From Trichoplax adhaerens (Eukaryota; Animalia; Placozoa): DNA of 64,000 bases. Shown here piece by piece: positions 1-64,000 of this stretch (position 1 is its first letter; each line of letters starts with the position of its first letter). Where the stretch lies: assembly GCF_000150275.1 (NCBI RefSeq), contig NW_002060950.1:1600106-1664105 (forward strand). Direction: 5' to 3'. The translations under genes were made by a program, and so were the position numbers. Under the pieces are notes generated by a model, which did not search any database, was not told the DNA's origin, and was given only the letters and a program-made list of their open reading frames with translations.

Positions 1-430
1 TAGAATCACAGCAATGATGATATGCAAGATGGCATATACAGTATTTAATCACACCTAAGCAGTACGTGAATATAAGGCATTCATGCTTGATTATAGCTGA
101 ATCCCATCTCGATCAGATAAATTGACACCATTGACTATTATTGCAGGAATAAAATTACGGCGATGACGATATGTACTTGAGCTTATAGAGTAGATTTTAA
201 TCATACCTAAACAATACACAGATACGAAGCTTTCATACTTGATTATAGCTGTATCATATCTCGATCAAACAAATTGATACTATTGACTATTATTGCAGCA
301 ATGAAATCACAACTATGATAGTATTTACGAGAGCACATACAAGAGATTTAAATATGCCTAAGTGAAATACGGGCGTAAGATGTCAAGGCTTAATTGTAGC
401 TGAATGTCATTTCCATCAGAGAAATTAGCA
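1..430. repeat. Degenerate tandem repeat, ~152-nt unit, about 3 copies (may continue left of the window)
   Basis: ATTGACTATTATTGCAG recurs at 130 and 282. CTTGATTATAGCTG...TCTCGATCA recurs at ~86 and ~238, with a variant at ~389. Confidence 0.8.
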
Positions 431-2269
431 GTTAGAGCTTTGCAAATAACGAGCCATTTCTGAATTGACTACTATCCACGTAATATACTTTTGATTTACT
501 GCATAAAATAAAACATTGACCGCGTATGTTACAGCGTTATAAATAATTAGCCGATTTTTAATTTTATTACTATGTAAGATACTTTTAGTTTACAACACGA
601 GCTAAGGCGTCGGTCGAGATTCAATCGTATAACTTCATACTGAAAAATTCAAGTGTGGATTATCGCTGGCTAAAACACTACTATGGAGGTACATGCACTG
701 ACCATCTCTGCTTTAGAAGGAGTTTCATTATTCGTAACATCTGACAACGTACGGTGTAAAAATTATAATTTAAGAGTATCTGTATACCTTTGTACTAACA
801 AGGTAGTAGAAATTTTCTATATTATAAATAAATCATCTATTGCCCAAATTCTATATCATTACAAAATGCGACGGATGTTAGAACATCAACTTTGTAATAT
901 AGGACAAAGTCATCTTTATTGCTAGCTAATGATGCAAATAGAGAATCAATTACCTTATCTATAATTTTTAGGATTTGCTTGCAATAAAGCAATAATTCAT
1001 TCCTGTTTTAATTAGGTCTTTATTAGCTGTTTTAATTTTAAATTGAATTGATTTCTTAATAATATTTTAATAGATAACGTATTAATTATTAACGGAACAA
1101 AACATACTAGAATGGATCAAAACTATTTTAAAAACATTTCAATTTTTCTGTTTTGCTTGAAATACCATTAGAAACATTTTAATTATTTACTCACAGTATT
1201 ATAAGCTCCTTGGTTCATAAAATATTTTATTCGGTCGTTTTCCAATCGGTAATAATGCTATAGCATACTGTACATCATTCTCTGGAAATAATCAATAGTA
1301 AAACTTTCATTAAAAAAGAAGATACGAATAAAGCCATAGGCATCATATTCCGTAGTTAATATTAATTCTTGTTATCTTTCAACTTAATTTATCCATTTCT
1401 CATTATATATCATGTAGTTATTTTTTTATCAACAAGTAATGGGAAAGCTCTGTTATAGACGGATAGCTTATTGTGGTAAATATATGTTTGTATCAGCAGT
1501 AATTAAAATCCCTATTGTCCTGTAGTAAATATTATAAATACTTGAAACAACAAGGAAATGATTGTCTTGAAAGCGATCTCAAAATGCAAAATGGTTGCTC
1601 CCTTCTATGCACTCCTATTCACAATCATTCTTCAGAGTTCTTATAAAATTATAATCAGCATACTTAACGAGTAAAATAGCCTAATGATGATAACCTGATT
1701 GACGGATTCAGATATCACAGCAACTATATAGAAATTAAAATCAATAAACAATCATTAATTTACGATTAACTGAAAATTGATAAGCGGAAAAATGAAAACA
1801 ACTCCAGAAAACATTAAAATCCATTATCAGCATAGCTAAGGGCGCATAATTGATGATATCCTCAAACTCGTAATCTTTTATAGAGTTACAGTAGACTATG
1901 CATAAAAATATTGTAAAGTAAAAAGTACAAGTACATCCTATAAGCAAACTATCATAATGCATAAAATATAAATAAGAGGAGAGAAACAGTCATTTATATT
2001 ATAAATAGGGGATTCGGTCGTTGGTCTTTGCTCACTTTATTCTACTTTGGCTAATTGAAAATGAATTGTACTTCAATTAGTCTGTTGGGTCATGCAATTG
2101 ATCATTAAATAGAGCATTACTTAGCTCTGTTACTTTCTCTCGAAAGTTATAACGTCTTTGTTGATAACCGTTGATATCGAGTCCTATTTGCAGACTACCT
2201 TCATGATTTGGCGTACTGAATATGATAGCTATGAGGCAGTAACATCATTTTTGATAATCATTTCTACAC

Positions 2270-3120
2270 AGCTTAATAGCTTACATAGAGTAAAATGACA
2301 GAATAGGTATGCTTTGATATGGACTGTATTGAAAAGAATTCATTCTACTGTATCTTGAATTTACTCATTCTCTGAATAAGATAAGTTTAGATATGTATTA
2401 GATATGATTTATATTCGAAAGGTTCTGTCTTACCGCATCTTGATTATAACGCATTCTTTGGATTGAAGATATTCAGCTATATAAATGAAGAAATCTTTTT
2501 AATCTTAATAACTTACATAGAGTAAAATAGTAGGATAGGTAGGATGTTGCACTATGAACTGTATTGGAAAGAATTGATTCTACTGTATTTTGATTTTACT
2601 CATTCTCTGAATAAGATAAATTTAGACATATATATTTTGTATTTAGATATGGTTTGTATTTAAAAGGATCGATCTCACCGCATTTTGATTCAACACATTC
2701 TGCGGATAACAGTAGAGTATTCTTGATAGCATAACATCCAGAAATAAATCGTTATAAACTTTGCTGACATTGATGATGAATAAGCTGAATATAAGTTGTA
2801 TTATATTTAGATAGGGTCTGCGTTGAAGAGAATCAAAGTATAGAGTATGCTGACGTTTCTCATTCTCACGATAAGGATCAAGTATTCTTTGATAGCATTG
2901 CATCAAGAAATCAACCGTTGTAATCTTTACTAATATTGATAATAAGTAAGCTTGAATTTAGACATACTTATGTTATATTTAGAGAAGGTATGCGTTGGAA
3001 AGGATCAAAGGCTACTGTATCTCGATTTTAGTCATTCTCAGAATGACCTTAACGTATTCTTTGATAGCAAGGCATAAAGAACTAAACTGAAATTATCTTT
3101 GCTAGTATTGATGACGTTAA
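2270..3120. repeat. Degenerate tandem duplication, ~232-nt unit
   Basis: CTTACATAGAGTAAAAT at ~2280 and ~2512. TTTACTCATTCTCTGAATAAGATAA at ~2360 and ~2595. Weaker copies (ATTCTTTGATAGCA) continue to ~3120. Confidence 0.75.
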
Positions 3121-3539
3121 AAGGAAATTTCTTTGGCGTATCGTATTCAATTAACATAGTGTATTTAATAAAGTAATTTTTCTATTAATATTGATAATTA
3201 ACTTTTGATGATTAATATTATTTTATGACATCTCTCTATATTATACTTTATTCAATGATATAAGCTATCTTTTATGCACAGTTGCAGATATAAATCTGCT
3301 GGAGCATTCATTAAATTATTCCTTCGTTTAATTTGAGGTCAATTGATGTTAATAATTTATAACTCATCTTTTAATTCAGAATTCAATCATATCTAGAACA
3401 TCTTTAAAATAAAGTCTTTCATAGACTAACCGCAGACATGAACTCATTCGATTGAATTCGAATAATGCCTCCTGATTGAGCTCAATTGTAGCATTCCTAG
3501 CCCATCTCTTAGGTATCAAGATGAAGATAGAGGGTATAT

Positions 3540-4640
3540 TAAGAAAATAGAACGGAGCAATTGAACCATCTAGCTACCCTCGATTGAAATTCTATCTTAA
3601 AACAAATACGATTGAGCACTTGAATACGGTATTCTATCCCTTGATTTGACCTAACTTCACTATCTTTTAGCTTCAATACTTTATCCATTTTGATGGGATC
3701 CAGCTCCCCTCGGCTGAAACTCTATCCTAAAACAAAATACAACTGAGCAATTGAAGTATTCTTCAATTCGATATTCTATCCCTTGATTCGACCTAATTTC
3801 ACTGTCTGTAGCTTAGAATCTTAATCTATTTGGACGGGATCCAGATACTCTCGATTGGAACTCTACCCTAAAACAAAATGCAACTGAGCAATTGAAGTAT
3901 CCTTCAATTCGAAATTCTATCCCTTGATTCGACCTAACTATCTGCAACTTAGACACTTAATCATTTTGATCGTTCTTCAATGCTATATTTTAACCCTAGT
4001 CCTCTGTAGATGTATCTCCATTATAACTTTAGAAACTCAGTCCATTTGGAAGGCCAGATACAACTGAGCAATACAACCACTCTTCAACCCTCATTATTCT
4101 ATCCCTTGATTGAATCTCAATCAACTTTTCATTTCGCAATCTTTCTTAATTTCTTTTAGAAGAGATCTAGCTCCCTCGACTGCAATTCTACCGTCAATAA
4201 AATACAACTGAGCAATTGAAGCATTCTTTAATGCGATATTTTAACCCTAATTATCTACAGAGGTATCTTCATTACGACAATAGAAACTTCATCGATTTGG
4301 AAGGGGCCAGATACAACTGAGCAATGTAATCACACTTCAATGTTGTATTCTATCCCTTGATAGAATCTCAATCAACTTTTCATTTGCCTGTCTTTCTCAA
4401 TCCATTTTAGAAGAGATCTAGCTCTCTCGACTGCAATTCTACCCCCAAAACAAAATAGAACTGAGCAATTGAAGCATTCTTCTATACGATATTCTAACCC
4501 TAATTCTGTGTAGAGGTATCTTCATGACGATTGTAGAAACTCCATTGATTTGGAAAAGGCCAGATACAATTAAGCAATGCAACTACTCTTCAATACCATA
4601 TTCTATCCCTTGATTGAATTTCAATCAACTCTTCCTTCGG
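3540..4640. repeat. Minisatellite-like array: ~120-nt monomers grading into a ~250-nt higher-order unit
   Basis: CAACTGAGCAA and ATTCTATCCCTTGAT recur many times. AGAAGAGATCTAGCTC at ~4158 and ~4409; CCAGATACAA at ~4053, ~4307 and ~4559. Confidence 0.85.
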
Positions 4641-5780
4641 TATCTTGGTGAATTAATAGCTTGCCATTCTAGTCAAGTCAATTATATTTAATTAGAATGA
4701 CAGAAAATGGGATTGGCTTGGTTATTCTTGATGATACTGTATTCAAATCCAATTGAATTGTTTTTATTCTGTTAGCATGATGAAAGCTAATAACGTCTAT
4801 TATGGCTCCAATGTAAATCATCATGATAATAGCACGAGGAAAGAAAAATAAAATCCCATTGCTATACATTGCTAACTTAACTTATTATGTAATCATTTAA
4901 GTGTGATGAAGAAAACAACTTGCAATCATTGTTTCCCTAACGTCAGGAGTTATTGATTAAAGGAAGAAAAAGGAGATGCTAGCCTAGTCAGGAAGAAAAA
5001 TAACCTAGACAATCGCCATTCAATCCAATAATTTGCTTCAAAAGACAACAACAATGATTACATTGGGAAAAGATTCCATTCTTGCTGAACAATATCCAAT
5101 GTATGTATAATTAATGTATATCGACAATTCAACAGTATACAAACTAAGTCAAGATCGATTTGAATTGCAATGGATGAGAATAAGACATGAACCACTTAAA
5201 CCTTTGTCGCCAAACTATACTAGCTTACAGACATCACAAGGAAAACTACAACACAACAGCTTGTTTTTCTCCTCATTTTCCAACATGCTAATGATGGACA
5301 AAAGAAAGGCCTAACGCCATTTTTTTTTTCATGAATATTGACGTCGGGATAGACTATTGTTCTTATCCTACGGTGTTGCTCATCATTGGCAAAGTGATTA
5401 CCGTAGGCCATTTTTCCTTCATTTATTCTCTTCTTCTCCCTTGACGCAACGCTTTATATATTACGATTGAATATCTACTGCAATTCATTACATCGGAATG
5501 GTGTAAATTAATTAAACGATAAAGTTCGACAAAAAGAAAAGCTAAATTGACTCTATTCTACCACGACAAGAGGAAAAAAATTTGCCATCATTTTTTTCTC
5601 TTAGATATCCCATTTGATGCTTATTAACCATTGCATCCCTCTCTTCTTCTCTTGATTGGCATTACTGACTACCACTGCAGAAGAAGACTTCAATTTTAAC
5701 TAACTAATCTATTTCGCCATTATTATTAACCATTTATATCTTGGAGAAAGTTACTTAACATAGTTAATATCACTTCAATC

Positions 5781-8700
5781 ATGTCCAAATTTCAAGTCGG
5801 CATTTTAACCTTCTTGGTTTTGGCTATCCACACGGTATACGGACAAAATACGACAACCGTCAATAATGGCGTCATTACTTTTAGCCAACTACCAACCATT
5901 GGGACTACTCAATCCAATCCCAATGATTATGTACCAGAATCCAATTTAGCCACCTTATATGCTATGGCAAAAGGCTTTACCAATGCCCTCATTCCTGGTC
6001 ATCTACCCTATAGTAAGTACTTAATGCTAAAAAAAGTGACTTTGCCTATTTCCATCGCTGATCCGTGATCGATTTGGACACCACTTGCTGTCTACAGTAT
6101 ATTTACCCAACAATTTCATTTCCGACAATTTCCGTCAATCCTTTACCCTTCTCGTGTTTGTAAACCTTCATCAATTCGGTCAAGAAGATCAGATATGGAC
6201 CGTTATTTCTACAGTGACTAACTGACTAACTGTTCCACTACAGTAGAACAGTTTAAGTATAACCATCTACTTTATAATGTATTTTTTTCATTCTTTTTCC
6301 TATCCTCCTATTCCCGTTAATCAAGAGGATAGTGTAATTAACCAAAACTTTCATCTTTTAATTGACAACAACGGCACTTTAAATAATAATGCGGGGCATC
6401 TCTCTATTTCTCTCCTCTTCACGTTGACTATCCTTCATACCCGTTAAACTCAGAAGTATCAAGAGAAATAAAGATGCGATAGTCAATTTCATTTTTAAAA
6501 CCCTATCCATAACCAAAATAGTGTCGTGAACGAAAGTTTTTATCCTTTTGATCGACAACGACGGCACTTTAAATAAATAATATTCCGGGATATCTCTCCA
6601 TTTCTCTCGTCTTCATCTTGTCTATCGGTCGCGCCTGTTCAACTTAGAGATACCAAGAGAGAGATGAAGATGCGATAGTCAATTCTAATTTTTCTTTCCT
6701 GCAAAATCAACTACGCACTTTAATTTCAAAATAATTTGCAAGGGGAAATACTAAAGTAAAGCTCGCTTCAAAATATGAATGCAGGGTTATCCTCGTTCTA
6801 TTCCATATCAGCAATCAATTTCACGGATTTTTGTAAACATAAAAATAAGCGTTCCATGTGGAATAATACTTTCTTAACTGCCTTTCCAAATTAACAACGA
6901 ATACCTCTAGGCCCTATAGCAATAATTAATTGTCATCCTTACGATATGAAATGTTTATTATCTTACGTTGGGCATATTTTATCCTCCTTCCATTCGCTTT
7001 CCATGCCCTCCATAGATTATTGTTAACATAAAAAATGGACCTTTAAAAGCAGAAATATACTTTCTAAGCTGCCTTTCAAAGTTAACAACCATGGCTTAGA
7101 GCAATAAATTGCCGTCGTTACTATGATGAGAGATGTTCAATATCTTACTTTGAACATTTTTTATCCTCTTTCCATCAACCTTCTATTCTGTAGATATTCG
7201 TCAATATTAATTTGATCATTAAAAGTAGAAAAAACACTTTTTAAGCTACCTTTTAAAGATAATGACTCTGATTTACCGCAAGAACTGGACGTAGTTTATA
7301 TCACTGGAGATGTTTACCATCGTATCAAGATATCTTTTCTCCTCTTTCCGTTAGCCTTTACCTTCCTGTGTTCCATAGCCTTAAATTGATCATTTCAATG
7401 TAGAATAGCCTTTCTTGGCCATCACTACAGAAATGGATTATTTAAAGGATAACGTTTCTCCTTTTTCCGTTAGCTTTCATTATGGTGGGATTCGTTGACA
7501 TTAATTTCACCATTCAATACAGAAAAAGATTTCCTTGGCTAGCCTTGATAGTAAATATTAATGGCTTATTCTAACACTTTACTGTCGTTAATATCACTCC
7601 AAATGGTTCGTATTTCATGAACACCTTTCCTTCTGTCTCTGCTAGACTGCAATTTCACGTAGATTCATTAACATCAAATGCATCTCTAAATACCCTAAAT
7701 TTTCTTGCCTGTCTTTCCAAGTTGACAACAATGGTCCGTTCCAATAGTTTACCTTAGTTAATATCCACGGCAATGTCCATTAACGCCTGTGCGATCAGTT
7801 TTTGCTGACTTTTTGATCCGCTTCGTAAGCATAAACCTGGAAAGGGACACGTTATTAGGCAAATGAATCTGAATTTCCTTTTACCGTAATCGTGAACCAA
7901 CCTAGACCGAACTCAAGAGCCATGATTTATTACGATATCATATTACCGATAAAACCCTAGAGTGCTATAAATAATTTTAATAGTAACAATCAAAATTTAG
8001 TTCCGATCGACTGCCAAAAATTAAACATCAAAAATCCATCCTGTCCTATTGAGTTAACCCTTTGACAACACTTTACCCATTCTGCAAGCGTTTTCCTCTC
8101 TTTTACTACATCCAAAACCTACCGTAGTCTATACGTAATGGATTCTATCGATAGAATCTATAATTTCTACTAAATTTCAAGAGGACCCTTATTTCATTTA
8201 AATTTACCTACTTCAAATTAAGCTCATAAACCAATTGAATTCATTATTTAGTCGAATTGCATTCTGTATTCAATCCAACATCTTCACTCAATGATTTTCT
8301 CTTCTATTTAGCGTTCATGGTCGGTATCCTCAGCAATTTACAAACTCCTAATGACATCTTAACCTATGTGACGACAAATTATCATTCGGTAAGACATGGA
8401 TTCAAATGAAATTCAATGGCAATATTGATTCCTGTATAACTAAGCGTAACTTGTTGTTCTTTATTCTTACCTGTAAACCCTTACCCAAATGAAATGGATT
8501 CCAATATAATCAACAACAATATTGCCATAGTTAACCTCAAAAGAAGTTGGTTTACTCGCTTGTGTGGCTATCGGACTCCTAATTGGTGTTCTTATGCCTA
8601 TTGTTGGATTAATATTTTGTTGCTGTCGAATGTGTGGTAAATGTGGTGGTGCCATGGTTCAAACCCATAAAAAGAGATCTCATTGCTACTGCTATACCAT

Positions 8701-11700
8701 CTTCTTGGCCATTTTTGCTTCTATTGCCTTGTAAGTATTAGCTCAAAATGATCCACATTTATGGATTTACTGGACATAACATCAACCCGATGACTTTATA
8801 CTCGATCAAGATAATAAATAGTATTTATTGAGTATAATTACTTTTGGTGATCCATTAGGGCCGGAGGAATACTCAATATTCTCACTGATAAACATATCAT
8901 GGCCACCGTTCCATATGTTAATGGTGTCGCTCAAGAAGCGATAAGTGATCTCAACCGATGGAAAAACACAGCTACCGCGGTAAGACTCAATTACCTTTTG
9001 CAGCAGTAAACTACGTGAATAAACCCTTTTCTCGTCCAATCCCCATTTCTTATAGTTATAGATGATTAGCTTAGGGTAAAAGAATGATTAACACATATTC
9101 TATATATTGTTTTGTATTCGACGCATATACGCTCGCATAACCACAATATAGCAAATTGAAACCTTAGCTGGACCTCAATTAAACTATACAGCGGATCTTG
9201 TCAAAGCTGACTTAGGAGATGCAGGTACCAATAGAATAAATAATTATCCTATCAGAAAGTAAATGCCATTTTCATCATAATAATGATATCCAGTTTTGTA
9301 TCCCTTAAATATGGATTTTATCTGTTATAATTTCAAATTTAGCCGTCAGAAGTGAATTAGGTGCACCCCTCCAAGTCGCTGTGGAACCTCATGCAGATTC
9401 TTCTATCGTAACTGTTACTAATATATCGAAGAGTAAGTTTATGTTTCCATTTTTACTAGTTTATGATGTATCCAAGACACTCCGTGATTGATAAATATGA
9501 ACGATTGATGTATTCAGTTTTATTGTGTAATAAAAATTGCAATAATTTAAACTCTATCATCTCTCATCTACAACTGTAAAAAATTGAATTTCGCTAAAGG
9601 ATAATCCAACAAACTTATGCGCTTACTTTCATTTGCAGCTGTTAACGATACCGCTGACGAACTCAATGCCATCAACGCTAGGAGGACTCAACTTGTAGCA
9701 TTGCAAACTTCATTAACTAATGAAGTCAACAAGGCAAAGACTGATTTAAATTCGGCCATAAGTGATTGCAATACACTTCCAGGCAGTCCCTGCAGTGACA
9801 TCGATACCTCAGTAATCAACGTCAATGTTGATTATGGAACGGTACGTATACCAACATTAAAAGTAAATCGATGATGATTTCCAGATGAATGAATATCGAT
9901 AAAATGAAATGATTTCAGTTACCAAGTATCGATAGTCAAATCGCAGAAGTCCAGAAAGTAAGAAATCTTGGCCTAACAAATATGGCATCACAGGTACGGA
10001 ATCATATCTTATGCGCCAAACGCAATAATTTACTCTTCTATTAGCTTGTATCATTGCCGATTTGTTTCAAGATACCATTAAAAATTTATCTATCAAATTT
10101 TCCTATATTGAAGGAAAATATTTTGTACAATCCTATACAAACAATCATTTTTTTCATGCTATACCGTGCTAGGCTCAAAGTGAAATTAGGAATTTGCCTG
10201 ACACAGTGGTAACACAAACAAGCGCCACTCGAAGCAGTATGTTATAACTGATTTATTGCATCATGACAAGACTAGAGTTGCTCACTTTTTCCTAGATAGC
10301 AATAAATAGGCTGCTCTATCTCTCTAAGGAATTAAGTTATAACCTGATCACTTTATATTGAATCAATTTAGGTGTTGTCACTAGTGTTAATACACTACAA
10401 TCGCAAGCTGGATCTCAAGTTGCAACCATCACTCAACCTATTAAAAATGTAAGGATAGGGTTAGCGTTTATTTTATGAAGCACAGAGATAGATCGGTGAT
10501 CCGATAATTTACTATTGAATTATTCCAAATCGAATGACTGTAGATTAGCATGCTGAAGCATTGATAAATTACCGTACTTTTATATACTTCATGCTACTTA
10601 TAATATCAAGTATTATTGTAAGATATTAATAGGTAACTGTACTTTGCCATACGGTACTTACTCGTACAGTGTGAATTTAAACGAATGAAATATTTTAATA
10701 TCTTTTGTTGATTTACCAGCCATAAAATACAGTTCAAAGCTAATTTTTTTGTACGGTATATTATATTCCAGATTGATTTTAGCACTTTTTATACTCCAAT
10801 CGCTAATGCTCTGAATGGCATTACCAATTCCGATGCCTATAAATACGCGTAAGTGCAATTTCGGGATTGAATTTAAATTGATTATACATATATCCTTAGT
10901 CATCAAACCTTATAATAGATCATTCTTATTTGTAATAGCATGAAATTATACTTGAAATTAAGTAGTAAAATGATCAGTAATCAAGCTGTTACTATTAACG
11001 ACATTTGAGCATAAAACTATGTCATCGATCACTTTCATGTCAATTTTATTAGCCATTAATATTCTTTATTTTTATCTGTAATACTTAGGGAATACGGCTT
11101 AAATGGGTTCGCTGGACTTTTAATCTTACAAGCTGGTTTGATTATGTTGGCATTGCTTTTGGGTGGATTATCTTACAAGGATGATGTACCTTCAATAAAG
11201 CGATCAACTACATCCAATATCGCTGGCTATCTCCTTATGGCGTAAGTAATAAAAAATTACAGTTTAAGTTAAATAAAATGATTACACATACTCTGGCGAA
11301 AATAAAGATAGAGTAGGTTAGCAAATTGATTTCAACCACTTATATAGCAGCATTTTTGTCATGGTATTACAAATCTTGCTTCAAGTTTATGAAAAGCACA
11401 TTGAATGACATGGAATTCAATAATTTTTAACTTTAGAGCTGCTGGCTTGATTATCATATTTTCGTTCCTGTATTGCTTTGTTGCCATTACCTTATTGACA
11501 ATTGGAGCTAATACAGAGAAAGCCTGTCAAGGTCTTCGTGATAATTCATTCTTTTCTCAGGTTGGAATTCTTAATCGTGATGATATAAAGTATAGTAATG
11601 ACTAAATATTAAAATACTCCAATATTGAAAATTTCTATTCCTTCTTTTACATTAGGTTGCCGACGCTCGTTTACCTGGCGGCAAAACTGTTTTAGAAAGC

Positions 11701-14636
11701 TTAATTAATCCTTCTAATGCTAATAATCCAACCACTCAATTATTCTCTGGTATCTCCGCTGCAGGACTTATATCGTAAGTTCACTTTTAATCGTGTTACA
11801 TTCTAACGATATTAATTTACCTCCAAGCGCTAATATATTCCTTTTGTAAGAACAAAAGTCATTTATGTTTCAATATGATAGTTAAATGCTATATGATCTC
11901 ATACCGCTCTAATAAATTCAAATTAGGATAACGATAAATATATAATTTGATACATGCATGAGTAGCGATGATCCATATTCAATTTACTCACTTATAAAAT
12001 CACTACAACATCCGTGATGTATACCTCATATGTATACACGCACTTCTTCAAGTATTCAGTCTAACTACTTAAAAACATTAGTGGAACTTCATAGCTAGCT
12101 AGCCACATCTCGTAAAGATATTTACTTTTCAAGTTTTGCTACCTAATTTCGCTCCATTATTAAATTAATCATCGATAAGTAACGCGCTATATCATTTTAT
12201 ACCTTCTACAGTGCATGCCAGCAGAACAGAGCATTGTACACTGCTCTAAATTTATCCAAAAGTGCTAATATTGCCAATATTGTTGAAGGTGGTTTGGTTA
12301 ATACCGTAAGTGCTGAATAGGAAATTTTACTGAAAGTAAAATAACTTTTTAACATTTTGCAATTTCTTTTATTGCCTTAAATTTATTTTCTTCCCCTGTT
12401 ATATATTTCCTTTTTGCTGTTCAACTTATGTTACTATTTTCTTATGCAACAGACCCTGAATAGCGCTGAAACTCAGCTTAATTCTATTACCATCGACTAT
12501 TCAAAATTAAATGTTGCTGATAACTCGACATTGAATAATTTGGACACTCTAAAATCGCAAATTGACGCAATCAGCATATCCAATTATGATAGCTTGGTAA
12601 TAACAAAATACCGAATTGATATTATTCCCTCGATCTAACTTTAAAATATAGTAATTCTGTCTGTGAATAATATAGTATTGTCCTAGAAGTTATTATAGAA
12701 CAGTAAAAAAATGCAAAATTAGAAAATCTTAAAACCCTGTTTTAACTATTTTCTAATTTTATCCCATTACTAGATCAATAAAGCAAAAGTAACATTCAAC
12801 ATATCAGACTATGCGGATACCCTGACTGCAAAAGCCGAACAAATTCGGCAAGTTCCTCATCCTGTAAGTTCTTTATTTTGATCAAGAATCTGATACAAGT
12901 ATACACTTGTATGGTAGTTTAAGAACAATCCTTCAGCGATCAGTAACCATTAGTATAAAATTCATCTTTAATACTAACATATAGAATTATGCTTTAATTG
13001 AAGTGCTTCTTTTCTAATAATTAAAAATAGACGGCAGCTTCTGTTGCAACTAAACTAGATTCAGTTGCGATTCAACTCAACACTACCATACCTAATACCA
13101 TCATTGAACCGATCAATTCCAATTTGGTAATTATTGTAAAATCGAAATTAACTAAAATACGGATTATAACAAATAATAATAGTACAGTTATATATATATC
13201 ACACAACTATTGTAGACTGCCATGAATACCTCTCTTCAATTATTGGTAACAAATAAAGCTAAATTATCGGTAAGTCACGTTACAATGATGCATCTATTGT
13301 AGTGCCATAAAAATTTTGCTCCTAATAGTAGCTGATATTAACTATTAATTAATAATAATAAACATCTTCCAGACTCAAATTACCAGTGTCAAAGATGCTG
13401 TTATTAACTGGAATAGCTATGTCGCTAATACTTTGCCTAATACAGTCGCTGGAGTAAGTACAAACATTTCATACCTATGTAACTTTCGTAGTTCTTGGAA
13501 TAACGCTCTACTTACCGGTTACCGTAGGTGATTAATACTTTCAAGAACAAGCTTTTTGGCTACGTTAGACAGTATTCGTCTCATTTAAGCAGTGAGGTAA
13601 GCAAGAAAATAGCCGTTTACTATGATACTTCAGTTACTATATTATTGGCAATGGTTCTTCAGAAAAATAAACTAGTTTACTTAACTACTAACTAGCTCTA
13701 TTAAAACAAGTTACTAAATCAGTACTTTGTACATTTTGTATCAACAGATGAAAAATAGTGTTGGACGATGTCAACCAGTCTACAACGCTTACGCATCTTT
13801 GGCTTTGAAAGCAGCTTGTGGTTACGGTATTGATGGTCTGGTAAGTCATAGTTATTGTCCTATAGTATTCTATATTAACAAAATGAGGCCGAGTCTAAAT
13901 CTCTTGTCTTATTATAACTACCCGTATAACTTATTAAATTTTAATTAATCGCAATTAATTATCGGTTATAGAGTGGTTTCTGGTTCGCTCTATGCATGTG
14001 CGTTGGATGTTTTATACCCAACTGTATCTTATCTATTAAATTGGCGAAATACTTCAGAAGGATGAAGACAGAATTTTTCACTTCCAAAAATGCAAAACAA
14101 ATGTTGTAAGTTTCACAAAAATAACTATAATTGGAATCATTACATTTGTTGTTCTATATCAGATCACTTTAGTCATAACTTTAGATAAACTTATGGAAAC
14201 CTTTATTTTTATTAATAGCGAAAATAGCCCTAACAAGGATAACGTTCAACTCAAAAAGTAAGATATTTTCCCCCATATATTAATTAATGCAATAAATACA
14301 CTCATCATTTAATTATAAATAAGACTAAAATTAGAAGCTTTATTATCTATAGTATTAATTATAAATTATCCATATATGGATAGTTTATTATTTACTTATT
14401 AAAACTGAGCATCTTTCAACTACGTTATGCTCAGATTAAAAAATTTTAAATTAATGTATAACAACGATTAAATATCTCTATGATTGATTAGCTATAAAGG
14501 CAATAAGGTTGGACCCTCAGGACCCGTTGCTGAAAAAGTCCCACCACCGCCTGGATACAAAGCTAACGGTCATCGTGGTCCACCACGCCCGCCAATGAAA
14601 CGAAGTTCTGGTCACAAAGTTCCTATCGCTTACTAA
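5781..14636 (+). CDS. Prominin-family (CD133-like) pentaspan membrane glycoprotein, paralogue A; multi-exon
   Basis: Exon 1 (5781-6012) encodes a signal peptide, MSKFQVGILTFLVLAIHTVYG. Exon 8531-8730 encodes a TM segment plus the prominin Cys motif FCCCRMCGKCGG. Later exons give KRSTTSNIAGYLLMA, GANTEKACQ, VGRCQPVYNAY, and GFWFAL...KLAKYFRRM. Last exon ends at TAA 14634-14636. The boundaries I traced are GT-AG and in phase. Confidence 0.93.
6350..7760. repeat. Degenerate ~190-200-nt tandem repeats in intron 1 of prominin A
   Basis: GACAAC(A/G)ACGGCACTTTAAATAA at ~6364 and ~6554; AAGATGCGATAGTCAATT twice. A second family with CTGCCTTT..AA / TATCCTC.TTCCAT runs from ~6860 to ~7760. Confidence 0.65.
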
Positions 14637-15915
14637 ATGATTACTTAATCATCTAGAGCTTTACCAATGATGTAAACTACACATCAACAATGGGTCTGTA
14701 AGATATGACTCTTCCTTTAGTCTTTAAAAATTTCTTTTTCTAATTAAATATTATATCATAAAATGGATACATAGATAAAATTACTTTAGATAGAGCAATA
14801 GTTTGCCGTTGGCATAGTATCATATCGGCATAAATGTCAAATTTCACTTATGTTATCCGACGCCAATCGTAAGACTATCATCCACTAATTTCCTATCATC
14901 GTTAACCATTAATTGTCATTGTATTTCTTGTTGATATCATCTGCATCCTTGCATTACCTGTAGAACATAATTCTATCCTAAGTTATTGGCGTAATACGCG
15001 CCAAGATAGTTAATATTTTATTGTAAACATAGAGGAAATTCCTACCAAAGTCTTTGTAATTTAGTAACAAAGCATAACTAATGCTAAACTTATCTTGTAC
15101 CAAAACTGTACTGAATATCATTATATTGTTGCTTAAAAAAGTTTCAGCATCTTCAAAATTATTAAAGTCATTCAAATCATAATGCTGAATGCAATGTTAA
15201 CATGTCAGAAGTAAAATATAGTCGTATCCATAAATAATCGTAATTTTTAAAGGAGTACCGTAATACGGTATTAGAGTCACTTTATTCGTTCTGTATGAGT
15301 GAATAAAAGAACATTTATTTACTATAAAGACCAATACGTGTTATGATTATTACTAATTAGAATTATCAATGCCGTCATTCATAACCTATCATGCAGAGTA
15401 AAACAAGAATTGTCGATTACATATTCAGAGGAATAGCACACCAAAATGAATAGAATAAAATTAATTACTAACGCACGTAAAATGAATTGTAACTTCTACG
15501 TGGCATGGCTGAAAATACGGTCGTACTATGTTTGATGACCTTACATTAAAAGAATTACATATTCATGATTAATCCTAGCATAATGTTATCATTCAGAGAA
15601 TATTGCTTTCTAGTTACATATCTCATACATCAAATAGGCAGTAACCTTCGACAAATATTATAAATATACAGGTTCATCTAGCAAACCTGCAAAATCGTAA
15701 CACATTTCGAAGTACCCATCTAATAATTCCACTACAATAGGTTTAACCCTTGTACAAATGCTCAAGATATCCTCGGCACATTATTATTTAGTCGAACATA
15801 CAAATTCTTTATTACGTTCTGTAGTATGCAATTTTAAAGCATAAAGAGTTTTATCCAATTAACGCTTACAAAAATTTCAATCATCTACAACTTGTGAGTA
15901 GTGGTATTTAGGTAA

Positions 15916-18900
15916 TTATACCATTTTAGGCTTTTCCTGTAATTAAAAGCATGCAACCAATAAATGCAAAATTGTAGAAAAAAGACCTTAAGTGATCAGA
16001 CAATTTACAAAATTTTTAATTTTTATTGTGAATTCTATGACTTACCGCGTGCATATAACCAGTATCATAATATGCATCCCTATGAAAAATATGAAGGAAA
16101 AGTTTATTCTCGGGTTTACTACTACTTTGATTTGACTACTATAATCTCACTTACATAGCGTTTTTGTCATAGGGATGCTCTTTTTCCATACGTCTATAAT
16201 ATTTCGCCAGCTTTACTCCAAATATAATATTTGGTATGAAACAAATGGCGCATATTCCCACAGCACACCATACACCGTTCTACAATTGAGATATAAATTT
16301 TATGTGACATGTACCAATAATGTTACAACAAAATAAAATTTAACATATCGTAAGCAAATCGGATTAATTGATTGAACCATTTCCAAAAATCACATACTAT
16401 TGCATCTTGCAAGAAATCACAGACGACGTTTACTGCATTGTCGTACACATTACGTAGAACAAAGCATTTGCCTACGTCGTTCGAAATCTACACGATAGAA
16501 ATAAAATAGTATCACTTCTAACAATTATAATAAATCAAAATTAACAAAGTGCATACCTATTAATTTATTTATGTTAAAAATAATACTGATCCTAAAATAA
16601 CTACCTTGTTTTTAACATAGTTAGCATATTCTTTGGCTTCGTTACCGATTTGGGTTGCGATAGTTTTTACAAGCTAAATATTTCAAAATTGGATAGCATA
16701 AATTTGGTAAATAAATGTAAGATATTCAACACTAATTACGATATACTGCAACCAATCATTGTGATTTAAATGTGTTATACTGTACTTACGTTCTTAGCAT
16801 CCGTATGAAAGCTGGCTTTTATGTAATTATCGGCAACTTTAGCTCGATCTAATAATACCCTTATATCACTCTATATATAGATGAATGTAATCAAACTTTA
16901 AAACAAGGCAGTATTTACTCTACGAAGTTTTGTCATCATTACGCTTGAATCTATAATATAATATCTATTTAATTGTTGCAAGAAATTTTGCTTAATACAA
17001 TACTAACCCTTAGAGCCATAATTTCTGTTTCTAGTTTGTTGATATTTGTTTGTAATGAAGTCTAATTATGATCAATAAAGTAATTAAAAGACTTAGGCGA
17101 AAATATATAGATAAGCTAGACTGTACACAACTATAATACTCGTATCATAATTTAGTACCTTCAATTGATTAATGGCAGCAACCTTCCCGGAATTTAAGAT
17201 ACGAAGTTCTTGTGCAACTTGTCGAACATCATTAGCAACGCTCTGAATAAAAGTACCAGCACAACAATTTTAATCAATTATGTAAGCTAACCATCCTTAT
17301 TTTGTAAACATTGTATACGGTTAACTGCCAATATACAAGCAGTAGAGCTATTATTCTGATACAATAGCAAGCTAACTACTAAACTTACGGTGGAATTTGT
17401 ATCAGCTTCTAGTCTATTAGCGTAATCCACTAAATTGATCGAAGTAGTTCTTATCGACAGCTACAAATAGCAAAAAAAGAAGCCGAAACAATGAGGTCAC
17501 AAAATCGTTGACTTTAATTACGTTGAAGTTTCCCAAACAAATAACATTTAAAGCTTACTATAGCGTCAATTTCAGTAGTATTAATTTTAGTAGCATTATT
17601 ATTCAGACTCTCTTGCAGAGTTCGATTATTCTGACTACTCAGAAGTGTTATATTAGGCGTTGGAATGACTATTTTGTCCACTTCAGCAGTTATATTCGGA
17701 AGGAGCTGTAAAAAAGATTTTAAAAAATTTACGACAATAAATTAAACTACCTGAAAAGTATCTATCCGTTATGTAAGTTATCTTTAAAATTCTAAAATTT
17801 TACCCTTTGAATATCTAATTCTTTGGTAATGTTAAAGCGATAGGCTAAAAGAAATGTTGAATATAGCGAGTTATCCTTTTGGCATTCACTGTTAATTTGC
17901 AACGATAAGAAAAAAGAAATCAGATATATATAAAAATAAAGTTAATTATAATCAGATTAAAAGGCATACTTCAGGATTCTGGTAGCGGTCAGAGGAATAG
18001 TATCGTTTTGTAATAAAAATCCAGCGATGGGATAGCCACCCCAAACAGTTTCATTATCAATTACCTGTAATTTATAGCAAAAAACTAGTTAGTGATAGCA
18101 TGTATATGGTGATAAAGGCATGAATAAAACACTGTAGTATTATCCTATGTGCTATAACTAGCTAGTAAATGATTCAATGGCAAGCAGAATCGAACCTGTC
18201 TGTAGATACTACCATTCTTGATTGGGTGGCAAGCAGCCCGCTGCATATTACCACCAATCATGAAGAAAGATGCGTTAATGAACAGGTAAAAGAATGCGAA
18301 TATAAACATTAGCCCAACGCTCCTGTAACATGAGAATGATAAATTCTTAATTGAAACTAATGTAAAAATAAAAATTATTTGCTGGATAAATATATTAACA
18401 ACTTACGCCATTAAGAAGATGCCGCCAGCATTTGACATTAAACCGCGTTCAGTCGGTGCAGCATCGGCCTTACGTCCAAGTATTCCAAAGAATAATCCAA
18501 GGATAATCAAACCAGGGAATAGCATAAGGATACCGCTGTAAACCATATATCCAGCTACCCTGTGGAGTCAACACAATAATTGTGATATGCATAAATTGTC
18601 GGTATTTAATTAAAATACAAATCAATCGGGAGTACTGTACTACAGACACGGTTAAGCGGTATAAGAATTTAGTTAACCTTTGTCTTAATATTTCCTTAAA
18701 CAATGATTCAAGATAAAATTTATTGGATAATCAGATGTTTTAGGCACTTACACGTATACATCATACTCCTTTTTCTCTTTCTGAAGTGCATTGATCGCTG
18801 GATTCACGTAACTCGTTATATTGAACTATTCCCATAGGAATCAGAATATTGATAGTAAGAAATAGACTAATAAAACTGCTAATATATGAACACACGTACA

Positions 18901-21900
18901 AAATCGTATTATCTTACGTTTCTAATGAAAGATATATAGGATAAAGCAGATCTTCGAATAGTGTCCAAACTCGTTAACTGAGTGGAGATTTCTGTAGCCA
19001 TAAAATAGTATATATACATTATTAATGTTGAATTGACAATAAACAATTAATAGATAAATTATTTTCAAGCATATCATACTTTGCCTAGCACTCTTCGTTT
19101 CATTTACGACTTGTTTTGGAATCTTTGCAGTACGATTATTGATCTAGTAAATAAAAAAGATATTCACTTTATTATTAAGCAATAGGAATGACATAAAAAA
19201 GTAAAATTTTTTAAATACCTCTCCACTAATCTTTAACGGCTGCCGATCAGATACATTCTTGATTACATCAGATACGGGCTGTAAGCTTGGCATCTATCCA
19301 TAATTAAATTTATTTCAAATATTAGTTTGCAAAATCAAATAAAAATGATCCGTCAATCCTAACAACAATAATTAATTAATGGATTATATATATATGAATA
19401 GGATTAGCTCCAATACTAATAAAATAAAGCACAAAATAATCCATCTTTATCATAAAGTTTAAAATTTAATAAAACAATTCAATTGACGTCGTAGTAATTA
19501 AATAGTAAAATAAACGATAATTGATATTGCAAGAATACAAAAAATACAGTTTTACACCTAAGCTTCTTAATGTCATGATTTTTACCTTCGAAGCATCAAA
19601 GATTACAAATAAACTCGAAATGTTAAATTGAACGGAACTGCTGCACGAACAGGCTGTTTCAAGTCGAGTAAGGTTTGCCTTAATAGCGTTTATCGTAATG
19701 TTCAATTCAGTCATATTAGCTTCGAGTTGAGATAATTGTGAATTAATTTTCTGCAAAGTCATATTGGCCGCAATATTATCTACAATGAATATAAATTAAT
19801 CATAAATTAATTTGTAGCACTTTTAAAATAGCTTATAGCAACTATATAAGAGGATTAGTATAATTATTAGCGTTAATAATTTCAAAATACCACTTGATAG
19901 TTGTGTTAAAATTTGAACTACTGGATCTGTTCTATTCTGAATCATTCCTTTTAAGGGAATACCAACCGTAGTCTCAATACCTGTGGTGATAGTTATCAAA
20001 TTATATATACATGAATTAGTTATTAATGAACAACATTTAAAAAATAATTTTTTTTAAGTCAATTACCGCTGTCGCTGATATATCTTCTAACTCTGCTCAT
20101 GGTAATGTTGAAATCATTGTCCAATAAAATTGTGAATTGCTAGAAAAATTAAATAGGTATTTTCTCGGTTACTTTAAACGGCCACCGATGAAATAGAATT
20201 AATCACCAGTAGTAGCCGTAAGATGTACTTATAATTGGAAGAAGTCGATACGATGGATGGTGAATTAGGGTTAATTAATACGTCATGTAATTTCAACCTT
20301 GTACTTGTACATGTATGTATGTATAATACACTGTAGCTAATTTATTTTAAAGTTGATTTTATCTATTCAAAATTTTTTTCTTAAATCACGAAATATTCAG
20401 ACAGCTTACATTTGATGTAACAGTTTGATAGTTAGTAACATCCACCAAACCATTTCGGAGGGTTACGTCAACTTTCTGTACAGTTTCCGCTAATTGAGCG
20501 GAACTCAGAAAGCAGGTAATAGCTCCACCGCTAAAAGAGTAGACAAAATGCATAATATACATTCATTATAGAAAATCTAGGCGATATCGTCATAATGTAC
20601 GAAATTAAATTAAAAAATTATTTTTTATAGTCTATTAAGTAACGAGAGAAAGCTATAAGCAGGTCTAAATTAACTCAAAACACTTTTAACATCGATTATA
20701 ATTATTGAAAATATTGACATAATCATTTATTACTGTTTTGATAAAATGCATGATTAATAAGTTAATTTACGAGTGGTAAATGATAATAGCAAACAAGAAA
20801 ATTGCTAAAGCTACAGTATAATACAGTATTTGAATACAGTATCAGCTGGGATTAACCTATTACTCTCACAGATGATTATTTCCAACGGACAAAAATCAAC
20901 ATTAAATTAACATTGCAATGGATAGAATACTGTGCAATGCGTTAGCATAGCACTTAGACTGTACTGTACATCATTTAAAAGAGAAGAGTGCAGGCAAATA
21001 AACTAGCCCATAACAAGATAGGTCACTAAATATAAGTACTGTACTGTACGTTATACCGTAAACTTATAATTAATATGAACTTACATTGCTAGGAGGGAAA
21101 ATATTACTAAAAATATGCCATAACAGATTCCTTTGCATCTAAAATTCTTTCCTCTGGCTTGCATCATTTCGCTACCACACATTCCACAACAGCGTAGTGT
21201 ACAAAAAGTGATACCAACTATAACGAATGTAAAAGCAGCAACAATACCGATACCACCAAGAATTGCGAAAACAAGCTCGTAATGGATAATCTGTTATAAT
21301 GGTCATTTTTTTGTTAAAACAAGGTTGATTAATTTCAAAATATGAAACAGCCTAGAAAACGTTTGAGTATACAGTACTAACTGTACAAAAAAATTAATTG
21401 TAATAACCGATTAGATAATTTTTCATTATGTCGATAAATTTATTGGTGAAAAAACTGTGATTTTCTAATATTACCAATAGTACGAGTACAAGTCAGTAAG
21501 AGACTGATATTATATAGAAAGAGTCACTTTTTCAAGTAGTACTTGATTAAATTTTAAATCAATTAAACAAAATATGGTTTTTCAATCGTTCAATAGATCC
21601 ATGTACTGTACTACATGACCCGCGTTGGCTGATTTCAATTGTGCCCTTACCTTCTCGTAATTCAAATCCCAAACAGCCTGAAGTTGTGAAGTTGTCCGTG
21701 CTTTAATCAATTCACGGAGGACACCTAGGTATTAATAAAGTAAGCAAGACAGCATTATTATACAGTAGTAGAAGTAATGTACATTGCATGATTATTGATC
21801 TTTAAAATATCGTGGTATATAGATATACCGCAAGCATACCAGGAATAATTTGGTTAGTATTAACAGAAAAAGACATTGTTGTTTTTCACTATTATAATAA

Positions 21901-23780
21901 TATCACGGCGAATGCTCTAAAAATAATAATCGTCTCCACTTAACACCGGATAATCAATGTGTCGTTTGTCGTTTGATATTTCATTCTATAGCCCAAACTT
22001 TGTGTTGTACTCAATGCGGATGGACATGATTACTGTAGAATATTACAATACTATCATTTTATTAGCTTTATTAGGGCTTGCTAAGGTCCTAGCTGTAGTT
22101 ATCTTCAAAACTGTTTGCTAAATTAATATATGTAAAGAGTTAGATAGGTTAACAGATCTACCAAATATTGTCATCATGCTTTTCATCTGCTCCTGCCAAT
22201 GCTAGGGTAAAGTAATGAATACTTCTAACTGACTCTTGACATTCTGGGCAGTACTGTAAGATGATACGGGGGGGGGTTATGTCAGCATTCTATATCGGAA
22301 TAGAAATTTTAAAATTAAACCAATTTATGAATGCCACCATGCTCCATGTACATTTCACAGCAACTTGGCGTAGCCTAACATCACATTTAAGCGACACATG
22401 ATTCCCTGCGCGAAGATAATTTGTCTTCAAAAGCAATCAATATTGAATTTCAATTTTCTACCTTCAAAATTAAATTTTTTTGAGAGTATAGAAAAGGATT
22501 TTAGATGTCCAGTATGAAGATTGATAAAGAATAACATTCATTATTATTATCATCCCGATCGGGGACAGACATCACTTTAACTTTATTATCCATCAATTTT
22601 TTTTCTTTTCTGTCCCGACGTAGCCACAATTCGTCATTTATAAACAAAGTCTCGTTAACATGTTAACATCCTCCAGCTTCAACACTTTCATATTCAGTTT
22701 GATACTAATTCATAGACAAAGGATTGGGTCAGACAGTGTATGGATAGAAAGCCGGCGAAATCAAGTCGGTTGCTATATTGCACACTAGACAAGGACATTT
22801 TTTTATTCATGTTGTCGATCAGGAGAAAACATTTCTAATTAACGTGGAAATGTACAGGAGTGTAGAAAGGAATCAACTTCTGCTGATGTCAAATAAGCAA
22901 ATATTCATCACAATAGAGCGCCAAGATTACTTTCAATAGTGGACGGACAAATATCGTATACTTATTAAAAACTTGATCCAACAGTAATTAAGTATAGTCA
23001 ATTGTGGTGGCCGGATATCAGTATGTTTATATCTACTAATGAAATGATTTTATCATTGGGATCACAATTGCAGTTTTACTTCTGTATGTACGCGTACAGT
23101 TGCTAACCTTCTCTTACCAACAAATGCAACAGAATCTGCTATATTGGTTGGTAAAAAATAGATTTGTTATTTAATTCTTGAGATCAAAGTAATATCCAAT
23201 TGGATGAAAGGTCAACAATGTCAATAACAACAACATTAAAGATAAATCAATGATGATTTCGATGTCAAAGTGGATCGATCTTGGCCCTCTCAAAAATGAA
23301 TTCATTTCTACTGTATGAAACCAGTCATTTCACTAGTCCTGAATCAAATAATCAAATCGATTGTAATTGTAGTCATTGTGAAATGAAGAGGAAAATGGCA
23401 ATTGTACTAAGGAACTCGCTTGCAAGATGATCATTTGGTCATTTAGGTTGATGACTAGAAATTAGGGATGGATATTCAGTATTGATATTGTACTTACCGT
23501 AAGGCAATTCTTGAGTATGGATGGCATTGATAAATCCACGAGCGATATTATAAAAAAAAGCCATGCCAGTTTCCAATGGAGTTGTGGCAGTATTGGTCAC
23601 GATTTGATCCTGAGTCGGTAACTTGGAAAAGAGTGAGCTGGAAGATGAAGTGGTTATGGTAGTCGTATTGGCTGTCATGCTATTGCCACTTGGAGGAGTT
23701 GTGGCTCCTGTCGATTGTCCTAAGCTCAATGTCGCTAACAAGGACAGTGTTAGCAGGGCATGAAAATAAAATGGTTGCAT
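15916..23780 (-). CDS. Prominin-family pentaspan membrane glycoprotein, paralogue B; multi-exon
   Basis: ATG at 23780 (the track ORF starts at an upstream TTG). Signal peptide MQPFYFHALLTLSLLATLSLG; exon 1 is 23498-23780. Exon ~21086-21291 gives FCTLRCCGMCGS. Later exons give RGLMSNAGGIFLMA, VGKCFVLRNVYD, and NGVWCAVGICAICFIPNIIFGVKLAKYYRRM. Inferred terminal exon EKPKMV* ends at 15916; the last exon is the least certain part. Confidence 0.9.
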
Positions 23781-26700
23781 TTCGCTTGATTTCAATGGCA
23801 ATCAGAAATATAATAATAATAATGACTAAAATAACTGTTGGATTGAGGCTTGAATACGCGTCGACTGGCTTTCTCTCTTGTTATCGGCTCTGTTGGTCTA
23901 ACGTCGAGCAAGACACAAAATAATGTTTTTTCCTCTTAGTAAACTTTTTACTTTCTTTCACTACCGGTCGTCTACCGTTTAGCACAGCTTTTCTTCACTA
24001 GAAACGATATCCAATAATGTGGGAAATGGCCCGTAAAATCCAATGAGGACAAGGAATTTTCTTGCAAGTTTTTAGGCCGCCACTGTCACTTTGCCCAATT
24101 TAGCTTAATGACGTTTTCACTCGTTTCCTTCTTCTAGTGTACACTTGCGTAGTTGATTCCGAGATTGAAGACTGAGCCGTTATATAGCGCTCGTTACTAC
24201 GTCGTTACATTCCAATGACAACACGAGCGCTAGTGTGTCTGACGGTCTGTAGTGACAGTACAGTGGACACGATCTAAATTTATACTATGACGTCTTGGAC
24301 AGGACAGTACAGTACACTGTAAAATTCACTTCATGTACTGTACACTGTACACTGAGTGGACAGCTGTGTTGTGTTCCATTGTCGTATACGCTTGACACCG
24401 TAACGCTGCTTCAGTCACACTGTGTTTGTCACTGCCGTAATTCAACGTGCATGCCGTACGTCATGGTGCAACGGGCAAGGGGTATAAAAGTCCACCCCCC
24501 CCCCAAAAAAAGATCAGCGTGTTGGAAGCTCGCTTTGCCTGACTGAATTACCAATTCTGTCTATCATCACTAGGTGAAAACTGAATTTTTTACATGGCAT
24601 TGCCCCAATTGTATCTCCCCATCGCTGCCTAGGCTATTAAATTACTGTGCAGTGCAGCAGAGTTGATTTTCCTTTCCGCCTTTCTTTCTATCGACTTGGA
24701 TACCGCGATAACATACAGTACTCTAGTAGTACCATGCGACTCCACTTTCTACTGTATGCTGAACAGGACTGTCCCAACCCCCAATCCATTGTCTGTACTA
24801 CACTGAATTCACTTGATCAACTACCGGCTGTATCCATAGTCTAAAGTAAAGAGAACTATATCAACTATGACGTAATTCTTGAGCGATCGTCAGAGAAGCT
24901 AATAGAAACTTTTCTCGAACTTTTGAATCCTTTTTTGAGGGGGGCATGATATACAAATTGGCTGATTGCAAGAACACAGTGTGCTAACTATTGTAGACTG
25001 GGCAGACTTGGTCCACGACGATAGGGATGCATGGACACCGACTCTAATAGGGTACGATGACTCCAGTCCTAAACAACAGCATGACTTTGCAACTGAAAAA
25101 TGGAGTTGAATACAGTGCTGTACCATCTCCATCAATTCCTCATTTGTAAAGATTTGATTGATAGGATGATAACGATAGAGTGAATAGGAGGAGATGCAGA
25201 GAAAAATGGACATAGTGCGAGCAAATATGGAATAATAATAACATCATCATTATTATAATAAGCGCTAGCATGAAGTCCATGACGTCATCTGCTTCGCCTA
25301 GGGCGGTATTTGAACTAATATTATTATTTTATTAGCAGTGCGCGGGTGCTATAAAATTCCATTCAAAAATGGATGCCTCCATATACAAGACTGGGATATA
25401 ATATGATAGAGTATCCATCGAGAAGAACATCTATCAATTAGATATTTTACTCCCTCCCTGTCTGCCTGCCTCTCCTGCCCAAGTAGGCGCTCTGCTAATT
25501 TAAACCAATGCATCGTGTTTGTAGAAGCTTGCTTTGCTTGCAATGGCGTGCATCGATAATAAATTACTGTAGAATGAATCCACGCACCTTAAATGACACC
25601 AATCTTGCGTCTGGAAATAGAAAATAGCAATAATAACCTTGGTATGTCCATATTCAGAAATAGCTATTTCCAACCATAAAATCCAGATGAACAGTCCTAT
25701 TATCCCAGTTGGACTATCCCATAGATGACATCATAGATTGAATAGGTTAGGTAAAAGTCCTTTTAAAAACACCTGCTGCGCGCAACCTTCAGTAAAAATC
25801 AATGTCAATACAGCATGCTGAAAGGCATAGCAATCCAGTCTAGTAATAGGATTACCAACGAGATAGGCACTGCAAGGCACGGGTGTGGCAAGAAACAAAT
25901 AAATAAAGAGTAATTGTCTAAAATATTGACATTATGATCCAACTGCACACAACTTGTACTGTACATTATAGTGCATAAAGACAGTTACGTAATTTGAACC
26001 CATAGGGGACAGCTACTCGTGGTATACTATGCCTGAGATAGAGGTAGACTAGGCCTACATACTTGTATTTTATCAACATAGGTTACGGAAGAAATCAAAG
26101 TGGGTGTGCTAGACATCCAACTCTACCTTATACACTTTTTAATCTAAACTACGGTATTGTTCATATTGGCGATAGCCTGTGGCGGTGGATATCATATCAG
26201 ATCATCAATAAATAATGTAATTTCTGCCAACATGTGTTATGCACGTACTGTATTTGGACGCTTAACCTGTGCATAAGTAGCAGTAGCAATCATAGTATGC
26301 ACTTTCTAATCTAAATTAGAGACATAAAGTAATCTATGGCATTTATCCATATTGACGATGGTTGGTAGAGTGAATACCGTACCGAATCAGAAATCAATAA
26401 TTCCACCCTAGACTAGTGCGTAGTATTCGTTTACACAAGCATCGTGATTTACGTATATATCAACAGAAATGAATACCATCAACAATTTCTACACCCACAA
26501 GATAGATCCTCTCTAGACTGCAATTAAACTAAATGATGGATAGAATCATCTAAAATCTGTAAAGACTATTTACTTCCATAAAAATACATGCTTTATTTGA
26601 TTTGCAAGGCCACATGTCCCTTTATAAACTAATTTCAATCATTAGCCATAATGATAGCTGATAATCGTGGCTAATAGTAGGTTAGTGTCCGCAATTACAT

Positions 26701-29700
26701 TGTTCAAGAGATTCAAAATAGCTACATGATCGTAAATGATAGCATGCCCAAAAGTGGATTACAATCTTGACAATAAGTCATTGTTCAAGCTAGAGTAGTA
26801 TTACATAGAATATCGAAAATAATTCCCTGCTATTAAAATGTTGGACTTTCACTACATCGTTATTTATAACTTTCTAAAAGTGTCGATTACTTTCCAATAC
26901 AGATACTTGTTATTTCTTATTTCTACTAACCCAACATAACCAAAACATGACAATGAAAATATTATTCCTTTGATCATGCATGTCCGATGAACTAAAAAAA
27001 CATATTGGAGATTTACAACTAAGAAATAAGTAAGTCTATATAACCATGAAATGATTTCTCTAACATAAAGTTATGATGCCATAATAGAATGCGTAAATAT
27101 CTTTTCATATCTCTATTAAAGTATAAAATGAACATTAACATAAACAGTTAGACCATATGTAGTAAAAATCGATCAACAAATAGAATCGGCCTGATATAAA
27201 AAATAGATGATAATAAGTTCATTAATTTACTGTACTAGTAAGGAATATTCCTTCAATATCCTCACTCAAATCATCAATAACTACCAAATATCTATAAATA
27301 AAAAGCTCAATTGTCATCAACTGTACGACTGAGCGATCTCCCACCATCTGCTGCTAATCGTTTACTAAACACCTACTCAGAAAAACATTAAAATAGTTAT
27401 GGTTACCTTGTTCAAGAAATTACATCATAGAAATACACAAACGGCCTTTAACTAAAATGAGAAGCACCTATAGTGTAGTCTTCAACTTAACATAAAGAGC
27501 TAAATAGTTGACCAGACTGATGGATCTTATATCACACAGTGAATAATGTAAATAAAGATATTTGTCAACACTATAACATAAGTTCATGATCGACTATAAT
27601 GTACAAATTATTGGTAACAACAATTTTAATTTAGAATACAATATCCTATTGTATATATCGTCTATTCATTTAATCGCAGTGCAAATATATTTCGTAGTAA
27701 AAATTTATTGTATAACTTGGTATCGTAGATATCCTCTACGTGATTTAACCTGAATCAATCAAGACTAATTCATAAACGTATGCCATTAGCCTAACAGTAA
27801 ATTATAAGCTATATATTGAAACTAAGGCTAACTTTCTTCTCCTCTATAGTAGATTACATCATTTCCACTTATCATTATCCTCACCATCATTTCAACTTAT
27901 TTATAAATTGCAATAATGTGAAAAATAATAAAAAGAATTGACAATGCATAAAGTATTTGTCACCTTTGTCACCTTTGCTAATTTTGTTATTTTTTACTCA
28001 ATCCTGGCATGATTCCATTAGCATGAAAGAGCCCATTTTTGATCGATATCTTAATTTCTATTATTTGATTGGTTACGTATTTTAATTTTGTTGATAATTT
28101 CAGATGCAGCTATGAGTTATGAAGTAATCAATTCCATAAGAAGACTCAGAGTAAGAATCAAAATCAAAAATAAAGCTTTCTTAAAGTCTAAACCAAATTC
28201 TGTATGCCTACATCTAATTTGTAATTTGAAATTAATTTATTATGCCTAAATTTATTATAAATACATGTTCATCTAGTCATAACTAATTCACTTTTATACC
28301 CGATATGATAGCATCAGGATGAAAAATGACCATTCTATTCTGTCGAAACATCAGATAAAAATGCCATTGTAATATATTTAATAAGCAACAAGGCTAGCTT
28401 ACTCCATTAATCTCAAATAGCTTATAATCAATCATTCTATGTCATCCCCTTAATATAATCATTAGTTCAATTAAATCCGCAATTCGTCCTTTCTATAGCC
28501 AAAGAGATGCATTATTTTAATAGCTTCATAACCTTGGGCAATAAGCGCTTAATAATGATTGCATTTCCATCTGCTATTTGCGATTATAGTATTCAAAAAG
28601 CTGTGCTAATTACGTCATTGTTGCAGCCTTTTCACTACAACTTAAAATATCAACGATTAAGCTACCTTGATTATGCTATCCTCAGAAGCTAACCCAATAA
28701 TGAGCCAACATTTAACAGGATTAATCTGTATTCTTTAAAACAGTAAATATTAAATCACTTTTACGACAACGAGTATTCGATCTCAATACTAATTTGTTAG
28801 TATAGCATAATCATGAAAAGAAAATTCCGTTAATTCACTCTAGTCATTGAAGAACAAAATATTATACATTATAATTATTGATATAAACGGCAGAAAATAT
28901 AATCTAACGCTAAGGACACAATGATGAAGCAATATCGTAATAAAAGAAGGAGATTAAGATCAATTCAGCTACACGCTGGTCCATATCCATCATTTTACAT
29001 ATCCTAACCGTCAATAGATGTAATCTCTGTCTAGGGTGATATTGCAAATAAACTATGTCACTCTTATTATTAATCATAAGAATTGAATGCAATGGCTGTG
29101 TAGTACATTCGATGAGAAAACGATTCATAGTCAAGTTATGGACTACTTGATCTACTTCAAACATTCTAAGATCGGATACTTTACTTTCGAATTAGCATGC
29201 AATTATAGCACATTGTGTAAATGATGATTAATATTTAAAGTTGTAACAGTCTTATACTGTATAACCCTGGATGATTTAAGGTAGTTTTATTCGCACATCA
29301 ATCATTCTATGTATCACATTCTTTAGTAACTTATAAAAATAAAGTAACGAATAAGACTGTATAATGACATCGATATCAGATTGACGATGTGCAACTAAGT
29401 TTATCATGTAGAAAAATTTTCCTTATTAGCCATAAAATGAAAGATATTTGTGTTGATATTATAAGTGGAACAAATTATTAAAATAAATCTAAATGTTTTA
29501 TTTTAATTTTGTATATCTAGATCAAACCACCATGTGATTAGGGTAATAATTTTACATTCATAAGGTATACGATGCACACATTAATTTAGACAATCTATAC
29601 TTTCATAAATACGAGTTAACCCAGAATACAATCGCAAAATAGCTTCAGAACGTATCATTAAGAATCAAAAGTCAGCAGTAAGGAATGACTAATTATCTTA

Positions 29701-30875
29701 ATATTTTACTTATCCTAAGTAAGCCAAATCACCAAGTAATAAATAAATTCTACAATTTGTGCATTCATGAGCCGATAGTACAAACGTTAATTTATACGGC
29801 ACATATCCATACTTTCATAAATATAAAATCAATCAAGAATGCTGTAATAAATGGGCTTAGAATGTATAAAAGAGATGAATTTCTAGAATACAACATGATC
29901 ACCATAAATATATATCATTTATACCATCTTGTCACTGGTAACACAAGAGAACAGAGTCATTCATAGAGTAGAAATAAATCTATTGGTCATACTAACATTA
30001 TTCAGCATTATTAATAAATCTTCTTTCAATGTTATTAATCGACTGGATTATAAAGTGATCGTCCAACCAATTATTTATAAATCAGAAGTTATAAACTTAT
30101 TCAATAAAATGATTAATTCCATTTAGTTTATAACTCAACGATATCAACGATGAACTATTATCTATACGAGTATCAATATCTTTATATGTAACAAATAATG
30201 GATTTAATCCTTGGTAACTAAGGAGTTTATCGATAAATTAATTTAGTGGATCTATTAATGCAATTAAATTCATTCCTCTACTCATTCTAAACTTACTAAA
30301 TCTTTATGAATACTTTCAGTAGTAATGTTATTTCATGTTTGTTGATTATTTATTTATCTAAATTTCAAATTGAATCGTATGATGTTGAAGCCATCTCTTT
30401 GCTTTATAATCGCTGTAGTAGAGTTTTCAATGATCTCTTTGCTATTTCAATGGCTCCGCTTATTTCATAAATGCTTAATAAGCTATAAATACTATGCAAT
30501 ACCGTACTCATCATAACTTTTAATACAACGATGGTCATTTCTTTTCATCGAGATGGATTTTTGGGGGAAATGTAGCTATGAGATTATCTTTGACAATGGC
30601 TCTAGTGGCGGAGACCAAAATTTGATCAATAAGTAAAACAGAAAAATAAATAATGAATGCGATCCAACTTAATTTGCCACCAACTATGTATGAAAGATAC
30701 AATTCCTATGTATTGATTTCATAAATAACTAGCCATGCCATAGTTTATCATATTTTTGCACCGGTACCATAGACGAGTATAAATCCATCGATGATGTTAA
30801 CTAATGATGCAAATTATCTTTGTAATTTATCATTGAAAAATTCTCTTATTGAACAGTGATTTTTCATAGTTGATC

Positions 30876-33800
30876 TTAATCCAAATCATAATCATCGCTG
30901 TCTCCACTACGTACCGGACTGACCGTTTCTAGTCGATAGGCATGCCAGCAATTGAACTTATGGTTATCTTCAGCTGCTTTACGTTTATAAGTAGCTTGAA
31001 AGAAGATGACATAAATGAGTGTTGCTAGAGTTAATAATCCAACCATCACCACGGTAGCCCAAGAGTAATCGCGAGGAATAATTGCAGTATCAGGAACCGA
31101 AATCATTGGAGAAGGAGAATTAGATGAACTTAACTGAGAATGATGGCATGCAGAATAAATAATTTGAGAGCTATCCAGCGGCGGACTAATGATTGGTAAA
31201 ACGATGATCATAACTACACTAATAATAGTCCTAAATGGTGATGAAGAAAAAGCATTAGTTTGACTTCCATCCATGTTGGATATAAGTTAATATCTAGCAT
31301 ATGCTGCTATAGTGCAATTTAAAAGAAACTACTGACTCTCTTTCGTTCTTTTCCTTTATGCACTTACGCTAAGAGGAATAGAACTCCCGAACTAATGACT
31401 TCGTCAACTGGATAAGAACACTCCACACATAGTTCTAGCATCATCGGGACAAGACTCATACCAAAAATGCCATAAAGCGCCGCAAAAAGGCAAAGAAGAC
31501 CTTGGCAATTACGGTATCCAGCAGACTAGTTCATTTATCATGAAATACGGGTATATAAGAATCCAGGAATTTTGATCATGAAAAAGTAAATAGGTAATAA
31601 ATTCAATCAAAGCTCAGACATAAACCATCTTTAGTACAATGTTTTGGAAAATTTTAAACATCCTATCTAATGTAATAGATCAGCACAGTTACCATAAAGA
31701 AACCAATCAGCGATAAGTTTGCCAAGGATAGAAAGACTTTGGATATTACTTCAAAATGATTAATACTTCGGATAAAGAAAAGGATAATAACTGCAGCAAT
31801 AAATCCACACATAGTCATAATGACAATGCAAAGGCCAGCAAAATCCTTTAAAAATTGAAATAAATTTTTTAATGACGAAAACATTAATAGCAGAGTTGAA
31901 GTAGCATACAGTGAAAGCTATAATTACGTCTGGGTAACCAGTAGGACATAAAATTTGTTCTATTAAAACGCCGACAGTACCCAAGACTGCAAAATGAGTA
32001 GCTACAGTAATAGCCAGGAGCTGATAGGAGCTGTCTGATTTCAGCTAATATTTATTAAATGATATGAAATAGATGGATAAAATAAGTTCAGAATAATTGA
32101 AAATTGGCTGCATGATATGAATTCGTAGATCTATTTTTTATAGAAACTTTGCTACATCTAGTAATATTGTGCTAGATCATAGAATCATACACTGTAACAT
32201 ATACAGAATCAGTCTTACTAAATTGGTAATGCATTTCCAGGTACTCTCAGGATTCTCATCTAACATCATGATAAATGATGGGGCATTTGGGGGTTTACTA
32301 TATTTCATTCCAATTGTAGCCATTAAAGTAGCAGCAGCGACAGGAATGAGGTTAATAATTAGCTATACATAGGAATTCAGAGAAAAGGAAATTAACAATA
32401 TAAAACGACAAGCGAAATCCCATGTAACAATCTATCTAGAAGACTGTAGGGTTAGTTGCTTCAAGAAAATTACTAAATGATGTTTAATTTAGCTATAATA
32501 ACCTGTAAATATGAACTACATAGATTGCCCATATACTAAAGGATAGGAAATGTGTATGTCGTTGCATTCACTGATCCTAATTGTAAAGACTCGACTAGAG
32601 GCATTAGACTTACTAAAATCGGCATCTTAAGGTAGTTGTGATTAGTTATAGCTGGTGATAAAACGCTCGATACCATCATTCCTAAAGTCACACCTAGATG
32701 ATAAAAAATATTCATTATCAAGCCTCAATATTAAGAGCACTTTCAACGATTGCATGATATAGGAAATCGATTTAAATTACATAATAATTAAAGGCTCTCG
32801 ATTATTATGCAGTGGATACTCGTATAGTTTAGTAGGTCTATTATACCTAGTGTAGCAATGGTGTTAGCAAGTATTCTTTCTTCATCAGGAAACCATACTG
32901 CTGCCATTTTAGTGGTAGTAGCTAAAATAACAGGCTGACCTAGGGCAATCAAGCCCTGCCCGATAAATAATGTTGGTATACGACCGGCTGCGGGTACATA
33001 AGCGCTCAATACTCGAATACTTGCACCCAGAAGTGTTACCCAACCGTTGACGACGATCTAGAAGAAATTGTAGTCAATAATGAATTAAATCAATGTTATA
33101 ATATTCAATCTATTACCAATGGTAGAATAGATCACTTTACTAAACTATTTCAACGTCAAAGCATTATCTAACTCGTTGCATCCAACTCCAAAAGCTGTAC
33201 GAAAAATTACACGTCTTGCAGATGCTATCGCTAAATACGACACAGTACATTTATATTAATTTATGCCATGTTAGGCCATAGTGCTGCATCTAACCGATGT
33301 GATGTGATTGTTGATTGTTGTTAGATGTTAGCCGATATTAGATTGTTGATGATATATATCCAATTAATTGTCTCACAACTACACAACTATACATTAATTA
33401 CATATACGAATGTCCATTCTAATAACCTTATTTTCTAAAGAGAATAAATATCTTTTAAACTATCTATGAAATAAACCAATGCCGTCTATTTTATTATCGT
33501 CAATTTAAAGATTTTAAAATCTTTTTCTTGAAAATAACGAGTAAGAAAAGGACAGCCCATGTTTTTTCAACTCTTTGAGCTGTTAGGAATTTTAGTTGAA
33601 TCATAACCTCTCGATATAATAAAAAATGAAACTATTTCAATTGAATGAAATTACTGTGTACTTAAAAGTCGTGATGGATGATTTCATCGTTCCGTAATAA
33701 TTTCAATTGTAAATATACTGTAAATTTTAACTCTAATTGTATAAAGATATTAGACGTAGAATATTTTAAATATAAATATAGGACTATAAAGAGAATGCTT

Positions 33801-35386
33801 TCTAGTATGAAATTATCATTGATACCTAGAAATTTACTAGTACCACAAAGATAGTTAGACGTAGTATGTTTAAAATCAAGTATAGCGCCCTTTATAAGGA
33901 GGTATCTTAGCATGAATAATTAATTATTATTGATACTTAGAAATTGATGCAGTACTGTATATTCTAAAATGAGTATAAGATTGTTACAAGAATACATCTT
34001 AGTATGACATAATCATTATTGATACCTAGAAATTTTCGAAGTCTAGTGGCATAACGATAGTTAGACGTTGTATATTTTAAATTGAATTTAGAACCATTAC
34101 AATATACTATCTTAGTATGAAATAATTATTATTGCTACCTAGAAAATTCTCGACTCTAAAGATATAAAGATAGTTAAATCTAGTCCATTTTAACGGCATA
34201 TTGAACCGTTATAAGAATATATATTTTAATATGAAATAATAATTATGCTGCCTAGAAATTTCCTAATACTAGTTATATCCAAGGCGATCGTTAGAGATAT
34301 AGTACATTTTAAATTGGGTATTTATAAGAACATCTCTTAGCATGAAATAACTGCTATTGATACCTAGAAAGTAAGCCTAACATTGGCATAATTGCATGCC
34401 AATATTAACGGATGCTATCTCATTTTGTTTTATTTTTACGTCCTTAACCTAAGCTGTCTACAGTAATCTTAAGGATACTCAGTATTAACTCTAAGAAAAT
34501 TAGAACTTATACTATTGTCATCTACTTATAACTGTAAACATCTACTGACATCTTGTCAGTAAAATATTTGGCTTAGTTTTTAGATACTGTTCATTCATTA
34601 CTGATATAGGTCAATGCAAAGTTTAATATATTCTAGACAAATGCAACCACTTTTATCTCCAGCAATTGTAGCTCTAAATAACATGCAGCTATCTAAATCG
34701 AGAAAAGAAACAATCAACATGGCGACTTACCCCTACTCGAAGGCCATATTTATCCAATAACCAGATGGAGATTGGACCTACAATGACAAATCCTAGCAAA
34801 ACTACGATGGAGAGCCAATTGACGTCTGATAATGAAATCTTGTAATATAGCGCTGTTGAATCAGCAATCATAGCAAAAGTATAATACAGCTGGAAAAAAA
34901 TAGGAGTCGAAATTTTAGCAAAAACAGGATTGCTACCCATTGAAATTCTCTTATTTCTTTATAGCTGTATCTACATTAATATAACTATCTTCATTCCGAG
35001 TAAGATGATAAAGTCATTTACTTTACTATGAATCGTTGGTCAAGATATAAAATCATATACTGAACAAGCTAATCGATAATGTGATGGCTTTAAGTCATGA
35101 CTGGTGGTGATAAAAATTCAATTTTAAAGCGAGTTCAACATGATATATTACTTACCATGGCGTTGCATAGATTTAAAAAGGTAATGGTGGCTAAAATAAA
35201 CCAGCGGTTAGGATGCACTTCTGGCACAGGATGAAGCCGTATCATTCCATAGACCGAATCGGAAGCACGATCGATAAAAGTTCCGCTATCGCTAACGGTA
35301 TTTTTCTCATATTTCTCCTCGTTATTTCCATAATTCATCATTAAATTGATATTTTCGTCATTCTTTGGAATCACGTTATTTGCCAT
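30876..35386 (-). CDS. Major facilitator superfamily transporter, SLC49A3/MFSD7 (FLVCR-related)-like; multi-exon
   Basis: HPNRWFILATITFLNLCNAM; VNWLSIV...WLLDKYGLR; GQGLIALGQP...TTKMAAVWFPDEERILANTIA; IEQILCPTGY; LELCVECSYPVDE; C-terminal F..TYKRKAAE. The motif order matches the SLC49 family and the boundaries are GT-AG. Confidence 0.85.
33740..34370. repeat. Intronic degenerate tandem repeat, ~90-115-nt unit, about 6 copies
   Basis: Variants of ATTATTGATACCTAGAAA at ~33815, 33928, 34015, 34128, 34243 and 34354; GATAGTTAGACGT recurs. Confidence 0.8.
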
Positions 35387-38300
35387 AGTAAATTGGAGCA
35401 GTTCAGTGTATTAGCGTAAGAAAAAACTGCAAATTGAAACTAACTCAATGATCAACACAGTCTAATCGTCAAGTAGAGACCTGTTCAAAATAGAAATAAA
35501 ATAATCTTAGCAATTTTTTTCCATTTTCTTCCGCCATGACTCATTCTTCTGATAATTTACATATTGAACTTTGGAATAAAATAATTAGTAGTACAAATTA
35601 AAATTCATAATTTTGCTCCTAACATCAAATTGAGCTGTTGATCCCTTCCTACTTTAATGATGACAGAATTATTCTTTTACAATTTAAAATTAGTCTATCT
35701 AGCCCAGGCATAATGGATTAATTAATGCAGTGTAGAACAACGAATAGGCAGAGGAATGTTGTATTTTTATCATCGAAAGAATGATGCTGCACTATAAAAT
35801 TCGTTATATTGCAGCAGGATAGAAGCTAGAGAATAATAAAATGAGAGTGCGATTTGCAACCGTTTATTAATTGAAAAGATGAGAAAAATCGATGAACCGG
35901 AAAGAATTTGCTTTTAGAATAGTACTTGTTAGAGACTGATCTAGAGATGGATCTTAGGGTACATTAAATTTTGACATGGCAATCACAACATGATGAGAAA
36001 ATGAAACTGCTTATTTTTTTATTTCGATTATCCAATTTATGTTTGTAATCAGACTAACAAATCGATAGATTACTACGTAAAGCCATCACTATGAATAGAG
36101 TTAACAAGTAATGCAAGCAACGGGCACCCTAGTGAAAATTAAAGCGGACGAAAATGAAGAATAAACGCTTTGATTGCTTCCAAACCTGTCAATAAAGTCT
36201 TTTATACCATAGATGACGACTTGCTAGGGTTTCAATTTTCAATCAGTAATCCGCTTTCATGATACCAAATGGAAAACAGTATAAGTACGAGTAGAAACTA
36301 CAAATTCAGCTGTGGTTTTAATCCTTTTTTGTTAAGATTTACTCTATCTTTCGAGGAAAAAGTAATCTTGGTGTGATTTAAAGCAAGTGTTGACGTATAG
36401 CTAATATTGAAATCATATGATACAACACCATGATTCCAGTGAAAATGGAAGAGTTTGTCCCCTAAGTTGATGTTTGGATAATCTAATTAAACCATTTTAA
36501 GCGTCACTAATATTATTGATTATAAAGAATAAGAGACTAGCCATTAATGCTGTGTCATGTAATCATTTGGATGCCAAAGAAATGGGTCAGCAAGAAATCG
36601 ATTTTATCGACAAGTAATTAATTAATAATATTATGAATTTCAATAGCGTAAATAGGTACACCCCTACGTTATACAAGTATAAAGGTGATTATTTCCGCTA
36701 TGAAAAGATTAATTGATTGATTGACGATAGGGTACAATTTAGCAGCAGGGAGAAAAGCAAGATGAACGATTGACATCCATCCATTAGGCATGGATTACTG
36801 GAAATATGACAGTTTTAGTAATCCAAGTTTTCAATCAGATCGAGATACATAACTTTCCCCAGTATATAAAATAGCACGAGATCTAAAAGCGATACGTAGG
36901 TCACTGCTAATAAGTTACTTTATACTATAGCTAATGTCAATTTAATTGCACACCTTCCTAAATTAATGCTAGTTTATTGTAGTGCCACCTGGCTTTTAAA
37001 AATTGTTTTTCATAGAATCTTGGACAAGTCTCTGCCTTCCATTATGCAATGATGACGGTAAAGAAAAAGTTTCAGCTGGCTCTTTCATCTTCACTTACGA
37101 AGAGCTTTGCAAAGATCTTAGGTGCTTTCGGTAGATTAAAGCTTGTATACGATTGCTATTTTTAATATACTTTCTGCTCTTACGAAACTGTCTACTAAAG
37201 TAGATACTGGCCAGTTTAGATGATAGTGGGCCTGCCATATACTACAAGAACAACAATTAGCATAGTTGCTGCAGTTGTTGATATTCTGCAGTAGAAATTG
37301 GCGATCGTTGTTGACCTCATTATGATGATTCTAGTTTATCCTAAGTGGATCAAACTGACAAGACTTCTATTCTAGTCATGATTTACTTTAGAATTAGAAA
37401 GCAGCAGCTGGTGATTTTTTTTTCTCTCTATCTCTGTTAAGGTTTTAGTTAAAAATAATCAACGCTAAATTTGTTATTATTACGGCATATTATGCTCGAT
37501 CATCAATAAAAAATAAATAACTATTTGGAGAGTCAAAAATATAAGCTATATTTTGCGACGTTGTTCAGTTGAAGTACTAACCTGAAGAAGTTTACATGGT
37601 AGCTAATGTACAGCAAAAGGATTCAATATCTTGCTCATCAATCTCAACTCTCAAATCGTTAAAAATTTGGATTATAAATAGATCTAACTATTGCAGTATT
37701 TCAAATAGCCATGAGCTTGATGGTGTTTTAACCTATTATCGAAGTAGGTGGGTATGTTTTGATAGTGATAGAGGCTTAAAATATGGTCGGTTAAACAGAT
37801 TGAATAATTAATTAACCACCTGTTTTTTCTCTTCATTCATTACCTACTGGAATTTATTTAAATAAATTAAATGAGGCAGGAATCTATCGAAAAATCTGCT
37901 TTGATTATTTGAAACCGGAGAGTCGACAGCCCGAAATCATACGAAAATATTTACTTCTAATAAAAGAAGTGGGCGAATTATTTTTCATTCCATGCTCTGT
38001 ATTAAACCATAGCCAAGCTGTTACATCTTATTGTGTATCTTTGCTGCCACTTGAAAACGTTCAAATCTGTTTTAGATAGTACCATTGATAGTTTTGATCG
38101 TTTTATTGACTTTAAATACTCCGTTCATAGTGTTAGAGCCATAAGTAGGCCAGACCTGTTACCAGTTGGAAGAATATGTTCTGTTTTTATGGCCCATCAA
38201 GACATTATAATTATAGGTGGGATCTGATGTAACCTTCTAGATCATCAGATATGGTTTAAAATGGTAAAATGAATTTATATCATGTTGGCGATAACCCTAT

Positions 38301-39292
38301 GTAGTATAAGAGGGAAATTGATGTACTTATGCTTCTATTATACGTAGTATAAATTTGATGTTAACTTACTGGTCAACATAGGTATACGTGAAGTCTTTTA
38401 CCACAGTTCTTGTGAATTAAGAAAGGCTTTCATATCTAACCACGTCTTGAATGTCCTTACATTCCTTACTACTTTCATAATTTTTATCCATGGCCCAAAC
38501 CACCATGATATACTATAGCTTATATTATATCCTACAACTTATTCTTGACAGGCACTTCATTGCAAAGTGCGGCTGACTTTTACGCCATCTCCAAAAGCTG
38601 TTACCATTATCAGAGATGTTATTGCTGTTAAGCAATATTATTTCACGCCAGTTTAGATGCTGATCTCTCTTAACGTAACTTCCTCTTCCCTTTACGATCC
38701 TTACTTTTGAAAGAAAGAGTAGCATTATTTTCCCAATTCAATTCCATAGGTAAAGTTAATGATGGCAACTAAATCTAATATTGTCGATAATAATTCGATC
38801 CTCAGAAGCATGGAGTATTTTATAGATTGTGTAATCATAAATAACCGAATCATTCTCTTTGATAGGAATATAAGTAAAGCGAGGAAATTTTCGGGTGCAA
38901 AGAAGGAATCCTATCATCCACGATACGATGTAACCTAGTTCTAGATAGCACGTATTCCCTTCCCCTAAAATATTTAGTACTTTTACACATCATTTAATCA
39001 TCCATAACGATTCATGAATAGTTAAAAGAATGATGAGCCAATATATGAAATTATACGTATTAAATATAAGAATGGAACTCATAGCCTAATCATAGGATTT
39101 CACCAGATAATCCTTAAAGTTTAATATCAACTTATGATATTATACTACAGGTTGAACAGTATAGCATACGTTTAAGAAATGAAATGATTTTACTAGGTAG
39201 AAATCTCGCACACAAACATACAAGATATTTCATTATGCAATCTTTACTACTATAAGGATCATTTAGTATGAGTATTCATTGCTAGCTGATCT

Positions 39293-39585
39293 NNNNNNNN
39301 NNNNNNNNNNNNNNNNNNNNNNNNNNNNNNNNNNNNNNNNNNNNNNNNNNNNNNNNNNNNNNNNNNNNNNNNNNNNNNNNNNNNNNNNNNNNNNNNNNNN
39401 NNNNNNNNNNNNNNNNNNNNNNNNNNNNNNNNNNNNNNNNNNNNNNNNNNNNNNNNNNNNNNNNNNNNNNNNNNNNNNNNNNNNNNNNNNNNNNNNNNNN
39501 NNNNNNNNNNNNNNNNNNNNNNNNNNNNNNNNNNNNNNNNNNNNNNNNNNNNNNNNNNNNNNNNNNNNNNNNNNNNNNNNNNNNN
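39293..39585. other. Assembly gap (293 N)
   Basis: Run of N. Confidence 0.99.
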
Positions 39586-40035
39586 CGCTATTTGGCTATT
39601 GTTGCTCAACCAAGATAGATATGGAAAATTTCGTATATACGTACAAAGCGCTATTATTAAGCAATCTTTGTTACTATCAGCACTGCATAATGTTCATTGC
39701 TAGCCGATCTCACCAATTTAGCTAGCCATTTTTGTATTCTGAGCACTAATATGTTCATTTTAGATATCTTATTTCAAAATGATCTCGTGCACTTAGCTAT
39801 ATGTTGCTCAACCAAAATGCGTCAGGAAATTTTAAGCGTATATACATGTACATTAGCCAACTTTAGCGACTATGAACATTAAGTAATGTGCATCTTCATT
39901 TCTAGCTGATCTCGTGCACATAGCTATTTGTTGCTTAATCAAGATGCATTAAGAAATTCTATTCATATATGCAGGTAAATTAGCTAATTTTTGCTACTAT
40001 ATGCACTAATACTCACTGTTAGCTAATCTTACCCA
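39586..40035. repeat. Degenerate repeat flanking the gap, probably the cause of the gap
   Basis: GCTAT.TGTTGCT.AA.CAA.AT and TTCATT.CTAGC.GATCT recur here and immediately left of the gap (39275-39292). Confidence 0.65.
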
Positions 40036-41597
40036 TCAGTTGTCAATAATTATAATAGATTGTGGAATATATTCTCTTGCTATATTAAACAGATCATTAA
40101 GTAATCTTATAAATTTCATATAATACAAAAATATAATGCATGATGATCATGAACCTTTCTTATCAACATAAACCTCGCTAAAGTACCAATGTTAACCTAT
40201 ACAGTAATTCTTGACAGGTATCATTAGGAAGTAAAGATTTAAAACTATATACCATGTAGAGCGACTGTAATCATGGATAAAAACTGGCTTTATTGTATTG
40301 TAGCAATTTAAAAATAATGTACTCATACTTTACACCCATGAGATGATTGTAATAGTGATTGAAATTTCTCGAAAGTTTAATAACGCCGTAAATGATATGA
40401 TTAATTGTTTATTAAGTATTTACCGTTGTAGTAAAGGACTGCCTACGAAATCCGTAGTTATGTTGATAATATTTTCTATATTTTGATTAATTATAGATAA
40501 CTGTAGCTTTCAGTACTTTGCCGATAATTTAGAATTATTAATGTTACATTGTATATCATTTCATTGATCTAGAAAAGACCATAATTGCCCATTCCTAACA
40601 AATCTAGGTGATATTTTTTAACGGAATAATTTGGGTAATGGATTAGCTGTATTCTGACAGTAGATTGGCATATGATGTAAAAATTCTCTTTGAAATATAA
40701 GAAGATAGAATTTTAATTTGCAATTACTTGAATGCCTAGATCGTACATGCATCTTGCTCTTGCAGTTGGGTCTTATATTATCTAATACTGTACTAGCCAT
40801 ATCACAAATAAGAGTTTATTAGCCTAACAATTGATAATTATGGGGTTACCTAAGCTATGCGGTAATATGAAATATCTACGAATGAAATACAGTAGTAATA
40901 AATTCTATAAAGTAGGTATAGGCACGCATTCTAGGACGGGGAATACTTCTTTCCGAATTACTGTTACTCCTAGCCGATCTTAAAATGTCATGGACATATT
41001 AGCTGTAATAATGAAACTAACCTATTAGTCTATATCACAATAGTAGTCTTTTAAGTCTCTTAGGCTAGACTTTGAAGTTAAACTATCTTTTATTAACTGT
41101 TAAAATTTGTAATTATGATAACTTTAACCAGCTGAAGAAGGAAAGAATAATAACAGCATCCTATTAAATTAATAGTCTTAATACTAGATTATAAACAGTA
41201 GAAGTAGAAATTAAATCTATTATCCACTACCATACTTATAATAAGTAGATCAGAGACAAATTGCAAGTATATATTCAGTTCTATCAGAAAAGTATTAGAA
41301 TTCAGACCATAGCTTTTAAAATATAAATCAATGTTGTCGTTTCTCATTATGTTGGCTTGTACATATATTTCTTACGATAAGCAAAATCCAATTGATATTC
41401 CAATCTAAATAGCAGCATTCTATTTCCATCTATAAATAATAAAATAATTATGATGGCTTCTTAACGTAACGGTTTATAGCATGTGTAGATATTTAGACTT
41501 GATAACGCGCTATATTAACCGTGCTTAAAATGCTGATCGGTTGAAAACTATAATCCCGTAGAAAATGTGCTATACCTAGATCAGATGTGCTCCATTT

Positions 41598-42986
41598 CTA
41601 GCCATCTCTTCTGCCCCATTGTTGGATCATAATATGAAGTGTATGGTTATTTAATTCAGGCCCAATTAATGGATTCAGCTGAGCCAAAAAGACTATTAAC
41701 CAGCTATTTTTTTATTTTTCAGTAAAAGTCAAACTAGAATATTGACATATTTGATTATATACTACCTTAACAGTGTTAGTTAACGTTCTATACGCTATAA
41801 GATTCGTGTAATGCTATCATTGAATTCTCGAATCATTGTAGTAAAGGATACAACATCCATCCACAGAACGCCGCAATGACCACACATGTTTGTATCAGGC
41901 TAGAGAAAATAACAAAAATATATTCAATTCTACTGTATAGTACATATGAGTTTTCGAATTTAGATTTTATTGTATCTTCGTAAAAGTTGCTATTGGTGAT
42001 ATTAAATAATGCTAATGAATGAAAATGCAGATCATTTACTGATAATTTTTGAAGCGAAATAGTCACTTTATCTAAAATGCTTTATAGATTAGCAGATAAG
42101 TCGTAGAAGAGTTGCAATAAACAGGAAGACATATGTCACAGCAAGACATGGTAAGATGAATTCGGAAAGAGCTATTAGCTAACGCTAAATACAGATTACA
42201 CTGAAAAATTGACTACCGTAATCCATATCATCTATTTTATTGTGACTTTAGTGATTTAGAAAGAAAATTTGGATGATAACTAAAAGTTTCAACTAGTGAA
42301 AGTTCTGAGTAATGATGCTAAGCGAGTCATGGGTCGATTACAAAATTTTTAGGCATTGGAAACTAATACGCGTATTAATAACGAAACATATTACACCTTT
42401 CCTATCCTAGCTGGATTATAAGAAACTATAGAGAGACTAATTAGCTACAATGAATAAGATTTAATTTTGTATCCAAGTACTTTCTTAATTTCTCTTTACA
42501 ACTCTACTTATGGAATCAAACTTTAAAATTAGCTAACTTTGATGTTTAGGATATCCTGTATCTCTTTTACCCTGTTGCATCAATTAACAACACGATAGCA
42601 GTCGAAACAGGTCTATCTGAGAATAAAATAGATCCCCAAGTAAAGATTGGTAATTTTCTACATGTTTAAGGTCACGTTTTAGAGATTTCTCAAAGAAATA
42701 AAACATGATTTTAGTATGCAAAATCGATTTGTGTTCACTTTCATTGCTAAGCAGATAGCGTCAATTTTTAAAACAGTTTGTGTCTTCCCATTTCTCTGAC
42801 GGCATTTCTTTCTAATACCTGGAGATGATGGCGTTACAATCGATCTTGCTTAGGGCTAATAAATATTTCTGAATAGCAATTCACTTACCCGCGGTTAGTA
42901 TTTGCTTTTGGAATCAGAAATGGCACAACAGCACCTATAAACAACCAGGAAAAGGTGATGCCTAGAAATGCTGGTAAACCCGACAT
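41598..42986 (-). CDS. ATP6V0E: V-type H+-ATPase V0 subunit e, divergent paralogue a (83 aa)
   Basis: Exons 42889-42986, 41852-41899 and 41598-41703 (98/48/106 nt) splice to MSGLPAFLGITFSWLFIGAVVPFLIPKANTNRGLIQTCVVIAAFCGWMFWLIVFLAQLNPLIGPELNNHTLHIMIQQWGRRDG*. It has two TM helices and the QLNPL.GP.L family signature. Confidence 0.92.
41704..41851 (-). other. Probable U12-type GT-AG intron in ATP6V0E paralogue a
   Basis: 5' splice site GTATCCTTTA matches the U12 consensus. The branch site is degenerate (GACTTTTACT). The 3' end is A-rich with no polypyrimidine tract. Confidence 0.7.
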
Positions 42987-45005
42987 GATGTCTTGCTATT
43001 TCTTCACGCGCTTATGCCGTCTACTACAGACAGCAGTATCTTGACATCAGTCAGGAACATCAGGCAGGCTAACTTTAATTTAGAATTAATTATATATAAT
43101 TTTCATATTAGAAACTTATTATGCAGTATTCTAGTCATCCTGTTGGCATATTAGTATCAGTATGGCCATAATTTTCATTATGGTTGGATTAAAATGGGTA
43201 ACATATTGACGCTGATGACGCATGAATATGCAAATGGTTAATGCTCACTTTGGTATAGTCGATATACCGTTACTGTAGGAAATATCACGTTGCATATGTT
43301 GCTAATCGAGTAATATTCAATATTGATCACAGACTAGAATAATTTTCAGGTGTAGAAGTACGTGATAGATATCCTACTCTATACTAGTGCGTCAAAATGA
43401 AGATATTATACCTCAATCTGCCATTCTAGGTAACCATAAGGTCGTTCAAATGATGACCATCACGTGGATAGCGCAGAACATAAGGTCATCATTTGCAGTT
43501 GAAAAGTTAGATTTACTACACCATGTTCCGGATCGAATTCGATCCTATGCTACCACTACCATTGCTAATTTTTAAGTTGATTCATCAGTTATCATATTGA
43601 TGCAGTCATTTAATGAAGTATGGCATTAAGCAATAGTGCAAGGGCGTAATAAGCACTCTTGTTAAAATCTCTGTCCATGCGTCTGATAAGTTATTCGAAA
43701 ATAACTCTATTCTACAGTACAATGCTTTCCATGGTATAATATGTGAATGTATTAATCTACAGTTATGTATTACCAGATATACGAGACCTACTAAAAATAT
43801 TATAAATTAGTGTAGTGCTTTATAGATACAATACTGCGATATTTGAAATTCGAATAGTTCGTTTGCATGGGATAGCAATTCCACGCCTATTACAGCTATA
43901 GCCTAGGAATGCAGTAAATCATTATAATATGGATTACTTGGAGGTTGCAACAAATTGATTTGGCTTATACTTTACTACGATGGTTGCCCACTTTATTCTA
44001 GCAAGGGTAGTGAATACCGTACTCGATAATATATTGACATAATACGAGCCAAGTTGTTTTAATAATAAATTATTGGTAGAATATAATTTGATGGTAGGTG
44101 CTTTAAATGACGTTCAAATAATAAGCAAGTATCAAAGTCAAATTGGACTAGATATTATTGTGGCTATAGGTGATTTTCTTGCAGTATCGTTAACGCATTT
44201 ATTCTGACACAATGAAGTAGAAACAAGGAATGAAATATCAAGTTTTCAATGTACTACGAGAATCAGACATTCAAGATACTACATTGCCTTTAACAGAACT
44301 TCAAAAAATTACGTGAACTTAGTTACCGTCCGTATTTATTGTAATGTACATTAGTTTCCTTATGTCAAGATATAATATTATATATTAAATTCATTACATC
44401 AAGACATAATATGGATATATTAATAGAAGTAAGAGACATGAGTAGATTCTTATTATTGGTTTGTTTTCGCCGTACTAATAATAACAGTGAGTGAAATAGA
44501 TGTGATGCTATCACAATCATAATCTATTCCTTTATGCCGGAAGTAGATAAGTTACGGTTAAGAAGAAGGTAGAAGAACAAAACTAAAATTACATCTAATC
44601 TAACGAAGAACAGTAAAAATATTACTAGAATGGCATTACTTTCAGCTATTCATTATCAAAAATTTCATTCATGGTCAGTACTATAAGAATATTATAGCCA
44701 TGAGCTAGCAATTACTACTGATTTTATCATCATCAATACAAAGGATAAAGCAAGCATCTACATCAACCTTATCATATCATATTGTTGGTTTTGCTGTAAG
44801 GCACAGAATGATCGTAGATGCGATTTCTTATTCTATGTCGTAGCCAAATCTTATAGTCATTCTATTTATTTTACTATTTTGATGTCCAAAACTGTCAGAA
44901 TTTTCGAACGTAGTTACTCGCATCGGCATCGATGATGTCCATTATTCTATAGAATATTCATTTGATTTGGAATTACTTCAACAAGATGGAAAAGATGACT
45001 GGCTA

Positions 45006-45946
45006 TTAGATCGAACGATGTGCCCACTGTTTAATCATCACTTTCAACGTTTCATTCTTCAGCAATGGTCCAATTAAGGGATTCAGTTGAGTCAAGTAAG
45101 CACATAGCCAGCTGAAATAGAATGATCAGTTAAGGAAGAAGCAGGACAGACCTAACGATTCATCCTGGTCGATTTTATCTATGTGTTCCAGGCACTTTTT
45201 ATCACTGAAAGTAAAGATTTTACTAGCCAATGTGCATACTATATACTAAGATTAGTACAACAAGACACCGTCAGATGTGCTACTGGTAAGTGAAGTGGAT
45301 TTTATTGTACTTTTGGAAAAAAATAATCAGTAAGGATACAATAAGTAGCAGCAGACAGCCGTTGTAACCAACATGGTCTGGATTAACCTAAGAAAGAAAA
45401 TGAATTGTCATGTTTATTCGTTTCTACATAGCATGGATAACATGGAGTTTTAAAGTCAATACCAACAGTAACATTGTCCCAAAATTGAATTGAACGGCCG
45501 CAACTATTTCAGCCATAGCGATATACTCGTAATCATCGACTGAGCAGTATTGTAATTGTACTCAAGTATTCTACTCGTATGCAGTAGTCATGTCGAGAAT
45601 GGACCATAACAAGACTTTAAAATGGATCGTCCTATCTCCATCTAAATTTCATTTTCAAGCTATTTTGACACTACTGTATGCTGTCAAATAAACTGAAATA
45701 CTGTCGATCTACTCCAATAGACTAATGCGTTAGCGTTAGTTAAGCATGGACAGTTTATTAAACAAGACGAACTTCATTAGTGATTGGTGTCGTTGCTACA
45801 GCGACAACCATGCCATAGCGTACTGTATGAAGAATAAGGATAACTTACTGTCGATTAGGATTCTTTTTAGGGACAAAGAAAGGCGCAACACCACCTACAA
45901 GAAACCAGAAAGAAGTAAAAATAACAAGAGGAACCCAAGCGGCCAT
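45006..45946 (-). CDS. ATP6V0E: V-type H+-ATPase V0 subunit e, canonical-looking paralogue b (83 aa)
   Basis: Exons 45849-45946, 45340-45387 and 45006-45111 (98/48/106 nt) splice to [95 protein letters not shown].GP and LKNET resemble the mammalian subunit e. Confidence 0.95.
45112..45339 (-). other. U12-type (minor spliceosome) GT-AG intron in ATP6V0E paralogue b
   Basis: 5' splice site GTATCCTTA; consensus branch site TTCCTTAACT at 45137-45128, close to the 3' CAG. Confidence 0.92.
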
Positions 45947-46074
45947 TTTTCAACCTTGTTCACCAATCAACTCGAGCGATAGTGAACCAATATCTACTGG
46001 ACTGCGTTCCAAAACTCAACCCCAATACTGTACCCAAGGGAATCTTTCCACTCCGTCCAGCAACTCGTCTCTAC

Positions 46075-46350
46075 CGTACCGTACCGAACCGAACCTTTCA
46101 TCATGCTTGGATCGGTTCGTTTTTCTCTCTCGTCATCGAATCATGTGATGGTCGCACCCGCTCGCAGGACCAGTACCGTACTGGTACTGTACTGGTACTG
46201 ATACCTTTGGTATCGGTACGATACCAAAGGTTGACTTGCTTGGCGTTCAGGCGATAGAGATACGATATACTGTACAGTGTACAGTACTGTAGTACATTTG
46301 TACATTGCACTGTACTACTGTACATTGTACAGTACTGCACGCTACTGTTG
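46075..46350. promoter_or_regulatory. Palindrome-rich GTAC/TACTGTAC cluster in the divergent ATP6V0E-PSTK intergenic region
   Basis: TACTGTACA-N-TGTACAGTA at 46268-46286 and 46316-46334; perfect 13-bp hairpin at 46203-46231. A regulatory role is inferred from position only. Confidence 0.45.
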
Positions 46351-46401
46351 TCTACAGTATGCGCGTTATTACTCTAAATGTCCATGAACTACGATGGTAT
46401 C

Positions 46402-47185
46402 GGATGGACAGACTCTTGACCAGATGCGGCCGAAAACAAAAATACTTGCTCAGTATGCATCTTCCGTGTCTGTTTTGGAAATCGCTCGTATTCATTTGAA
46501 TAACATGGATGACCTCAAGTTACTGCTTCCAAGCAAAACTTAGTAACAGGCAATAGAATACAATGTAATATTACTTAATTAATATAGCAAAAATCAGTCA
46601 ATTCACAATCGATAGTCTTTATACTAAAGTGCTGTCATAATGAAGTGTTTGATACAATTGGTTGACCAAAGTTAGCCCGGTGTCTGTCCGTCCAACGGAA
46701 TGTCCAGTGTCCAGTCCAGCAACCCTTCTCGTCGTCCATGTCCAATTGTCCGTAGACCATCGTACAGACAGCGACTTCCAAGACTAACCAATACTGTACC
46801 TAAGAGGTTGGACCCGCTCTTTGAGCAGTATACAGCAGTAGTTACCGTCATGGACTAGAGTAGTATGTGGGGAAGAACTCAGACAGACAGAATCTTTGAC
46901 CAAAATGAGACCATCAGTAATGTCGAAGAATGACCACTTAGTATGGATCTTCCGTGCGTGTTTGCACTGGCACTAATTTAAATAACATCATCGATCTTAT
47001 ACTGTGTAGCTGTGTCCAAGAAGCACTTTATTAATAGGCAATAAGATTCACTATAATATTACTTAATTTAGAAGAAATCAGCCAATTCGCAAACTGCATG
47101 CTTACTGTAACTCTGTAAGTACTGTTATAACCAAGTGTTTGGCATAATATTTCGACAAGATGAGGTCAACGATGTCTGTCCGTCC
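46402..47185. repeat. Two diverged direct copies of a ~300-nt element with complementary termini (46402-46693 and ~46880-47185)
   Basis: Colinear shared blocks: AGTATG.ATCTTCCGTG, AGGCAATA, TAATATTACTTAATT, AAATCAG.CAATTC.CAA, AAGTGTTTG, TGTCTGTCCGTCCAA. Confidence 0.8.
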
Positions 47186-47402
47186 AAGAGTGGTCAATCC
47201 AGGTCTTCTGGTACACGGTACAGTATAGTACAGTGCTTTACTACAAGCGGTAGTAAAACAGCCAATAAGGATCAGAAATAGCAGAAATAAATCAATAAAA
47301 TAAGTAGAGAATCATTTCCACCACCGATGGATTAGTTTCTAGGCCAAATGATGAAAGCCAGTTAACATTTTGAACAGTTTAATGAATTAGTTATTCCCAA
47401 AG

Positions 47403-49941
47403 ATGGCTAGTCAGACAGTTTTACTCGCTGTTTATGGATTGCCAGGTGCTGGTAAAACATCTTTAATTCATCGATTAATATCAGCATTGCCCAATCATGC
47501 TCAGCCATTGATCCCCATTCATATTTGTTATGACTCAATACTACCTAAGGAAATTGACTTCCAGGTAAAGGCATCACGAATCGAGTGTTAATGCATGCTA
47601 TTGCATAGAAAGAGTTGCCTACAGGCTGTACAACTAGTATACCTATTATTGCAAATAATAATGTTTTGGAGGTAAATCATGAATATGTTTACAGTATTGG
47701 TGACTTCAAGCAATGCATTACGGATACCCCATTTTGCAGCTCATGTGATTTGTAGTAGAATTATTATTAAATATCAGCAACGATGAATGTTATTATTGCA
47801 CAATCCTTATGTCGATAAGTCCTGATTTCCAGCGGTTTAGTTACAAATCATACGGATATCGGAGCTTATGCGTAAGAATCTTCTTCAAAATTGGACGATG
47901 ATAGCTATCTCAGATGGCCAGTAGACGCGTAAAAGTACAGTACTACGAGAATGTCCCCGTTGGCAGTAAAAGTAGATTGTGCTGCAACCGACACAGTCCA
48001 CTTCATAAGTCTTAAAAAATGCTATAGCATTGTTCCTTAATGACTCATATCGAATTGGGTGATGGTACTAGGCGCCATTAAAAGATGATCTTCTTTTAGT
48101 AGTCAATAATAGCACTATACGTGGACGAGCTTGTAATTTCACCAGAACCAGTAATTAATCATTGACCGCAAATAGGGTTCTTGATAAATATAAGGAATCG
48201 TAATATACTATACTGTACTACGAGCTAATAAAATCTCCTGATACGAGAAATGCAGTGATAACAAGGGCCAGAGATGACTCACGTAACCGTAGAAGTTTCA
48301 AGATACACAGTATACTGTTTTGGGAAACTAACAAGTCTTCAATCGTTTTTAGGATAGTGAAGATACAATATGGAAGAACATGAGGCAGCTTATTTTGGAT
48401 TGTATTGAATATTATGAATGTTTTGATGATACTCTACTACCGTGGCAGACTAACCCTGATTATCGCGAAAAATGGCAAATCGTAAAAGAGATGATACAGA
48501 CTGCTAAGAAAGACAGTAAAAGGTGCTATTTGTTAAAATGAGATGTCATTGTAAAGTACTTTATACAACGAGTTCGACAACAAATTCTAATTATATAACT
48601 CTATTATCCATGATAAAATATCGTAGGTGCCTTTATATACTAGATGATAACTTTTATTATCGTAGTATGCGATATAAGATCTATCAGCTAGCAAAGAAAC
48701 GTGAGTGATTATTTCTTATTATGTGCAGTATTCATTTGCGAATGATGCTCGTATAGATCTATTTATTTTACATCCATTTATGCAATTGGGCCAATTTACT
48801 AGTGATAGTAGAACAGATAATCTTACAGTACTGTACATACTACCGCTTATCAGATCGTTGTGATTATTTGCAAAGCATAATTTGTGTTGTAAAAGTATTT
48901 CGCTTCTGTACGCATAGTATTTGATTGGCATAAGTTATACCTGATTTGTTGATCATTTAACTGTATTTAGTGTTTTATAGCATTTTAAATTGTCGTCGTA
49001 CATTTATCTGGTAGATGCATGGGGATATGGTCAGATTTGGGTAAAGTGCCCTCTTGAAGTAGCGTTTCGGCGAAATTGTAACAGAGTAGTTCCAGTTGCT
49101 CAAGCAACGATTACAAAAATGGACAGCAAATTAGAAGTTGCCAATTCCAGTAAATTTCCTTGGGAAGACAATAACTTCATCTTTGAAAGTACCAATGAAG
49201 ATCCTGATAATTGGTAAATTTAGATATGATAATGCATATTTTATTAGTAAGGAAAGATAGATACACGTTATGTAGACGCTTCACCGCTAAAATTGCTTTG
49301 CATTATAAAGTTAAAAGTTGCTTCGATTGTAAGGCTACCGTTGAAATGTTTTAAAATTTTTATTCTACTAGGAAGATGTTGCTCGATTTTACTATAGATA
49401 CCTTCAGCAAGCCGGTAGTATTTATTTCTTCGACAGATGAGCTACAAAAGGTTTATAAATTAGCTAAATTAAATGGAGGGTTACTTCGTAATAGCATTTG
49501 CATTATCTGATCTGATATTTCTGTCATGCATTTGTTATTGTGGTAATTGGATAGGAGAAAGATCGATCAATTATTGCCAATAATTTCCTACATCAAGCTG
49601 ATAAAATACTGAGAAAGTTAGTTTCACAATCTATACAACAATATATTGGAAAGGGTAAATATTTTTATTTTGCTTTGCTATTATTCAGTGATTCCTACTT
49701 TTGCTACCATTAATATTTAATTGTTATCTTTCGTCAAATTGTATACGTAGTAGGGAAAATAAATTCTCAAAATATAGATATATCCAAGGAGTTCAATGAT
49801 ATTAGAAAGGATATTATGACAGATTTACGCCGAAATTCCAACCCACAGCTTTATCAAGTGGAGTGCACTAACACTGACGAATTACCGTCTCTACTGAATC
49901 GGATCTATACAGAAAGGTGCTTGATGAAAGGTCATAAGTAA
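47403..49941 (+). CDS. PSTK: L-seryl-tRNA(Sec) kinase; 7 exons
   Basis: P-loop GLPGAGKT, HICYD, signature ILDDNFYYRSMRYKIYQLAKK, CPLEVAFRRNCNR...PWE, and HQADKILRKLVS. Exon 1 is 47403-47564; stop TAA at 49939-49941. Confidence 0.93.
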
Positions 49942-51038
49942 AGATGGCCAGCTATTGCTTAATAGAGTACGAGCATAGATCGTCACCAAATAATGATATC
50001 AAGGTTGTCATTACCTGACTATATGCAAACATTTCTATTGTATGGACTAAAATGCACTGATGCATGTCATGCCATTGGTATTTATAGCTGTTTTCAGTGT
50101 CTCTAATAAAACAATAGTATCTTATTCTGTAAATAACTTATACAGAAATGTACAGTATCTTAATATAAGTTAATAGTACAATAAACAATAAACCGTTCAA
50201 TATAATATTATCGTACAAATTTTTAATGCACAATAATTTTTATACGAAGTATTAATAAATGACAACTTGTCATATGATGCTATTTGGATTGTTATTACTG
50301 TGACAACGCGCACAGTTCTTATATAAAGCAGTAACAACAATCATTAAATTAAATTTACAATCTCAATAACCTAATACATAATTAAATATAGAATTCAGCA
50401 TTTTGATGCACGTTCATGTTTGATAAGCTTTGTAACTTATAGATAAGAAACTCTTAAACAAACAAGTGGATAATCAGATGATATAAAACAGTAACCTATT
50501 GCACATATCGTATTTGCAAGGAATATAATATTCACTATGAAGATAGTAGTTTCTATTAACGCCGTATTTTAAAACATTGCTAGTCAACTAAAGGTAGGCG
50601 TACATGTGATCAATTACAAATCGACTTGAATTATGTTAATGGTAACTCATTGTGTAGTTATGACGAAGTTGCAAACATCTAAGTTGATAGATTTGTATAT
50701 TACATAAAAGATCGGCTATTAAAATGTAGCAATAACCATCAGCGGTAGCAATACATTATTAAGTTAGTTGTGAGTTCCAAATCAAGATGCCTTGATAACT
50801 ATTAAAATTAGATTGCAAAAGTTGAATTTGAAATCACATTTAAAATTTTTTATAGGGTGATGCTCATCATGGCATTATGAAAAATAGACATTCTTATAAT
50901 GCTCATGATAATCTTATAAGAGTCAATATGTCGAAATATCGGGAAGGTTCTATCGATATTATACAACATAGGTATCCATTTATACCGTAAATATCTATAT
51001 ATATTCAGTTACACTACACTGTCATACTATAAAACTTT

Positions 51039-54000
51039 CTACTTCGATTTACTTTCTAAGTTTTCTCTGTAGTTCCTATATATAACAGATGAAAGAAATA
51101 TGAATCGCAATTGCTAAGCAAGAACTCAGGTTGTCATTATTTTATGTGTGCTTACTTCCGTGCTCTTTCTATTAAAGCTTCCCTTCGATCTAATAGAGAC
51201 GTAAGTCTTTCTGATGAACTTCTTCCAAAGTTCTTAGATGAGAATAAACTTCTATTAGGCTGTAAAGGACATCGATCATTTATCAATATCATTTTTGACT
51301 ATGTCGCAATAGTAATATCAAATTTATCTTACTGATGTAGATATCTCATTATTTTCGGTCTTCTTAGGTGGAGTTACAGGCGTATACTTAATTCTGCCAT
51401 CCAAGATTTTAGCAATAGTGTCATCAACGTTCTTAGTTATAGCTGTAAGAATAACAAAGGCAGAAATTAACATCTGACACTACTTTGCTTTTTGGGGGTA
51501 GTTTTAATTCTTATAGTCACCTAAATCCTTTTGAATTACATCGTAAGGAACCTGAGGAAAAACATCTTGCACTTGTTGCACCATCTTGGCCAGTCTGGTA
51601 TCCCTGGTAGGTGTTGTGGTCTTGGGGGATTTACTGCTATCTTTTTGTGGTGTCACAGGTTGAACAACTTCAGTTTGCGGATTATCGCTATTTATAACAC
51701 CATCTAAATAGTAAAATTAAGCATAAACGATTTATACAACGCTCAATAGAAATAAATATCTTTTTTCCATCAATAAAATATATCACCGTCTGCCTGTTTT
51801 TTTATTTGGGATGCCGATAACGAAGACTGTTCAGAGACTATTGGATCACTTCGCAAATTTAAAGCCTCACTTATCTCCTGTAAACATATTGATGAAAGTT
51901 GGTAAGGAGGCAAATATAAACGTTAGCCCTTAGCTGTTAGTATACAGATATCTCGTATATCTATTTCACAAAATGCCAAATTTAATAATATATAATACCT
52001 TTCGTAATCTAAATATAGCTTTATCATTAGATTCATTTGCATCCTTTGATAAGACAGGTAAAATACTAGATCATGAGAGTATAAGGGTAAATATTATTAT
52101 TTATCGTATTACACAAACATGGTTCATGCCTGCAGGAATGATTAGTTCATACCGTATATCATAAAATGTATAAGGAACGAAAAAATGCCACAATAGGTCT
52201 TCCCATCGATTACTGGTTCGAGTAGTCTAATAAATATTAAAATGAAGATAATGCGAATATCACCCTTACGTCGTATCTTCCTACTGTATCGATACTAAAA
52301 CAAACTACCTACCAATCTGACATAACCAAGAAATGGTCGTGTAGCTTTAATTACAATCTATATAGAATAACATAGGCAATGTCAAAATCTTGGTAAGATC
52401 ATAATATTAAGTATTGCTTAGTTTACATAATACATGAATCAAGATGCTACAATAGCAACGTTCTTAACAGCAACTTCATACTCGATGTGTTTATGATCAC
52501 TAAATCATTATACTTACTGGCTGTACAGAATGTTCTGTCTCGAAAATCCAATCACTGTTGAACGATAAAATATGTAAACACGCATTTATGAAAATGTACA
52601 GTTTACGCTACGTAAACGAAATTGATTTTAAAATGATTAGAGTAAACGGTAAGCAGATTACAAACATGAGTACAGTATATCATCGTACAATTTAAGTGCT
52701 ATAAAAATTTACTGATCTCTTACCAAAATTCTAGTAAGGATTTTCCATCGGAAATAGTGCGTTCAGGGAAAAGAAGGATGGGTTGAGATAACTCTAAAGG
52801 CAATTAAGTGTCATGGTTAGTTTACATTAGGATATGAAGAAGTAGAATTTTATCTGAGAAACTGCAAGATCTTTGGGGAAGTAATTACTGCCATATTACA
52901 TAAATGATCAATAATGTAACAGTCTACGTATTAGTTTAGTGACTACACACTTGCTACTCGTTATTACTAATACTACTTTCACTATAAGATATAAATGTTG
53001 TAGAGGCATACGCGTTAGCAGAGCAATGAGGGAATGCTAGTAAGAGAGTATGAAAGTAAAGCTGTAAGATACAGTGCTCACCAGTTTTGCTTTTACAAGC
53101 CTTAAGGAATTCTTCTCTTGACGGATAATAATCTTTGCTATATGATCTATTGACCTTCATTGGATATAAAGAATAAGTGCTACTTTAGGACTATAATCAA
53201 TCTGTATGAAATCAATCATTTAAGATATACAGCAATGCATTGATTACATGGCAAAAAAAGACCCTGTATTCATTCTTCAAGTATTATGCCATAATTACAA
53301 ACGCGGTGGATAACAGATTAGGAGTCCTGACTCGCTAAGCTACTACACGCTACCCTGCAGTTACCGTACGTCAAGTTCCTTCTAAGGTAAAAATTCTATT
53401 TGCACTATTAGCACGTCTACCGAATATTACTTTCCAATGGGATACTTGGATAGTGGTCATGTACGGTATACAATAAGGTGAAGTCATTAAAATTTCGAAT
53501 CAACTAGCAACATTATCGATATTTTTAAAGGCATCGGCTGATGTACTAAACCTGTGATCGTAACTGGAACTATTGACTCTAATTAGATACGGTATTGTTC
53601 TTTCCAGTTATTAACGTTCACACTACTTCATGGACATAAGTATTTTTAATCAAGCGAGTTAAAACTGGTACAATTTACTGGATCCAGGAGACCAGGATCG
53701 CACAAATTGCAGTTTTGCTCAATCCTGATTACTGTACTACTGTATCCTGTATTTTTAGGCTGCTATCGACTAAAGAATTTCCATATATCAACATGGAAAG
53801 ACGACAACTAGATAAGAGCGATAAGGCTATCTATCGGCTTGATACAGAGGTTAAAACCGGGTGCAAGAGATTCGCTCAAGTATGTTCCCAACTTACTTGT
53901 AACGTCGTATTCAATACGGTAGCATCCATAACCGATACATGATTACTGACGATAACCTATACAATAATATAGCATATAATACGATTAGAGAGACTTTTGA

Positions 54001-54523
54001 TGTTGATCTAGAGATAACTTTCCATGAAGTCAACAAGCAATTTTGCCTTGATCATACCGAAAGATTACGAACCTTGTTATTCGAGGATAACTGATGACGG
54101 CCAGAACAATGCACTAGCATACCACAAACAGCTGAAATACTTTGCAATATAAACCTACAAGAATATTGAAGCAAGTATCGCATGAATGACACATTTTAAT
54201 CACGATCAATATATCATGGCTTTGATTGCAGGTCAATTAATCCAACCTTCTTATAGAGCCATAGTAACATGGTATGAAATGAGCAGCTAATTGCAGCTGC
54301 AGATAGACAGCAAGGCGTAAAATGAGTAGAACCAATCCAATTGGACCGTATAGCAAAAGGAAGATTAACCGGATATCGTTTGGAAATCTATAAAAAAAAT
54401 AATTCATAAATGCTTGGTTGTATGCTCAAAGTATCCATCAGACTCTACGGATAAGTAGTCTAGTTAATGAATGATTAATCACAACGAAAGCAGACTGTTG
54501 ACCAACCTAGATGGACTAGCCAT
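51039..54523 (-). CDS. AUP1: Ancient ubiquitous protein 1 (lipid-droplet/ERAD factor): membrane hairpin, acyltransferase-like domain, CUE and G2BR
   Basis: RFPNDIRLIFLLLYGPIGLVLLILRL; VSNHVSVMD; PILLFPE; CUE-like MVQQVQDVFPQVPYDVIQKDLAITKNVDDTIAKILDG; G2BR-like ERLTSLLDRREALIERARKNY. The 17-nt first coding exon (54507-54523) is inferred; stop TAG at 51039-51041. Confidence 0.9.
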
Positions 54524-54779
54524 TTTTCTGCAGGTTGCAATGATGGTCAAGGCCGCACGCGTGCCGCGAACTTTATTTCCAGTTAAGGGTTTACACTGTA
54601 CTGTACATGCTGTAGCGTGCCGTACAGTACAGCACCATGGACTACAACATACTGACAGACAGGCAGACTCACTGTAGTCATGGGCTTCTACAGCTGGAAG
54701 CCCATGCTTTGGCTGTACGATAGACTTTACAGTACACAGTTAGATCATCGTCGGGGTCAGTCCACCATGGAGGAGGCAA

Positions 54780-55270
54780 TAGAAAAAAAGCCTTTCGATG
54801 GTATTATATCAATGAAGTGAGGTGATCAGCAAGAACAGTCCAAAAATCCATACTAAATAGGTATGGACTCTTCAACATGCTCGATAACCCCATACTAGAT
54901 CTTGGATTTTGGTGCTTACTATTGCAATCGAGAAGATGCTAGTGGCATCATGGGGAAAGGAGCTAGAACTAGAATCAGGGAATGATGTAGAATAAGTAGC
55001 TAAATATTATCATGATGCAAATCATTTTCAACAACTGCTGCTCATTAAAGTTTGGGACGATTATGAGTCGCTTAGGAACGATGTATTAGGTTAATAGCGA
55101 TAGAGTACTTTCAAATTGATATGAGTCTCATCAAACATGCTTAATAACACTGTCGATCTTCGGTTTTGGCTCTTGCTATTCAAATCGAGTAGTTGCTATG
55201 GCATCATAAAAAGTAGCACTACAGTTTATTTATTACTAGTATCAGGAAATGGAGTATAAGTAGTTAAGTT
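54780..55270. repeat. Degenerate tandem duplication, ~257-nt unit, 2 copies
   Basis: GATCTT.G.TTTTGG..CTT.CTATT..AATCGAG.AG.TGCTA...GGCATCAT at ~54898 and ~55155. Confidence 0.7.
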
Positions 55271-55809
55271 AAATACTTGATTACTTGTGTCATGCCATTT
55301 AATTTTTTCAATCAATTATGAACATAGAGTCGTAGAAAACCTGGAACAATGATATAAATAAGTTGTACTTATCGGACCTAACATAACAGTAGTAGAAAGA
55401 AAGAACTACGCTATGCCTTTCGCATATTCGCTTGGTGCTCAACGCAAAAAGGCAGCTAGGGCAGCAGACAGTTACAAGACGGTTAGTACTTTACAATAGT
55501 TTAGATATTTCATCAACCAACAAACAAACAGACTTCTATTTCTATACATGTAAGGAAATTGAAGTATAAAACAGCAATGTTTATATTGCATAAGCGATGC
55601 CAACATAGAAGTACGTATATCATCAATTTTAACTTTATGGTAGTACCTAATACACAATACTGTACGATGGCCACGTAAAACATACACAGTATACTGCTTA
55701 GCTGATACTAATAAAGCATTACAAATCCAGGCATATCTGTTACTAACTAATCTAATGAAACAAAATCAGAGCATACAACTGATTTTATTGCTTATAACAT
55801 TGTAGCATA

Positions 55810-55814
<5 letters not shown>

Positions 55815-55843
<29 letters not shown>
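55815..55843. repeat. (AT)n microsatellite
   Basis: About 14 perfect AT units. Confidence 0.95.
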
Positions 55844-57274
55844 CTGTGCATATGTATAAACACAGTTACTGCATTAATTGACCTAGTTGATACCTTAGCT
55901 GGATAAATATCTGGTATAACAGGGATAAATAAATATGATTATAACACAGAAGAAATACTAAAGTCGAAAATACGTACATCGTATATCAATATCAGAAATT
56001 AGCAAGGTTAAATCATAGTAGAGTAATTAATTATCAATATAAACATTTGACGATCGATGCTGTGCGGTATTTCGGCATACAAAAAATTAAAATTACTGTA
56101 CAATTCTAATGCATCCGAAATATGTTTGTCGTACTGTAGGGCTTTCAACTAAGTACTCTATCAATAATTAACACATCAACGCGCACATATTTGGTATATA
56201 GCTTATATAACGATACCGCATAAAGATACAATCAATGATTCGTAATTCCTAGTTCAATCAATTTTGTAATGTAAAGCTAAATATCGTTACATTTGACTAT
56301 AGAATTGTAAAACACTCGTATCTAGATGATAATGGCTAAAAAGTACCGTAAAATATTAGATAAATAACTTAGTAAATATCATTTGAAGTGTTATATGGCA
56401 ATAAATTGTATCATGTTTTACTTTATCTGGCTCACAATTATCGTTAATATAACATAAATGGCATAAATGACATCTGGCTGGAATACTCCTCAACAAAAAT
56501 TATTTAAAATATATGTTTGCTCTCATTGGAAAATAAAATTTTAAAGCATATTTTAATTTAATGTAAACAATAGCGTACGTGTAATTTATAGGCGCTTTAA
56601 AAATCGATATAAAAACCAATGTGAACAATTAGCATTTAATCAATTAGTAATCTCACAATAACTAAAAATCTGGTCTAAGTTGGGTTGAAGCAATTGGGGA
56701 ATGTTATCATGATAATTTAATAGTAATTTCTACTTTTCTTAACTTAATGACAATTAAATCTATTAGTATTGGTGTACGTGATTTGCCGTTAAGTTATTGT
56801 TGGTAATGTAAGAATTCGATCAAATCACGAATGTAATAATAGAAAATACTAAAATATTAATCACTTTCAATTTCTAAAGCTAGAATTAGATGAGGAAACA
56901 GAAATTATTTCATTCTCCAATTTTAGCTTCAGTTGCTAAAGTTTAGAGCAGGGTCGGAGCTCCTTCCTGGTCATTATAGCCATATAAATGTATTCCATAG
57001 ATTTCATTCAACCGTTCGAATAATTTATGGGATTAATCTAGCCATTACAGAATTAAGTCAAATGGCAATAATTCACTTCGATTGTTAAAGATATTGATAA
57101 ATCACCCGTAGAGTTAGTGGTAAAAATACTACGTAGTCATTTTTTCTTCAATTTTCATTATTTTAAATGACGATATTGCTTTTCTGCTGATACCAAACGA
57201 GGATTTCGTAGTAAGTATAAGTTAACATGTCGTATTTTGAAACTTACTTCCTTAAAAGGTTATTCAACAGAACT

Positions 57275-60200
57275 TTAGGAGTCAATATGAATATCATTCG
57301 GCGTCGATACTGGTTCAATAGTTTCATCGTTTATTATATTTATTTTAAGCGTATTGTCGACAGGATTGCCATTATCAGATGTAATAAAAGCAGCAGTGGG
57401 ATTATCTGCTTGGTTAGTTACATTAGTCTGGGAAAAATTCTTGCTATTCTCAATTACAACTCCGCCTTCAGAAGAATCCGTGCCTTTTTCGATGCCAATA
57501 TCGGTAACTCCAATATCACTGTTACTATCATTTGCATTAAGATTTTCATTACTTTTGCTGGCTGTCAATAAATTCTCAGCAGAATTTTTAGCGGAAGTCA
57601 AGTGGGTTTGATTTTGTCCACCTTCCAGACCGTCGTCTTCTTGTGATGAAAAATCGCTCCATTTGATATCAAGTTCACTTAACTTTTCGGTAACTATTTT
57701 TTCTATACTTCGTCTTTTCATGTTACGTTTTATCAGTTTCCTAAATACACGATCTAATCTTCTCGCAAATGTATTAACATCATCTTTTTTCAATCCAATA
57801 GCAGCAGCAGCTGTCAAGTATGCATAAGGGTAATTATTGTAATGGGATCCATAATTTTCAAATGTGACTGATCCTATTTGCTTTGTTACACCAGGGGCTA
57901 TAGCTCTGACAAAAAATCGGTACATTTAGTAATGGCTAAAGAATGACTTAATAATTAATGAAATCTAGGTAATCTGTTCGTAAGTATCCATACCGAATAA
58001 AGATATGCACAAAAAAGGTATACAACCACGTAGTGTACTTATAATTTAGAAAAAAAATACTATTTGACTTAATACCTTGCCCCAGAAATGTTTCGGGTAA
58101 AGAGCATTGACCCTAGTTCGGTTGCATGTTTAGTAGGCATAGAAGATAATGTAATACCTATTGTTGGTGTGATAAGAGTGTAGGTTAGGAGTTACTAATC
58201 ATTACAGCTAAGGTAACAACGCCATGCCATTAAAATCAGCTAAAAAATTAGTACATCGGTCAGATACCTATAGATATTGCATTATTAGGGGTGACTAAAA
58301 GTCGTTCACCGTGAGCTGATGCGACCTGTTGCAAGCGCTTTTGTAGATATCGATACATTCCCTAGAAAAAAATTCGTTTCAATAATCATATAGTATAGCA
58401 AAAAGAATCTCATGTCCTGGCCACAATATATATTTATATCTTTCCTTCGTTCTTTATATAGATATACAAATTTTAGAGTCTATTTGACGAAATATTTGTA
58501 TAAGTAAGTAGTTGCAGTAGATCGCTTTGATCTGTAAGCCTTAAAGCTAGCATACTCACTTTTCGCTCTATCAGTGAATCCTTGAACCCTTCTACTCCCA
58601 TTGATAGTAAAGTCACAAATAGATCCATAACTGGAGCAGCTGACGCACGTCCTGAAATGATAATAAAAAACGTAATAGTTAATTAATGTCTGCACTTCTT
58701 TTCATTAACTGGAAATAAGTAATCCTATACCCGGATAAGTTTGGCTAATCTTGCTGATAAAACTGTCATCAAATCCTGCGATTACAGCTCCACCGACAGG
58801 AACCATAAAATTTTTGTCTGTGCTCTGAATAAATGCATCGAGCCTGCCAGAGCGTGCAGCCTTTTAAATAAAGTTTAAAAATAGTAGTAAATTAAGCAAT
58901 TAATTTTCACAAACTGCCACTCTCAATAATATCAGTGTTCTACTATATTTATGTACTATGTACTGTATCTATATATTATATACTTATAAACCTGCTCTAT
59001 TAGATGAGTGCATTTTGAAGATTGTAAACCATATGCATTATTAACTACGTGTGGAATCTCGAATTCCTTGCACAACTTGCCAATTGCTTCTAAACTATAA
59101 ATTGTAAATTGAAATAAGATTATGTTTGATTCTCAAATTTCAATTCATGTCATGATCGTCATTGTGAACGGCGAAACCTTAATTTAGTTCAAAGCTATAT
59201 TGCGTTAACATACTTTATGAAACTATTACATAAGAATTAATACTTTATCGTACCTATCAGGAGCCCGTGGTGTAAAGCAACTTGTAGTAGTGTAAATACA
59301 CAATATTTGTTCAGGCGGTATGCCTTTCAGATGTTTTTCTATCATCTGTACATCAGTTCTTAATTCATCTTCAACTAAAATATTCTCAATGACGATTGGT
59401 TCAAAGCCTATGAATGCAACATTATCTCAGTTTACAATGACTGATTTTCAGATAGAACTATTTATAAAATTGTAGTATTTCATTAGAACGCTAAGCTATT
59501 CCTAAAGATATTCTTACCAGCTGTAAAAATAGCCTTAAAGCAAGATTTTTGATCTACTCTAGGCCAAATGATATACTTTGCTTCAGGTCTCATCTGTTTA
59601 ATGGTTAGAAAGGTCAAAACCATACTCATTCCAGTTGCCATAGGAACCACAATGCAAGAAGATGCACTCCGAACGCCTGTTACGATTTTAGAAAAGATTT
59701 TAATAGATAATTGTAGTAACGGCATGAAAACAATATTTCATATCCACATGATCACACAGTAAAAATTGGAATTGCATTCAAGCTCCAGTAATAAGTACGG
59801 TTTATGTCATTGCAAGCTATCAGCATAATACAGACTAGAGCAGCATAGGTAACACTAGTCATTATTGCAAATTAATGGGATCATTAATTCTACATATACA
59901 CGTATATTAATAGCTAGCGTAACTTTAGTCTCAAGACAGGCATAGGAGATTGACCGGGTTGATGTAAATTGTAATACTATATCTGTATCGCATAATGCAT
60001 CGAACGAAGACAAAGAGTATACTAATGACTCTGATCTAGCTAATTAGCAATAGAGATCATTGGTTTACGGTTCGTAAAGTAATCCTATTATTGCTAATTA
60101 TTAGCTCTGCTATCCCAACGGTAAGAAAGTCAACATGCGTATAAATGATGAAGCAAAAGTAAAGATATCCTGTATCTATACCTGCAATTCGAATGGCATC

Positions 60201-63200
60201 TAAAACCATTGCATTAGTTAGTTTCATCATTAGAGAAGATCCTGCAGCCTTTGGTTGTACGGCAGCAATATCGCCAGATCTTCCAATACCGTGGGCCAGT
60301 CTATCGTTATAATGATAATAATTAGCAATTTGTGCAAACAAAGACGTTGTTTACATCAAATACCAAATAGCGTAGACAGTAGCTATGAAATTATTTAAGG
60401 CATATTTATTAACATACCAGTATTGTCTGAGGTCTATAAAGAATAGTTACTGTACAGTGTTGAATAGGTACTTTCTTGCGGTACAAGCTACAACTGATAT
60501 TCATTGTGTACAGAATGACGGATACGATAACAATTATAACTTCATAATTGAATTTAGAAATATAGAGAAATTCAACATCTGCCAAGTAATATGAGGCAAA
60601 ATGATCTTTACTTATTTTTATAACTGCTCATCTATTTTAGCGCTCATTAATCATACAATATTCATTAATTAATAACCGAGGCTATTGTAACAATATTTAT
60701 TATTTCTAATATGTTATATAATTAGTTTAATATTGTACCCATAATGTCTCTGAACAACAATAGGCGATGCAATTCTACCTTCTCTTTCTCCAATCCCAGC
60801 ATTACCTATATTGGTGATATACGCGTAGTTTATCATGAACTGGTCAAGGCTCATTATGCTGAATAAAAAATGCGCATAAATATATTGCAATTTAAAAGAC
60901 TAAGTACTGTACACAGCAAGCAGTACTACGGCTTTTGTTTTGTATCATTGCTGGCTTGGTAATTATTGAAATATTAAGATTGTACTTCAAATTTAAGAAA
61001 TTGTTAATGTTGATGCAGTTTTACAGACCTAAAAAATTATTGCTGTCCATCGTGGATATTTCGTTTAATAACATTTCGATTGTTGATCTATCCCATCCTT
61101 TGACCGGTAGCTTTTTCTACCATTATTCAATCAACAGAAAGAATTAAATCGTTGGCAATAGATATATATATATTTAAATTTAAAATAAGCAATTAATTAA
61201 TAATTGGCGATAGTTATGTAGTGAAAAGATATTGTCTACATTAGCGGCGTAGTACGAAGTTAATCCCTTTATATTATATAAAAGAAAAGAGGGTTTTGTA
61301 TATGACGGTTATAGAATGAAAGCGGAAAGGATATACTGTACCAACGAAAAAATTACTTTACTGTGTGTAACTGCTAATGTGGAATGCAATGTACCCTAGG
61401 GACTCATAATATGATATTACGGTATAATTATTCTATCTGGTTATTTTAAGTGAACTTAGGAGCATTTATAGCGATAAATTTACGGCTATTATAATGATCA
61501 TCCACGGCTGCTCGGTAGAGCGTCACATCTATACAATATACACTGGGCTAAATTATGAGCATATTCTTGCTCATCATTGAATGCATGACTTTGATCGCAT
61601 TAGATTTTAAAAGAATACTTTCAGTAATCCGGTTACAGTATCACGCCGTAATGCCTTGATTAAATTAGCGCTATTCCTCATTTTTAATTTATTCATTATT
61701 GAATATGAGCATATTAGATTACATTTACGTTGTAAACATGACATACTTTTGGCACTGACTGTGCTATACTGTGAATTACGTGTACAGTATTTACATTGTT
61801 GCGGTAATTCTTTATTGATATTATTGGTAATTAAGAATGTTTCCACTAATTATAATCATCATTCTAGGCCTAATATCGAGCTTTGAAAAGCAATTGTAAT
61901 GCTTTAAACGTGGTTTAATGGATGTTCATTCAAAGATGGTTATGTACTGTACGTGTACAGTATATGACGTTCATAGTGGTTGGACTGGATCATGAACCTC
62001 TCAAGCTCTCTAAAAAATGAGGCAAGAGCATGTACGAGAGTAGAAGCATTAAGCGACTTTTGTGTCGAATGAATTAGCATACCGATATTAAACTATTTCG
62101 TAAGAGTAAATACTGTAAATTAATCTAGCGTACTATGTACAATTTTGATGTTGGTGAATAATTAAAATTATCGTTCAAGCAATTTAATATTAAGCGTTGT
62201 ATCAGTGGCACACAGCTGGATTCAGGTTGATAATTATAATAGTTTCAATCTAGATGATATTAATTCATTCATAAAGGTAAGGTATTGCCTGGGGCGATTT
62301 AATCTATCGTGAAGATGCACTTAGAGGCTTTTGATGGCATGAAGAAACGACTAGAGACTATCGTTAATAGAAGACAATGGAGTACTTTGTTCCATAGTAG
62401 ATTTTTGGTTATAACTGCGAGAGGTCTGGCATTGTTATTATTTGTTCTGTTGAATAATGATGGTTGTTAAAGTTCATCAATGTATTTGTTCAAAAAGCCA
62501 TTAAGGTAAACTAAGTTTAGCAGTGGAGTAGCAGTGAATAAAGCAGTCTTTTCTTTTTCGTTGACGAGATAGGTTTTATTCTTTACCGTAAATCTGACAA
62601 TGTAAGTTGTGCCATTAAAAATAGGAGACGTCGATAAGATTTCTGGTGGATATGCACGTACTATTCCATTTAATTAGTAATACACTATATCATAAAAAGA
62701 GATATTAATTAACATGAAATGGACCAAGTCTTAAAATGATTTTTATCGTTGTATATCGCCCCCCCCCCCACCAAAAAAAGAGGAAGTAAAAGATGGTAGA
62801 ATACAGTGGTGGTAATTTTGGGACATATCTGGTGTTATCAAGTGTAATGTTTTTACTGCCGATGATACTATCTCAAGATTGAGTGACAAGGAGTGAATAA
62901 AATTGGCCATTGCTTATGATTGATCAATGCTAGAGAATACTGCCATTGATCAGATCCGATCATAGAAGCACGTCTAATTACTTAATTAATCGATAACATG
63001 ATCTGCGATAGTGAATATGTACAGCATGCAAACTAAAGAATGTATCATTGATGGCATAGCATTCTTTCTTATACAGATTATATCCTTTTTCTTGAATAAA
63101 GTATTTATGATTGTAAAACATATCATTCCTACGTATGAGTTACCATTTAGGTCTTTAAACCATTTATGCGAGTACAACGATCATCATTGCAAGATAGGTT

Positions 63201-63780
63201 CAGCATTGGAGATGATTGAGTGCGAGGTTGCATCAATATTATAATCATTATTATTGTTAGTATGTGTGCATTTGGTGTAACACAAGAGGGAGGTAAAAGG
63301 TAGGGGGCTGCCCCCAAATCGCTTGCTATCCCTCTTGTCTATTTATTGATATCCTAGCTAAGAGAGGAGTATCTTGATTGACCTCATGTCAGTATTTTTA
63401 ACATTAATCTGAGATGTTGACCATAGGAATTTCACAAACATCCTCTATTGTTCTGCTTGATGTGAAGTATTATCAAATATATTTCATTGACAGTTTCCAG
63501 TGATTACTTTACGCTAGCTATCAAGTTAGACGGAAGTATATACTTGGTTGGCTGTTCGAATGGTTCACTAAAACAGTGGTCACCTTTTGCGCTAATTTAC
63601 CCATCAATGATACAACCCCAGTGGACAAGCAAAATGCAAACAACAATTTCAAGCAAATGCACTTACATGTTCTAAGAGGATTTTAATGTAATTTTCATGA
63701 GACTTTCTCGATTGTTTTCCTTGCTCTACATAAGTTGAAGGTAGGAAACGGCAAGCAAGAGCGAAATTTTCTACATTCAT
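57275..63780 (-). CDS. SEPSECS: O-phosphoseryl-tRNA(Sec) selenium transferase (SepSecS); about 12 exons
   Basis: Exon 1 (63667-63780) [38 protein letters not shown]; [18 protein letters not shown]; [21 protein letters not shown]; VPMATGMS; [11 protein letters not shown]; [11 protein letters not shown]; [11 protein letters not shown]; PLP-lysine motif [13 protein letters not shown]; YLTAAAAIG. Stop at 57275-57277. Confidence 0.97.
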
Positions 63781-64000
63781 ATTCTGTCATTCAAGTGGTA
63801 GAAGTAAGAGAAAATATTATTTTCAATGAAGAATTTTTCACTGCAATGGCGAATGCAAAGCGAGAGGGTTGGCCAAAGGTGGCAGTGAAGGCGAGCTGAG
63901 TGGTGCGTGTGTTGAGTAGAAAGTGAGTCGACACTTTATAAACGTACTTACAGTATAGCGTACTGTACACTGTACAGTGTGCAGTAGTAGTACGCAGACC

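What the first reader, a model, noticed from the sequence alone, without database searches (positions are those of the whole stretch)
47403..63780. Selenocysteine-synthesis gene cluster: PSTK and SEPSECS linked in an animal-type genome
Seen: PSTK (+, stop 49941) and SEPSECS (-, stop 57275) converge ~7.3 kb apart, separated only by AUP1. Established: PSTK phosphorylates Ser-tRNA(Sec) and SepSecS converts the product to Sec-tRNA(Sec); these are consecutive dedicated steps of the archaeal/eukaryotic route, and the genes are on different chromosomes in human. Two typically single-copy genes being next-but-one neighbours is unlikely by chance in a genome of thousands of genes. Inference: a eukaryotic pathway mini-cluster, either ancestral microsynteny or selected co-regulation. 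They are not co-transcribed (opposite strands) but share a promoter motif cluster. I cannot verify whether this has been described before.
Basis: partly seen in the sequence, partly recalled or inferred. Interest (0 to 1): 0.85.

Follow-up and report, generated by a model that had tools for sequence, protein, structure and literature searches.

The report
PSTK and SEPSECS neighbours in Trichoplax
In the placozoan Trichoplax adhaerens the two enzymes that make selenocysteine on its tRNA really are encoded 7 kb apart, but this looks like a leftover of an ancient chromosome block still traceable in humans, with nothing to show a co-regulated gene cluster.

Summary
The window is Trichoplax adhaerens scaffold DNA. 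It carries an intact, single-copy PSTK (+, 47403-49941) and an intact, single-copy SEPSECS (-, 63780-57275). They converge, with a spliced and expressed AUP1 (-, 54523 to about 51155) between them. There is no assembly gap, and contigs from other sequencing runs agree.

The "shared promoter motif cluster" is not specific. The TACAG/CTGTA tracts are denser in front of AUP1 and occur at other places in the window. tRNA-Sec, SEPHS and KTI12 lie on other scaffolds.

The neighbourhood looks like a conserved linkage block. TAPT1, three prominins, SEPSECS, PSTK, a PWWP gene and, 310 kb away, COE/EBF all have human counterparts on 4p15, 10q26 and 5q33, which are arms of the NKL/MetaHox paralogon. Human AUP1 (2p13.1) fits too. 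The likeliest reading is that both genes sat on one ancestral chromosome and were kept on different duplicate chromosomes after the vertebrate genome duplications.

Nothing shows co-regulation. The genes are not adjacent in human or Drosophila. This scan has already reported the same kind of human-mirroring block elsewhere in this genome (s1-766221). Interest is modest.

The parts
47403..49941 (+). PSTK (L-seryl-tRNA(Sec) kinase) gene, seven coding exons: about 47403-47564, 48353-48526, about 48631-48699, about 49017-49213, 49372-49450, 49555-49654, 49751-49941
   Evidence: TIGR03575 matches at 48565-48738, 49020-49196 and 49555-49644. P0001 = TRIADDRAFT_58609 maps to the first five pieces. 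Frame 49555-49710 matches other PSTKs (E 1e-6). The last two introns are GT..AG and phase-compatible. The last exon has no significant similarity.
47105..47233 (.). TACAG/CTGTA motifs upstream of PSTK (4 hits at 47105, 47113, 47219, 47229)
   Evidence: 4 hits against 1.3 expected.
51155..54523 (-). AUP1 gene (coding part). Introns 51443-51520, 51704-51786, 51877-51997, 52066-52152, 52227-52312, 52358-52517, 52555-52723, 52794-53081, 53153-53894, 53954-54069, 54152-54243, 54388-54506. Start codon at 54523. The 3' end (about 51155) was not confirmed by RNA.
   Evidence: RNA-contig joints with CT..AC ends in two runs. Exons are in phase without stops and carry an HxxxxD motif at 53895-53953. CUE domain PF02845. 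PDB CUE domains of AUP1 and AMFR match.
54596..54732 (.). Two TACAG/CTGTA motif clusters just upstream of AUP1 exon 1, probably the AUP1 promoter
   Evidence: 9 hits in 54524-54800 against 1.0 expected.
54733..57274 (.). Spacer between the AUP1 5' end and the SEPSECS stop. No recognisable coding gene. Weak unspliced RNA contigs at 55298-56394 and 56647-57039. A microsatellite at about 55804-55883 breaks short-read contigs.
57275..63780 (-). SEPSECS (O-phosphoseryl-tRNA(Sec) selenium transferase) gene, about 12 exons. The last exon, 57275-57925, carries a low-complexity tail of about 150 aa.
   Evidence: PF05889 on exons. Exon frames. Alignment to human SEPSECS including Lys284. An RNA contig covers 57061-57399.
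63949..63977 (.). TACAG/CTGTA motif cluster upstream of SEPSECS

Best explanation
Shown: in Trichoplax adhaerens, genuine, intact, single-copy PSTK and SEPSECS lie tail-to-tail with 7.3 kb between their stop codons. An unrelated, expressed AUP1 lies between them. Each gene has its own 5' region. Inferred: the trio sits in a block of deeply conserved linkage. TAPT1, three prominins, PSTK, AUP1, SEPSECS and a PWWP gene lie within about 100 kb, and COE/EBF lies 310 kb away. Their human counterparts lie on 4p15, 10q26, 5q33 and 2p13, the arms of the NKL/MetaHox paralogon. So PSTK and SEPSECS were most likely already on one chromosome in the placozoan-bilaterian ancestor. After the two vertebrate genome duplications, PSTK survived on the 10q copy and SEPSECS on the 4p copy. 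The very close spacing in Trichoplax is most simply neutral: linked genes in a compact, slowly rearranging genome that were inherited or shuffled together. It does not look like a co-regulated unit, and the genes work as ordinary, separately transcribed genes.
For: Gene identities and single copy. Contiguity: no N in the interval. Contigs from other runs cover about 46.5-55.6 kb in one piece and tile the rest except a microsatellite. Separate transcription: AUP1 introns and exon 1. Generic motif: five clusters in the window against 0.03 in shuffles, strongest at AUP1 and at 46.3 kb. Other Sec machinery is unlinked: tRNA-Sec on C1412, SEPHS on C1409. Linkage block: TAPT1 at C1407:1.567 Mb, all prominin matches at C1407:1.590-1.621 Mb, COE/EBF at C1407:1.29 Mb, PWWP just past the window. 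Human PROM1, TAPT1 and SEPSECS are all on 4p15 (PMC11369800), PSTK is at 10q26.13 (PMC7290473), and the NKL paralogon is 2p/8p, 4p, 5q, 10q (PMC2211742). A second scaffold, C1392, carries four more paralogon markers plus a homeobox gene; 6 of 12 markers fall on these two scaffolds (P about 3e-6).
Against: Only 2 of 12 pre-chosen markers fall on C1407 itself (P = 0.054). C1392 was singled out after the fact. RBPJ, SLC34A, MOGS, ATE1 and MCMBP lie on other scaffolds. Several human map positions (AUP1, EBF, PWWP2, TTC1, NCAPG, NSMCE4A, SLU7, THG1L) come from memory. Orthology of the flanking genes rests on Pfam domains, not trees. No other non-bilaterian genome could be examined. Even within one linkage group, being next-but-one neighbours has a chance of only about 0.5-1.3%, so selection is not excluded.
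Confidence: 0.6

Rival explanations
1. Chance adjacency without ancestral linkage. PSTK, or the PSTK-AUP1 pair, moved into the TAPT1-prominin-SEPSECS block in the placozoan lineage. The human 10q26 position of PSTK on a paralogous arm would then be coincidence.
For: For any one pair the chance is 3.5e-4, but with thousands of functionally related pairs and a scan of many windows, several such neighbours are expected. Adjacency is absent in human and Drosophila. The scaffold-level marker test is marginal (P = 0.054).
Against: All three genes and most identified flanking genes map to arms of a single human paralogon. That would be a second coincidence.
Confidence: 0.24
2. A selected pathway mini-cluster. 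PSTK and SEPSECS are kept close because a shared chromatin or regulatory domain, or inheritance as a unit, benefits two enzymes that always co-occur.
For: They catalyse consecutive dedicated steps and co-evolved precisely (PMC2275090). Neutral chance is about 1% or less. Both upstream regions carry TACAG/CTGTA tracts.
Against: The motif is generic and stronger at AUP1. An unrelated gene lies between them. They are on opposite strands with 5' ends 16 kb apart. tRNA-Sec and SEPHS are unlinked. There is no adjacency in human or Drosophila. The literature states that eukaryotic Sec machinery genes are scattered (10.1101/314781).
Confidence: 0.13
3. Assembly artefact. The two genes are joined by a misassembly between 50 and 57 kb.
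For: Short-read contigs from other runs break at a microsatellite at about 55804-55883, and some contigs run on into unlike sequence near 54641, 55903, 56736 and 56861.
Against: There is no gap in the reference interval. Runs filed under two organism labels and several studies hold 0.80-0.88 of the sampled words of the 6 kb stretch. Contigs tile both sides with overlapping ends, and one 9.1 kb contig covers PSTK plus AUP1.
Confidence: 0.03

Closest known systems
Conserved linkage between Trichoplax scaffolds and human paralogons
   Same: Neighbouring Trichoplax genes have human counterparts spread over the arms of one four-fold paralogon, here NKL/MetaHox (2p/8p, 4p, 5q, 10q; PMC2211742). TAPT1 next to prominin mirrors human TAPT1-PROM1.
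   Different: Here two of the linked genes happen to be consecutive steps of one pathway. In human they ended up on different duplicate chromosomes.
Bacterial selenocysteine operons (selA/selB/selC/selD clusters)
   Same: Physical linkage of genes for selenocysteine synthesis and insertion.
   Different: Bacterial clusters are co-transcribed and use SelA, not PSTK and SepSecS. Here the genes are convergent, separately transcribed and interrupted by AUP1. The literature says eukaryotic Sec genes are scattered (10.1101/314781).
Eukaryotic metabolic gene clusters (for example yeast GAL and DAL clusters; fungal and plant pathway clusters; from general knowledge)
   Same: Non-homologous genes for steps of one pathway lie close together.
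   Different: Those clusters show co-regulation and usually three or more pathway genes. Here there are only two genes, no specific shared regulation was found, and no conservation was shown.
Reciprocal loss of duplicated genes after the vertebrate 2R genome duplications
   Same: Single-copy genes that were linked before duplication survive on different paralogous chromosomes (PSTK 10q26.13, SEPSECS 4p15.2).
   Different: This is inferred from map positions only. No pre-duplication chordate genome was examined here.

Membership tests
PSTK (L-seryl-tRNA(Sec) kinase; TIGR03575, within Pfam PF08433 KTI12/PSTK) | Matches the eukaryotic PSTK equivalog rather than KTI12 | tested here: met
   TIGR03575 matches three exons and nothing else in the genome. 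PF08433 matches only a different gene on C1411. The whole-protein cut-off (382 bits) could not be tested because the exons were not joined.
PSTK (L-seryl-tRNA(Sec) kinase; TIGR03575, within Pfam PF08433 KTI12/PSTK) | P-loop GxxxxGK(S/T), Walker B Asp and RxxxR motif (PMC2275090) | tested here: met
   G12, G17, K18, D44, R155 and R159 of P0001 are invariant or nearly invariant in the 15-sequence alignment A1. The motifs can be read directly.
PSTK (L-seryl-tRNA(Sec) kinase; TIGR03575, within Pfam PF08433 KTI12/PSTK) | C-terminal tRNA-binding part present | tested here: inconclusive
   Frame 49555-49710 matches other PSTKs at about 245-276 of 345 (E 1e-6). The last exon has no significant match. 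The splice phases fit.
PSTK (L-seryl-tRNA(Sec) kinase; TIGR03575, within Pfam PF08433 KTI12/PSTK) | Phosphorylates Ser-tRNA(Sec) | not testable with these tools
   This needs an enzyme assay.
SepSecS (Pfam PF05889) | Profile match over the family cut-off along the domain | tested here: met
   Six exon matches cover profile positions 30-388, each above 21.1 bits.
SepSecS (Pfam PF05889) | PLP-binding lysine (human Lys284) | tested here: met
   Exon 58708-58863 aligns to human SEPSECS 269-313 with the DKNF lysine kept (E 1.6e-17).
AUP1 | N-terminal hydrophobic hairpin, acyltransferase-type HxxxxD motif, CUE domain and C-terminal UBE2G2-binding region | tested here: inconclusive
   CUE is met (PF02845; PDB AUP1 and AMFR CUE domains match equally). 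The HxxxxD motif and hydrophobic N-terminus are read from in-phase exons. The likeness to human AUP1 beyond CUE rests on memory. The joined protein was not searched.
Co-regulated eukaryotic pathway gene cluster | Pathway genes physically adjacent | tested here: met
   7.3 kb from stop to stop, with one gene between.
Co-regulated eukaryotic pathway gene cluster | Shared, specific regulatory element or common transcript | tested here: not met
   The genes are on opposite strands. TACAG/CTGTA tracts also occur at AUP1, 46.3 kb and 24.3 kb, and are denser there.
Co-regulated eukaryotic pathway gene cluster | Adjacency conserved in other lineages | not testable with these tools
From the literature, adjacency is absent in human and Drosophila.
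Co-regulated eukaryotic pathway gene cluster | Co-expression beyond that of random neighbours | not tested
   Only contigs were available, and these cannot rank expression.
Conserved linkage block homologous to the human NKL/MetaHox paralogon | Flanking genes have human counterparts on 2p/8p, 4p, 5q or 10q | tested here: met
   TAPT1, prominins, COE/EBF and PWWP lie on C1407. Human positions come from PMC11369800, PMC7290473 and PMC2211742, and partly from memory.

The most novel reading that the evidence does not exclude
PSTK-SEPSECS is an ancient metazoan microsyntenic pair, that is, close neighbours since before the placozoan-bilaterian split, kept together by selection on two co-evolving enzymes. 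In this reading the pair survives in Trichoplax and perhaps other non-bilaterians, and was broken in vertebrates only by reciprocal loss after genome duplication.
Probability: 0.13. Interest if true: 0.6.

Novelty: new member of a known kind. Interest (0 to 1): 0.3.

Why it matters
If the linkage is ancestral, it gives a simple, testable account of why two strictly co-evolving selenocysteine genes sit on paralogous human chromosome arms: one ancestral chromosome followed by reciprocal loss. It also adds two easily recognised single-copy anchors to the NKL/MetaHox linkage group. It would not change what is known about how selenocysteine is made. A conserved, selected pair would be a rare animal example of pathway clustering, but nothing here shows that. 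A practical by-product is that the public Trichoplax PSTK model is truncated.

Tried and rejected
Conservation in cnidarians, sponges, ctenophores and other placozoans is therefore untested.

PSTK-SepSecS adjacency in archaea and metagenomes was therefore not tested. The Asgard and Lokiarchaeota papers mention no such adjacency.

The supplements of two synteny papers are not held. Paper searches for PSTK plus SEPSECS plus synteny or microsynteny found nothing.

Spliced proteins were never joined. Exons were searched one by one by reference, so the whole-protein cut-offs and a full-length SEPSECS or AUP1 search were left out.

The ANAPC4 and LDB profiles found nothing in the genome, which is uninformative. 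No homeobox gene lies on C1407.

KTI12 as the identity of the kinase was considered and rejected. No tRNA or Rfam family lies in the window.

No structure or complex prediction was run, because no binding claim is made.
Full report
**Source.** The window is G000:C1407:1600106-1664105. The genome has 105.6 Mb in 1414 contigs and about 31% G+C. The PSTK protein retrieved from the window is TRIADDRAFT_58609 of Trichoplax adhaerens, on a contig of 3,375,187 bp. This is placozoan DNA.

**SEPSECS.** Pfam PF05889 matches three listed ORFs. In a whole-genome six-frame search it matches six exons, all over the cut-off, all on the minus strand at window 57743-60302, and nowhere else. Stop-to-stop frames show about 12 exons from the ATG at 63780 to the stop at 57275-57277. 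Exon 58708-58863 aligns to human SEPSECS residues 269-313 with the PLP lysine conserved (E 1.6e-17). The last exon adds a low-complexity tail of about 150 aa beyond the end of the domain.

**PSTK.**
- The Pfam KTI12/PSTK model matches only a different gene, on C1411.
- The eukaryotic PSTK equivalog TIGR03575 matches three exons in the window and nothing else in the genome. The gene is therefore PSTK and not its paralogue KTI12.
- A search of 1.84 billion representative proteins with exon 4 returned the public Trichoplax model and diverse PSTKs. UniRef names the model L-seryl-tRNA(Sec) kinase.
- The P-loop, Walker B Asp and RxxxR residues are invariant or nearly so in a 15-sequence alignment (the motifs are defined in PMC2275090).
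- The public 247-aa model is truncated. It reads through a donor site into the intron at 49451-49507.
- The frame at 49555-49710 matches other PSTKs at about 245-276 of 345. The introns 49451-49554 and 49655-49750 are GT..AG and phase-compatible. The last exon itself has no significant similarity.

**AUP1 and the spacer.**
- Contigs from two RNA runs laid on 51400-57399 give twelve minus-strand introns. The exons translate in phase without stops from an ATG at 54523.
- The exons carry an HxxxxD acyltransferase-type motif, a hydrophobic N-terminus and a CUE domain (PF02845). The CUE domains of AUP1 and AMFR in the PDB match equally well.
- From memory, the size of about 400 aa and several motifs fit human AUP1 rather than AMFR.
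- Between the AUP1 5' end and the SEPSECS stop (54.7-57.3 kb) there is no recognisable gene, tRNA or Rfam family. Only weak unspliced RNA contigs are found there.

**Contiguity.** There is no N between 47403 and 63780. Runs filed under two organism labels and six studies hold the 6 kb stretch. One 9.1 kb DNA contig covers about 46.5-55.6 kb, which is PSTK plus AUP1. The rest is tiled by overlapping contigs, except for a microsatellite at about 55804-55883. Misassembly is unlikely.

**The shared promoter motif.** TACAG/CTGTA tracts do stand upstream of both genes. However, the window has five dense clusters against 0.03 in shuffles, at 24.3 kb, 46.3 kb, twice at the AUP1 5' end, and at SEPSECS.

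| Region | Hits |
|---|---|
| AUP1 upstream | 9 |
| 46.2-46.4 kb | 8 |
| PSTK upstream | 4 |
| SEPSECS upstream | 4 |

Two unchecked scan notes say the same motif marks 5' ends elsewhere in this genome. It is a general 5'-end motif, not a link between these two genes.

**Other selenocysteine machinery.** tRNA-Sec is on C1412 (78 bits) and SEPHS is on C1409. Only this one pair is linked.

**Chance.** For one named pair the chance of being next-but-one neighbours is about 3.5e-4. For the 21 pairs among seven machinery genes it is about 0.7%. With 10,000 or more functionally related pairs, several such neighbours are expected in any genome. The finding was picked after the fact, so its significance is weak.

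**What the neighbourhood is.** I chose human genes with family-specific Pfam models from 4p15, 10q26, 5q33 and 2p13 and located them in the Trichoplax genome.
- On C1407: TAPT1 at 1.567 Mb, all prominin matches (three genes) at 1.590-1.621 Mb, COE/EBF at 1.29 Mb, and a PWWP gene 4 kb beyond the window.
- In human, PROM1 (15.97 Mb), TAPT1 (16.16 Mb) and SEPSECS (25.12 Mb) all lie on 4p15 (PMC11369800). PSTK lies at 10q26.13 (PMC7290473), the band that holds HMX2, HMX3 and NKX1-2.
- LBX2 and TLX2 lie at 2p13.1 (PMC2211742). From memory, AUP1 lies there too.
- Holland and colleagues define 2p/8p, 4p, 5q and 10q as the NKL/MetaHox paralogon.
- A second scaffold, C1392 (895 kb), carries NCAPG, NSMCE4A, SLU7 and THG1L. 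It also carries a homeobox gene that I read as Not-type (not tested).

The statistics are as follows. Six of twelve detected markers fall on these two scaffolds, which make up 4% of the genome (P about 3e-6, but C1392 was chosen after the fact). For C1407 alone, 2 of 12 gives P = 0.054. RBPJ, MOGS, ATE1, SLC34A, MCMBP and the strong PF10237 match lie on other scaffolds.

**Reading.** PSTK, AUP1 and SEPSECS belong to a conserved linkage block. The two selenocysteine genes probably shared a chromosome before the placozoan-bilaterian split. After the vertebrate duplications they were kept on different duplicate chromosomes. Whether the 7 kb spacing itself is ancestral cannot be told. The human positions suggest the two loci were megabases apart before duplication. 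In Drosophila, SecS is flanked by CG2922 and CG2919 and pstk is at its own locus (PMC2500217). Specialists state that eukaryotic Sec machinery genes are scattered (10.1101/314781). I found no paper that describes this linkage.

**Limits.**
- Spliced models were searched exon by exon and the joined step was left out.
- Several human map positions are from memory.
- Orthology of the flanking genes rests on domain matches.

**Verdict.** This scan has already seen the same kind of block elsewhere in this genome (s1-766221).

Noticed in passing
window 49372-49941: The public PSTK model (TRIADDRAFT_58609, 247 aa) misses the donor at 49450/49451 and ends in intron sequence. Two further coding exons (49555-49654, 49751-49941) appear to restore the C-terminal part found in other PSTKs.
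   Followed up: partly
window 57278-57740 (-): The last SEPSECS exon carries a tail of about 150 aa, rich in Ser, Asn, Asp and Glu, beyond the end of the SepSecS domain. Human SEPSECS has only a short tail (from memory). RNA contigs cover its 3' part.
   Followed up: no
window 55298-56394 and 56647-57039: Weak, unspliced RNA contigs lie between the AUP1 promoter and the SEPSECS stop, while AUP1 introns have no RNA cover. This may be a long SEPSECS 3' UTR, read-through, or an unannotated transcript.
   Followed up: no
window 24308-24349, 46270-46357, 54596-54732, 63949-63977: Dense TACAG/CTGTA (GTAC-core) tracts: 5 clusters against 0.03 in shuffles. At least two stand in front of gene 5' ends confirmed here (AUP1, SEPSECS). 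This looks like a general placozoan 5'-end motif.
   Followed up: partly
G000:C1407:1567328-1621404 (window up to about 21300): TAPT1 lies next to three tandem prominin genes. These are the only prominin matches in the genome. The arrangement mirrors the human TAPT1-PROM1 neighbour pair at 4p15.32.
   Followed up: partly
G000:C1392 (894,902 bp): 116982, 143837, 462913, 696780, 801516: A small scaffold holds a Not-type homeobox, NSMCE4A, NCAPG, THG1L and SLU7. Their human counterparts lie on 2p13, 10q26, 4p15 and 5q33, so it is probably another piece of the same ancestral linkage group as C1407.
   Followed up: partly
window 55600-55757, 55804-55883, 56878-57020, 54194: Two allelic bubbles and a microsatellite break short-read contigs in two organism labels. 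One run has an 8-base insertion behind 54194, inside an AUP1 intron.
   Followed up: no
window 30879-35410 (-): A major-facilitator transporter gene (MFS_1 exon matches) lies between the prominins and PSTK. Its orthology, possibly to the FLVCR/SLC49 type, was not resolved.
   Followed up: no
G000:C1411:1616733-1617660 and C1392:696780-697732: There are two Thg1-family (tRNA-His guanylyltransferase) loci in the genome.
   Followed up: no
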